A stretch of 64,000 nucleotides of DNA, taken from assembly GCA_973895155.1 (NCBI GenBank), contig OZ316891.1:15903037-15967036 (forward strand), given 5' to 3'. The position numbers were made by a program, and so were the translations under genes. Under the pieces are notes generated by a model. It did no database searches and had not been told where the DNA came from. It was given only the letters and a program-made list of their open reading frames with translations. This document shows, piece after piece, positions 1-64,000 of this stretch. Origin of the DNA: Marsupella aquatica. Its lineage: Eukaryota > Plantae > Marchantiophyta. Positions within the stretch are counted from its first letter, which is position 1. Each line of letters opens with the position of its first letter.

Positions 1-677
1 CTTGGAGAAGTCCACAAACAAGCAAAATAATGGTTTATGTGGAGATTTGGCCTTTTCACACAACACCCTCAAGCAGAGAATGTGATCCATAGTGTTGAAT
101 TCTCTCCTAAAACCTGCTTGTGAAGGTGCCCTTTTCATCTCACTCTCCAACCAAGAGCTTAATCTGGCTTCAAGTAGTCCTCCCAAAACTTTAGCAAAAG
201 TATTGCCTACCATGATGGTTCTATAGTTGTGCACATCGTCCTTGTTGCCTGCCTTGAAGATAGGCACCACTCTTCTGGTCATCCAAGCTTTAGGTAAACC
301 TAAAGCCATTGCTTGATTCAGCTCATGCACCAAGTTTGTTAGTAAAGAGGGTCCTCCCCACAAAAGAAGCTCCAAGTTCAGGCCCAACAGATCTTTAGCT
401 TTCCCATGTTGCATGTGGGAAAGATGCACCTTCACCTCCCTCTCTGTAAACTGAATGGTGTCCCCAAGGGGCAAAGGCATGCCACTAGCATCTGGAAAGA
501 AATACAAGGATGTGACATAGGTTACCAGGTCCTGGTGATCCAAGGGGGGAGTAGTCTTGCCTGATTGCATTCTCTCCCAAAAACGTTTTGGATGTTTGAT
601 GAACTCCTCACATAGTGATTGTTGATGACTCTTCAAGAAGCACCTCTTCTTGTGTTTGATGAAGTTCTTGTACATAG

Positions 678-1025
678 TAATGGTAATGGTAATGGTAATG
701 TATTATAAGCTCCGGGACCATGAAAGTCAAAGGAGCTGCCACAAAAAGTAAAGTACAATGCAATCAAATAAAAGAGCAACCAAAAGAGATTTCTCAGAAG
801 AGGACAACTATGTCCTCAAAGAAACTATGGACCTAGAGAGCCCTATGGACCTAGAGAGCCCTGAAAGATTTTCCAAACCTAATCTCCTTTCCCTATCCAC
901 CGCAAAGATATATCTTCCAAGTTGCTGAGGGGGCAGACCAAACAATGCATACAAATCTTTCACCAAGATTTGAGATGCCATCCTAACCCCCTCATAAAAC
1001 TTGCAAGCAATGAATACATGATATT
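678..1025 (-). mobile_element. Short 5'-truncated LINE 3'-end copy nested in LINE ORF2
   Basis: Starts with (TAATGG)n, i.e. a (CATTAC)n tail on the minus strand. Near-identical to 13301-13634. Interrupts ...LLAFN / MYKNFIKHKK... Confidence 0.88.
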
Positions 1026-1679
1026 GAATGCCAAAAGTCTCTTTTCCCCTGAATGTGATCTTGCTTGCATCCTTGCTCTAGCACAATCCTCGTCAAACCA
1101 AGCCTTCATGTTTTGCTTTCTAGGGGGTTTGGTGGAGAAAGTAGAGGCTGCTGCTTGTGCTATGACTTCTGAGAGCTCAATCTGATCATCCAGGGTATGG
1201 AGAAGATGGTCAAAGTTGGCTTTGAAGATGACTTCTCTATCAGGGTCTAGAAACAGAGGTTTGGGTACTGGCTTTCTATGCACTTTGTTTGGGATTGTGG
1301 TCAGGTCAAGATGGAACAACAAAGGCAAGTGTGAAGACTCTGGTTGTTGATCAAGTATTTGAAAGTCAACCACTCTAGTGGCAGAGGTAGGTGAGGCAAG
1401 AAGGTAATCAATGGTACTACATCCTTGTTTAGATCTAAAAGTGTAACCAGATGATTGGGGAAATCTCTCAAGCCCATTCAATATTCTTAGATTACAAGAA
1501 GCTCCCAAATGCAAAAAGTGACATGTCATGTCATTTGTTCTGGTGTCAAGAGCCTCTCTCACCCAAGGTATCTCTTCACTACATGATGACCAAGGTAAAG
1601 TTCCTAAGTCCTCACTTTCAGTAAATTGTTCATTAGATACCCTGGCATTAAAGTCCCCCACTATCCATGTCTCCCCTAG

Positions 1680-1898
1680 TAATGGTAATGGTAATGGTAA
1701 TGTATTATAAGCTCCGGGACCATGAAAGTCAAAGGAGCTGCCACAAAAAGTAAAGTACAATGCAATCAAAGAAAAGAGCAACCAAAAGAGATTTCTCAGA
1801 AGAGGACAACTATGTCCTCAAAGAAACTATGGACCTAGAGAGCCCTGAAAGATTTTCCAAACCTATTCTCCTTTCCCTATCCACCGCAAAGATATATC
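1680..1898 (-). mobile_element. Second short LINE 3'-end copy nested in the APE domain
   Basis: Same (TAATGG)n tail and 3' UTR sequence as the 678 and 13301 copies. Interrupts ...IQVIHDI / LGETWIVGDFNAR. Confidence 0.88.
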
Positions 1899-2771
1899 AT
1901 GAATGACTTGGATTAACCTATGAAATGGATAATGTGCATCAGCAATTCCCATCTTATAGACATTCATATTAAGGGGAGCAAAGTAGGTGACAATCAGAAA
2001 TGATGGAGTACCTCTGGTATGAAGTCTCACCACCATGAACTGCTTGCTGGGATCGTCATGCTCAATAGAGGTCATCGTGTTGAAGTTGATTCTTGGTGTA
2101 GACAGCAATGCCTCCAAACCCTCTTCCCCGTGTGGTCTTTTTCTCATTGAAGATGGATTGTATGCAAGTAAAGCCTTTAATGCTAGGTAGAGCATTTCCC
2201 TCATATTCCCAAGTCTCCGTGAAAAGCAAGATGTCAAAAGTCTCAAACAAAGGTTCCCCTCCAATTGCTGTTTCTATGGAAAGTCCTGAAACATTCCATG
2301 CCATGACTCTCAAGGTCCCGATCCATCATTTAGAAACAACTCTCTTCTTATTGGTAACAACAGCTTGTCCATTGCGCAAGTAGGCTACCAATCCTTGGTC
2401 TTTGGTTACCCTCACCTTCTCAAGCTCAATTTTCCTTGCTTGGACTTGTGTGGGAGTCAGATCATCATCCAACCAAATCCTTAGCCCTTTAAGCATGCTC
2501 CTGTTAGCCATCACTCTAGCTTTCTCGGATTCAGCTGCAAACTTCACCAAGATTGGACGTGGAAGGTCCCCCTTCTTTTGCCCAATCCTATATGCTTGCA
2601 AAATGATAGGGTCATGCACTTTCATCTGAGATTGGAAGAATGAAATTGCTACCTTCTTGGTGTCTTCCTTCTCCTCCTCAACAAGGCCTGATATTTTGCA
2701 GTTGCTGACTCTTGCATGCTGGTTCTTGTGTTCTTCCTCTAGTGCTCTCCTCTCCTCCTCCTTGGCTTAGG

Positions 2772-3620
2772 TGGCGCTGCGATGAACGTCCAAGTATGGA
2801 GCAGGTCCCCAATGTAATGGGACACTCAATGGGAGTTTTGATCGCGATGAGTGTCGAAATTGTATCAAGAAGGTTGGCTTCCATTCGTCTGACGGTGTTG
2901 TTGGAATTGTCGTGAAGGGCCATCGTCTCTCCAGGGGCGAACCGATCTCCAAAATGATTTGGTTCTGCCCAAACCAAACCTGTTATAAGAGTCGTCCGCG
3001 TCGTGGTGTTCATCAGCTTCCTCCTCTTCCTGAAATTTTGCCTGTTCTGAAGGGTACAAGCCTATCTCCTTCTGAAATCACGTTCCTCGAAGAGCAAGGA
3101 CTTGTCTTAGCCCGAACAACAGGATCCAGTCGATCTGCGCCATCTTCGTTTGACCTCAGGATAAATGTGAACATGTTCCCAGAAACAATAAGGTTTTGGA
3201 GCCAAATGTCCGGCTGGGTAGTTGGAATGGGAGGAACTCAAGACCTTGGTCTAATCTCACTGTGGGTCACACTAAGCAAATGGAGTCTGCACGACAAGAA
3301 GAGATGAGTTTGGATGGGAATGGAATGTTCGTACTGGAAATGCTTTTGGAAAGCAATTTCGAATTCGAACCCATGAGAACCATCGATCACCAAGCACGTA
3401 CTTTGTTCAAATCTGTATCTTCCCTGCTTGCTCTTGTGAGGACTTCTTCCTACAACATTCGAGTGGCAAGTCGTACATGCCTTGTAAACATCTATACTGG
3501 GTGTACATAAATGTTTTCAAACTTGAGGTTGAGGAGTCGACTCTTTGTAGCCAACCAATTTTGACTGTGGGCGAAGTCAGGCTTGTCTTGGAGAGGCAAA
3601 AACTTGAATGGCTAATAATA
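2772..3620 (+). pseudogene. Cys-rich / SWIM zinc-finger gene fragment of the MULE-like family
   Basis: Reads GAGPQC...ECRNCIKK...IWFCPNQTC...EITFLEEQGL...YMPCKHLYWVY...QPILTVGEVRLVLERQ, colinear with 48397-49350 (-) and 4219-5455 (-). Contains stops and frameshifts. Confidence 0.75.
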
Positions 3621-4218
3621 GGGGCCGAAACTTCCGGATAGGTCGTTCAATATAACGGATAGTCACTATTTTGTCTTTACCCAACGGATATGTTACTTGT
3701 TTTATTCAGTATTGTTTGGTTAGCATCGGGCGCTGCTTCCAAAAATCTTATTTTTCTTGCTTTATTATGTACGCGTGTAGTGTAAGCATTACAACATGTT
3801 TTATTTAAAATGTGTAAGTTGATATCATTATGTTTTATCTTTCAAGCCGTGTTTATTCAATTATTCTGAAATAAATCGTTACGAGGTGTTTTGTCATTTG
3901 TTTGTCACGGTACTCGGTCCATTTAAGTGAACTCATTTTGATTGAGTTCATTTGGACACTACTCTTCACTTGTTCTGTGGTGGGTCCCACCATAAGGTTC
4001 ACTTTTTAGCTTGGACGAATAGTGATATTTGAATGAATGTTTCATTGAGTATAGTCCCCATACCATGTTCAGTTATCTTCCAGATCAAAATGTTGTTGCA
4101 AGGGAGGATTGCTAGTACTCTTCATCCATTGGATGGCACAAAATAATTGTTCGTTTTAAACCTAATTCACTAAAGAAAAATTATGTGATTAGCGTAGTTT
4201 TTCATTCGGACCAAAGGG

Positions 4219-5455
4219 CTATGGTTGATGCAAAACTGGTAACAGGGAATCGCTTACTAGTAACAGGTAAAATTTGACTGTTAACAACAAAAAATTTCCT
4301 GGTAATAGGTTTTCTATTTTCTGTTTTCTGTCATGGCTATCATACCCTCGAGTGAAGAAATCGTCATAGGAGCATGATGGAAAACAACAAACTTGAACCC
4401 AATATCTTTTTGGTATCCTTCCATATGTCTCGTGTGTTGCAACAAACAATTGTTTTCCCCAACCATTTCCAAACTCGATGATGTTCTCCGTCAACACTCG
4501 CATTTGCTCTTCCTCTAATGATTTGATGCGTTTCAAATGCTCTGACGAAAGAGTGACCCTCATGCAGATTGACTTCCCATTTTGACTTGAAAATTGATGC
4601 AACGGGTCATTCATGTTTACCATCTCACGATATGTACTGACATTAATTTGTAAATCTAGAGGTGAAGGGGCACTCAATGGTGGGGAGACATTTGGCATAT
4701 GTTCTCTTCTAGAGGGATGAGTTTGAATGCCTAAATCAAAGGAAAGGCCTTTCTCAATGAGGAAGGTAATTTCCTCACTAGCAAGACTGGTCCCTAAACA
4801 AGCAAAACATCAGAAATTGGTGGTAAGGAAACAATGGAACGTTGTGGCTTTCCTCAAAAACAAACATTATTTGGACAAAACCAAGTAACTTGAGGTACAT
4901 TTGAGCCAAAAATCCTGTGTGCAGCAAAACCGCAATAGCCATGCGTCCCCTTGGGTCGGGTAATGATACTTTTTTCACAGAATTCCGACATTCCTCTCGA
5001 GTTACAGACCTACCAAGAAACCCTTAGCACTTTGGGCCGACCCCTTTGGAGGACATTCTACCTATATACCAACTCCCTTGGGGAACTCGCACCTCATGGC
5101 ATGTCAACGTAGCACTTGACTCGGAAATGGGCAATGGGACTACAGGTGTAGGGGACGGAGCAGGAGTTGAACGAGTAGCAACGCGTCTGGGTGGAGTCTG
5201 AAGGACCTCAAACGATTCACTCTCAGACAAATTTACAACATCTGGTATCGAAGCTCCCTCGGGCCGATCCATTGATGTTGGCGGCCCTCTTGTATAATTA
5301 GGACTAAACTCAATAGAGTTTAGATTTTGTCTCCTTGATGCAGTCCTAGTTGGGGAAGTAAGAAGAACCATGTCATGTCGATGAGAGTCCTGATCAGAGA
5401 TTTTGTCACTTGCAATTCCCTTCCTCTTTTGTAGATTTTGTTTGCAAATCACCAT
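4219..5455 (-). pseudogene. Cys-rich / SWIM zinc-finger coding region (MULE copy 1)
   Basis: GVGPKC...ECRNSVKKV...TWFCPNNVC...EITFLIEKG...YWVQVCCFPSCSYDDFF. Homologous to the other two copies. May be the C-terminus of the transposase gene. Confidence 0.7.
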
Positions 5456-5595
5456 TTAATGGCCTAGTCCGTAGAAGATCAAACTTCCCATTAGCTTCCA
5501 TCAAATAATTGGTTGCTTTCTCATGAGCGGAAGCAGAACCAACCATATCTGCATGGCAAAATGCAAGCTCAAAATTGTTGGTCCTGTACCTCTAC

Positions 5596-7679
5596 TCACA
5601 CCGGACTCAAATTTGATGTAGCAGGCAACTTGGAAGGCAGCACGATTGGAGTCAACTTTGCAGGCGCCTCCACTAGAGTCACTTTCTTTTTGGGTTGGGA
5701 AGCAAGCATGGAAGCATGGACAGATTCCAAACCAGTGCAATTTGGCATTCTTGCAGACTCCAGGGCGTCAGCCGACTGAAACAAAACAGATTAGTATAAA
5801 TCAACGTAAGTAATGGATTCAACCAATGTTAGCAAAGGTCGCTTGCAATATTTTGATGAGCATGCCATAAAATATAGATTTGTGATTAAGACCATACCAG
5901 CCGGATATAGTTCCCCCACTGTCTCCATCGAACGACCCACCAGGAAATCCATCCTTGTAGATAGCAAAGTTTCCCTAGAATACAGTTTCCAGAGTGCCAC
6001 CACTCCTTGATCTTTGAAGAAATTCTGTAAGCTTCAACGTACGTGGAGGCGTTCCTCAAACGGTCCCACCTTCATGGGTATGCCTCCAAAGTGATTGGAA
6101 GAAATGAAAAGCATCAGACCTCTCTTCTTCTGGATTAGGCAGACCCTGCCAGAATACATTCCAAACCGCATTCCACGCAGCGGTGGCATTGTCTGCCATG
6201 AAACTATGGATGGTAATGTCGTGCAAACCATTTTTGGATGCAACACTTACCATCAACCTCCAAGCCGTAGACAATGATTCACAACATTCAGACTTCAGCT
6301 CACAAGTAAATATTGTGCAGAGGGCACGGATGTTATGATCATAAACGTGCGCACTAAATGTAAGCCAGCCAGTAGTAATCCGGTGCATAACATCAAAACT
6401 AACCCATGATCCTTCAAGAGAACCCCCTTTTTTCATTTTTGAAGAATATCCAATCCATAACCCAGACTTTTTACGCTCATCTTGAAAACAGGAGCTTGAT
6501 CTATGATTGAGCCTTGACCGGGGAATAGAAATCTCTGGATGTAAGGAAAATGAATGTTCCTTTGCATGTCCCGAATCGAGTCAAACTCCCTTTTCAAGGG
6601 ATTCTCCATTTTCACGTTCCACAAGATGACTTGGAACTTCTCTTTGGATGCAAGAGCACTCAATGAGCTCCAAATATCCTGAATGTCCTGGGCATAAATC
6701 CCAGCGGCACTCTCTAGAGCCAAGTGTGACATCAATGACTCCGTTGCATCAATTTTTAGTTGAGCTGGTGTGGCCAGGGGGGGTTCACTAAATGATGGTT
6801 TTTGATGACCGACTCTGCAGCAATCATGGCCTCCCTCAAAACAAAACTATTTGGTGGGTGGACATGGTATCCAACATGCGTTGCAAGCCTCAACATGAAT
6901 CTCATATTTTCTTTATCCACCGACAAAAGTGGGTGCATGTAAAACATTAGTGCGAGACACGTCTCCACACATACAGGTGGTTGGTCACAATGAAAACATA
7001 CTATTCCTCTGGGAGAAACTGCTTCCCCAGTCTTGTGCATGTGGTCTCTTTTTGCCCTTCCCGCCCAGGACACTCGATTCCTTCCTTTGCCCTTATCTAA
7101 GAATGCACACTTTCCATTTTGACATTCAATCGACCCAGAGCATTGGACCTTTGCAAACTGATATAAATATTTTGGAAAAACATTCACAAAAGTTGGAATA
7201 ATTTGGGTCCAACGATAGCAATCATTCTCTGGATCCATGTATTTTAACCCAGATCCTCTTTTAGTGGATGAATCTACTAGAGGAAGCTCAAATATTGAGT
7301 CCCCATTGTAATCCTTGGGAAGACATTGAACATGTTTGACATCCTCGCCCGACTCCAAGAACTTACGGACAAAGCAAGATATCTTGCTCGAGCCTTTAAC
7401 CCTCAATATCATGTCACAAGCACTCACTCGATATACAGGGGAAACTTTATTTGGAGACTCTGTTTTGATTTCACAAACATCAATGTCTACTTCTACTCTC
7501 TCGGGGGATGGATCATTTTTCGTAACCATAGAGTACACATATCCAATTTTCAAGCTCCAATGTCTATGGAGACTCGAAGGCTCAATACGGGCAGGACTCA
7601 CAATGGAATCCTCCCTCCTCCCAAGTACATCTTGGATATATAATCCCTCAGCCAAGTCGTTGACCAAGATAAGTTTCAC
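5596..7679 (-). pseudogene. Mutator-like (MULE) DDE transposase, frameshifted
   Basis: Core 6056-6436 has WVSFDVMHRI...CELKSE...FMADNATAAWNAVWNVF...FHFFQSL (MULE D...D and CxFH-like motifs). N-terminal Cys/His region CSGSIECQNGKC...CFHC...C...HVGYHVH. Confidence 0.75.
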
Positions 7680-7921
7680 TCACTATTTTCTCTCCACTCA
7701 ATGAAAAAACAAGAAGAAACATCACATCTCCAGTAGACTCGCGCACAATTCTGATTTGAGATGCCATGTCTAAAACATAGATAGAGTCCAAATGGAAATC
7801 TCGGCCAATGTCACAGAATGAAAGGGGTGTTTCTCACTCCTAAATTGTTAATTGTAGTCTGTTGAAAGCTCGAACAACTCTCAGATTTTGAAACGGTAAT
7901 AACTGTGGCATTAAAATATTT

Positions 7922-8216
7922 GGGTATGACATGCGTGATAGTAAACAGGAAACAAGTTTACTGGTACTAGCAAAAAAATAATTTTACCAAAAAAATGACA
8001 ATGTAAAAATATTTCCTAAAAAATCACATTTTTCAACAAAAAAAATTATTGACAACAATTTTTGGCTAGCTTTGGGCGCTAGCAAAAAAAACAACTTTTT
8101 TTTCTACAAAAAAATAAAATTTTAAAATCATTTTTTTTAAATTACCACTCATTTTCCCGTTACCAGTTTCTGTTTCTTGTTACTGTTTGTTGTTTCTTGT
8201 TGTTTGTAAATACCCC
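7922..8216. mobile_element. MITE of the MULE-like family
   Basis: Termini GGGTAT.../...ATACCCC. Exact 8-bp TSD AAATATTT (7914-7921 and 8217-8224). AAACAG-rich subterminal repeats. Internal palindrome TAGCTTTGGGCGCTA at 8067. Confidence 0.8.
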
Positions 8217-8486
8217 AAATATTTGGTCGTTTGTTTTGTATCCGTTAGGATGTCTTTATACATGAAGACAAGCATAAAACTCTTTATATATTCCGTGAAA
8301 AAACATACACTAGATGTTAACAAAGATCGCTACCAAAATTGTCTTAGTATCTTAACCTAATTTACGCCCAACTAAAGACGTAGAATCTGTAGGTATCGAT
8401 CCTTATATGAATCTCACTCCTTTTGGTCGGGATCTGGACAAAACTTATCCAAAGAAGCAGACATTTCTTCATCCGGGACACCAGTT

Positions 8487-8923
8487 GCTCAACGGTATAT
8501 GTCTTGTGTGAAACCATGGTCCCTCCTCTGCCTAAATGCTCTACTTGGAGCTCTGTAGACAGGCCTTCGGCTGCTCCCGCTCGCAAAGTTAGAGTCCTGA
8601 AAATCAGGAGATCCCAACACCTTGTGCTTTCAAAGTTCTAGACAACGCGGCTAAACTGTGGCAGGATTGGAATGAACATGGAAGAAGAACCGATCTTTGA
8701 ATGGAAGAGCGGGCTCATCCCTGAGCCATGGAATGTTCCGCTCCCTTGGCCTCATTCCCTCACTCGATGGGAGGCTATTCCTATTTTGGATGTCTGAAGT
8801 GGTAGAAACATACGTCTCGGACTCGTGCTCTGTGGTCTCCTCTTCCTCTTCAATGGGAAATTTACCATTATTGGGCTTCATGTTCCGCAAACCATCCATG
8901 ACCAAAGATGAGTGTGACAACAA
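8487..8923 (-). pseudogene. Small orphan gene of the MULE-like family (copy 1)
   Basis: PALPFKDRF...NPATV*...GSPDFQDSN...DHGFTQDIYR aligns with PPLPFRERF...DPSNV...GHVNFSDSN...EDGFRQDEDR in 54049-54519. Confidence 0.6.
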
Positions 8924-11900
8924 TAAGGAATGTCAAAATCCAAGACGATGTGAATCAGTGAGTGTCTGGAATAGACACCTAACAAAGTTAACTCTTCAAT
9001 ATATGGACCTACCCTCCAGGGATGACCGACCAAAGAACTGACTGACCAAAGTACGGAACGACCAATGAATTGACGGACCTTTAGAGACGGCCGACCAAAT
9101 AACCCTAAGACCGCCCGACCAACCCAAAGACCGACCGACAAAACATACATATCCATCGGATTCCCCTATCGTCTTTTTACAAGGTCAGTAATGGATAGTA
9201 TCTGCCAACGGATATACAACGGTAATAAAGAACGATAACTTTTGCTAGCAATCATCGCTATCATTAACTATGCTTCAAAAGATTCGTACTGAACCTAATA
9301 TCACTGAAATCTACTATAAATTCCAAAAAAGTGGTAACGAGTTTTGATAGCGACCTTTGCTATCAAAAATTATAGTTTCCAATATCCAATTCTAGAGGTT
9401 TATTGACAAATTTTGCAATGTTTTGGGTTTAGTTTCATTGATTTAAAAATGGAATAATTTTGATAGCAAGGGTTGCTACCAAAGTTACCGTTAAATGGTA
9501 ACTTTAATTGTTTTTTGTTCACCTTAAGTGTTCTAAAAGTTTCCTTATTTGACGTCAAACTTCCGTGCATTTAGGTTAGGTTTCATTAAACCACCCAAAA
9601 TTAACTCAACATTAATTTTTGTTAATTAACCTGTTAGTACCACTAGTTACTGTTGTATATTGTTCCTATTACTGTATGACACGTCTCAAATTCTAGTTGC
9701 TATCGCTATGGATGATAGTATTATATCTCGTTTAGAAATGGATGACGGTATTATATCCTATTTACAAATGTTCCATTGGACTTCACACGTCTTGGTCAGT
9801 AGAGGAGTAGATGTTGGTAAGGTGTCTTTGTACGTGGGGTGTCATCCATACCCAACGACGGTCACTCTTTGGAGTAGTTGTGCAAAATTTTCAAGGGCAT
9901 CAAGCCCATTAGTGAACCAATGGATCATTCTTCTTAATCGCACTCCCAAACTTCTTTTTCCGCCTCCTCTATATAGACTACAAACTCAAGCAAATTAGTG
10001 ACTTGGTTGACAGCAGAGAGACAAATTCTTTTCATAGGTTTGAAACTCCGAGAAGACCAGTCATGTCTCAAGGCACACATGGTGTGCCGATGGGAGGCAG
10101 CAAAATTCCGGACGCGTTCTCCAAGGTGCTTGCTCATCACTCTCTTTCGTTTGGGTTGAACAAAAGAGGTGATATGCAAGATCCTCCTAGGATTCCCCTT
10201 TGTCGACTTATGAACATGGACTTGGTGAGGTCGCTCCAGGTGCAATCGGGAGCTATCGATAATCTAGTCTCCAAGTTCAAGACGAATGGATACGTTGACG
10301 AGTTGGCAAAGTTTTATGTTTCCGTCTGTGATGCAAAAGGCGCTGAGATTGTGGTCACTGAAGATATTTGAGCAACTTGGGATGATGTTTGGGTTCAGCA
10401 GAATGCAGCGTTTGAAGCAAAATGTGACAAAAATCCAGAATTTGAGTGCCTTAAGGACAAGATGTTTTCGGTTTTTGATGGGAACCATCGTCTACATTCG
10501 TGAATGATAGTTGCTAAACAGTTCCCTGACAACAAAAAGTATCATCCTCGAGTGATTTGTTGCATTTTGAAGGGGAAGCGGGATTCCTTCATTGAGATTG
10601 AGTCGGCAATGCATGAGCTCAACAAGTAAGTTTCTTCTATTTTTTGCAAGTGCTTTGAGATGCTCAGAAATTTCTAAAAATCCTGAACTATTTTTTTGGG
10701 TCTAGGCTTGGACAATGTGTTGTGGAAAATTCTTGGATATTGGATGCGGATCGAGTGAAGAAAATCCTCCAATATGATCTGTCTTACTATGAGAAGATCA
10801 TCAATTCTGCTAGCTACAAGATCTTTGAAACTAGGATGGCGAATGTGAAGAATAATAAGGCTTGGTACTCAAAAAAGATGAGTTTGGATGCACTCACATA
10901 CATTTTGTGCTCTGCAAACATAGCTGCGGGTCTAGAAGATTGTCGTCGGGGTGGAGCACAGGGAAGCAACAAACCCAAGTCAGGATTATGCATCCAAACC
11001 AGTCTTCTCCCTTGATGAGTGCCGTGTTTGGCTTGGGATGAGCAAATAAACCTTTGTAACTACTTAACAATCCTCTTCAGAGGGAACCCTTCTACAGCCC
11101 TAGGTTATCAGGCTTTGCACCAATATGAATTGAACACCACTATTATCTCCTACAACTCTTATACTACTACTACTGCGTGGAAAGCCCCTCGGATATTCAA
11201 GAGACCTACACACCACTGATCAAAAAGGGGCACCAAGTCACGGACTACCTTTCTAAAGGCATGACTATGCATAGTTCTCGTGATCCTAACTTTTAGTTTT
11301 GGTATCCTGGCTACAGGCTTCCGCACCCGACGTCCTATCATGATTGTATCCGGACCAAGTTAGGGTTGTGAGCTTGGTCTAGGCTTAGCCTGGACGTCCA
11401 CTCAGAGTGCTCTACTTTGTCCGAACCTCTCCCAAGCACACCTTCTCCTATTCTGACCACAAGGTCACAAGACGGTACTCATTAGCGGAGGTGAACCCTT
11501 CCGACTGCGTCCCAACCACCCGGGGGATAGGAAAAAGGGAACACTACCTCTTTTCCCTTAACCACCCCCAAATGGTGCATGTTAAACACTAATTCTTCCC
11601 TACGATTAACTCAACATAACCCTTCTCTATTCATTCGCTTTTGTATTAACCGATTAATCGTCCAACAATAGGGTAATCTAGTAAATCATTTCATACTCTG
11701 AACCTGTAATTTCCGCTGAATGTTCTTCAATGTCTACTTCTTCTTTCCACTTCCTAGGTACAATCGACTCAGTTAATACTAATCCTTCCCTGTATACAAT
11801 TTCTATAAATCCACACCACTCACGATAAGTGAAAATACAAATTGGAATACTCTCTTCCCTTAGCCGACGAGTAATTAGGTGCGAACCAATCGAACAGATC

Positions 11901-12828
11901 CACAATTCAATTGGCCTGAGCCTAATTAGTGAGGAATTCTTCTTATCCTCGTTGTTAGTATTCATGCTTCTAATGATTGTGACCTGATTAGATTCAATCG
12001 TCTCATTGATGCTCCCACCAGGAGTTTGATCAATTACTTATGCTACGAAGTAGATCAAGAAAGGCTATTCGTAAGTAGAATGTCAATTGAACAATTACTC
12101 CGTTATGTTGCAGGTGTATGACAATTAGATTGTCATTCTCAAAACACACACACTTTAGCCAAACTCCACTACTTATGAGTTGTCTGTTGGTTTGATTCCG
12201 CAAGGTGTTACTCCTCAACGTGTTCACTTTGAGTGAATTAATTCTCATTCATTCCTGCGGTCGAAATATGACCATCTTAACATACTTCTGTCTAATCCTC
12301 GGTTTATAACTTCAACAGATTTAACTTTTTTTATAATTCAGATTGTCTTACTCAATCTTTTCTTTAATTTTCCCTCTCCTCAATTTCTGAATCCATTCAC
12401 TCTCAGTTCTTACTCTCGCAGTCAATCACCATCTCTTCCGGTAGACTCTCTCAACAATGTGCTCATCCAAGAACAATTCATCAGGTTGTGCCGTAATGAT
12501 TTCTTTACTTCTCAACATTGAAATTCTACTCACATCTGAGTAGGGAACACTTAAACAGATCTATTGATCATCTTAAGGAAAGTCTGGCTTCGCCTTTCAA
12601 TCAGATTACCTATTGCAAAAGTGTCACTCTGTTCTACACTTTTGCCTGCCTTAATACTATCTTCCGGAAAAATTATCGGTTTCCAATTGCCTGACTAACA
12701 AAATGGTTATCTAACTTACTAATCGAACACAACTGCATAATAAATTGCTGTTTTGCGATTACTAAACTGCAATCCGTAGTTCCCGATTGGTATACTCTGT
12801 TTAACTGAGACTACTGCATCAAACATCT

Positions 12829-13278
12829 CTATAAGCGATTGGTGGTTGAAGCCGTGGTTTCTGAACTGCCAATGGTTAAGTTTCTCAATTCTGATGTCAC
12901 ATGATAGACATTCAATGGATCTTCTGGTTCACTAAAGTTCCAAAAAACGATTACTCGTTCAGCGGCGATTAGCCTCCAGTAGTGACATTGTCGTTGATCG
13001 AGTTCTCGTCCCAACGTCAAGTTCCACTTTGATGACATGATTCCCCTGCAAAATTCTTCAACAGCTTCTTGAGTAGTCAACTGTCGTTGGAAAGTTTCAC
13101 CATTCATGCCGAAAAGCTGCTGCCCTGCTTCATTCCATACTCGGCAGTCTCCCTCCCTAAGGCGGATCATAAATTGGAACATGGGCTTCCCCTCTCCTAT
13201 GAGCTTGCAAATATGAGTGCCTTGATCCCTTGATTGTTCTTCTCCCATTTGCCTTTGTTGTCTTGCTTTCACCCCCAA
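12829..13278 (-). CDS. Putative OB-fold (RPA70 C-terminal-like) fragment inside the LTR-derived insertion
   Basis: FQFMIRLREGDCRVWNEAGQQLFGMNGETF resembles the RPA1 C-domain pattern (l.D.tg...fne.ae.l.G). 5' end cut by the LINE. Motif resemblance only. Confidence 0.4.
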   Translation of the reverse strand: MGVKARQQRQMGEEQSRDQGTHICKLIGEGKPMFQFMIRLREGDCRVWNEAGQQLFGMNGETFQRQLTTQEAVEEFCRGIMSSKWNLTLGRELDQRQCHYWRLIAAERVIVFWNFSEPEDPLNVYHVTSELRNLTIGSSETTASTTNRL

Positions 13279-13300
13279 AGCGCAATCTCTGCCGTCTCCT

Positions 13301-14493
13301 ATGGTAATGGTAATGGTAATGGTAATGTATTATAAGCTCCGGGACCATGAAAGTCAAAGGAGCTGCCACAAAAAGTAAAGTACAATGCAATCAAAGAAAA
13401 GAGCAACCAAAAGAGATTGCTCAGAAGAGGACAACTATGTCCTCAAAGAAACTATGGACCTAGAGAGCCCTGAAAGATTTTCCAAACCTATTCTCCTTTC
13501 CCTATCCACCGCAAAGATATATCTTCCAAGTTGCTGAGTGGCAGACCAAACAATGCATACAAATCTTTCACCAAGATTTGAGATGCCATCCTAACCCCCT
13601 CATAAAACTTGCAAGCAATGAATACATGATATTCATTCTCTATACTAGAGCTATCACATAGTTGACAAACCCTCTTTTTCCTGTAAATATCCTTTTATCT
13701 CCCTTGTTCTATTTCAAGGTGGTGTGAGCTTAGTCTATACTGAGCAATAAGTTGTCTAAGTTGTACTGAGATAGTGCTAGATAAGTATTCTTGTTCTCGA
13801 TATTTCTTCATGGGGTTCACATCTCTCATGTAGTATTGCTGCCGTGGGCTAGGTTCATGCCAAAGTTTGTGCAAAGCCTTTTGCTCAAGTTTTGCTCTTA
13901 GCTTGGTTGGGTGTGTTGGTCATTCATGTTCAGGAAAATCCCAAGCATGGGCCCACCTGCACACATCTGCATACCACCCTTTAGCTGAAGATGAGCGCAA
14001 GGCATGAAAAGGAAATCTGTTTTCCTCCAACTCTCTTACACGCATGATGTATTTGAGTGTGTGGAAGATTGCCTCCACCTCCAAAGGAAACAAGCCTGCC
14101 TCTGCAAGTGTAAGTGCATATGGGGTTTGTGACTTGATCCCAAGCTCCATCTCGAGAAATAGCTTTTGCAGCCCCTCAATCTGTTGCCACCCAGATTTAG
14201 ACACACCTGCTCCCCAAATTGGTGCTCCATAAAGAATGACTGGTTTCACCAAAGCTCCAAAGAGATGTTTCCTTAACCTCCAAGTGTGTAGACCAGCTCT
14301 TTTGCATTTGTTCATGAATGCATAAAAAGCTCTATACCCAATGCAGCCCTAGATTTTACACATGAGGCCCAACTCAAGTTTTGAGAGAACTCCACCCCAA
14401 GGTATTTGTAGGTCCTCACAAATTCCACCAGATTCCCTTGGAAGTAGAGCTCTGGATTTTGTCGTGTGCCAATGCCCAAACACTTGGTCTTCT
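13301..14493 (-). mobile_element. 5'-truncated LINE (RT C-terminus, 3' UTR, (CATTAC)n tail)
   Basis: KTKCLGIG...FVRTYKYLGVEFSQNLSW...LFGALVKPVILYGAPIWG. 3' UTR near-identical to the 678 and 1680 copies. No TSD seen. Confidence 0.88.
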
Positions 14494-14494
14494 A

Positions 14495-15960
14495 GCTAAA
14501 TACCAGTCCTCTAGCTTCCCAGCCGAGGGAGTAGTGGACAATGGATTCTTGATGAGGACGTGCCTCATCCTGGAGGTAGCAGAACGCTTGGAGTTCCAGC
14601 GGTATGCCCTCCACATGATGGAACCATGGGGCAAAATATCCGCCGCCCAGGTCATACAAGTGGAGAACTTTTGGCCTAGGAAGTGGGCGTCCTTCTTCAT
14701 TAAGAAGTTCCACGAGGAGATGGAGCATAGAAGGAAGACCTTATACCTTGGCAGAAAGGCGTACTTTGCGAGCCACATCGATATCATCATCGAGTGGTAT
14801 GCCCGTTTTGACCGCCAAAGCCTTCCCCGTAGCAACGAGATGGAATTGACTCCGTCAAAGTGGGTGTTCCCGGCTCAAGAGAGGCGACCACAGCCCGAGG
14901 CCCAAAACCTGGCTATCGCAAGACCTACTTCCCCGACCCCGCCACCACCTGCTACCGCCCCGCCAAGCATACCCATGGACGCAGTTATAGCGACCTTGGA
15001 AGCAATCAACCAGGTCAACGCAATCAAAGTCGGGCCAGCTGAGGCCAGACCCAAGCCCAATACTATGGTGGCCGAGGAAATCCCGTCACCTCCCACGATT
15101 GTGCAGGAGGACCACCCAGCCCCAGTGGAACCAGCCCCTTTGACTGACTTACCTCAAGGGCTGGATGTTTCCACTCCTACTCCCTCGCGGGCTGGGTCTG
15201 CCCATGCCCAAATCCAGATGGGCATAGTCTGGATCACCCAGAACTCTTTGCGCCGGGCACGTTTCTGAACGGGTTGTTGGGAGATTTCTCTCAACAAATC
15301 GCACAGGATACCAGAGAATACATGGCACGGAAGGTGGCCTACTTCTTCAACCAGGAGTTGGTTGCGGCTGTAAAGGCAGGACATGCGCAAGCTAAGACGG
15401 CACAGAGAATAGAGCGGTACCGAGTTGAATCTGTCTACCTGAAGGACAAAGTGGCAGCCCTGGAGACTGAACTCCAGCAACTGCAACGTCAAGTAAGGGC
15501 CACGGAGGATCAGGTTGCCGAGGCCAGGGCCCGGGCAGCCTTAGCAGAGCAAGGTGGGCTTGGAAAGGACTCTGAGATTGCACAGCTCGGGACCAAGATT
15601 GACGGTTTGAAGGGACAAGTCGTCATTTGGCAGAAAGATCTGGAGGAAGTTGACTCTCAATCTCAGCGGGACGCAGTCAAGATTGACACCCTGAAGACAG
15701 AGGTGGCGCGGCTTCAAGGAGAAGCCACGAAGTAGGCCTAGTTGGAAGATAAGCTGACAAGCAACGTCCAACAACTGGAGGAGGCATGTCAGGAGGCCGC
15801 GGGAGAGACGGACGTGGCAAAGCGTGAGAACAAATTCTGCTGGACCAGGTCTAGCTACTCAAGCAAGATGTCGACAGGCTCAGGAGGCAGTGGGATAGTC
15901 ACTCCCACTTGGGCGGCTCTGGCAAGCGTGCCAGGCATTAGTGGCAGAGTAGGATTAAAA
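14495..15960 (+). pseudogene. Retroelement accessory ORF (Pro-rich linker plus long coiled coil)
   Basis: In-frame ORFs 14381-15268, 15274-15735 and 15742-15963 separated by single stops. Heptad-rich coiled coil like accessory ORFs of Athila/Tat-type gypsy elements. Confidence 0.55.
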
Positions 15961-18900
15961 TAGAGTTAGGAGTAGCTAAATTGGGCTATAGGGACAAGCG
16001 CCTGCCTAGTTAAAGCGGTGTTGCCATACTGTCCAGCCTACGTAGATTAGAATCTCCTAGAAGACAAGCCGTTTTCCAGCCTGACAGCCAGCTTAGTTAG
16101 GATCTTAGTTAGTGAATATTTGGGCTCGAGGCCACTCCGATCCTCGGCCCTTAGTATTTAGTGTACCCCTCGGTAGAGGCAGGAGGGGGGGTTTTTAGTC
16201 TCAGAGTTGGACATCCGCGGCATGTGCGGGGAGTCCTGACCTCTGTGAGTGAAAGAGTACCAAGGGGACGGGGTAGGACTAAGCTCACTGGGCAAGTGCG
16301 GAGCCAGGCTCTGTTGTAGTGTAAACCCTTGGCCTTGGACCTATTCATTCAGGAGTTTTCGGGTCAACCAAGTGTACGTGTATGTCCCCTATGTAGTAAA
16401 ATCCTTTCCCATTATTTCCTTCGTGTAAATCGAGATTGTATGCTTGTGTGTGTGCATATGTGTGAATCTTGTGTATGGGTGCCAACGCTTGGCCGAACGC
16501 ACTACCCGAGCCGTGCACGGGGTGCAACTTGCAGGTAAGTGGTTGCGAGCCCGGGTTGAGTAATCATATCATCAAATTCGGATCAAAGGCGCTTAACACA
16601 AAGGCTTAGAAGCCCGTAAGCCGGGGTCGATCCCGCTATCGACTAAGATACATTCCGGCGGTGAAACACAAACCATACCTAGGAGGTGTCCGTAAATAAT
16701 AGTAGACGCACATAGCGCTAGTTTACGTGAGTCCCGCATTCTGTGCTTCCCTCCCTGCCCGAACCCTCATATTTATGAAGGATGTGCCTGTCTAAGCCAA
16801 AGCCCGGGTTAAGGCCTAGGCTGACAACGTGACAGGCAGCCCTCCTACCCTAGGAAGATCGAACATTGCGCAAGCTTTTGGTTGGAGAAAGTATAAGTCT
16901 TTTCCCGGTACGTAATAAACATTCCCTCGGGTGACACTTACCTTCGTGATTCGTGAGCAGATTTCTCCTGCTTGAGATGTTGATAGATAGCGGTACATTT
17001 GGACCAAGCCGTAAATCCTGGCTCTATTAAGTACCGGTCAACTCTCCTCAATACATTGGACCTCCGTAATGGAGTTGCGGATCATTCTTCTCTTTGGCCG
17101 ACAGGGCTCCCTTCTTGTTCTTGGCCGGGGGGACCTCTGCTCTCCGTGGTCTGCCGTTTCCATTTTTGCTTGATGTAAGTGAGGAGTGAGTGGATGGTGC
17201 TTGTGATCGCCAAGTGTTCTCATAAGGGGGGGGGGGGGGGTTTGTCGAGTGTTCTAATGCGTTGTGAGACGTAAACTAGCCCGCCTTCCTGTCTTAAGCT
17301 CAAATGTGGAGCCTCTTTGGTTCATGGATGTCCGGGAGGGTGGGACGGTCGTTGTCTCATAATTGTGAAGTGCCTCGATTCAGCGGCTCAATTCTGACGA
17401 TCCTAATCATGACATTATTCTAGTGGCGCTCATGATTGTCCTTTTACTCATGACTTGGTAAAGGTACGGTACCTATCGTGATTGTGTACGTAGCTAGTTC
17501 CTTCGTTTGGCGGCGGTATCTTAAGTGCATATTATGGCTATCCTAACCGTATTAGGGTAATAATGGTGCTTTACTGAAAGAGACAAAAAAGATGGGGTCC
17601 GCACAAAGATTTGCAGGTTTGTGAAGAGAGAGCCATTCAGTTGAATATGCCGTGGTCTGATGTTGAGAGGAAAAGGCTTCATGATGAAAAGTTTGCCTTG
17701 CAGCTCAAAGAACAATCTGTCCGCAACAGTAAACTAGCAATTGTTTTGAATCCAGAATACAGAAGTTTTTTTGCCAAATGTTCAAAGTTGTATGAGTATT
17801 GCGAAAGGGAGAAGAGAGAAGGACGTCAACATTGGGATGTGGATTGGATTGGGCTCCAAATGTACACTGCTGTCTCAACTTTAGATCCACTTCTTCAATG
17901 TCAATCGATTGAGGCACAGTGTGAGCCAGAATTGAGGAAGCAATGGTTTCATCCAACGGGATTTTCCGAGAATGAGACCAAGCAGTGGTGTGCCACACAT
18001 GGTCCATGTGGTCATTGGTTGAATCCATTTCTAACCATTTGTTGATAGCCTGTTTGGATGAGATTGGATTAAGTGCTCCTCAGGATTGTTTAGAGTCAAC
18101 ACCTCAAAAAGATCTTGAATCTCTGAAGGAGCAGATCCTCGATGATTTCAAGGATTATGCATTTTGTGTGAGATCCAAGTCAAGTGACAAATTTGATGTT
18201 GATGTAATTCGTCAAAGGGCAAAGCGATATGTTTATCGTTTCTTTGTGGATCAAGAAATTAGTAGTGATTCGTATTTTTGGTGTTACCCCCTTTGTTTTG
18301 CTGGATGGGCAAGCGTTGGGCTAGATGCGGACGGGAATGTTACATATCCTCACTTTTCAATGTATCTTGCGGATGCTTCTCACCCCAAAAGAGACCTTAT
18401 TGCTTGGGAAGTTTTTAATTGTCCCTGGTACCTCGATAGTGATCAGTGGTCAACTGCTTTTGACCAAACGAAAAGATTGGCGTACACCAAGATTGTGAAG
18501 GGCAAGGAGCCCAAGTATATTTTGTCTATGAGATCAAATTTGGTCCAGTGGAGAAGGAAGAAAGGGCTTGTGCCTTGATGGAGGACGTATGTTTGAGGCA
18601 AGGTGTGAGTGTCGATCGCACTCAAAAGTCAAGAGTGAAAGTCGGGGTTCCTGAAAAGGCAGAGTCTCAAATGGTTTTTGCTTCTCAGTAGTCTCTCAGA
18701 ACAAGTAAGTATTGCTAGCGAACCTCGCTATCAAAATAAGTTATATTTGAATAATGTATTCCTGAAGTTTACATTCTGACCTCCCGGTGCTTTTTCAAAA
18801 AAGAGGCGCTCGTTGAGTTCACACAATCAATCGGGAGAGGAAGCCAGTCCAGACACTGATGAGGACGCATCTCCTGAGGAAACTAGTAAGAAAAGAAAGT

Positions 18901-19493
18901 CAAAGAAGGTGGCAGATTTGGGGAGCTCCAAGAAAACAAAGAAGAAACGTAATTTTGCTGACTTGGATGAGGAGGCCAAATTTGATTCAAGATTAAACTC
19001 TGGTTTGGAGAGGAAAGGAATAGAGTTTATTGCAGGGGATAATTGACATATTTTTCTCCAGTCAAGTTTGCTTGACTTGGCCAACTCAATTGTCAATCAA
19101 AGGAAGAAACCATCATGGGTTAGAGAGTGTGACATTTGGATGAAGAGTCTCTTGTCGAGAGGCCTTAGGGAATGTCCTATAGTTTTGGACAAAAAGTACC
19201 TTCCGGGAATAGGTTTTGATTTAGGTTTTGTCTATCTTCCTACTGGACTCTGTCCCCTCATTATTGACAAAACGGTTCCAGAGTGGAACATTTGGGACAA
19301 ATCCCTCCTAGCACATTTTTTCAATATCTACAAACAGTATCTTGCTGATAATGGATTCCTTGTTGTTCTTCATAGTCAGATTTTAATCACACCTCAGCCG
19401 TATATAGTGCAGCTCAAGCTCGTGGTTTTTTCAAGCATGCACAGTCGTACTCAATTTTGCTTCCAGCTCCTTTATGGAAACAAGGTTGGGATC

Positions 19494-19940
19494 AGTTCCT
19501 CCTTTGGGTCCTGACCCTCTTCCTCCAATTCAGCCTCTGAACCGTCGCCGCTTCCATCCGAGTCGAAGGTGTCATCATCCAACCCATCCTCTGAAGGATT
19601 GGCCACCTCCTTCCCTTTAAGTTGACAACGCTCTGCACTTGACGTGTTTGCTGCGGCGGTCGATGGTTTGGCCGCCAGGTCTTTGTTGTCCTACTTGTAA
19701 CGTTCGTCTAGGGAAGTTGATCGGTCCTCCTTCTGTTCTTCTTGAACTTGGGCTCTCCCCTTGGCGGGCCACTCTTTGATCAAGTGTTTTTTGCCATGTC
19801 CCCAACAACCAAATCTGCCCGCAGTCGACCCACCAGGCATGTTGAAGTACTAAGTCCCCACAAAAATCCATTAAGATTTTTGGATTCCGACTTAGCACAA
19901 CCCCGGCCCGGTGTCTATGCCAGCAATTGCTTTGATACCA
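19494..19940 (-). mobile_element. PBS and truncated gag start of an LTR retrotransposon
   Basis: GCTTTGATACCA (19929-19940) is TGGTATCAAAGC, a tRNA-iMet PBS, on the minus strand, 2 nt from the LTR end. Downstream reads MAKTLDQRVARQG. Confidence 0.65.
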
Positions 19941-20266
19941 CAAGTGGTGGACCTTGCCACCTAGCGCCCTCACCAATCCCAGCACCCACGCCTAAGTGCC
20001 CTTGGCAGCTCGCGAACGGCAAGAGCTCGCTTGACTGTGGGAACTGCAAAAGTCTGCCTTCCTAGGAGGAGAACTTATCAAGGCCAAGTTCTTGTGGACT
20101 TCTACTGCCAATCAGCTTGACAACCTTCTGTTCTGTGAGAACACTGTTCTGTGAGAACAGAATTATCGGCATCCGGGAAGCCATCAACCGCTGCAACGAC
20201 ATACATTGGGACCTAAAGGGTAGCACAAAGGTGTGGACAAAGGCAACCGTGCGCGGAGAAACATCC

Positions 20267-23196
20267 ATGGCAGCCGCCATGAAGAGGAAGGGGCCCAACA
20301 ACAAAGAGGCCACCCCCGCGAAGAGAACGAGGTCGGCGGCACCAAGGAAGCCAGCCGAGCAAGGGAGGAGGAGGTAGGGGGAAGCCGAAGAAGAGGAGGT
20401 TGACCCAATCAATGTCGTTCCAACGAAGGATGACACCTGGAGGGGCTGGGCATTGACCCTCCCAGAGGAAGTGCAATTATACTTTGCATGAGAGGAGGAT
20501 GCATGCTTTACAGCTATGCAGACTTGGAAGTACCAAGGCTTCATGGCCGGATCCGGCTTGGAAGCCTTTGTGAAATTACCGTGGCTGAAGCCGGAGGTGC
20601 TGGATTCTGACTTATTAGAATTTGTGGGATCATGGGATCCCAAGACAAATTCCACAAGGTGTATGGGAAGGATTTCTATCTCACTCCCTAGGTGATTGCC
20701 GAAGTGTTTGGCTTGCCGATGGGCAATAAGACCAAAGTAGATACCCGAAAGACCTAGCCAGACAAGGAGTTCAGATCGTTTCCAAGGCCATCAACGAAGA
20801 ATGGCTTCTTCCGGAACACCTGCACCAACCCGCACATTGGTGAGATGATCGATTTCTTGCGGGTAACCATGCACTACAACTTGCCGAGACCAGAGATCAG
20901 CAAGGCAAAGGTCTACCTAGCGGAGAGGCCAAATCCAAGCCGGGACTACAACGGGTACCTCCTCACCCAACTAAAGAAGATCTTGAAGGAGAAACAACAA
21001 GTAATCGGCCAGGGAAGCGTATCTTGGCTTGGCTATCACATACCGTTGTTGAGCCGGTATGCCCGGAGTCAGATCTTTGCCCCAGTACTTCCCCTACAGG
21101 CAAGGGCACCAGAGGAGGTTCCGGAACAAAGGCCGGCAGTAGAGAAACTCAACCAACCCAACAATCCTACAATCAAGCAAGTGTTTAGGCCAAGGATGGA
21201 AAACTTGCCGATGCAGCAACCAGGCATGCAGAATCTTCCAAAATTGTTGGAGAAGGAAAAGAAGGTTGTGGCGGCAACGACACCGGTACAGGATACTGCT
21301 CAAGAGGCAGGCCTAAGCCCACTCACAAGGGAAAACCCCTTTACCGGAGCCAAGGAAAGAAGGAGGCCAGAACACGAGCTGGGGGTTCCGATGTATGTGG
21401 GAGCCGCGAGTCTAGAAACCGAGGGAGAGCAGCCCAAAGCTCCTGGTCACGATGAAGAGAAGGAGAGGACAGCCTGGAAGCCGGAGGAGGAACCACGACC
21501 CGTGAGATGTGTTTGGCAAGAGGCCGTGTTTGCAGCAAGATCAAGAGAGGAGCGGGGGGAGCCGGTAGTCCAAGCCAAGAGGGAGGTGGTGGAGGACTAT
21601 GGCAATGATGACTCCGGCTACGGGTCGGACCATCATGTCCCAGGAGTGAGGACATGTGGCCATTTTGTCCCCATGCTTCCTAGAGTAGTTCGAGGGGACC
21701 CCAACCAGCAAAGCAGCCCCAAGTCTCCCCCACCAGATGTCGCTCCCCCGAGATTTGACGGGATAAAATAGACGACATAGGAGCTGCAGGAGCAACTCAA
21801 GGAAGAAGAGGAGGCAGCCCTGGCCAAGGAGAAGGATTTACCTGGGGGAGAATGGCCAGAGGACATTTGACGGCTTGCAGAAAAACAAAGCAGCCCTCCA
21901 CCGACGTTAGAAGAGATCCGAAAGACGGCTTGGGAACAAAGGCCGCGGTGGGTGATGCCGATGACTACTACTCACTCCACATATGTGCAAGACAGAGCCA
22001 TGGAGTACGGGGAGATGTGTGGGGAACTTGCGCTCAGCATCTTTGGGGAGGAGTTGGAGCAGGGACCTTTTTTCCAGAGGGAGATGTTGGAAAAAAGCCA
22101 ATTGGAGGAAGCGGTGGCTTTGGAGAGGATGAAGAAGGACAAGGTCATCGAACGGCTTAGGGAGAAGGAAGCCAAGGCAGAAGACCTGAAGGCGGCCAAG
22201 AAAGCCCAAGATGAGTTGCGGATTAAGCGGCATGAGCTCAACATCATGCAGGGGCAACTGGATATCGCTAAGTCTGATAATCAGATTATCAAGGATAAAT
22301 TGACTCAGACCCAAGGGGAGTTGGCCGACACGGTTAAGGAAAATGAGAAATGGAAGCGGGATTTGAAGGACGCAAAGGAGGTCCACATAGCAACCAGCAA
22401 TCGGGCCATGGCGAAAACATAGAGGAAGGAGAGGGTGCTGAAGGGGGAGCTCAAGGATCTCCGCGGAGCCCTTGAGCAGAAGGAGGCCAAGTTAGGGAAA
22501 TCCTATCAAGGGATTGTTGTGCTACAACAGGAGCTTGCATCCTTGACGGCCAGCTTCAAGGCCGACCTGCGTGAGAAGGACAATATGCTCGATCAAACTT
22601 AAGCCAAGATGAAGCAGATGGAGTTTGAGGTCATCCGAGAGCTCAACAAGGAGCTGAGAGCAACCCAAGGAGAGAGGATTGCCTTACAGAAGGAATTGGA
22701 GGAAGTACAGAAGGAGCTAGAGAAGGCGCGCGGGGACCTGGACAAAACATAGGAGGAGTTGGAGGAAAGCACGCGGAAGTTGGAGAACTTACAACGGCAA
22801 GCCGACAACCAAACGGAGCGGCTGAAGAAACAAGCCGCAGTATTTAAGTGCTTGGCCTAATCAGTTCAAGCTCCAATTGTGGCAACAAGGTTGCCAGGGT
22901 TAGTACTAGCCGAGGGACAAGCCACGGCACTCGCACCGATGCCGGATGTAAGTGACAAGGGGAAAGGACCAGTTGCCAAACAAGGAAAGAAGAAGAAGCG
23001 GAAACCTTTCGGGTCAGGGAGCAACGTGGCTTCTCAGGCCACCATGACCAAAGAGGAGAACATGGCACCGGCCTCAGGCAAGGTCATGGCAGAGGATTCG
23101 ACTATCCTAGAAGGCGGGGATGGCAAGGCCGAGGCCAGGACGATCATTGATGAAACCATGGTAGCGGATCCATCACTAGAGCAAGCAAGGGTTTAG
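20267..23196 (+). pseudogene. Decayed retroelement accessory ORF (acidic N-terminus, long coiled coil)
   Basis: Successive ORFs 20117-20377, 20845-21771, 21952-22422 and 22879-23196 broken by stops; K/E/Q-rich heptads. Confidence 0.55.
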
Positions 23197-23328
23197 GGTT
23201 TAGGGTTTAGGCCGTAGCCGGAGCTGAGGCTGTAGCCAGAGTTGAGGCCATAGCCAGAGCTGAGGCCGTAGCCGGAGCTGAGGCCGTAGCCGGAGCTGAG
23301 GCCGTAGCCAGAGCTGAGGCCGAAGCCG
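23188..23328 (+). repeat. Telomere-like (TTTAGGG)x3 followed by about six 18-bp tandem units GCCGTAGCCRGAGCTGAG
   Basis: Read directly at 23188-23211 and 23211-23328. Confidence 0.9.
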
Positions 23329-25169
23329 AGGGTGGACCCGGTCAGGCTGCGGGAGAGTTGACTCGGTCTGGGGCAGGTAATATGTCAAAAGACGGACCTA
23401 CAGCAGTGGTTGTGGAGGAAACATTGGGGGCGTCCATTGAGGATCAGCCACCGCTACCATGACGGTGGTGGAGGGCCGCTCCTTTTAAGGAGGACAGAGT
23501 GGAGGGAGGAGGCATGAGTGGGCAAGGCGGGCAAGTTTAGAATTAGGATAAAGACCAAGAGATGGCCTTGACACTTAGATTAGTGGGATTGCGGATCCAC
23601 TGGTAAGAGCAACACTTGTGTTCTTGCCTCGTTGTACATAGGTAAATTACAGTTAGGATAGATTAGGCTTACGCTGCAAGGAATTAGGCGGATCCATTGC
23701 CAGGATAAGTTCCTGGGCAACGGGGAGTTCAGGGCCTTCTTCTTTAGCAAGTTTTTAGTGCACCAGTAGGGTTGGGATCAAGTAGTAAAAGAAGCTCTCA
23801 GTTAGTTCTACAGTGACACTTTGTGTATATTCATGTTTCCTCATGCCTAAGAGCTGAATAGAGTTGGAATCACGGCTTAGTTCGCAGATCTTGTGTATGA
23901 GAAGTACTGTTTGTATGGCAAGTGCATGGTATAACTCAATCAGAAGGAGTCATTTTGCTATTTGTGTGTTGCATTAACTTGTTTGAAGATTGCCCACATC
24001 AACCAAGAGAGAAGGGAAGTAAGCAAGGTAGTAAGAGTTGGATGTGTCGAGCTGAGAGAGGTCTTAGCGGCTAACCCAAGCCAATTGGGGATCATTCTGA
24101 CGGCGAAATCCAAACATACCTAAAGGAAGACCAGGAGAGGAAGACAAGGGAAGGCATAAAATAGGTCGGCTATTTATCTCATGACCCGATGAAGGATCTG
24201 TCCAGTATATGTGTGTAAAATGTTAGTAGAAGAGATTTAGTAGCGTCCCATGCTGATAAGCCGTGGAACCGGCCTCGCTAAGAGCGAAACCTACGGGAAT
24301 CGGCTTGTGCAGGGGGTTTCTTGGGTTTAGGGAGCCATGGGACGCACCACACTAAGTCCTCCCCGGATGGCCTATCCGGGCTTGGACCATAAGGGAGCTC
24401 GGCGTCGGAGTCAATGACGCCGGAGCTAAGTGTCAAGGTAGTCGAGTTCCGCGACTCAAGGCCATCGTTGGTGTAAAGTAGGTGTAAGCGGTGACCAGGT
24501 TACATTGTAACCTTTCATGCCCCTTATGGAGATTCCACGTGTCACCAGGGCGCCTATCCTCATAAGACTCACGTTCTTATGAAGAATTGACAAGATCATC
24601 AATTTTTGTAGCCATTTTCCCCTCTCCTGAATTTGATCTGAAATGACAGCATTCTCTACTGGATTCGAACGGCAACAGGTCAGCCAATAGCCCAGCCAAG
24701 TTTGTAGCTGCCTTCTCAATCCACCTCCATAACCTCTAGCATTGCAGGTGGTTCAAAATTGCAGCCACAATTTTGCAGTAGCCATAGCTTCTATCAACTT
24801 GTAGCTCTTCCAGTCCTCTTCTTGCATAGTTTCAATTCACAGCAGCATGGATCTTGTTTAGTACTAGTGTTGGCTTTCTGATGGCACTCATTTTTGGCTG
24901 TCTTGGTAAGGGTTTTCTCTGCCCTGTCTTTTGCCTCTTGTTCTTAGAGCTTTTGTCTCTTAGATGGGCCTATGTGTTGGCTGCTTTTGGCCCCCCTTCC
25001 CGTGGGTTTTTGTGGGTTTTATTGAATTTTTAATTTTTTTTAAATAGCAACACGTGTTCCAATGCAAGGTGCTCAAAACCTTGCACCTATATGTATATTT
25101 TGTTGGCTGGGCAAAGGATGTCTTGGTGTAGGTTCTCACTCATCCAAATGAATGGAGAGTGAGCTTGGC

Positions 25170-25410
25170 CGCCACAATAGTGGCCATGGGCAGGGAGTTG
25201 GAAGCGGCCGGCTCCTTCTCCACCTTAGACATGAATTCTTGATAGATGGGATGACTAATGTCTGGGATGCAATGTTGCCTGACAATTGAGCAGATGGCTC
25301 AACTAGATTCCTTTGTGGTGGTGAGCCACTACGTTTTGATGTTACCAAATGATGCAACAATATATGCGCTCAGCTTGGAAGACAAAGTGGTGCTAGAAGG
25401 TGATAGCTGT
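25170..25410 (+). pseudogene. Possible chromovirus integrase/chromodomain C-terminal relic
   Basis: LPNDATI...LEDKVVLEGDS resembles the LEDKV.L.G ending of Reina-type gypsy polyproteins. Very degenerate. Confidence 0.3.
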
Positions 25411-26176
25411 GCTAGCCATGCAAAGATTGCGTACAAACAAACAAAGCTCAATAGACCACCCCAAATTGCACTTGCCAGAGATGCAATGGGATGACAATCC
25501 CACTTGGCCTCAAGGTTTCATCGACAAAATGATCGGATGAGACTGTCAAATGAGGGGAGGAGCAGGGGCCACTCATCGTTAAATCCCAGTGTTTGTCCAA
25601 ACCATCATTCAACCCGTAATGAGTATGTCACCATTACCCGATCATAACTTCCCTCGTCTCAGTCTAAGTCCAAGACTAATTATTACGTACTTCTTTGGCT
25701 AAATACTACATACAGCATACGGACATGGATGAGTTACCATATAAGGGACACCCCCATAAGCGTCACATGGGTAAAATATGAAACACTCAATCTATTTAGA
25801 GTGTCATCAACCATAGAGGTTCAGATTAGGCATTTAAGGACCTAAATATACCTTAGATTTTATCTTTTTGATAAAACTGTTAAAATATGGCTAGAGTAAT
25901 TGTCTGGATAGAAAGGGTATTGGGAGAAAAGAGCTAAGCTCCCAATCAATAATGCCCTGGCCAGTGCAATGTCCCTTTTGGACCGAAGTGGTTACTGATG
26001 GAAAATATTTGGACATAAGTGATGACTTGGTCAAGTCATCCACAATGTACTTTTTGGACAGAAAAGTAAACAGCAACACCCAAGCATATATCTCCATGTT
26101 TTTTAATTCCAATCCATCCAAGTTTCTTTAATCCATGGGCGCTTCCTGGACAACCTATCAGGTCATCCGAGCTTTA

Positions 26177-26498
26177 GGGCTAGGTTCCATGGGGCTGGGA
26201 GTAAGGAGTACGGATGCTGTCAAAATTTTTAAGTCAATAAGATTGGAGCTTTTCCAGGGACTGAGGGGTGTACAAATACTATATCAAGGAGTATGATTTT
26301 CCCTCACACTCCCTCCTAAAATTCAGGGGTACCCCCTGCCCCTGTATAAGAACAGTACAGGGCATTTTCATTGGCTCCTGAGTCAAAATTCATACATTTC
26401 AAATACTGTAAACACTTTGGCATACAGTGTATTTGGGCCCTAGGGGATGTCAGATGGAGTGACCGTACTCCTTACCCCTGGCCCACGGAACCTGGCCC
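26177..26498. mobile_element. Tourist-like (PIF/Harbinger) MITE
   Basis: About 37-bp imperfect TIRs (GGGCTAGGTTCC...GTAAGGAGTACGG / CCGTACTCCTTAC...GGAACCTGGCCC) and TTA TSD (26174-26176, 26499-26501). Confidence 0.8.
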
Positions 26499-26636
26499 TT
26501 AAGCTCCAAAATTCTTTTGAGGGTTAATAAAAAACAGCAAAATATTTATTATTTGGATCAAAAATGTGTTGGCGGTTGTGTTGTAGCCGAGGCGGCTAAT
26601 GTTCGTGTTAACTCTTCACCTCGCAGGGTTGATCGT

Positions 26637-29600
26637 ATGGAGGATGTGAGCTCCTTCAAGAGTGTGTTTACTCGTGCGGAAAAGAAAACAATCAAGTCTA
26701 AGGATGGCATGAGCGAGCCAATTGTAGCCTCCGAGGAGGCGCTGCAGCATGTAGTCATGTCGTCATATCGGAAGAAGCTAATTCAAGAAGTGCAGCGTAA
26801 GCTGCAAAAGGTAAACAGTCCACAACGCACTTCTCCTATGAAATGAATTAGTCTCGTGTCTTGTTGTCCTGCAGAATTGTCCGTTTGTCCGTTTGATTGT
26901 TGTGGCTACTCAGCGCGTCCAGTCTCCACTATACGCAGGATTTGTCGTTGAGATATTTTTGGTTGGAAGTTGTTTCATGTACGGTCGTAGTATCCTTTTG
27001 TTATCAATGATGATGATTGAGCGTCATTATTGAGAATTCTGAAAATCGGTTCTCCGGACTTAATCAATAGTCTTGAAGACAAAATCGATGTATCAGACTA
27101 TCTTTCCTTGCAAATGCCTGAAGATTGACGGAGCTCTTGAAAGCTTAAAGGACACTTATTCTCTTAACCTGTTCTGAGGATTGTGCTACTTTAAATACGT
27201 GCCTGAAGTGTAGCCCTAGTCTTAGCAAGGAAACTGCAATTACAAATGAACTGCTGAAGATTATCTAGCAACTGTGTATGAATCTATACTGAGCTACTCT
27301 GAACCCGGAAGATCTGGCCGTTTGTCTCGTCAATGCTAGCCAAATCTGAGTTTGCTAAGAGCTTGCCGAGCAGCCAAGGACATAGGAGAGGATAGGTAGA
27401 AAGCTGGCTTCAGGGCTCAGCCTCGCTTCACGGCTTGAAAGTTCATAGCAATTTCATTTTCCGACACCTGTGTTTTGGTATTTTGCAAGTTTTCCTTTAT
27501 GTTAGACTTGCCAGATTTCTTTCTGAAAAAATGGTATATGAAGATGCTGCTTCCTTTCTTCTCTAGCGTTTTGGTTACAGAGTTGATCATTGTACTGGAA
27601 ATGTGCCTTGTAAACTAGCAATGTAAATGAACCCTATCTGGCCAATGGAATTTGAAACATCACTATTTTGGATTGACAGGCAGTGGATCTACCTTCTCAG
27701 CGAGGGGATGTATTGCATCAGCTTTTCACTGATATTGCACTTGAGGTGGATTCTCGAGCTAAAGGTAAAGCTCTTTTTCTGGCTCGTTTTTCTCTTTCCT
27801 TTGAGAAATTGGGTATCTTGCTGTTTCTATGGATGGTTACATCAATTTCCGTTGTCCCTAACGGCTGTGTTGTCTTACTAAATTCCTTTTGGGAATTCCC
27901 TCCGCTAGGAGCGTTCTCCAAAATTCTTGGATTACTGAGCTGGGACTATTATTCTGTATTTTTTTTTAATGTAGTCTAACCTGTTCCTGTCTACAGTACA
28001 GCCGTTGTGTATTTCCGTCTTTGTCCCTAAGGCCTACGGTTTAATATGGAATGGTCGTGGGCACATTTTGGCAGCACGACTGTATAGTGAAGAGAACTTT
28101 GAGAGTCCCCGACAAAGAGACAGAGAACACCCTCTTTGCTTTTATGAGGTTCTAGCGGAGCATTATGCTCGCATTCCAGGTGATGGAGATGCAGCTCTTG
28201 CATTGTTTGTGAAGCTGTGGAGCCAGTCTCTGGCCGCTCAAATTTTCACACTTCTTTTCCATAAGTGGGTGAGTCCAGTTTATCCGCGCATTCATTGGTC
28301 TACTAGACATTTTATGATGATTTGAGTGTGCCATATGCTGCTGGGGAATAATGCTTTGAAATAGTTCTGTCGAAGTGGGACTTGTGTGTTTATGGCTTTT
28401 CCTCAATAAGACGTCAACGGAATTATGAACTAATCGTCATTTTAAATAAATGAAGTGCTGCCACATAATTTGATTGACCTTGATCTTTCTTTGGACGCTC
28501 TACTGGAGGAAGTTGTTTGAAGTACCGACAGAAGATTCAGATGGATATTTACGTTATTCTACAGCATTTGTTGAAGGTGCCAGTACCATATTCTGGTAAT
28601 TTCTTTTCCCATTGGACATTGTGTAAATTGATGTGACCTGTGAAAATTCAGTGTCACTGGTTGTACGAACTACTTTCCCTAGTACTTAGACCCGGATCGT
28701 ACTTAAATTTGAAGTAATTAAAGTGTTACGGACCTTGTGAAATTAAAAAGAATTTACTGAAATGATTGTAAATCAATGAAATAGAACTGAGATGAAATAA
28801 AGGCAGCCCTTGTGGGTTCTTCGGCAGGATCTGAAAGTAACAATTGCTCCACCAACTGTAGACCTGTGTAATCTGCCGGGTATGCCATAAATAAGTAGTG
28901 GTTGGATGCACCACGCAGTAGACCTCGTTATCCTCTCAGAGGCGGCTCTTAGTGTGTAGTCCTGTACGACTGAGTGAGAGCTCAACCACAGTGCCTGTTT
29001 TATCGTCTAGGGAGGAGAGGTCTGTGTCGGTGCCCTTTGCTAACAGGTCACCAGCAGGTTACAAGAGACAAAGGTATTAGATTATCCTTCATGAACAGTG
29101 TCGCAGCGGAGTCGGTAAGTGCAGATACAGACAAAGAATCAGGTACATCACCAAAAATGGAGGTATGGCAAATCCTACTTCTCCGATACAATTTAAAAAA
29201 TATGTTTCCAGAAGAGTGTCATGTAAACCTGACCAAACTAATCCTTGCTATTGGGTATCAGAAGATGCATCAAAGTGCAAGGGCTACCCAATTATAAGTG
29301 CTAAAAGCATTCTAGATGTCCCAATCAATAAGAGATGATGATCAGGCCTGACATGTTCATTTGAACCTGATGATGCCAGAAAGAAAATCAGGAGAGAGTT
29401 ATGATCAGAACTGTATGGTCTACTCTGAGAATTTCACGTTACTTGCTGGCCAAAAGATCGCTCGAAAGGCAAAGGAATTTGTCGGAAATTTTTCTCTGAA
29501 TATAGCATAAATGAGAATTCACTCTACTCATCACCCAATTATTGTAAGGATAAGAGTAGTGGGTTTATGTTCCTTTTCATGGTTGGATATGCAGGATTGA

Positions 29601-32600
29601 TATGCAGAGTAATGTGCAACGTTTCTTCTCGTTGTACCATGTGTGTAACACTGCTATCTTGGCTTGTGGTTTCAGATTTGTTTTATGTGCTTGTCAGCAG
29701 AAGGCATAACTCGTTTTAGTTCTGTCTTGGTTCTTGGTTACATGGGACATTAGCCTACTTGAGTTTTGATTGTCTATTTGTTTTCCAGGAGATGCATACA
29801 GGGTTTGTGTAGTTCACAAGTTGTAGGTCATCAATCCTCAGCAGAGATTATTATGTTGCTAGAATTGGGCCATGTTAATATCATGCAAATTCGGATATTT
29901 ACAGTATACCTTAAATGAGGTCATCATGAATCCGCAGCGGCATTCAAGGTTGCCAACTCAGGTACTTGACGGAAGTTCCCTACATCCTAAACATGTCTAG
30001 CAGCACCATCTTTTGACTTTTGAAAGTGAGACTGATTTTCTTTCAATCTTCCCACCTGCCTGTTGATAAATTCTTGTACCAACGATGTGACCGTACTGTC
30101 TTTCTTTTCAGGCGCGATGTGAGTTGGTCCTCTTGCTGTCAAGGTTTTTTCTCTTCTATGAACCCGGTACTGCTGTCACAGGGCTTTCAGGAATTCTTTT
30201 GTTCTGTGTGCGGCATTTACCTCCATGCTACCTTCGAGCTATTTTGATTCAGTCAGTTCTCAGTATATAGTCGAGGGCTATCTCGTTAAATTTGTCGATG
30301 CTTTCTCAGACTTCCCCACTGAATATGAAGTAATAAGAATAGTGTTTTTTCCAGTTATTCGAAGAATACCATTATCGACATTTACTACCGCTTGAAATGT
30401 AAAAATTTGCAATTTTAACAAAAGACTGCTACTGTATACACATGACAATTATTGTTTAATCATGTTTTTATTTGCCTTTCTCAGCTGCAAGACTTCAGGA
30501 TTTCTTTGTTCATTTCCCTCCATTTCCGTCAAGCTTGGGACCGGCAGATGTCTTTGTTATTGAACTGGCAGACCAGGTGATGAGTCATTTTTCCTACTGA
30601 ATCATGTGACTTGCTTGGACTGTTTGATTGTTTGATCTGTCGAAGAGAGGTATAAGGAAATTTCTAAGGACTTTGAATCGTTTGTTGCAGCTGCAAAAGG
30701 TCAAAGTTGAGCCGGCATTGTTACATTATCTGAAAAAAGCCGAGGTTCTGAAAGGTAAATGGCTTTTGTTAATGTTGGTAACCTATGCTGATAAGCTTCC
30801 AGATGAATAAGATCGAAGCGTATTAATTGTGACGTTACTAGAGGTCTTTTGTACTGCCTCTTTCCAAAATCCCCTTGTGCAGGACGTCCTTGCCATGACT
30901 AGTTCTCTTGAAACACACACGAAGTCACTAAAATATCAAGCATTTGAAGTCCTTTAATGACTCCTAACAGTACATGATTAGCAGAGAAATGAAGTTCGTT
31001 AATTTGTCCTTAACTGCAGATGATTAGCAGGGAACTATTGGCTTTGAAAGCTGTAAACTGAAAGATGTGGGAAATGGATATTAGAAAACTCAAGATGTAT
31101 GTGTGGGAGTTTACATAGTTTCATCCAATGTAATGGGGTTGTACAGTCTTCTGGTATTGGGCCTCAAGCAGCGTCTGGAGGATTATTGCAAGTAGATACG
31201 TGAATTATAACCAAAGCTACTCTGGGCTTCCAGTAAAAACGACTAGACAATATGCGAATAGCGGAAAACCCTCGTAGATTGTGTCCCAGCCAGAAAATTT
31301 CAAAATACTTTAAAACTTGTCCAGATTTGGAAATAGCAGCCGGTTTTGTATATAATTTCCAGTCATCGGAGCGTCTCTCGGCCTTAAACCTTCGTCAATG
31401 CTCACTGACATAACTGTTTCCATCAACGTTCTGTTCTTCCTTTTTGATGCACGATCTTGTCTCTGTGCACTCAAAACTGTGAACTATCTCAGAATTCTCT
31501 CACTGTTCAAAAGGTATCCTATTTATCTCTGGGATATGAAACCAGTCTTCAATTTCCTCTAATAATCTTGGAAATGAGTTGGTTTCTGGTTCCCATTGCT
31601 GTTCTTTATCCAGAACAGTGCTGGCAAGAATGTGCCATAAGCAAGTCCTTGAGAGTCTCTTAGGGTGTATTGAATGTCCACCTGGGAGGCCACATGCCGT
31701 AAGTGCAGAGACTTTCTTAGCCACATTGCTGATTATTGAGGGATGCTGTTCAGGGTTTATGGGAATCTCCTCGCAATTTGTCGCTCACTCTGTCTCTGTA
31801 CCATCCTTCGACCGTTACTCTTCCACTCCCTAAACGTATGACTCAGCTTGTCTCCAGTGTTGTACCTGCTTCCGCGTTGCAGATTATCTGCCCCGATATA
31901 TAGCGATATCTTTCTTACGATTTTGGAGGACTTGACCTTGGGAAAACTCCAGGCTCTATATTATCCTCATCAAAATCTCCGGAATGTCTCTTGAATGGAA
32001 GCTAAACTCAGGAATACGTGGCCATATGGTGTCCCCCAAACTTTCAGATAACTATGTATCGATTGAGGTTCCAAATTCTCCCACACATATAGGCCAACAA
32101 GCATATATAAATTTGTATATGTAAGTAAGTAGTTTACGTGTCTCGACGATTGCATTTTTTCTCAACCAATGGATAGAGCCGCATGGGGGAACGATTTCTT
32201 CAGACACTTGAATTCATGGTGGCATACGGAGGCGTGGCCAGATGATCCCGACTGTTGGATTAATTATGAGGCACACAACTTGGACTGTTGGACTAACTCA
32301 GCTGCAGATCTGAGGTATGTGCAGACCTGATTTCGGCCGTGCACCTGCTACACTATGTCGTAGAGGGCATTGGCATACACTCCCTTTCGTCTGGCCTTTT
32401 GGCGCCAAGATCGCGCCCCAAATAAAACTCGGCAAATCTATTGAGGGGCATTGAATATTCGTGGGCAAGGTAGATCTGAAAATTATTTTTGCAGCAACCC
32501 AGAGCTCAGCAACTTGAGTGAGATGTCTCCAACCATAGCCCACGTGTGGCTGTCAGCAGCAGATGATAGGAGATCTGATGCGTGCGCTTTTTTTCTTATT

Positions 32601-35600
32601 CATCATTGGGCAACTTTCAGAATCTAGTTTGGTTCCAGACTCAAACGCCGCTCTTGGTGGAGAATGATCAAACCTTCTCTATTTGAAGACTAATGAATCT
32701 GCCCGGATTAGTCATTTCAAAGGCACCCCCTGTTTCTAAGAAGAAGAAGCTTACTCGCTAATCTGCAGTTGAGCTATGTCGGATTAACAAAATTAGAACC
32801 GTCAACGTGGATATTTTGACGCCAGAAGTGGCTCACTTGAGTCTGAAATTAAGTAGAAAAGCAACCACGTCTAGATATATTGGAAGGCTGTTTGAGATCA
32901 GGTACGACTTTCTTCTGTTGAAACTTGCCTATCCAGGAGCTCTTGGGCCCCTTCAGGGCTCTTCAGGGGTGTGCATGCAGATTTTTTCACCGAGTACTCC
33001 ACTGGAGAATGCTCCCTCGAAATCTTATGGAGGGACATAAGGGTCACCCTGGGCAGCCAGAATGAAACTGATAGAAAATCGTGACCACGGGAGGAAAGGT
33101 TTCAGTGGAGTCACTCTGGACTTAGCCGCGACCTACAAGCCAATCCTACTATATATAAATGGCACCATCAACATTGTCATTTCTTTGGAAGTCCAATGAA
33201 CAGTTCGCTGGCTTCCAGCCTGATGATAATTAAGAGAGAATCAAAGTCTCGTTCTGATTCAGGTATAGCGTCGCATCATCAAGGCTGGTGCAATTGACGA
33301 GGATCAGATGCAGAAGACGAAGTGGAAACTGGCAAAGCTTGTTGGGGGGAGTCGCCCGGGAAGTGGATGGCTTAGCTGCTTGCTTCCTAGAAGCGCATCT
33401 TAGAACTGGTTCCTTGTGGACAAGTTCTGCCCTGCACGGCGTAAAAGTAGTTTGAGCCGAAGATGACCAACAGTGAGTAGACTTTGTGGGAGAGCAGTAC
33501 CCTGGCTCCAGTGTTCGAAACGATGAAAGAAGACTGGAGACAACTTGGGGGAATTGACGAAGTTCGTGGTTGAACACTCAATGGCAAAGTGCAGGGTCTA
33601 ATGCCGCAATTCCATTGCTGACACTTCTTCACGAGTGCATCCTTACTGTCCAAGTAGCATGGTGGGTGCCAGGCTGGATTGTTAACCCACCGAGTGTATA
33701 AGTGACTTACAGGGTAGGGAGATTGAATAGAGAACTTTGGGTCCAATGGAACAACATCAGTACGCTGATCAGAATGATCTGCCTGGTCTTGAGGACTAAA
33801 ACGTTCCAGGAACTTGACGTCTCATCAGCCAAACACTGACGATCAAGTATATTCTCTAATTCTCTAGCCTCGGTGCTTATCGCCAGCGGACATCGAAGGG
33901 AAAGGGTACAAATAATCATATAATAATAAGTAGATACTAATATGGTTCCAGCCTGAGGGCATGGATCATGCATCTGCCAAAAGGAACCAAGTCTCCATGG
34001 TGCAAATGGATCATCTTGGTATCCATTGGTAAGATCCTCATTCAAAATTGACATTATTTCCTTCAGTTCTACACGAAGGTAATGTTCACTTACACCGCCG
34101 CTGGCTATATATAAAGCGGAAGGGACCAGACTTCCCAACCTTTTCACATTCCACTCACTTCTCTCCTCTGCCGTGCCAATCTGATCCACTGTTTCAGGAA
34201 AAGCGTACTTTTAATGGTGAAAGCTGTTGGATCCAGGTTTTGTCATGGCTAGTGGTGCTTTAAGTTTCTGCCTCAGCCTAGGATAAGGCATTTTAAGTTG
34301 AGATCAAGTGTACAGTTGTGCATTTATCTATCTACCTATCTGTTAGAAACAATCCAGTTAGAAAAATCAACCGAGGAAAAGTTTGATGTGACTTCAATAT
34401 TGAGATTGGACGAGGATACCAAATAACTATATAGATTGACTTAGGTTGGAAGGTGTGTTCTGCATAGATGATATCTGAGGAAAGGTACTATTTCCCTATT
34501 GTTTACCGTAGCTTCTTGCAGAGGGGAGAAAGGGGAGAGGGGTTGTCAATCATACGTAAGAACCACGCCTCACACGCTAGTGTGAAATGAACGTACAAAA
34601 ATGCAGCCAAAACTTGTAACTAGACTAGGCTTACGACCATGCCACGGTTCATGAATCAGGAAGTTCCTGCCTCAGAGCTGCTCTTCTGAGAGCATCTGCG
34701 GTTTGGAGCTGACCTCTGTACGATGCTCTCGAAGTGCAGTGAGGTACAAAACATACAAACCAGCACGTATCGTGAAAATATGCGAGAACCCACCAATAAA
34801 AAGTTCTTATCCAGAAATTTTGCTTGCATAATTGCCTGAAAGCCATAGTCGCTACACCCTAATCTATCTTGCTCGCTGAATCTTGAGAGGTGCCTTTCTT
34901 GGAGAGATACTCCGCCATAAAACTATATCCTAATCTTGAACCCGAAGCAAGGACCAGACAGACCACAAACATGCTCTTTTCAGTCTGTTGACATGTGCCT
35001 GTTTTTGGTGCCTGGATATTTTTATCTGCAAATGTCTTGAAATTATAATGGTTTGATCTTTCACTCATATGAGATGAGGGCCTAAGATTTAGAGAAGAAC
35101 GGGTTTGATATATAATAGCGCAGGCGTGTTCGTAAGCGAGGAATTTGTTTCTTGCAGGTTTGCAGCTAAATGTTCCCACCAGCACGCGCTTGAGAACAAC
35201 TCTTTATGGTCTTACTTCTCCCGGCGGTCCTATGTATCCAACGAGGCCTGTCCGACATGCTGCACGTGAAACCTTAGACTGTCTTTTCCCGGTATGTGCA
35301 TGGTGTCCATCACCAACTGACACGGTTATAGAGCATTCATGCGTAAAATGGTTTCCCGAAGAATTAGTTTCCCCGCCTCTTTTGATGATTCGGATTCACT
35401 TTTATAGGCATGTTAAGCATTAGATAATTTCAAAATCTCCATTTCCAGTTAATCAAGTGGTACTGCTTTTAAGCTGTTAGTGGCTAAGACTATCGTCAGA
35501 AACTAGAAAGCTATGGATGTGATTAACCAATTCTTAATTGCTTTATGCAGGTTGGACGCAACTCGAGACATCTCATTAGTCTTTTCTTCCGTTTATTTCA

Positions 35601-35733
35601 TCCTTATTACTGGCCTATATCCTTATGGAACTTTATGGTGACGTCAATCATGGGTATTGTACAGCGAATTTATTTAAAGTTGTATAACCTCTGGGAATGC
35701 ATACTCGGCCGTCACCATTTTCCACATGAATAG
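26637..35733 (+). CDS. Intact conserved plant protein of unknown function, 11 exons, 388 aa
   Basis: Exons 26637-26810, 27680-27764, 28075-28268, 28513-28595, 29595-29640, 29905-29961, 30112-30166, 30485-30576, 30691-30754, 35158-35291, 35551-35733. All GT-AG with consistent phases (1167 nt). Motifs LFTDIALEVD, PLCFYEVLA, KLWSQS...LLFHKW, LQKVKVEP, TSPGGPMYPTR, RHLISLFFRL match a conserved plant family recalled from memory (possibly At5g59960-like, unverified). Confidence 0.9.
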
Positions 35734-36903
35734 TGATAGCTTATGTGTTAGGTACCATTTTTATAGTCCTAAAAAATACTTTTCGGACCGGATAAGCAAC
35801 GGTTTATCCTATCGATATATGCTGGCAGTAGAAGTCAACATAGAGAAGACTTCGAGGCAAGCTAAAGGTTGAGAACCAACTCCAACAGAATTTGCATTCA
35901 GGAAGACTTTTTCATCTTGTGTACTTCCAAATCGATTGATTTATCGTGGGGATTCGTGGAGATGCTGTGGCACTATGACGGTTCTGGATCTGCAAATTCC
36001 CCTTTGTGTACAGAGTGATCACATTCCCATAGGTTACTCTCAGTTTGAAGAAGAACACTTCAGAAGAGACGGATTCACCTACTTTTTGTCCGTATGAACG
36101 AGTGTACAGGCCTTGTCAAAATTTTAAATCTCTTGCTCTCTATCCCAATTTTCAGTGCCTTTCTCAAGCCCTTGAATGTAGGCGTCTTGGTTGTATGTAA
36201 GTTTTATTCCATTCAAATTGAAAATCTACGTATTGAACCTCCTCTGTTGTGATTGAGAAGTGAAAGGCGGTGGATACGTGTAGCCTTTCAAGTATCCATC
36301 TCGTGTTAGCCATGATTGTGTTCATTAGTACCCCGAGTTTGTATTATCCAGACCAGCGCTGGCTTTGACCAAATTGTGATTACAATCTCACCTCGTAAAG
36401 CTAAGATCCTAGGCTCAGTAGGATGCCAGCAAGAGCCACTCTTTGCTGCGCATTTCGTTGTAAATTGAGTCTTGACTCCACTGACTAAGTTTGCTATTCG
36501 TCATCCCTCCTCTGCCTGTCACACACGACAAGAATCAGCCATATTTCTTGGCTTGATTCATTTGTCTCATGATTGGACCCCTTGATTACTGTCCTGCTTT
36601 AGACAGTTATTCTCTTGGAACTTGGATGGAATGGAGTCGGCTGTGAATTGCCTAAGTGGTATTTAGTAATCTTGAAAACTCTGAAGTACAGGTTGAGGTC
36701 TATTCTATGGCCTCCAACTGGGATTTAGTAGAAAAAAATCTCCCTTGTTTAGCCTTGTACTTCAACAAGGATTTCTTGATATCCAAAGACTTAGGAGAAA
36801 GTCTAAGTCTCAAGTACCTATGAGCTCTTTTCAATCCAAATTAATTACGACCCCATGAGAGGTCCTTTGCAAATTCCTTGCCATCACAAGGTTGCGTCAC
36901 ATT

Positions 36904-37213
36904 AACACAACCAGTCATAAACAGAACAGATCCTATTTTTAACAGTAACAAAAGTGCACATTCATGTTTGTGGCAAAAGCAACACAACCAGTCATAAACA
37001 GAACAGATCCTATTTTTAACAGTAACAAAAGTGCACATTCATGTTTGTGGCAAAAGCAACACAACCAGTCATAAACAGAACAGATCCTATTTTTTACAGT
37101 AACAAAAGTGCACATTCATGTTTGTGGCAAAAGCAACACAACCAGTCATAAACAAAACAGATCCTATTTTTACAGTAACAAAAGTGCACATTCATGTTTG
37201 TGGCAAAAGCAAC
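36904..37213 (+). repeat. 77-bp tandem repeat x4, near-identical
   Basis: Units start at 36904, 36981, 37058 and 37135. Confidence 0.95.
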
Positions 37214-37449
37214 TTAATTTTTGGGGTGTCATACCGTAAATATTAAACGTAAAAAAACCAGAATACAAAGGAAGAGGTGTCATTTAGTAAAATAAAGTTA
37301 CCATTTGTCAATGATATATCAATGTTTTACATCAAAATGCTTGTATTTTTAATTGTTTGCAAGTTTAAAAACATAACCAATTGATAAAAATGTACATAGT
37401 TAGAACCTCTTTGGCTCCACATTGTAAAACTAAATAATCAATCTCCTTA

Positions 37450-37915
37450 ATACTAGATGAAATTTGTCAATGTTTGATTCATTGGAAAGCTCAAGATCAA
37501 GAAACTCATGAACTCTTTAGTAATGTCTTGATAAAATTTCTCAATGGCACACTCATTGGAAAGCTAGAGTAAAATTAGAAACTCATCATCTTCTTAGTAC
37601 ACAAAATCTATCAATGTTAGGTTCATTGGAAAGTCAAAGAAATTTGGATACTCATGATCTCTCTAATTCTTGACGAATACTCCCAATGGCACACTTTAGA
37701 AAGCTAGAGAGATTGAAAATCTCATGATCTCCTCAGTACCGTGACAAAATCTGACATGAAATTTTTCAATGTTGGACTCAATGTTGGAAAGCTAAAAAAA
37801 CTCATGAACTCATGATCAAAATTTCTTATTGTCACACTCATTGAAAATGCCAGGAAATTCAAAAACTCATTTGGAATTTGACAAAATTTGTCAATTTGAA
37901 ACTCATTGGAAACTC
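37450..37915 (+). repeat. Degenerate ~70-bp tandem array, about 7 units
   Basis: Recurring CATTGGAAAGCT...AACTCATGA core near 37480, 37555, 37624, 37697, 37783, 37839 and 37904. Confidence 0.7.
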
Positions 37916-38927
37916 TTTCTCGATTAAGAGATGTTACAATCTCTTCACCGTCACAAACTTAGCCGTTGCAAATTGATTTATTTGATTGCATTGCCATCAT
38001 TTGTCTGCAATGCTTGCTTCCTAGTTTGAATTGTTTGCATCCCTCTAGTCTTCAATTGAAGCTCACTCTGAACACAGTTTGACGCCAAATGCAACCTTTA
38101 TGTTGAAGAAACAATTGTTGATCTTCCCCTCACACCATAACTTTCTTAAATAAGAAAATTACAAACCCATCATATGAAGTGATGACTCGTCCATTTTGTG
38201 CATTCTTCCCACCAAAATAACAAGCGCTCCTTTGCCAACAGCTGAGTGTTGTCCTCCAGTTTGTCTTGTGATAGTATTGCTCAATGTAAGTCACAAACGA
38301 TCAATCAGAAATGGTAGAAACACAATTTCTCCAATGTGTAAGCGAAAATAATCAAAAAACTCAATTCCTCCAATTCAACCTTCCATTTGATAAACCAAAG
38401 AGATTATCTCAACCAGATCAATCTACTCTATCTTTTGAGTGTTCTCTTTTGTATTGCACACACCAAGACCACCAGGAGACTCAAAACCATTGGTTACCTC
38501 CTTGCTGAAAATTGATTTCACTTCATCACACACACATTCCTTAGATGAACATGGGGGTCCACGGATTAATTGGCACTATTATGTCTCCACTAGCTAAGCC
38601 AATCATTTTTAAACCTCATAATTTCCAACTCACGAGTAACAGCCACCATCAGTAGTATCTTTCTTGTAAACAAGTTAATACCATAGTTTGGAGTGCTTTG
38701 TACCAGATTCATTCTGCAACCCTTTCTATGGATGTAAATTGCCACACAATGAGTAAAGATGCAATGATTCCCTAAACTCTAAACCCTAAACCCTCATCCC
38801 CAGAATATGTCCCTTTTGTAGAGTAAGCCCTCGTCCCCGTAATATATCCCTTTTGAAATGGTGGCTGAAGCGGAGTTGTAGGATGTGTTGGTAAGTATAA
38901 AGTATTATCTTATTCCTTGTTGGTTTA

Positions 38928-40410
38928 AGTGGTGGACCTTACCACCCAGCGCCCTCACCAATCCCAACACTCACGCCTTTGTGCCCTTGGTGCCCGAACG
39001 CCTCTACGGAATACCTCAAGCAAGCAACCTAGTGCCCCTTGCACCGCCAACGGCCCCTCCCATACGAAGCCGCACTTGCTCTCTAACACGACCGCTACTC
39101 AACGGTCCTCCCTATCTGCACAAGCAACCAAGCACCTCGGTAAGTAACCCTTTAGGATCTAGAACTCGCCAAGTCTAGCATCCTAACTCAAGCTCAATAG
39201 ACGTTGGTAAATAGGTCAGCGATAGGTCCTCTCGATGCCATAAGCCGGAACCAGAGCCCGCGCCCACTGTTCGTCCAAAACAGCTCCTTCCTTGGGCGCG
39301 GCCCGGGTACCCCCTCGTACCTATCCATCACCAACTAACCGTCCTGACCTCAGGACATGCTCATGGCCCAAATAGCGTAGCTTGTCCTAAAGGTTGTCCC
39401 AACACGTCGGGACCAGAACGGCCCCGACTCTAGTAACCGCTCCCGGTTCGCCCCACTGGTGGTCTAGGGGCCGAGCACCCTTGGAACTCAGCCTCCACAC
39501 CTACTTGGCCTTGCCTCCCCAATGCAAGCTCCCTTGGAAGACTGAACACGGCTTGGTTGCTGTTCGGCAAGATTTGGCAAGCGGGCGAGCTAACACCCGC
39601 AAACCACGAGAACCCACGGCACCCTCAGACCCAGATGAGCTCAGGAGGGCGTATCCCTCTTCAAGAGCTTTCCAACGCACCTAAGAAGTCCTCCAACGGA
39701 CTTCCCGTTAGGAAGATATCACCATTTCCATTTGACCGTTTCCCTTAGTGTCGCGACCGCCGCGGCTCACGATTTCGGCTCGCCCTTAGCCCCCAGAGAG
39801 ACACCACTCCCCTCATATATGCTTCTGGAGACCTGCCACCCCCGGACCAACTTTGGTCCCTAAACATTTGGCCCCCAACCCGGATCCCATCGCGCATAAT
39901 GGGCGCGCCACCAACTGGCAACGCCCATAACTTTCTTGATAGGCATCCGCAAGCGGAGTGCCTTAGCTCATTGTGACTGGGCCAACCCAGTGCTCATGCC
40001 TGGGCCCTCAGGTCTGATTGCCGCTCGGGATCCCCGACCGGCCCAACCCGGATTGGGCCACAACTTACGCCCCAAGCGTCCTTTGCCAATGGCGTCAACT
40101 CCATTGGCCTTGGGCCCAAGAGGAGCTCACTCCCAAGCCCTCACAACTCAAAGTCCATCCGGAGGTCCGGACGGCCATCATTGAGCCCGGCCCATTTTCC
40201 CTTGACCCGACCAGCCATAGGCTAGTCCAAGTCCTTAGTGTGTGCCCCCAGCTTGGCTCCTTGCCTCGCTAGACCCACGTCTCATTGCCCACAAGTCTCC
40301 CCATGCTAAGTCCTCCCCTGATGGCCTGTCCGGGCCTGGACCATAAGGGAGCTCGGCGTCGGAGTCAGCGACGCCCGAGCTAAGTGTTAAGGTAGTCGAG
40401 TTCCGTGACT
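38928..40410 (-). mobile_element. Solo LTR with AGT...ACT termini
   Basis: Exact 5-bp TSD GTTTA (38923-38927, 40411-40415). Inverted homolog at 46080-47539. Orientation taken from the PBS at 19929. Confidence 0.85.
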
Positions 40411-40515
40411 GTTTACCTTGGACTCTTTGAGTGAAAGAGTTAATGTTTGTCCAGGTTAGCAGTTTGGTGGTGGGTGTGTAAGTTAGTTACCACCTAAGTT
40501 CTTTACTAGCATCAC

Positions 40516-41006
40516 GAGTAAAGTTACATCATCAATTATCAATCGTTTCCGTCAGTCGACCTGATATCAGTCGCCACATCATCTCAGAGAGGCCGCCAAG
40601 ATGTGGAGCCGAAAAAAAATGCGAAAAAAAAAATTCAATTTTTTTCTCAAAATTTAATGAATAAAAAAAATTGAAATTTTTTTGACTCTGGGTGTCCGTA
40701 CCGTACGGACATCACTTCTCGTCGGGGCCAGGGGATATGGCCAGGCGTCCGTACGGTACGGACACCAAATTTCGTAAACTTTTTTTTTCAATTTTTTTTC
40801 ATTTTGAATTTTTCAAGAAAATAATTTTTAATTTTTTTTCTCATTTTTTTGTCCGTACGCTGATCTCGGCGAGGTCAGCTGAGATTGAGTCAATCTCAGC
40901 TACCTAGCTGAGATGCGTGGAAGTGCAAAGTCATCATCTCAACTGCTCAACTGAGATTCAAAATAATTTCAGCAGAAAAACTGATAATTGATGATCCTCG
41001 CTAGCC
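40516..41006. mobile_element. Mutator-like foldback MITE
   Basis: Flanking direct repeat CTAGCATCAC (40506-40515, 41007-41016). Subterminal IR ATCATCAATTATCA / TGATAATTGATGAT. Internal 20-bp inverted pair at 40691 and 40748. Confidence 0.75.
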
Positions 41007-44000
41007 CTAGCATCACTCAACCAAAAGATGTTATTTTTTGGCACTCTCGGTTGTTACTTGGCCCAGGGTAGAGCATCTCTTCACAGTGTAACACAACTTG
41101 GGCAAAGATCTTTGCAGTGCAAGCATAGTAGCAGTAGAGCATGGTAACATCAATTGCCAAGAGATAGACGGTGCCTAATGTTGGAAACCGTCAGCTCAGA
41201 CTAGACAACAATGCAGAACATGAGGATGCACACAATCTCATACTACACCTACAAGACACCAATGATGGAGAAACTCTTGAAGGATCCATAGCTCATGAGA
41301 AAGAATATGTGAAAAATAAGGGAGAGAATGTTCTTCCTCCAACCTATACCCCCCAAGGGGGACTAAGATGTGTGGGCCCAAATAAGTAGATTTTATCCTA
41401 AACTAACCAAAGGTCAACTAACTCTAGTAAGGCCAAACTAACTAAAGCCAAGAACTTGAGTCAATTCCTAACAATCTCCACCTTGACTCCAGTTCACACA
41501 ATGAGTCAGGTGATAAACAATATGTAACTAAGTAACATATTTACATAGTCTCCGGTTTGGCCCTAACATTAATAATATCCACACAATGACTAAAGCAACT
41601 GGTAGATAAAACTTTGGTAAGCATGTTTGTCGCATTCTCCTCTGAAGCCACCTTCTCCAAAAAAATCTGTTTTGTCTCAATTACCTCATGGATAAAGTGA
41701 TAACGAATATCAACGTGCTTTGTCCTAGCATGAAACACAGGGTTCTTAGCCAGATGCAAAGCACTTTGACTATCACACAACAGCACTGGTCTTTCAGGTG
41801 AAAGACCCATATCATGCATTCACCAATTTTTGTAACTAACCAGATCAGCTCCTTGGTTGTCTCGCAGCCACATACTCAACCTCACCAGTAGACAATGCAA
41901 CACACGATTGAGTTGCCAACTTCCAACTTATACAACCTTCACCCAACATAAACACATAGCCTGAAGTAGACTTTTTGTTATCCAAGTTATCAGCATAATC
42001 TGAATTTGCTTTCCCATCAAATAGAATCCCACAATCTAAGGTATCTTTCAGATACCGCAAAACCCACTTCACTGCTTCCCAGTGAAGTTTACCAGGGTTT
42101 GTCATAAATCTAATCAAAATGCTAACAACGTGGGCAATGTCAGGTCTAGTGCATGTCATTGCATACATCAAACTACCCACAACACTATCATAGGGAACTT
42201 GTTTCATCGCTAGTGTATCACTCTCACTAGAAGGGCAACCATTCTTTGAGAGTTTGAAGTGGGAAGCCAATGGAGTACCAACTGGTTTTGCATTCTTCAT
42301 TCCATACTTGGCAAGTACCTTCTCCAAATATTGCTTTTGAGACAACCATAATTGTCACTGTTTCCTATCACAATGAATCTCCATCCCTAGAATCTTCTTG
42401 GCCTGACCCAAGTCCTTCATTGAAAACTCCTTACTCAACATTGCTCTTAGATGGGAAACATCAAACTTATTCTCATCCAGGATCAGCATGTCATCCACGT
42501 ATAGTGCCAGCACAATGTAACTAAAATATGAGCAATTCTTTACCTCCTTCATGTAAATACAATAATCATGTTTACTCCGCGTGAATCCCTGAGACAACAT
42601 GAAGGAATTTGCTTGTTCCACTATCTGGGACTCTGTTTCAATTTGTATAACGAGTGCAAGAGCTGACATACCAAAATGTTTGGTCTTCTCATCAATAAAA
42701 TCTAGAGGTTGAGTCATATAAACCTCCACATCAAGAAATCCATGCAGGAAAGCATTAATTACTTCCATCTGATCTAACTCAAGATCATAGAATGCCACAA
42801 TTGCAAGTAAAACACAGATAGTAGCGAGTTTGACAACTAGTGAGAAAATCTCTGTGTATTCCAAACCCTCCTTCTCGGTATACCCTTTGGCCACAAGGCA
42901 TGCCTTGTAAGTGCCATCTTGCTTCTTCTTGTACAACCATCTACACATAACCAATGTCTTCCCGCGAGGCATGTCAATTAAGCTCCAAGTTGAATTCTTT
43001 TTCAAAGAATTCATCTCCTTCAACATTGCCTCCATCCACTTATCATTTTCTGGAGAGACCATAGTTTCTTCATAGCTAGACGGGTCTCCATCTTCAGTGA
43101 GCAAAATAAAACCGGGATCATCATTGTGCTCAACTACAAGAACACGAGGATCTGCAAAACTAAATCTATCAGGGGGTTGGCCAAGATTGGCCCTTATGAA
43201 GTGCCTCAATTGAGGAACTGCACCTCTACCAAAGGTTCCAGTAACTTCCTCGGCACCATCAAGCTCCACCATAGTGGGTTCCTCCACCTGCTCCTCCTGA
43301 TTATCCTGGGGTCTTGACAACCATTCTTTGTCAAAAATAACATTTTTACTAACAATTGCCTTGCAATCGATAGGATCCCACAATTTATAGCCCTTCTACC
43401 CAAGACTAAAGCCTAGAAAAATATATTTTTTTAGACTTGGGATCCAATTTAGACCTGTGTCTGCTCAATGTGAACATAGGCAGCACACCCAAAAACTTGG
43501 AGTCTAGAGTAATTTGCAGGTCTCTTATACCACAACTCAAATGGAGTCTACATCAACTTACTATTGTGCGGTGACAGGTTGTAAATGTATGCACCTTGGT
43601 TGATACCATCAACCCAAAAATTATTGGGCACCTTGGACTTATATAGCATGTTGTGTGCTTTCTCTGGTGATGTCCAATTCAACCATTCTACACCTCTATT
43701 TGCTGTGAGGTCTCCGGTACAATGTAATGACGCCTGAGGCCATGGTCCTAACCAAATTGGTCAAACCCATTGGACTTATACTCGCCACCATTATATGACC
43801 AAACACACTTTAACTCCTTCCCAGTTTGTAGCTCCACCATGGCCTTCCACTCCTTGAAGATCTCAAACACTTGAGACTTTTCCTTCATGTAGTACAACCA
43901 ACACATTCGAGAGTAATCATCAATAAATGTCACAAAATATCTTGTTCCATCCAACGACAACTCGGGCACTGGACCCCAAACATCCAAATGTACATACTCA

Positions 44001-44396
44001 AAAATCTTATGAGAATGGTATGAACTGGAACTGAAACTCACTCTCCTTTGCTTGCCGTGGATGCAATCTTCATTGAAAGAGAGTATACCAAATTGAGCGT
44101 CTTGCAACAAATCTCTATTTTTGATGGTTGTCAATCCTTTACCACTCAAGTGCCCCAACCGTGCATGCCACAAATCTATGGCTTCTGTGCGACAGATGTT
44201 GAGGGTGCTTCAATTGAAGTGGTCAAAGATGACTATACGACATATGTCGCCACTGCATCCGAACATTCCACCATAGAATCCACATGCCTCACTCGAGGAG
44301 CAATGACATCTGCTTGCAAGATGTACAAATTATTCTACCATAGCGCGTTAATGAAAGATACATCACCTTTGATGACAAAGAGTGCACCGTCACGTG

Positions 44397-44733
44397 GGGT
44401 ATAACCACCGTGCCAGGAAACAGTAAAAAGGAAACAGCAAACTGTAAACAGTACACAGCAAATGGATGCAAAATTTTGATTTTTTTTGAATTATTTTTTG
44501 GAATTTGTTTTTTGGAATTTGTTTTTTGGTTTGTATTTTTGACATTTTTTTACTAGCGCCCCAAGCTAGTAATAGTAGCGTCTGGCGCTAGCCAAAAATG
44601 ATCGTTTTAAAAAATATTTTGAAATTTTTGAGTTTTAATGAGAAATTTTTTATATTTCATTTTTGCTCGTAACAGTAAAATTTTGCTCATAACAGGAATC
44701 ATTTTCCTGTTTCCTGGCACGGTGTAAAGCCTT
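44397..44733. mobile_element. MITE of the MULE-like family inserted in the copia pol
   Basis: 18-bp perfect subterminal IR CACCGTGCCAGGAAACAG (44406-44423, 44707-44724). 8-bp TSD GTCACGTG. Left end GGGTATAACCACC identical to 47938. Two TAGC-N7-GCTA sites. Confidence 0.88.
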
Positions 44734-46079
44734 GTCACGTGCAATGAAATGAGATCCACCAGCTTCTAGAGCACCCAGGGAACCCAAATTCTTAAAGATG
44801 TCTGGTATGTGCCTCAGTTGTGTTAGTGCTAGCACAACACCATCAAACATCCGGAGTGATAGTCTCCGTGCCAACGATCGCACATCGGACACCATTTCCA
44901 ATTTCCACAGTACCAGTACATTGGAGAAATACAATTGCGTTGGACACACGCAATAAGAGGAACCTGAATCCAACATCCATTTATTGTCATACACACAATT
45001 CACAACACAGATACATAGCACTTCAGTGGTATCCTCATTTTCAGCAATCACAATCCAGCTGATGAGGAGGACGCACCATTGGAAGCAGGATACTTCTCCT
45101 TTGACAAAGAAGGATAATTCCACTTGGTGTGGCCCTTCTCATGGCAATGCCAACACTGAATTTCTTGCTACGGGACTTAGATTTAGATCTACCTTGAGAT
45201 TTGGATCTAGACTGGTCTGTAGTACGCTTTGTTGATCTTCCTCTAACCATTAAGGCAGTAGATTTATCTCCACAATCAAAAAGGTGTTGCTTGCTCCATT
45301 CTACAAGAACGGTAGCCTTCACCATATCCAATTTCAACGTAGTCTTGTCATGTGTGATGACTGTTACCAATGTCAAAAAACTCTTTGGAAGTGACATCAA
45401 CAAACGCATGGCAAGATAGTCATTGGTCAACTTATCTCCCACCGTGGTCACCTCGTGCACAATCTCATCAAAGAGACTCAAATGATCATGCATGTTTCCA
45501 CCATCCTTCCACTTCAACTTGAACAACCACTCCAACTGATAAATATGAGTCAATAGTCAACAAAGTACTCCCGTATGGCTGAGTAAGCATTTCCCAGATC
45601 TTCTTGGCATTCCGATCCATCCCCAACACGTTCTTGAGAATGTTGTTGGCCAAGACCAACTCAATTGTACTACACGCCTGCACCAACATGTCTTCCCACT
45701 CCTCATCTGCTAGAGTCAAGGGCTTCACTCCAGTGACGGTCTTCTCAAGGACCTGCTAAATCAGCACGTTGGTCACCTTCCAAGTCTAGAGGCTAAAGCT
45801 GACTTTCCCGTCAAACTTCTCCACCTCAAAATTTGACGCTGCAAGCTTTTGTGAAGCCATGGATGCTTCCTCAAACACACAGGAAACACAAGTAATAAAC
45901 GACCTCCACTCAAAAATTTACCAAAATTGAGAGTTGGCAAATTTGAGTTCTAAATGCACTAGCGTAACCAATTTTTTCAAACTGACTTTAATAAGAAAGT
46001 TATTGGCAAAAACATTTTTCGGTTTGCTCTTGGTTCAACCCTACTTAGGATCACCCTTGGGGCGAGGTTGCTTCAAGTC

Positions 46080-47539
46080 AGTCGCAGAACTTGACTACCT
46101 TAACACTTAGCTCCGATGTCGCTGACTCCGACGCCAAACTCCCTTATGGTCTAGGCCCAGAGGACTTAGCATGGGACGACTTGTGGGAAATGAGACGTGG
46201 CACTGGCGAAGGCAAAGCGCCAAGCCGGTGGCACACACTAAGGACTTAGGCTAGCTGAGAGCTGGTCGGGTCAAGGGGAAAAAGGTTGACCATCCGGACC
46301 CCCGAATGGACTTTGAGTTCTGAGGGCTTGAGTGTGAGATCCTCTTGGGCCCAAGGCCAATGGAGTTGACGCCACATGTGGGCTACGGATGCTTGGGGCG
46401 TGAGTTATGGCCCAATCTGGGTTTGGCTGATCGGGGACCCCAAGCGGCAATGAGACTTGAGGGCCTAGGCATGAGCATTGGGTCGGCCCGATCACAACGG
46501 GCTAAGGCACTCCACTTGCAGACGTCTAACGAGAAAGTTATGGGCGTTGCCAGTTGGTGGTGCGCCCAGTATGCAAGATAGGGTCCGGGTTGGGGGCCAA
46601 AAGTTTAGGGACCAAAGCTGGTCCAGGGGTGGCAGGTCTCCAGAAGTATATATGAGGGGAGTGGTGTCTCCCTAGGGGCTAAGTGCGAGCCAAAGTCGTG
46701 AGCTGCGGGGGTCACGACACTAAGGGAAAATGCCAAACGGAAACGATGATATCTTCCCAACGGGAAGTCCATTGGAGGACTTCTTGGGTGTGTTGGAAAG
46801 CTCTCATGGAGGGCTAAGTCCTCCTAGATCAGCTAGTTCTGGGGGCACCATGGGTTCTTGAGGTTTGCGGGTGTTATCTCGCCCGCTTGCCAAATCCTGC
46901 CAAAACAGCAGCCAAGCCGCATTCAGTCTCTCAAGGGAGTTGTGTTGGGGAGGCAAGGCCAAGTAGGCATGGAGGTTGAATTCCAAGGGCACTTGGCCCC
47001 TAGACCATCAGCAGGGCGGAAATTGGGAGTTGATTGCTAGAGTCGGGGCCATTCTGGTCCCGGGGCGTTGGGACAACCTTTGGGACAAGCTACGCTTTTG
47101 TGCCATGACATATCCTGGGGTCAGGGCGGTCAGTTGGTGATGGATAGGTATGAGGGGGAACCCGGGCCGCGCCCAAGGAAGGAGTTGTTCTAGACGAATA
47201 GTGGGCGTGGGTTTTGGTTCCGGCTTATGGCGTCGGGAGGACCTATCGTTGACCTATTTACCAATGTCTATTGAGCTTGAGTTAGGATGCTAGACTTGGG
47301 AGTTCTAGATCCTGAAGGGTTACTTACCGAGGTGCTTGGTTGCTTGTGTAGACTGTGAGGATCATTGAGCAGCGGGCGAGTTAGAGAGCAAGTGCGGCTT
47401 TGTATGGGAGGGGCCGCGGGTGGTGCAAGGGACACCAAGGTGCTTTCTCGAGGTATTTCGTGGAGGCATTCGGGCACCAAAGACACTTAGACGTGGGTGT
47501 CGGGATTGGTGAGGGCGTTAGGTGGCAAGGTCCACCACT
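46080..47539 (+). mobile_element. Solo LTR with AGT...ACT termini
   Basis: Reverse-complement homolog of 38928-40410. TSD AAGTC/AGGTC with one mismatch. Confidence 0.82.
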
Positions 47540-48396
47540 AGGTCACTATCAAAAACCCTTTTACCTTAGTTTATTGTTCACTTATGAGGGGCCCACCTAT
47601 TGGCCTTATCAGAGTATAACATGTGCCGCTATGAGCACGGTTGAGGTAGATTCTTAATCCCAATCTTATCACTCAAAAATCCGTGCTTAGTTCTTGACCA
47701 ACCAAAAAATAATTTGATCTACACGATTGATTGCCCGGATCCAACAATCCCCAATTGTATCAAAAAACCACAACATTTGAATGTAGAAATACACAAGAAT
47801 TGTGGCACCGGTTGGAGAAAATCCTCTCCCAAACTTAGCTAACTACAAATTGTAAAGGTTTAACAAGCTATACCTATCTTAATACAACTCAATTTTGGTC
47901 AAAACGACTCGCGACAAGGTGCTCAACCATGGATTTTGGGTATAACCACCATGACAGCAAATAATAAATAGATTTGCTGTTATGAGCAAATTTTTTGCTC
48001 GTACGAGCAAAAATTTACTCATATGAGGAATTCAATTACTCATAGTAGAAAATCTGTTTACTCATACAAGAAACTATTTACTTGTACAAATTTTCTAGGT
48101 TATTCAAAGTTGACAAAAAGGGCTCCATGTTAAAAAACAACAACCATATAAGCGCTCACTGAAATGCTACTCACAATGGGGCCCACCATTCAATGATAAA
48201 TAACAGACAATATAGAGGTCATTATAAGAAGATGCGCTTTATTTCACAGTCAATATATTTGCTATCTGTTGCAAATTTTGGCTAGCGCCTGGCGCTAGCA
48301 ACAGACACTACATATTTTTGGATAAGAAACGGGTACATCTTCTGCTCGGTAGAAAAGACAAATGCCACTTAAAGTTGTTGAACGTCACCAAATTGA

Positions 48397-49350
48397 CTAC
48401 ATGTCCATTTCATTTTGTCGATCAAGAAGGTAACGGACTTCGCCCAATGTCAAAAGTGGTTGACTAGATAGTGTCAAATCGTGAAGACTCAACTTCAACA
48501 TAGTCCTGAATACCCAATATAGATGTTTGCAAGGCATGTAAGGTTTCCTATAAATGTGCCCCCGATAGAAATCCTCACATGAACAGCAAGGGAAACAACA
48601 AATCTGCACCCAATAAGAGGTACAGTCCTCTCATGTTCATGTGTTCTGATACAATACTACTTCCCCCACGCATTCGCACTCGTGACATCTCTCTCACATA
48701 CGAGTCTCATTACTTCTGTTTTGGATGCTTCGATCTTCTTGTAATGTGTTTGAGTTAGATTCACTCTCTGCAAGCACTTCCTTCCATTCTTGGAGCCACA
48801 TCTGAAAATTGGGTCCGCTAAATTGATCCTCTCTTGGAACAAATTCACATCGATGCGTAACTCAGACGGGGATGGCTCTTGACCTTCCCTTATCTCTCCT
48901 GTCCCAATTAGACCTTGTTCTCTCAAGAATTGGATCTCGCCCTCCTGGAGATTGGTCCCTCTCGCAATGGGAAGAACGGGTGGTATATTGGGAATGTTTG
49001 AAACACCTCTTCTTGGCCAAATTTTGTAACATTTGTTGTTTGGGCAAAACCATATCTGGTCTGGATGAGGTTCTCCTCTAAAAAGTCTACATCCTTTTAC
49101 AAATATTGCGACAACTCCTTCTACGCACGTTTAGGATCGTTGTCAATCATTCGTCCATATCGGTACAGCACCACAAAAAACGTTGTATCACGCAAGAAGC
49201 ACGTTGAGGTGCGGGTTCCCCGTGTGTGCATCTTAAACAAACATGGAGAATCATTCTCCTGGCCATTCTGAAACATCCGAGTCCTCATTCTCCGGATCAG
49301 TTTATTCTCGGAGAGTCACTCGTTCGTCTGCGTCAAACTCTTTGTGAAAC
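48397..49350 (-). pseudogene. Cys-rich / SWIM zinc-finger gene (copy 2)
   Basis: IWFCPNNKC and SWIM signature CSCEDF...MPCKHLYWVF (CxC...CxH). Frameshifted; start approximate. Confidence 0.78.
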
Positions 49351-49386
49351 ATTAGTCAGTCGATTCCAAAGCCAAAACAAGGCATC

Positions 49387-52300
49387 ATGGAGTCATACGG
49401 AGATTTTGCGATGGAGGACGGTGGCGAGGGAGTCCTGTCCATGGATGCTGTGATCAAGAAATACGCAATGTCATTTGGAGTCGATTTCAGAGGGGAGAAG
49501 AAAGAGCCGCCGCGTATCCCTCTTTGTCGGCTTGTTCACATGGAAATCGTTCGGACTTTATAGAAAAATAGTGCATCTATCGATAAGCTCAAGGATTCAT
49601 TTCGGAGCTCTGGGTACAACGCTTCAATTGGGATGCGGTTTTACATCCAGCCCACGGATTCAGAAGGAGTCGTTCAATTCTGCACGCCTGAAATTCGGGA
49701 GACATGGGATGCTGTTTGGGTTGCCCAGAATGACTTGTTTGAAGCAGAATGTGCTACTGATCCAGATTTCCACATTTTGAAGGATAAGATGTTCTGTGTT
49801 TTTGACGGGAATCATCGACTCTACTCGTGGACCCAAGTAACAAATGAGAATCCAGACAATATCAAGTACCATCCGCGTGTTCAATGCACTGTTTTTAAGG
49901 GAGATCAGGGTTCTCTAGTTGAGCTTGAAGCGGCTATGCACACGGTGAACCAGTAAGTATTCCTCAAGTTGCATAAACGCTATTGAATTTGGTCGATTGC
50001 GCTTGATTTTTGCAAAGTTAGTTATGGCCAGGCGCTAATATTTGCCATTATACCTTACAGGTTAGGGCAAGCTGTGGTGAAACCATCGTGGATTCTCGAT
50101 GCCGGTAGAATCAATCGGATTTTAACTCATGACTTGGAGGCCTACAAGCCGATCATCGACCCCGGAAGCTTCAAGCGATTTCAAACTGTTCATGCCAAAA
50201 CAAGAAAGGGGTCTTGGTATACCAAGCAGATGCCATTGGAAGCATTGGTTTACATCTTGTGTGAAAACAAGATTAAGTCGTATTCACTTCAATTTAAGCT
50301 TGACTTGGCTGATGCGACAAGTCAAGGTCGCCCGTGGTCATCTGAAGAGACTGGTAAGCGGTATGCTGCCATGATGAAGGAGGCAACGAAGGAGTGGAGC
50401 ATAAAGACATCCAAGATTACCCCCCTGATAAGCCCAGAGTTTGGTGATTTTCTGTCAACTTGTGCAGAAATGTACGTTCTTACGGAGAGGAACAAACGAG
50501 AAAAGAAGCCGGACTCTATAGTATGTACAATGGACCGCGCGCATCTATTCACTGCTGTCTCCTACTTGGATCAACAACTGCGCTGTACTCTTCTTGTTGC
50601 TCACTGTACACCCAAGCTCATAAAACAATTTTACCATCCCCCGAGTGTGAATGATGACCTTGTTAAACAGTGGTGTCATACATGGCACATGTGGAGTTTG
50701 GTGGAAGGAATTGCAATTGCAATGTTACAGACATCTCTTTCGCAAGTCCAGTCGATCCTACCTGCTGATCGTTTGACGCTAGGAGGAGTGGAGACGTTTG
50801 AAGCTTTGGTCTTGAACATCACCAATGATTTCAAGACATACGGTGAAACAGTGAAGGCAAAGTTTTTTAGCACAATTTGGCAGTCCAAGTACGGAGACAA
50901 GGAAGACTATACCATTCGCAACCAGAAGCGAGCCAAGAGATATCTGTATCGCTTCTACATGGCGATGGAGACCAGTTCTCCAAAGTATTTTTGGGCTTAC
51001 CCTCCTGCATTCCAAGAATGGTCCGTTCTAGAGGGGGATGAGTTTAGCAAAGTTTACTCAATGTACCCTGCCGAAGGGGACGTTCCACCATGTGACATTT
51101 CATTGTGGGAGATAACCCACTGTCCATGGTATCTTGACACAGATAAGTGGGACACCCCTTTCGATGAAGCTGAAAAGGATGCATTTCTGAAATTATCAAA
51201 GTCTTTAGTCCCTCGGAAAGTTCTCTCTGAAATGAAACAAGGTTTATCGGAAGATGTAGATGCCTCGGCGAGCAAGCTGTAGAAACATTGCAAAACAGAA
51301 GTTTTGCATGTAGACAGGAGTCGAAAACCCCGGGCGAAAGCAAAAGTAGACACTGGAGTAACCAGCCCATCAACGAGATCCGGGAAGAAACGTGAGATTC
51401 TTCTATTTTTCATTGGCATTCCGTATTTTCCCTTCACCAGTTTGGATATTTAGGTGTCTTTTTGTTTAGCGCCACAGATGTTGGTGTCCATTTATTTCTT
51501 GATTTTTGTGCAGTTTGGTTAGCGCCCGGCGCTGGTGTTATTTTCCATTGGCATTCTGTATTTTCTCTCCACCAGCTTGATTATGTCAGTGACTTTTGAT
51601 GAGCGCTGCAGATCAAGTTGTCTATTTATCGGTTGATTTTGTGGGCAGTTTGGTTAGCGCCCAACGCTGGTGTTATGTGGACCGTAATCTTGGAAACTTT
51701 TGTTTCATTTTCTAGGTGGACGGAAATCGGATGGAGAAGAAACACAAGATGCAAAGACGACAATCACTCCTGGAGTCTCTGAAGCTGATACGGGGGAACA
51801 AGATGTCCCTGATGAACAGACTCCTCCCAACACGGAGAAGATGGTGCGACCTGCAGATGCCACCAGCACGAAGAAAAAGAAATCTTTGGATCATGGATTT
51901 TCCTCTCGGGATTCAGTCGCTTCTATTGGTGTTCAACGAGATGTTGGACAGTTCAAGTCTAAGACTTCTAGGCATGTTTTTGTTGAGTCCAGCGTAATGG
52001 ACTTCTTTGAGAGTGTGTTCATGAAAGAGCATAAACCGGCTTGGGTGTCAAATGTGGAGAAGTGGGTGAAAGACCTAGTCTTGCTTGGTCTAAGGGAGAA
52101 AGGAGTCATAAGAGGAGGGAAGATAAGATCATTTGGAGTTGATGCTGGATTTGTTTACCTCCCAACTGGACTGCGCCCTTCCCTTTTAGAGAAGAAGTCT
52201 CCAAAATGGAATTCCCCAGATCACAGAATTGTTGGTTCATTCTTTCGCGCAATGGACCCCTTTCTAGCAGATGATGGTATATTGGCCATTTTGCATACCG

Positions 52301-53587
52301 GCGAGTATGATCAGATCTCGCAGGTCATCGCCGCGAGCCAGGAGTCTCAAAAGTTTCAGTGTGTGAAAACCCTGAAGTGGTTATGGGAGTTCCAATGTAC
52401 ATGGCCCGAAGTGATTGCCAGGTAAATTCTCTCACTCTTCGTGCTGTCCTTTGTTAGCGCCGAGCGCTAGCTAAAAATGTTTTCATATACCTTTCGGTTA
52501 AGGGGATATTCTTTGTTAGCGCCTGGCGCTATCCAAAATTCATTGTTATGCCGTGATTTAAATGATTTTCTGGTTGGATCGTCGACATCTTAACAATGGA
52601 CTTTGTTGGGATTTCATAGGTTTTCACATTGAGATTGGATCTGTTCAATCGTGTTTCGTCAAAGGTTAAAGTTCCAAAGGACCCCAAGTTTTGACCCCTC
52701 TCTGCAACTGAAGATCCTTCTATCACTAACCTTATTGGTCTCCCGAGTGTGAGGAAGGATCCAACTCCTTCAGCAGCGTTTGCTGGCAATGGACGCTTGT
52801 CCGTTGGGTTCATGCAATCTGTGTTAGAGTTAATCACTCGGCCGGGTGACATTGTCATGGACTGGACTGTGGGTTCGGGAAGTACATTTGTTGCTGGTGA
52901 CTATTGTGGTTGTTTTATTCTTGGTATAGAAAACCGAAAAGAGTTGTTGAGATTGCGGAAAAGACATGGATGGATTTATTGATTCCAAAGGATGTCAGTT
53001 CCTCATCTCCCGCTAAAGATGTGGGAAGAAAACAAAAAGATAAAGTTCGCTCTGTCTTAAATTTTGACTCTGAAGATGAAGAGGATGGAGATGCTGTTGG
53101 AGATGATGCTTCAGGAGGACAAGGAGAGGAAAATGAAGGAGACGAGAAGGAGAGGCATACGACGGAAGAAACATAAGATTCAGATTCTTCTGAGTAATGC
53201 CCGTAAGCTACTTCACTTTATGTTATCGATTCTGTTATTGTCCCATTTTCATTTTCAACTCTAATATGGTTCCGTTCCTTTTCCAGATCGGAGTGGAATC
53301 TTCAAGAATGTTTTAATCTTTGGAGGAAATACTCGAGAAAAGTTCTCGTTTCTCCTCAAAAGCCTTTCGTGTTGCCCTCGTATGCAGAATATGCTGCACG
53401 CAAAGAAGAACAGAGGAGAACACTTACTTGGGAGAGTAAGGGCTTAAGGTTAAGAAGAGGTTCAGATAGGAAATTCATCCACCAGCCTTTACTTAACGAT
53501 GGACCTAGAAGCGAATTTATAGATGATGAAGCTGAGTCTACTGATAGGTCTGGCAGTAGCGAGTCCGAGTCTTCTGACTTCGAATAG
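49387..53587 (+). pseudogene. ParB/Srx-like domain fused to a beta-class N4C/N6A DNA methyltransferase fold, about 5 exons
   Basis: Exons 49387-49952, 50061-51391, 51716-52421, 52620 to about 53202, 53287-53587 (GT-AG). VFDGNHRL at 49804. VDAGFVYLPTG at the motif IV position. LITRPGDIVMDWTVGSGSTFVAG...ILGIE as motifs X/I/II. Stops at 49561, 51280 and 52692 plus at least two frameshifts. Confidence 0.82.
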
Positions 53588-54048
53588 GTTGAGTGGGAAT
53601 TTCTAAGGTTTTCTTTGGAACCTTGTACTAGCGCCCGACGCTATTAAACAGGGTGTTCGGATCTGAGACTTTAAAGGAGATAGACGCACCGGGAGTCTCT
53701 TTCCTGAGTGCATATTTGTGCAGATATCAGAACTGCATGTACTCGTACAGTTGTATGGTGAATAATTATACCTTCAGTCTGTACATATTTTTGTTTGTGG
53801 TTGATATGATCGTTTGGACTCTCTCAAAGTGTAGTGTTTGTTCAACTTCGGGATTGTTCAACTTCGTGATTGTTCAACCCTAAACTCATTTCTCCCTTTC
53901 ATTTCTGTTAGGCGCTGACTCTCCTCTTCACTTCATTTCGTTTGTGCACTGCCCAGACTCACCTCTTCCCTTCGTTTCATTTCTGGTCTGCCCGGACTCA
54001 CCTCTTCTCTTCTCCCTGAGTTTTGCATCCGTTGTTTCCATCGACTCA

Positions 54049-54519
54049 ATGGATAAGGGAAAGCAAATAGCGAAATCGGAGAGCTGCAATCCGCCAAAGG
54101 CGATGGTTTGGAGGTCAATTAGAGATCCAGGTTTAGATTTGACTCCATCTTTTACGCAGTGCCCAGAGACGTCGACCAAGAGGAACAGGTTGTGGCTGGC
54201 CCTGGATGAGGGTATTAGCCACAGAACTGGACACCTTCCATCGCGTGATCCTTCGCCTCCACTTCCTTTCCGAGAGAGGTTCTCTGTTCACGACCCGGAT
54301 CCTTCCAATGTGTATCGGGTGGAAAGGACAGCTTTTTTCAGAGACATCCAAGCAGACACCGGACATGTGAACTTTTCAGATTCGAACATCCCGAACGACC
54401 GGAGTCGGAGTCGCTATCCCGGACCTCATTTTTTTCTGGATCGAGAGGATGGGTTTCGACAGGATGAGGATAGGTTCAAAGCTGGATTGGACGACGACTG
54501 CATGTCTTCTACTTCCTAG
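54049..54519 (+). CDS. Small orphan gene of the MULE-like family (copy 2), open frame
   Basis: MDKGKQIAK...; homologous to 8487-8923 (-). Confidence 0.55.
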   Translation: MDKGKQIAKSESCNPPKAMVWRSIRDPGLDLTPSFTQCPETSTKRNRLWLALDEGISHRTGHLPSRDPSPPLPFRERFSVHDPDPSNVYRVERTAFFRDIQADTGHVNFSDSNIPNDRSRSRYPGPHFFLDREDGFRQDEDRFKAGLDDDCMSSTS

Positions 54520-55355
54520 AGAGTGTGGATTTCTTCTTCGACACTAGCGCCAGGCGCTAGCTTTCATCTCATCTTTGGAGTCGTTCATGAGTTTGATTCA
54601 TGTCATCTTTTTGAATGGGGGCTCCGGTTCGGCCGAGTTAGCTTTATTCCTTCCGTTTTATTATCGCATTAGGTTTTTTGAGAATGTTATTAGGGTTATT
54701 TCTTTTTCTCGAAGGTTATGGACTTTTATTACCTTCTGGATATCAATGTAATTTCTTTTTCAAGTAGCGCCTATTGCTAGCGCTTGGTGCTACTATTATA
54801 TGTTCCATTCTCCTCCACAATTATGTAAACCCGCCTCTATAAAATTGTGTCTTTCATCTTTTTTTTTTCTAGTGTCCTCCAAATATGCTGCGAATACTAT
54901 TAGTGGCTCTTTTATTGTTGAAATTGGTTGTTTCCTGTTACTGGAATCGGGTTCCTGTCAAATGGAAAGCCCTCTGACAAAATGATCTTTAAGCTTCATC
55001 CGATGTATTCGGTCTTACCGAGCCAGCCAGTTTTGAATGTCGAAGAACTCCAGTTCATCGTAGGAAGGGAGAATCTGCATGGTTCATTCAATGATACGTT
55101 GAATGGACATTTTGTTAATGTTGTTTTGAACGGCAACAAACTCTTGGTTAGCGCTCGGCGCTAGTAAAACTTGTCTTTCCATAATTACTGTAGAGAACGC
55201 TAAACATATTGGAGTTCCTATTGAAATTGGCCTCCTTTTTTGTCCAAAATTATGTCATCTTTTGTGTATGCTAGTACCAATCTCCTGTTTTGTTCCTCTC
55301 TTTTTCCTGTTATGATTGTTACTGTTTTCTGTTTCCTGTCATGGGGAAAAACCTC

Positions 55356-57816
55356 CGACAATTATATATTCAGCTCCAGTTTGTTTTAGGAAAAGACAAG
55401 GAGCTATGTCATCGTTAACAAAGTTCAGTGCTAACATTTCTGCTTTAAATCGTTTATACCATGTGCGGCCGCTCTGCTTAAGGCCATACATAGAGCGTAA
55501 TACTTGTACTGCATAGCCTTTCTTACTGTCTGTGTAGCAGATAGTCTGTTGTAATTCTTTTTAGATCTCCAGTTTGCTGGTAATGTATGTTGCACAGTTT
55601 CTTTATGAAGAACTGAAGGTTCTTTTGTATTCATTCGATGGTATTCTATAGAAGTCTTTGTTATTGTTGTCCTAAGGTGTAGACCAGGGGATGTGCGAAT
55701 AGCTTGCTCCCCCTGAGTATGAAATTTCATTCTCATGATCAACTCAGGTGGGGCTTTCATATAAATGGTGGTGTCTAGTATTCCATAAAGGTAAGCAGTA
55801 ACCACATCTAAGATGTGAAGCATCAATTTATGAGCAAGCGCAAATGCTATCATGTATCGATAAGTAATGGAGTCCATTACAGGGGAGTAGGTAAGATCGA
55901 AGTCTTGGCCTGGTATTTGGGTGTAGCCCTTTGCCACCAGACGGACTTTATATCTAATTACCTCTCCCTGCGCATTTCTTTTTTTTGTGAATATAAACTT
56001 ATATCCAGTAAGTGGTGTATGTAGTGGCGCAGGTATGACAGGGCCGAATACCTCTCTCTGGATTAAAGATTCCAGTTCAGAATTGATGCTATTTCCCATT
56101 TAGGCCAATCGTCTCTTGATTGTGCTTCTTGTACAGTAATAGGATCCAGTATTTCTTCAGTAATATCTTTTGATATTGTATATGAAAATATGTCATCTAT
56201 CGTAGTGATGTTTCTTTGCCATATTTTGCCAGTGTGCATATAATTTATAGAGATTTCCTGATTGTCATCTTGTTGTATAATTTATAGAGATTTCCACTGT
56301 CTACTATGCAATTGGAGGGGTTGGAAGAATGTTTTGACTGTATATCTAGGTGAGCAAGCTGTGTTTAAGGCGTGTCCATATTGATTCTATATGTTTCTAT
56401 GCTTTCTGGGATTTCCATGAAATTTCCTTGTGGGTCCTGATCTTGTCTGTTTATGCTTTCTTTATAAAGTTTTACTAAATGTGCTGGGGCTCTGCACACT
56501 TTCTGTAAATGCCCTTTTGTGCCGCAGCGAAAACAAGGGGGTGGAGAGAACTTATCTCTGGTGTATGTTTGGTAGCCTCTGCCTTGGTTCCATCCTTGGC
56601 CTCCCTGTCTATTCCAATTGTTGCCTTGGTACTTGTGTTGGAAGTCGACTTGACCTCTTCCTCTTCCACTTGATCCTTGGTATCGGCCTTGTCCTAGTGG
56701 GCGTCCCCTGCTCCCCCTGAAGTTTCCGCAACCACGTCCTCTTGTTCTATGGGTAGATTCCACTAGGTGAGTCTATGGTCTAGGCGGGGGAACTGCGCTC
56801 CCTGGTGGTCGTGTTTTCGCATTATGTAGCAGTAGGATTTGGTGTTTTTTGCAAGCAGCATATGGGAGATCAGTTGTGAGTATCTGGTGAAATTCATATT
56901 GCGATATTGGGAGGCAAGAACCATGTTAGTTACGTGAAATGTAGATAAAGTCTTCTCAATTTGTTCTTGGTCGTCGACAAGGTTACCACAAAACAGCTAA
57001 TTGCAAGGTAATGCAAAAAAAATTGCTATTGTAACTTGCAATTGTGGTGTGGTCTTGTACGCAAAGATTTATCCAGTCGTGGCAAGCCATGGGGAGAGAG
57101 ATCGCGTGCATATGATCAAATCTCAATTGTAGTTTGTCCCATAGAACTCTAGGATTATAATGATTTACATACTATATCTTAAGAGGTTCGGCAAGATGAT
57201 GCCTGATAAGTATTAAGGCCTGAGCCTTCTGTTGTAATGTTGTCCCTCCATCGGCCAAGATTGTGTCCTGTAGATTTTTGGAGGCAAGATGTGCTTCCAC
57301 ATCTAAGGACCAAGATAATTAATTTGCTCCATCTATTGCTAGTGCTTGGAAGTGCAATTTCTCCATAGAATTCATGGCTATATCCATGTGTCTACTGGGC
57401 CGTTATATATGATTTGATAACTTTTGGTATCAAGAAGAAAATGTAATGAAATCAATTGCCTTCTGTTATTTGCATCAAGCTTGTTGTTTAATCGATATGG
57501 TCGTGACTGAAATCTCCTTCTGAATTATCCTGTCTTTGCCTCATACATTCTCTCGATTGGCCCCAAGTATATATTCTTTGCAAAAGTGATATTGCTCTCC
57601 AAATTCTTCCTAAAAAAAATATGTCTCCAACCAGCTTGTGCTGATAACGTGTTCTACTCGATATCATCACCAACAATCCAATGTCATTTCTATTAGGAAT
57701 GAGCATATATATGAGTTACATATGAGGGCAGTTGGATAACTGTCCTGACTTCTAAGGGTTACTTAGTTAGAGTATAAAGTAAAGTCCACTTGGAGTGTAA
57801 TCTAGGTGTTGTAACA
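55356..57816 (-). mobile_element. Ty1/copia element (Bianca-like), internally deleted and truncated
   Basis: LTR 57650-57816 (TG...CA). PBS CGTTATCAGCAC (57638-57649). gag LAIDGAN*LSWSLDVEAHL with zinc knuckle CFRCGTKGHLQKVC. Integrase absent. RT (RYKVRLVAKGYTQ, LDVVTAYLYG) ends just before YVDD. Confidence 0.88.
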
Positions 57817-58352
57817 ATTACCAATTTGAGATACCATATCCGGAGTTATTAATTTTGTCCGAATTTCCTCCCAAATCCGGATTTCACCGCAACTCCACTC
57901 TATAACTTCTTGTTGGAGTGCTTGTTTGAATCTCTGTTTCCCTTTGCTAAAATGCTCTTCATTTTTGCAATTAATTCCTTTCGCTCCTTCAAAGGAAAGT
58001 GATCTTCTTCAAAATCCATAGTCTCCAATGCATGCACGTACTCTAATTGGAAGGCTCTAGAAGCATTAAAGATTGTATATGGTTTGCTTGTCATGTTTAA
58101 TGAATGTTTTCGTGCTCAGGTTCTTCTGTAGTACCAACATATCCATTCAAATACGCTCCTTCCATTGTGCTGATTTCACCGCTTCCGTCCACTACAGGCT
58201 TGAATTGATTTGAGGCTGCTCACTCTTAGGGACTTCCTCTCAGGAGGGTCTCTCTTGAAATGGTCTCCTTTAATTACTTCAATCTTTGCACAACTCAAAT
58301 CTATCAAATTAAGTACCTTCACTTCTCAGGTCACTCCCCGGCAACGGCGCCA
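57817..58352 (-). mobile_element. Athila-type PBS and gag start following an LTR end
   Basis: TGGCGCCGTTGCCGGGGA (tRNA-Asp-type PBS) at 58335-58352 on the minus strand, after ...CACA at 58360. ORF 57900-58094 downstream. Confidence 0.65.
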
Positions 58353-58359
58353 AAAAGCG

Positions 58360-61300
58360 TGTGGTAGAGTGGGTAGATTGTTAAATAACACTTTAACATC
58401 TAAAGACCTGAATTTGTTCCCTTGAAGAGTTAATGAAAAGTGAATTGGTACTGAAAAGAACAAATAGGATGTTAATTGGGCATAACCTTGCCAAGGAGTT
58501 CTCTCTCCGGAGGATTGATGGTAATCAATGCACAAAACTAACAATTAAAGAAAGATATGAAAAACGACTAGTAGGAATGTCTTTTCAATTGGCTCATGAG
58601 AAGAGATGATGGAAAATGACGATCCCCCTGGCTGTTTAAGATTCAAAATGCAATAGAGCTCACAACATGGCCGAATTTAGAATAGACATCCTACATTAAC
58701 TAAAAATTGACATGGAGATCTAGTTATCAAACCAATAATTCTTTCTGATCAACAAGCAACGACGGTACTATAATGCTTGAATTGACATCTTCTCACACAA
58801 AAATTTCTAGATTGTCAAATTGATAACTTCTCAATCAAATTTAGATGATTACTCATGGTAAGGAAGTATTCCATTTCGACTATTGAAACAGTAGGAGTTC
58901 AATGCTACCAAGAATTCACATGAGTAATTCAAATCAAAATTCAATTTCCAAGTATGATGTCAAATTTTCTAAGTATTAACTTCTCAACAGGAGAAGGAGT
59001 CTGCAGTTTTACTTACAACAAGTCAAGGCTCAACAGGAGCACTTGAGGAGGAGCTTCTATGCTTCCAACAGAAACTGAGAACTTAAAAGAAAAGTAAACT
59101 GTCATCTACTTAAAATTCTAGAGGAAAAGGGGGGAAAGATCCCAAAAGGTAAAGTACCATTTCCGGTTTTCATGGAAAGAAAAGTAACTGTAATTCAAAA
59201 TCCGGAAGTGACAACAAAGGAAGATCCGGAAATGAGTATAAGGCAACCTCTGGAAAGGGATTTCCGGGTTTACTACAAAATCTGGATTTTGATCCTAACT
59301 GGATCCGGAAGTCCTAACTCTAACTTCTAATGAACTACAAAACTACTAAACTACTGGAGAATCATCTTCTATCTCTACTCTAACTCGCTCACGTGCAATA
59401 TCAACTAGACTAGCTAGCAGGCTTCTGAGAAGTAGGTGTCCTTAAACTTGTAGTAGTCTCCAGATCCTTTGGGTCCAAGGGAGGACTGCATCGGGGACTG
59501 ATAGTCAAAGGTGACACTGACGGAAAGTGGAACTCAACCTTCTCAAACCCAGGTGGAGTGCCTTCTGCTTCAACTGCATCTAGAATCACAGAGGACATAC
59601 CAGATTCCGGAATCCGGATTCTAGCAAGGGTCAACACGGACTTCGCATCCAAAATCACTTTCTCCATTTCTCCATTTCTCCAAAATCACTTTCTCCACTT
59701 TCTCCATTTCTCCATTTGATCTGTCCTTGTCTGCTTGGTCTTCCAAGTCCCAGATTCTCTTCTTGGCCTGACTTTTAATCACCATATCCAAAATGGAAAT
59801 GATGACAACCGGACTGTAGTTGAGCATCTCAACAACTTTCCCTACAAGATCATTGAGCTGCTTAGCCTTTCTGGTTGCACTCTCCAGGAATGTCCAGACA
59901 TGTTCCAACTCTGTTGATGCTATCCACTTGGAACTGGGGGTCACACCCGGAAGACTCCCTCTACTTTCCGGTCTTTGGACAGGTTTCAGATCTTCAACTG
60001 GATCCGGTTTCGGACTTCGTACTACTCCTCTTCTAATCTTAGGATTCCGGATCTCAACTGGGGCTTCTTCCTTTGAGTCAATCAGCTCGGAGTGTGGCTG
60101 ATTCGGATCTCCAAGCTGTGCCAACATTGCTCAATTCTCGTACTCCTCCGCCTCTTCATCTGTAAGTATCCGGTCCATCAAGTACAGATTGGCCAGATAG
60201 CAAGAAAGGGAGGTGGGGGTCTTCAAATGAAGATTTTGGACCTCCTTGGCTATAACTTCCTCCAAAACTTTGGCCCAGGAAATCTTCTTCTCTCCTATGT
60301 AAGAAGCAGCAATTGTGTTCCCCATCCGGATTGTAACTCGTCGAGGCTTGGCAGGGGAGAGAATTGGTAGTAGAAAGGATAAAACATTAAAAAACTCCTC
60401 ATTACAGCACTAGAACACCTTTCCATCCATCTTTCGGATCGACTTCCCCGTCAAAGTAATTATCAGCAAAATTGTTCTTCGAGGTCAGGAAGCCTTTTCC
60501 TTTCAAAGGCACATCCAAAAGCAATGAAATAACTGCCGCGGTCCACTTTTTGGGTTTGGCTCTAATCGAATCCGGAAATTTGAAATTAGAGTAGAACGGT
60601 TCCGGACCTCTTTGATGAATATGGCACTCTGGTAACCCGAGGGAAACTCCATCAACTTTGCACAGCCCATGGCCTCAAGGTTCTTCTATAATCGATCCCT
60701 TCTCTCTTGATCTGAAGGTATCTCCGGTTGCAATGGCTTCTCGTTGACAATTACTGTTCGCTCCTTGGTAGACCTCTTCAGTAATGTCCGGACTCTGGCT
60801 TTTCCCGGGGAGAAATCTGGATCCTTTCTCTTCACCATGATGAGCGATGGAGAGAGAGAAAACAAATTCCAAACCCTAGTGAAATTCCAGAATTCCTATC
60901 ACGAGTCTCAAATCCGAAACTCCAAAGTTTTGTCTTCTCTTCCCCACTCAAGCGAACGATCACCACTTCCGCCTAATGCCTCAAATTGGCAACCTTGTCC
61001 GGCTCTATTCTCTCCAATACTTTAGACTAAAGATTTCCTTAGCATCTTGGGGTGTGGACTGTAGCCCAAACAATTGCCTTAAGAACTTGGAAACCAAGTC
61101 TCAGTCTCCGGTTGGATGTTGAACTTATGGTTTTATCTTCCTTCTCATACGCCTTCTCTCATGGTGCGATTGTACCGGTATTTTAAAGTTCCAAAAAGAG
61201 TGCTATCCGGATATGTCCGGATTTTGGACTGTAAACTAGACTTTGTAGCCATTTTTGGGTACTCAGTAATGAAACAAAAATTTCAAAAAATTTCATTTTT

Positions 61301-64000
61301 TAATTTCTTTGGACATAGCCATGATATCACACTGAAACGACGATGTACACATGGAATTCCTTATTCCAATCTGGGGTTACGTACCATGATAGGTGTCGTG
61401 ATGAGTTGGCGCCGGAGTTCTTCAAAGGCTATGTGCCGCCGGGGCGTTTCTTCAATCACCGCATCCTTCTGCATCATCTCCGTTAGGGGTAACGCAATTT
61501 TAGCAAAATCTTTGATGAATCAACGATAGTACCCTACTCAGCCTAAGAATGACCGTATAGCTTTTTGATCCACAGGGAATACTACCACCATCGAAGCCGC
61601 AACCTTCTCCTGGTCTACCTTGATACCCCGTTTAGACACACGATGCTCGAGTAACACCCCCTCCTCTACTCCAAAAAAGCATTGAGCCGGATGAAGCTTT
61701 AAATTTACTTCTCTGCATTGTTGTAGCGTACATCATAAATGTTTGGGGTGCATGGCGATCGTTCCAAAGATGGCAAAGTCATCAATAAATATTTCCAGGA
61801 ATTCTCGTAGGAAGTCATGGAACATATTCATCATGAGTCTCTGGAACATGGCCGGGGCGCTACACAATCCAAACGGCATTCTGCAAAATGCAAGCGTCCC
61901 CCACTCCATGGTGAACGTTGTTTTAAGTTGATCCAAGAGTTGGATCCAGATTTGATTGTAACCCGAATACCCGTCGAGGAATGTAAAGATTTCATTACGG
62001 GCTACCATATCCAAAACCATATCCATGAATGGTAACGGATAGTGATCCTTTCAGGTGGCGTCATTTAGTTTACGATAGTCCTGGCATATGCAAATTTTGG
62101 GCTTCTCGTCCGTACCTCCCTTCTTTGGCACGATGACAATGGGAGACACCCAATCACTGGCCATTACCGGGTAGATGATATCCGTGGCCAGAAGACAATC
62201 AATCTCCTCCTTCACCAAAATGGAGTACCTCGGGTTCATACGGCGTTGCCGCTGCCGTACGGCGTGAGCTCCTAAGTTTAAAGCAATCATGTGTTCAATC
62301 TCCCAACTTTGGGGAGACTCCAGTCAAATCGTGATGGCTCCATGCAAACACATCTTCATACTCCTTGAGCAGTGCTTGGATGGATTTTTCCGCATCTCCC
62401 TTCAGAGCATGGCCTAAGTTGAAAGACTTATTTATCCCGATGGTGTACTTCCAATAGTGTTCCTTCCTTATGACCTCCACTTGATTACGCAAGTTAGGGT
62501 CTAGACTTGCATTTAGCTTGGCTAACCAAACCCCTCCATACATTGGTGGCATCGGGATCGGCTTCGGAATTGGGGTTGCTTCCTCTTGTAGCGGGATGGA
62601 CGGATCCTAGGAGACTCGTCTCTTATGCTTTGGCCTTGGGGTTTTGGCCTCGGGCAATGCTTTGGCAGGTGCCCGGTCAGTAGAGTCAACATAGGTAGAG
62701 GCAGCATCGGCTCCCTGCTTAGCTGGAGCCGAATCCTCCGTATCCTCCGAGCTGATGGCTTGTATGTGCTGTTCATCCGCCGGAATGCTAGAGAGGCTTG
62801 GGGTGGTCTCGTCTATACCAACCTTTGGATAATTCAGGAGATGCGTCTCCCAAGTTGCCTCTATTCCAAAAACATCTTCCTCGGAAAGGGATGAGATGAG
62901 CTCAATCATATTGAGCTCTTCTTCCTCCAAGGTCTCTGAATCATACTCCTCGGGTCCCTGTGGAGTCTCGCCCTGATAATTGTCCACCGCCCATGATACT
63001 CATATTGTGGGTGTCTCGAATTGTAGCTCCTTCTTGCCTTAGTCTGTGACTATAGCCTTCCCAAGAGGACCGGGTAAGAAGATGGTCGGACCGGCCTCAT
63101 GACCAAAAAGTTTAGATAAAACTCCACCCCTCCTACGATCCTACGAGGGTGAGGACCTTGGTGAGCGTGCCCAGGGGGAGTACTCTTGCACCATTTGCTA
63201 ATCAAATAGCTCAGGCTGTGGGTTGATACGTGAGGTACCCCAATTTTACAGATGTTTCCTCAGTCATAATATTGACTCCCGCTCTGCCATCCACGAGAAC
63301 TATCTTGATGGTACAGCCCTTGATCTTGATCAAGATGTTTGGTGCCCCTAGGTCTTCACAGATCATATTACAATCCGCAACACCAACACGCGATAGCCGT
63401 CTTCTCCGTCGGCCCGTGAGCAACTCTCTCAGTTGCTGCCGGTATTGGGGATTATTTTGGAGTAGTTGTCCTACTATCGCTGTGACTGGGCAACTCTTCA
63501 CATCTTGCCGAATGTCGTATTCCTCCTTTTCTTCCTTTGGTTGCAGCTTTGCTTCCGCTTCCCCCTTCTCCTGCTCTTCTCATTGAGCAGCCCCAACTGC
63601 TTTTAGGTCTTTATCAATTGCTTTCTGGTACTCTTGTGCCTTGTATGCTTCCAACTGTTGCTTTACCAACTCTTTGATGCAGGGATAGAATAGCTTCGGG
63701 TCATCCTGATGGTAGTTGTCATTGTCCTCGGGGGTATTTCTACCGTTGGCTGCACTGGCATGGTATCTTGCTTCCGTCGGCATTTCTCTTCCTGTTTCTC
63801 TTGCTTTTGTTTGGATCTGGTTGACACTCGGTAACATTTGGCCTCATTTGACGGATTGGGGGGTGCTCCGTTACATTGACCAGGTTGACCCACTCGGTGG
63901 TGTCATCTTGCAATTCTATGGTGATCATTTGAACGACTGCATCACTCAGAGCTGGTCCACCTGGGGCCAGCCTAGCCGCGCTTGCTTGTGCGGCTATCAT
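58360..64000 (-). mobile_element. Ty3/gypsy (Athila-like) element: gag C-terminus, protease, RT, accessory ORF, LTR; RNase H and integrase deleted
   Basis: Protease LVDGRAGVNIM. RT WVSPIVIVPKKGG, DYRKLN, FLDGYSGYNQI, RMPFGL, FIDDF. pol breaks off near 61400. Accessory ORF remnants 59410-60870. Inner LTR boundary not resolved. Confidence 0.88.

Follow-up and report, generated by a model that had tools for sequence, protein, structure and literature searches.

A dead Mutator-like element in a liverwort belongs to a family with a ParB-methyltransferase-fold accessory gene and palindrome arrays

Positions 47938-55355 of the window, by which we mean the whole 64,000-nucleotide stretch of Marsupella aquatica DNA that was analysed, are a dead copy, without transposase, of a multi-copy Mutator-like (MULE) family. 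A sequence-only reading of this DNA had proposed that a plant MULE family carries a ParB-methyltransferase-fold accessory gene, and the layout, the structural models, and an Atlas match all bear this out (the features are collected in the table). As to what the accessory protein does, we tentatively favour, at a little short of even confidence, a reading in which it is a helper that would load on the palindromes of its own element and shield it from silencing, with the methyltransferase (MTase) fold binding DNA.

Table. Features of the main element (47938-55355) and of the other family members in the window
Feature	Position	Strand	Remarks
Left terminus	47938..47957	+	GGGTAT start, CCATGACAG core
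MULE transposase 3' remnant with SWIM-type zinc finger (CxC...CxH)	48400..49122	-	
Exon 1	49387..49952	+	ParB/Srx-fold domain; conserved IPLCR, R55, DGNHRxx[AS]W, N187
Exon 2	50061..51391	+	helical region; stop at 51280
Exon 3	51716..52421	+	linker, then first half of beta-class amino-MTase fold
Exon 4	52620..53193	+	second half of MTase fold; SAM-binding motif I (52857-52886)
Exon 5	53287..53587	+	acidic tail; LPxYA and FIDDEA motifs
Orphan ORF	54049-54519	+	156 aa
Right terminus	55336..55355	-	same CCATGACAG core, outer 11 bp different
Exact palindromes, main element	48283, 52455, 52517, 53629, 54545, 54765, 54778, 55149		
One-mismatch palindromes, main element	51520, 51655		
Decayed MULE transposase of second copy	4350..7679	-	ends in SWIM region
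Orphan homologue of second copy	8362..8932	-	upstream of ParB-MTase gene, opposite strand
ParB-MTase gene of second copy	10063..19500	+	pieces 10063-10922 and 17650-19500
Second-copy palindromes	9246, 9348, 9464, 18716		
Third half-copy	2770..4347	+	SWIM region and terminus at 4347; LINE cuts left
MITE	7922..8216	.	GGGTAT ends, 8-bp duplication AAATATTT, one palindrome
MITE	44397..44733	.	related termini, perfect 8-bp duplication GTCACGTG, two palindromes

MULE terminal inverted repeats are long in most families and missing in some. The main element had been described as having matching termini, but its two ends have in common only CCATGACAG, a 9-bp core lying 11 bp inward from each end; the outer ends are mismatched, and GGGTAT is found at the left one only. 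Over its first 13 bp, the left terminus matches the left end of the 44397 MITE exactly, and the left-end junction is crossed by contigs of runs X1, X2, and X3 with 0-1 mismatches. No target-site duplication surrounds the main element, whose flanks (TGGATTTT and CGACAATT) differ; 8-bp duplications are instead seen at two MITEs with related ends, one located inside a Copia element (44397..44733) and the other inserted within the second copy (7922..8216). In Mutator and MULE elements, this duplication measures 8-11 bp (PMC6446971). The CpG observed/expected ratio is 0.75 in the element vs 0.14-0.47 in two Copia elements and a LINE; CpG retention was considered as a sign of anti-silencing and rejected as not specific, one unrelated repeat having a ratio of 0.73.

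Every family copy in the window is broken. The second copy, which is 35-50% identical to the main element and adjoins a MULE transposase, is interrupted by an insertion of ~6.7 kb (10922-17650) and stops before motif I. The earlier suggestion that three genes of the main element recur beside a MULE transposase holds insofar as diverged homologues are present (the counterpart of the orphan ORF, at 8.4-8.9 kb, is 33% identical, with E 2e-8) and the transposase is of MULE type: it falls in MULE clusters, with a first Atlas match of 0.95 and 174 shared features, and the best named Atlas matches belong to the MULE clan in 10 of 10 cases, PF10551 being present on only 15% of the members of the top cluster. 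It fails for the supposed separate SWIM gene, which is the 3' end of the transposase and not cargo. In the second copy, this region is in frame with the transposase (ORFs 5024-5455 and 4778-5023), and it trails the transposase in locus L019 as well. The main element retains the region with one stop and one frameshift and without the DDE core, its homology to the transposase ending at ~49122. We take the CxC...CxH finger to be of SWIM type; Pfam gave no match for it or for the transposase. A stand-alone SWIM gene was considered and rejected, as no in-frame start precedes the homologous part when the listed majority differences (40 of 1140) are applied, a test that leaves a spliced start possible.

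The accessory gene encodes, in this order, a ParB fold, a helical region, and a beta-class amino-methyltransferase fold. The sequence-only reading had it as a five-exon ParB-like plus MTase-fold gene on the plus strand, which the exons, the splice sites, and collinearity with Riccia confirm: the ~1,160 codons contain 4 stops and 2 frameshifts, each of the four introns has GT..AG ends, their phases are compatible, and the exon pieces are collinear with Riccia P0154/P0025/P0182. Besides the stop given in the table for exon 2, there are stops at 49561 in exon 1 (private to the main copy, as all contigs differ there) and at 52692 and 53174 in exon 4, with frameshifts near 52376 in exon 3 and near 52943 in exon 4. 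The private changes of the main copy (12 non-synonymous, 1 stop, 3 synonymous) look neutral. The two motifs of exon 5 recur in the Riccia homologues. Of the two domains suggested earlier, ParBc and N6_N4_Mtase, profiles recover the C-terminal amino-methyltransferase (PF01555, E 8e-6; M1.HpyAVI, E 3e-4), while the N-terminal ParB fold is only weakly detected by sequence (phrog_1033, E 0.012). For exon 3, the Atlas returned spermidine-synthase-like fragments (0.82), which we regard as a lead only.

The fold was modelled on a full-length Riccia homologue, which is 33% identical to the window protein in the ParB domain. This model has a pLDDT above 90 in most of its ParB part, and it matches ParB structures with Z 9.1, 9.0, and 8.7 (rmsd 2.2-2.4 over 94-98 residues; for ParB-CTPgS, Z 9.1 and rmsd 2.3 over 98 residues), sulfiredoxin scoring lower, at 6.1. 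An N-terminal ParB/Srx fold is therefore supported by the homologue model. Myxococcus ParB and Noc align to model residues 22-381, and when their DNA-binding domain is included, 187-195 residues are aligned, but with an rmsd of 8-10 Å; the first part of the exon 2 helical region aligns loosely with that domain. In the core, which we take to be GxxRxxA-like and akin to that of bacterial ParB and Noc, GNHR is kept in 78-93 of 94 sequences per column. A search of PDB sequences with a profile from the ParB alignment gave no ParB match, nor did Pfam scans of the 94 members. In the structural comparison, the Riccia model matched both ParB (Z 9.1) and beta-class methyltransferases of the CcrM/MboII type (Z 8.3-8.8 over 174-214 residues). 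Foldseek found no match at E <= 0.001 in the PDB or in viral models.

Word-based protein searches with exons 1 and 2 returned no matches, and a HMMER scan returned 222 clusters at 50% identity, from which two ankyrin proteins (P0114 and P0130) were dropped as spurious. The homologues come from a liverwort, ferns, and 49 metagenome loci; among 30 matches looked up, those with names are from Riccia and Adiantum only. Pieces of transposase occur in 6 of the 49 loci, in all 6 upstream, on the opposite strand, and head-to-head, and nowhere else; they were not seen in 14 of the 19 loci with long upstream DNA. Of the 19 long loci, 16 have MTase pieces downstream. Pattern searches found no relatives, and hence no prokaryotic donor, in viral contigs or GTDB genomes.

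The earlier proposal of self-recognition gains a concrete candidate target in palindrome arrays that are specific to subfamilies. The palindrome TAGC-N7-GCTA (consensus TAGCGCCNGGCGCTA) occurs 15 times against 0.13 expected, ranking at the top of 3840 patterns. Its exact copies are all in family DNA (13 of 13), with none in coding DNA, and those of the main element span 48283..55163, all in introns or spacers. Related loci have arrays of their own, located just upstream of the accessory gene or within it, in 12 of 38 gene-proximal segments (the other 26 having no significant array) vs 0 of 30 control segments, and the window's own palindrome is nearly absent from other loci, with 2 matches in 419 kb. 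These counts were made per locus; a pooled count was dropped because shared coding sequence inflates it.

In the reading that we favour, the ParB-fold and MTase-fold helper would load on the element's palindromes; the helical region, acting as a dimer, presumably recognises the 15-bp palindrome in the way that ParB recognises parS. The ParB domain would then close as a CTP clamp and spread along the element, and therefore a few sites could cover several kilobases. The MTase fold may retain binding of SAM and of DNA or a base rather than the usual methylation, and would block or remove host silencing marks, as VANC does for VANDAL. Copies without transposase, 47938-55355 included, and the MITEs would retain their sites and be mobilised by a transposase acting in trans. 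The MITEs with a palindrome fit a transposase site equally well.

An alternative that we consider unlikely, but still worth weighing, is that it is the transposase that recognises the palindromes. The ParB-MTase protein would then assist transposition, by bringing the poorly matched ends together or keeping hold of the element after excision, and would play no part in silencing. The presence of the palindrome in both MITEs agrees with this alternative, the ends match so poorly that internal sites could aid synapsis, and integration of MULEs like MuDR depends on a second ORF (PMC6446971). Nevertheless, the palindromes are found across the whole element in introns and spacers and not just near its ends, the arrays of related loci sit by or in the accessory gene, and ParB proteins bind inverted repeats of this sort (10.1101/2025.02.11.637652).

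The "DNA marking" half of the earlier proposal is weakened, as no homologue seen has a canonical motif IV. The MTase fold is permuted, with motif IV ahead of motif I, and the position that aligns with the DPPY of CcrM never reads [DNS]PP[YFW], whether in 21 database homologues, in the two window copies (YLPT in both; 52156-52167 in exon 3 of the main element), or in the five readable metagenome loci (DIPE, DVPR, NVPG, DVHG, and DILG). The protein is thus probably not an ordinary methylase, and in rotifer N4CMT, a beta-class amino-methyltransferase, replacing the first and last residues of motif IV abolishes activity (PMC8885841). Some chemistry may remain, since the motif IV aspartate is kept in 20 of the 21 homologues. 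Going by the 24 synonymous vs 16 non-synonymous differences in the MTase exon of the family copies, the domain is under purifying selection despite its non-canonical motif. This selection would also fit a methyltransferase that is active, works through an unusual catalytic loop, and places 4mC or 6mA on the element encoding it; such marking has been proposed for algal proteins (PMC12477816). The beta-class fold and order, the conserved motif I, the DVPF of one fern protein, and the retention of Asp and Pro at motif IV by most homologues point the same way. We find this reading improbable given the missing canonical catalytic motif and the Tyr that replaces Asp in the window lineage, where none of the variants listed (40 of 46) falls at the motif IV codons. 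As for passive cargo, captured Pack-MULE style and useless to the element, the broken window copies and the neutral-looking private changes of the main copy are what it would predict, but it is largely refuted and highly implausible in view of the head-to-head layout recurring in distant loci, the 222 clusters, the purifying selection at the family level, and the divergence of the arrays by subfamily.

A bolder version of the self-shielding reading, which we regard as doubtful, would have an old and widespread MULE lineage of seed-free land plants in which a genuine CTP-gated ParB clamp, at work within eukaryotic chromatin, would load on parS-like palindromes that differ between subfamilies, slide out over the element, and carry along a repurposed MTase fold to strip or block silencing. 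If true, plants would have a second, bacterial-derived anti-silencing system, with a reprogrammable address code of 15-20 bp, and a ParB sliding clamp would operate in a eukaryotic nucleus, possibly offering a tool for epigenome editing at the kilobase scale. The class of ParB-methylase accessory genes is extended to liverworts and ferns, groups for which methods of transformation and methylome analysis are available. A full-length homologue (Riccia KAL3677308.1) together with a candidate site per subfamily makes the idea directly testable, with the caution that normal methylase behaviour is improbable for this protein.

The sequence-only reading knew of no described family with this architecture, but one has been published. 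Sola1-1_Ec32 of Ectocarpus has, like the window family, a single protein of about 1,100 residues (1104 aa) that is ParB-like with an N4/N6-methyltransferase and is encoded opposite the transposase (PMC12477816, which cites Iyer et al. 2011, PMID 21507349, for similar algal proteins); the likeness is one of architecture as described. The carriers differ, a MULE family of land plants with 8-bp duplications vs a Sola1 element with a 4-bp duplication and a 282-bp TIR, and the available text mentions neither palindrome arrays nor a non-canonical motif IV for Sola1-1_Ec32. Its protein has been suggested to act on its own element, by binding and modifying it; the available text reports no test of such a role for algal ParB-methylase accessory genes. 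A preprint on Bostrychia (10.1101/2025.02.11.637652) describes red-algal Plavaka elements (PAG2/PAG3) that likewise have a ParB-like domain beside inverted-repeat arrays and a PF01555 methylase within the same element, and it reports the cassette in Mutator and Zisupton elements too. In Plavaka, however, two genes are involved (ParB-2OG oxygenase and methylase-SET domain), whereas the window family joins ParB and methylase in one protein.

According to the same preprint, no transposons other than VANDALs have been shown to act on their own chromatin by binding and altering it. VANC of Arabidopsis recognises short motifs located in introns and spacers, and the hypomethylation that it brings about spreads (PMC5735166). 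The window family resembles this system in being a MULE with an accessory gene and short, subfamily-specific motifs in introns and spacers. Still, the VANC motifs measure 8-9 bp and are not long gapped palindromes, the available text mentions no ParB or methylase fold for VANC, and anti-silencing is shown for VANC and only inferred for the window family. With the bacterial ParB/Noc CTP clamps, the family shares the N-terminal fold (Z 8.7-9.1, from the homologue model) and, in its candidate sites, palindromes of 15-20 bp like parS; it differs in a ~60-residue insertion in the domain, the fused MTase fold, and the spliced gene, and no ParA was seen. The permuted fold, in which motif IV precedes motif I, is common to CcrM, M.MboIIA, M.PvuII, rotifer N4CMT, and Marchantia MpDN4MT1, the last described without added domains (10.1101/2021.02.12.428880), but these enzymes have DPPY or SPPY where the window family has D[LM]P[ST], YLPT, and similar motifs, and they serve hosts or restriction systems, while this gene is transposon cargo. 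The Dam methylases fused to ParB-HTH in chlorophytes and chytrids belong to a different methylase group (Iyer et al. 2016, PMC4738411). The literature searched contained no description of a ParB-methylase transposon design in land plants; the land-plant variant is new, and the class is already known from algae.

The main element, a decayed Mutator-like (MULE) copy without a transposase, is clearly a member of a repeat family, and contigs from four public runs (856-1846 per run, whose summed depth gives no copy number) cover it entirely at 80-100% identity. Its accessory gene, read from the sequence alone as a five-exon ParB-like gene with a methyltransferase (MTase) fold on the plus strand, was confirmed: all four introns are GT..AG with compatible phases, a PF01555 match supports the methyltransferase part, and the modelled structure of a homologue supports the ParB fold. 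The exons total 3,478 nt (~1,160 codons), and the reading frame is broken by four premature stops and two frameshifts. The first stop is absent from the contigs of every run, which all differ from the window there, and at both frameshift positions an extra base is present in most of the contig depth. This copy of the gene is dead, since the 16 best-supported exon differences between it and the family comprise 12 non-synonymous changes, one stop and three synonymous changes.

Features of the window and of related metagenome loci
Position	Feature	Remarks
47938-55355	Main element	Left to right: terminus, SWIM-finger segment (-), five-exon gene (+), 156-aa orphan ORF, second terminus
51404-51676	Intron 2 of accessory gene	135-bp tandem duplication, one palindrome per unit; resembles the tandem spread of VANC motifs
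4.3-19.5 kb	Second, diverged copy	Beside MULE transposase
7922-8216; 44397-44733	MITEs	Ends related to those of the main element
38928-40411; 46079-47539	1.5-kb arms	Inverted, 84.5% identical, flanking a Copia element; as if short forms of a 4.5-kb repeat
19942-20005; 24347-24456	Matches to both arm ends	
40674-40783	37-bp inverted repeat of GTCCGTACCGTACGGAC-like words	Adjoins Copia end; may be a further non-autonomous element of small size
23202-23345	Tandem array	18-bp units
36904-37213	Tandem array	77-bp units
37441-37912	Tandem array	~70-bp units
667-2770; 13294-13633	LINE fragments	Endonuclease match; near-identical 3' pieces (230-350 bp) in three places
L015:8498-9055	SWIM-only transposase remnant	Also in L016 and L026; 1.1-1.5 kb upstream of ParB gene; reduced layout as in the window's element, in another host
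L010:170-3760	ParB-MTase gene	Near-intact, intron-rich, with more introns than the window gene; motif IV DIPE

A HMMER search with exon 1 gave 222 clusters at E <= 0.001 and 80 at <= 1e-10 (best 150 of the 222 listed); the 30 matches looked up comprised 12 from Riccia sorocarpa, six from Adiantum and 12 Logan/JGI/ENA proteins, and an MTase-exon profile added 14 more, 13 of them from Riccia. No relatives were found in the viral contigs and GTDB genomes scanned. A midpoint-rooted FastTree phylogeny built on 126 ParB domains groups the window copies with all but one of the 14 labelled Riccia proteins in a clade of 47 members (support 0.98), which makes a liverwort or some other seed-free plant the probable host. 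The window gene aligns collinearly with the Riccia homologue P0154 (1207 aa), 1024 residues of which were modelled with AlphaFold from 93 alignment rows (mean pLDDT 65; the N-terminal domain mostly exceeds 90, and values near motif I are low). The model matches ParB-nucleotide structures (Z 8.7-9.1, rmsd 2.2-2.4 over 94-98 residues), more loosely ParB and Noc over residues 22-381, including the DNA-binding domain, and, in its C-terminal part, beta-class amino-methyltransferases (Z 7.7-8.8). These Z values are middling, yet the matches are consistent within each range, and sequence searches point the same way, through PF01555 and PDB matches. The ParB-domain core, D-G-N-H-R-x-x-A, resembles the GxxRxxA box of ParB.

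The separate SWIM gene of the sequence-only reading had to be abandoned. In the second copy, this segment continues the transposase in the same frame, with one stop between, and the metagenome locus L019 has the same order; its sequence thus marks it as part of the transposase, which matches MULE clusters in Atlas (score 0.95) and had no match in Pfam. In the main element, transposase homology stops at ~49122, and the DDE core is therefore lost and the element non-autonomous. SWIM-only remnants could reflect either repeated deletion or a function retained for the SWIM piece. A metagenome scan confirmed 174 relatives, and 80 loci were kept (49 distinct at 97%). Transposase or SWIM pieces were recovered in six of the 49 (5/19 of those with at least 4 kb of upstream DNA); every one lies upstream and in the opposite orientation, and four of the six loci also have the MTase. 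Of the 19 loci having at least 4 kb of downstream DNA, 16 carry MTase pieces on that side, on the same strand. Loci lacking either piece say little because most copies are decayed, the profiles were iterated on the same loci, and about twice as much DNA was searched upstream as downstream (194 vs 92 kb).

Matching termini with 8-bp duplications had also been expected. Perfect 8-bp duplications flank the two MITEs, inside the 8-11 bp range given for MULEs (PMC6446971). The ends of the main element share only CCATGACAG, 11 bp in from each end, and its flanks are not duplicated; the right flank is a Copia reverse transcriptase that the left does not continue, which may point to an adjacent deletion or a recombinant. 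The outer 10-11 bp are unequal at the two ends in both the main element and the MITE at 44397-44733, an asymmetry that may characterise the family.

The palindrome TAGCR-N5-YGCTA occurs 13 times in the window (0.07 expected), with all 13 exact sites in family DNA, which makes up 28% of the window, eight of them in the main element and none in coding DNA. Because the pattern was first picked by eye, all 3840 gapped palindromes were scanned: TAGC-N7-GCTA ranked first (15 vs 0.13 expected), and the other 46 kb of the window held no comparable palindrome. The metagenome loci essentially lack this word and bear their own: L007, for instance, has 15 GGTGCC-N6-GGCACC-like words, and eight clusters have words resembling ACTT-N10-AAGT. 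Arrays at P <= 1e-5 were found in 12 of 38 gene-proximal segments vs 0 of 30 controls (Fisher 7e-4), a count that leaves out eleven too-short loci, draws five controls from the window and includes related, non-independent loci. This anatomy fits a ParB/parS-like self-recognition unit that would act on the element's own chromatin, a reading that we favour tentatively and hold to be somewhat short of probable. The palindromes could also be transposase sites, with the ParB-MTase protein as a transposition helper, which we think rather unlikely.

In a profile alignment, D-L-P-T sits on the catalytic DPPY (motif IV) of CcrM. Among 21 database homologues, 18 have D[LM][PS][ST] at motif IV, the remaining three have DVPF, DFPI or YLPT (one each), and none has the canonical [DNS]PP[YFW]; both window copies have YLPT, and five metagenome copies have DIPE, DVPR, NVPG, DVHG and DILG. 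By its sequence, the methylase domain is not canonical. In the rotifer N4CMT, changing SPPY to APPA abolishes activity (PMC8885841). That the protein is an active methylase, as its predicted fold would allow, appears doubtful beside these motifs. Family copies of the MTase exon differ by 24 synonymous vs 16 non-synonymous changes (pN/pS ~0.21; 40 of 46 differences listed), and the ParB cores of the two window copies give pS 0.70 vs pN 0.24. The domain is kept, probably in a role different from standard methyl transfer, and passive cargo, for all the decay of the window copy, is a very improbable description of such a gene.

In the self-recognition unit, we infer that the DNA-binding region would read the palindrome of its own subfamily, a CTP clamp would spread outward from it, and the methylase-fold domain would act on the chromatin of the element. 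In red-algal Plavaka and Mutator elements, a recent preprint describes arrays of inverted repeats with ParB-oxygenase and methylase-SET genes next to them (10.1101/2025.02.11.637652). For land-plant MULEs, we found no description of a ParB-MTase gene, the altered catalytic motif or subfamily-specific palindrome arrays in the open literature searched, at the level of listings, abstracts and passages of the papers cited. The element may be a land-plant form of a class already proposed for algae, its function being read by analogy. The working analogy is VANDAL, whose VANC proteins bind short motifs in the introns and spacers of their own elements, leading to spreading hypomethylation (PMC5735166).

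Follow-up and report, generated by a model that had tools for sequence, protein, structure and literature searches.

A decayed liverwort gene with a non-canonical motif IV points to a family of probably transposon-borne pseudo-methyltransferases

The beta-class amino-methyltransferases of Pfam family PF01555, such as M.MboIIA, M1.HpyAVI, CcrM, M.RsrI and M.PvuII, act as dimers and share one fold with a permuted motif order, in which motif IV is followed by motifs X, I and II. The active DNA amino-methyltransferases have (D/N/S)-P-P-(Y/F/W) in motif IV, with position 2 variable. Members of this fold class have been acquired by eukaryotes, as in Marchantia MpDN4MT1a/b (TSPPY) and rotifer N4CMT (SPPY); these host genes are active, present in low copy number and canonical in their motifs. 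Methyltransferase domains that are dead and sit on transposons are already known: in the portion of PMC4738411 used here, all copies of the PCIF1-like domain of the DIRS1 retrotransposon are likely inactive, and that domain has a group-2 non-permuted fold within a polyprotein. The VANDAL elements, which are Arabidopsis Mutator-like elements (MULEs), carry an extra gene, VANC, for an anti-silencing factor that induces hypomethylation. Its product binds dense short motifs in the non-coding parts of its own MULE (excerpts of PMC5735166); these motifs are concentrated there and differ between subfamilies (PMC5735166 and PMC6446971, in excerpt). In phages, a ParB-like domain precedes an N6_N4_Mtase domain in several loci, including the ParB-Tls loci and AcaML1 gp24 and gp25, both of which are ParB_N and N6_N4_Mtase fusions.

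Here we describe a liverwort gene family that resembles each of these systems in part. It shares the fold, the permuted order and the motif I and II residues of the beta-class enzymes, but it has xLP(T/N) in motif IV and a remodelled motif X, and its gene, which contains introns, fuses the domain to an acidic tail and a long N-terminal region. Unlike MpDN4MT1a/b (compared by description) and N4CMT, it has neither canonical motifs nor the standing of an active low-copy host gene. In contrast to DIRS1, the domain is of the beta class and belongs to a spliced gene of its own, with DDE- and SWIM-like genes as neighbours. We lean towards the reading that the window, meaning the whole 64-kb stretch of DNA analysed, holds a pseudogenised copy of a multi-copy family whose product would serve a transposon, probably a Mutator-like one, as a non-catalytic accessory protein that binds SAM and palindromes.

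One of two copies in the window, copy 2 (49393..53587, plus strand), is a five-exon gene with a weak ParB-like start, a middle region without family match, a pseudo-methyltransferase domain and an acidic tail. Its features are as follows.

49393..49952, plus strand: exon 1, possibly ParB/Srx-like, with VFDGNHR, a motif common to copy 1; start approximate, in-frame stop at 49561
49953..50060, plus strand: intron 1, GT..AG, with a degenerate palindrome at 50023
50061..51391, plus strand: exon 2, middle region of about 400 amino acids without family assignment; stop at 51280
51392..51715, plus strand: predicted intron 2, with palindromes at 51520 and 51655; copy 1 has a palindrome in the corresponding stretch, at 18716
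51716..52421, plus strand: exon 3, basic/acidic linker and pseudo-methyltransferase N-half; frameshift near 52376
52156..52167, plus strand: YLPT in the motif IV (DPPY) register, by profile-profile alignment
52422..52619, plus strand: intron 3, GT-AG, within the methyltransferase domain, with palindromes at 52455 and 52517
52620..53193, plus strand: exon 4, with the remodelled motif X, then motifs I and II and a run of acidic residues; it has a stop at 52692 and a frameshift near 52943
53287..53587, plus strand: exon 5, a conserved tail at the C-terminus with 48.5% identity to residues 538-605 of P0046

With three stops and two frameshifts, copy 2 is a pseudogene. The two halves of its methyltransferase domain fall into separate open reading frames, with the first frameshift, intron 3 and the stop at 52692 between them, and the exons on either side of intron 3 continue in register when aligned with P0040 and with Calypogeia P0046. 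The end of exon 2 aligns to the N-terminus of P0046; the middle region of this exon is 35-51% identical to that of copy 1, and searches of Pfam and PHROG with it gave no match. The multi-exon, multi-copy and probably transposon-borne context of this fusion gene had escaped an earlier, sequence-only reading of the window.

That reading had placed a methyltransferase with beta-class motif order here, and the order is real. The catalytic half precedes the SAM-binding half; the C-terminal piece matches PF01555 (E 6e-6), the exon 4 piece has M1.HpyAVI as its closest PDB sequence match (E 3e-4), and the whole domain aligns by hhalign with eight bacterial and phage beta-class methyltransferases at P=99.4. 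When the N-half of the family alone is aligned with bacterial beta-class methyltransferases, xLPT falls on DPPY (P=84.7, E 6.6e-6), which puts YLPT in the motif IV position as had been claimed; this register rests on profile-profile alignment, and the fold match stands beside it without residue-level superposition. When PDB sequences were searched with profiles of the N-half and of the 44 rows, only noise came back. The predicted model of a full-length relative, P0014 (pLDDT 69, above 88 around the motif), matches M.MboIIA, M1.HpyAVI, CcrM, N4CMT and M.PvuII with Z 10.6-12.3 (1g60: Z 12.3, rmsd 4.0, 173 residues aligned; N4CMT chain 8s9n: Z 10.9; 1boo: Z 10.6), and 1eg2 with Z 9.8. Its best 20 fold matches are all beta-class or MT-A70 methyltransferases (Z 7.9-12.3), and its best Foldseek match is CcrM (E 3e-7). 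The fold of the window N-half itself, predicted from two sequences, was unusable (pLDDT 41), and the GPP34 clusters that an Atlas search offered for this half were discarded, all scoring below 0.85.

The SAM-binding motif had been called intact, and this holds for motifs I and II. Exon 4 contains DWTVGSGST at 52860-52886 as motif I, exactly where it had been reported, and IGIENR as motif II. Among full-length rows, of which only six reach motif I and four of these come from one species, D-x-x-x-G-x-G and an acidic motif II are present in all six, with D, W, G, G, G, E and R of the two motifs invariant. Calling them intact is fair, since DFTMGSGS and DPCAGSGS occur in phage methyltransferases with a canonical motif IV. 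Motif X is the part that has changed: HPTxKP is replaced by GxxR(L/M/V)(S/T)xGF in 5/5 rows, with loss of the Lys.

The substitution in motif IV extends far beyond the window. We counted 44 rows, namely 41 of 43 search matches, P0046 and both window copies; P0032 was excluded as a tandem-repeat false positive, and P0042 stops short of motif IV. Position 1 is A in 14, Y in 13, F in 9, C in 3, S in 3, T in 1 and R in 1, and never D or N (0/44); L occupies position 2 in 37/44 and P position 3 in 42/44; position 4 is T in 33 and N in 6, with Y, F or W in 0/44. The pattern of the active enzymes is thus absent, although 3/44 have the S that it allows at position 1; P0047, outside the count, has APPT. 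These homologues were found by searches seeded with YLPT-bearing sequences, from which a sister clade with a canonical motif could have escaped, and most are single exons that may be decayed. DPPY or SPPY in intact relatives had been set beforehand as the finding that speaks against the earlier claim; the uninterrupted predicted domains have FLPN (P0014, P0046 and P0008) or ALPT (P0040) instead.

A tree of 40 of the 45 rows, five short ones being omitted, separates an ALPT clade of 12 (support 100/94) from a mixed clade of 28, and xLP(T/N) is retained across clades separated by long branches. In the window, FVYLPTGL is identical in both copies, including the YLPT of copy 1 at 19233-19244, a position that was likewise confirmed. 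Eight shared residues between copies that are 40% identical are borderline evidence taken alone; considering that 5/8 codons differ silently and that the P is kept in nearly all rows, this retention goes beyond chance. Behind motif IV follows a new conserved VPxWNxWD loop (W in 37/43, N in 39/43, W in 38/42), and R196 is invariant in 5/5 rows. As judged by these alignments, the change in motif IV is family-wide and not a product of decay, which supports the earlier view that it is older than the decay of the copies and that the domain is a pseudo-methyltransferase.

The family is dispersed and its copies have diverged, two of them lying in the window. The remaining features that bear on its context are the following.

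4200..7679, minus strand: divergent, disrupted gene next to copy 1; it has Cys/His clusters and a DDE-like stretch, with a SWIM-like finger at the C-terminus
8067..9484, no strand: copy-1 palindrome variants at 8067, 9246, 9348 and, weaker, 9456, between two divergent genes
10126..10922, plus strand: 5' part of copy 1, ParB-like exon and start of exon 2, 46-57% identical to copy 2
17650..19495, plus strand: 3' part of copy 1, middle region and methyltransferase N-half with YLPT, cut before motif I
48283..55163, no strand: 11 palindrome copies, TAGCG-N5-CGCTA, all in non-coding DNA
48397..49200, minus strand: remnant of a divergent SWIM-finger gene (CSC...CKH), 34-70% identical to genes at 2789-3640 (plus) and 4354-4907 (minus)

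Retroelement-like insertions interrupt both copies. One of about 6.7 kb, between 10922 and 17640, splits copy 1, which keeps the motif IV half only and is cut at about 19495. Over five segments the two copies differ with pS 0.68-0.82 and pN 0.34-0.45, values that indicate purifying selection between them. Calypogeia fissa has six paralogues, and all six relatives that carry a species name are from this liverwort. Four sequencing runs from three organisms gave 216, 180, 35 and 7 matching contigs of mixed identity, the 216 of run X1 spreading across four identity bands; the summed contig depth is not taken as copy number.

MULEs encode a DDE transposase, often with a SWIM finger, and have terminal inverted repeats and a target duplication of 9-11 bp, which are absent or degenerate in some. 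The gene at 4200..7679, with its DDE-like stretch (SFD...FMAD...DAFH, 6056-6580), we take to be a probable Mutator-like transposase, and the gene at 48397..49200 presumably encodes a SWIM finger; both labels come from motifs. The latter gene had no Pfam match, and the broken pieces of the former gave no Pfam MULE or SWIM, no PHROG and no informative plasmid match. In repeat scans of the window no terminal inverted repeats or target duplication were recognised, both copies being interrupted. The adjacency to a transposase-like gene is seen in this window only, in two copies.

The palindrome TAGCG-N5-CGCTA occurs 13 times in the window, where 0.09 matches would be expected. Coding DNA makes up 67% of the span around copy 2, yet none of the 11 palindromes there overlaps it (P 4.5e-6); the palindrome is common to both copies and contains CG sites. 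As with the VANC motifs, it is enriched in the non-coding DNA of the element (11/11). The VANC motifs are tandem and non-palindromic, whereas those of the family are spaced palindromes. The palindromes could alternatively be transposase-binding sites, or small repeats without relation to the pseudo-methyltransferase protein.

For exon 1, the assignment to a ParB/Srx-like domain is weak. It matches PHROG 1033 (ParB-like) at E 0.012, its Atlas matches (0.93-0.95) include a cluster with ParB_N on 11% and DUF3723 on 92% of members, and both copies have DGNHR, a DG-x-HR motif; a Pfam search of exon 1 gave no ParB match and a phage tblastn no significant match. An origin of the family from a phage ParB-methyltransferase fusion is plausible. 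The annotated phage fusion methyltransferases are compact, whereas about 500 residues separate the two domains in the liverwort gene. No full-length fusion protein was retrieved by the homologue searches, no family locus appeared in locus scans of viral and metagenome contigs, and a word-index search for longer proteins, which is weak evidence, gave 0/419 candidates for the methyltransferase N-half and 0/1685 for the middle open reading frame. Ten loci from a degenerate motif scan were dismissed as chance, with a tblastn match in 0/10.

We propose the following mechanism. The family domain very probably does not methylate bases, since changing the same two positions of motif IV (SPPY to APPA) abolishes the activity of rotifer N4CMT, as the consulted part of PMC8885841 reports. 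Motifs I and II would probably still hold SAM, which would then be a cofactor with a structural or allosteric role. That the gene is carried on a DNA transposon appears highly likely. More tentatively, the protein, probably dimeric, might recognise the palindrome and, with its ParB-like domain, coat the element and shield it from host silencing or aid the transpososome; the aim of such binding would be to help its own element stay active or move. By analogy, this would possibly be the role that VANC has for VANDAL elements. A bolder version, which we consider rather unlikely, is that a phage-type ParB and methyltransferase fusion was disarmed and became a self-recognising clamp, which would load on parS-like palindromes in the introns, spread and block host methylation.

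Several other explanations were weighed. Simple neutral decay, in which a bacterial methyltransferase was captured and then multiplied from a master copy that was already dead, would agree with the stops and frameshifts of copy 2 and with the many contig copies that are 95-99% alike. It is largely refuted and has next to no credence left: FVYLPTGL has been kept despite saturated silent sites, xLP(T/N) survives along the long branches, and the contig comparison shows other copies without the frameshifts of copy 2. It is unlikely, though more arguable, that the family is a neo-functionalised active enzyme, transferring methyl groups from SAM to a substrate without need of the motif IV acid and aromatic residue, for instance the side chain of a protein or an atypical position on a base. 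The invariant motifs I-II and R196, the T or N at position 4 in 39/44 and the new loop would suit it, but position 1 holds residues as different as Ala and Tyr, HPTxKP has lost its Lys, and the equivalent double change kills N4CMT.

The alternative of an altered enzyme or a pseudo-methyltransferase acting as a reader had been left by the sequence-only reading; the pseudo-methyltransferase has stood up, and the evidence tilts away from the methyl-mark reader, which we regard as quite unlikely. An emptied pocket lined by the WNxW loop would bind flipped 4mC, 6mA or 5mC, so that the element senses or masks host methylation; the conserved tryptophans, the CG sites in the palindrome and the abundant sperm 4mC that TSPPY enzymes make in the liverwort Marchantia (bioRxiv 2021.02.12.428880, in part) are in keeping with this. 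Yet the first pocket residue is Ala, Cys or Ser in 20/44 and Tyr or Phe in 22/44, which is ill-suited to one ligand and fits a pocket without a fixed one, and the WD of the loop may be structural, since the bacterial profile also aligns a WD there. An inert subunit that pairs with an active amino-methyltransferase of host or element, and steers or blocks it, would have parallels in METTL14 and in the second domain of clade-4 methyltransferases from fungi, both inactive (PMC4738411, in part); chains of METTL3/14 and MTA1 also appear in the fold matches. A canonical motif IV is absent from the plus-strand frames of both copies, the single regex match lying in intron 4, and this explanation is very unlikely.

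If the non-catalytic accessory protein is indeed VANC-like, transposons would have evolved sequence-specific protection against silencing a second time and independently, and the protein might be of use as a tool for targeted epigenome work; in the clamp version, the anti-silencing system would owe nothing to VANC and consist of bacterial components. The palindrome is a candidate target sequence, which makes the function directly testable. The family appears to be an undescribed group of beta-class pseudo-methyltransferases that selection has maintained on a multi-copy element; the plant lineage includes one model species that uses 4mC. A literature search made mostly in openly available main texts did not turn the family up, although proteins of this kind might be listed in the supplement of PMC4738411.

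In annotation, such genes should not be scored as active 4mC or 6mA writers. The Tyr codon of YLPT is unchanged over all depth in runs X1, X2 and X5. In run X3, one of 18 contigs (depth 15.7 of 706.8) has GAC instead, giving DLPT, so Asp does occur at this position, with T at position 4.

YLPT belongs to a single long gene with two copies in the window (tblastx), and all three motif positions of the sequence-only reading were recovered: YLPT at 52156-52167 in copy 2 and at 19233-19244 in copy 1, and motif I (DWTVGSGST) at 52860-52886. Two features frame the argument.

~49393-53587: copy 2 of the gene, five exons
4200-7679, pointing away from copy 1: broken gene beside copy 1, encoding Cys/His clusters, a D...D...DxxH segment and a SWIM-like finger

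Copy 2 carries, in order, a ParB-like exon with DGNHR, a region of ~400 residues of no known family, the MTase domain and an acidic conserved tail. P0046, a 643-aa protein of the liverwort Calypogeia fissa, aligns collinearly with the last part of the middle region, with the MTase halves on either side of the intron and with the tail, and so confirms this gene model from that part of the middle region onward; the assignment of the ParB-like exon to the same gene rests on predicted splice signals and on copy 1. Between the MTase halves lie a frameshift near 52376, an intron with GT-AG borders (52422-52619) and, at 52692, a stop; copy 2 has further stops at 49561 and 51280. Pfam N6_N4_Mtase matches the C-terminal piece (profile positions 168-218, E 6e-6), and the N-half has no Pfam match. 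Copy 1 is interrupted by an insertion of ~6.7 kb and truncated at about 19495, ahead of motif I. The frameshifts of copy 2 are absent from most copies in four sequencing runs from three organisms (X1, X2, X3 and X5); position 52376 has one extra base in all aligned depth of X1, and position 52943 has one in at least half of the depth of all four. One contig each in X1 and X2 skips ~202 bases in the intron 3 region (52429-52632), probably reflecting copies in which that intron differs or is absent.

An exhaustive HMMER search seeded with the two-copy alignment gave 43 matches. The AlphaFold2 model of P0014, a full-length relative (44 rows; mean pLDDT 69, about 90 around the motif), places the motif at the end of a strand, and the predicted domain is of the beta-class amino-MTase fold: Foldseek's top matches were CcrM, M1.HpyAVI and M.BceJIV, and VIA-align against 48,161 chains ranked M.MboIIA (Z 12.3), M1.HpyAVI (12.0), CcrM (11.7) and M.BceJIV (11.5) at the top, with the rotifer N4-cytosine MTase N4CMT (10.9) and M.PvuII (10.6) also highly placed. 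As these fold matches come without residue pairing, the family profile was aligned by hhalign to eight phage and plasmid beta-class MTases, chosen on C-terminal similarity only. ADMGFIFLPN was placed on VDAIITDPPY (P=99.4), and the N-half alone gave the same placement (P=84.7, E 6.6e-6), thus upholding the reading of YLPT as motif IV.

Motif IV was aligned in 44 sequences (41 of the 43 matches, P0046 and the two window copies), and it is non-canonical throughout the set. Position 1 is A in 14, Y in 13, F in 9, C in 3, S in 3, T in 1 and R in 1; position 2 is L in 37; position 3 is P in 42; position 4 is T in 33, N in 6 and another residue in five, with Y, F or W in none. This family search was seeded with YLPT, and the majority of its matches are single exons. 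Searching again with the 44-row profile gave 7 matches among 7140 candidates, of which only P0046 and P0047 were new. The change at position 2 is unremarkable, because the bacterial set itself contains DIPY and DVPY; by this alignment the residues lost are those at the catalytic positions, 1 and 4. Changing the same two positions, SPPY to APPA, is reported to abolish N4CMT activity (PMC8885841). In a tree built from 40 of the 45 rows, 12 ALPT sequences form a supported clade apart from the others; the midpoint root gives no order of events. In X1, X2 and X5 all aligned depth retains the Tyr codon; a single X3 contig has GAC in its place (DLPT), and P, T and G of the motif are touched by minor C>T and G>A changes in the four runs.

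The family shares the fold of the beta-class amino-MTases but lacks their catalytic motif, and is therefore not classed among the active enzymes; the relatives known to be active in eukaryotes, in contrast, are described with canonical motifs (bioRxiv 2021.02.12.428880; PMC8885841). Inactive MTase domains are reported from DIRS1 elements, METTL14 and fungal clade-4 proteins, and MTases from phage ParB-terminase loci (both PMC4738411). Acidithiobacillus phage AcaML1 gives a direct example of the ParB and MTase fusion in two adjacent ParB_N + N6_N4_Mtase genes, gp24 and gp25 (L002:334-3149). Active C5-MTases are reported in retrotransposons (PMC5890265). Literature searches, supplements aside, found no description of the present family, which appears to be undescribed, while inactive MTase domains as such are known.

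The window consists of repeat-rich eukaryotic DNA and contains debris that we take, from recognised motifs, to be copia- and LINE-like. Matching DNA occurs in the runs of all three organisms, in many contigs and all identity bands, and the named relatives are all from Calypogeia fissa (5 among 30 search matches looked up, P0046 being a sixth). Copy 2 adjoins a remnant of the SWIM-like part. Presumably the Cys/His clusters, D...D...DxxH and SWIM-like finger are Mutator-like anatomy; profile and library searches of the broken pieces gave this label no support, and no element ends were found in the window. Mutator-like elements (MULEs) are described as often having SWIM fingers and extra antisense ORFs (PMC6446971). 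The gene is very probably transposon cargo.

The palindrome TAGCG-N5-CGCTA, flanked by TTTTG...CAAAA, has 13 sites in the window by one pattern against 0.09 expected, and 16 by a looser pattern against 0-2 in 30 shuffles. Around copy 2, all 11 lie in introns or spacers (P 4.5e-6), and copy 1 has a variant of its own, present in the corresponding intron and in the spacer that separates the divergent genes. Its retention in non-coding DNA, despite saturated silent sites, makes it a likely candidate protein-binding site; its binder could be the pseudo-MTase protein or the transposase. Within intron 2, a tandemly duplicated 135-bp unit (51404-51676) includes the palindrome, as if the motif multiplies by local duplication. 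Two copies of the palindrome, at 44554 and 44576, lie inside a copia-like retroelement, perhaps brought in on a small fragment or a MITE-like derivative.

Judged from its residues, the domain is probably catalytically inactive. We propose, with some preference, that it serves as a non-catalytic accessory protein, likely retaining SAM, which would bind the palindromes of its own element and help it to transpose or to evade silencing; the analogy is with VANC, the anti-silencing protein of Arabidopsis VANDAL elements (PMC5735166). The palindrome-binding step, taken by itself, is tentative. The invariance of motifs I and II (6/6 full-length rows), the SAM-binding half, would suit a neo-enzyme, an unlikely reading; motif X is remodelled in 5/5 rows. 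A methyl reader is quite unlikely, since residue size at position 1 varies freely, which argues against a reader pocket, and an inert partner subunit is improbable. The sequence-only reading that copy 1 shares FVYLPTGL proved correct, the residues being the same with silent differences in 5 of the 8 codons. Between the copies, pS is 0.68-0.82, close to or at saturation for silent sites, against a pN of 0.34-0.45; neutral decay is hardly credible as an explanation.

Several minor features were noted in the window. A third fragment of a SWIM-like gene (2789-3640, +) shares 58-59% identity with the remnant next to copy 2, and it is oriented convergently with the SWIM-like gene near copy 1. A small ORF 3' of copy 2 (53944-54519, +; …RDPSPPLPFRERFSVH…), with no Pfam match, resembles by eye an ORF beside copy 1 (8651-8932, -; …RDEPALPFKDRFFFH…), a likeness absent from filtered tblastx; the pair may represent a third gene carried by the element. 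Two inverted repeats of 1.5 kb each (38928-40411 and 46079-47539), 84.5% identical, are probably LTRs of related retroelements; short pieces also occur at 19942-20005 and 24352-24456. A tandem array of 77-bp period, 98% identical, adjoins a more degenerate one (36904-37213 and 37424-37915), and an ORF at 27975-28325 (+), lying among repeats, resembles an exon from a normal host gene.
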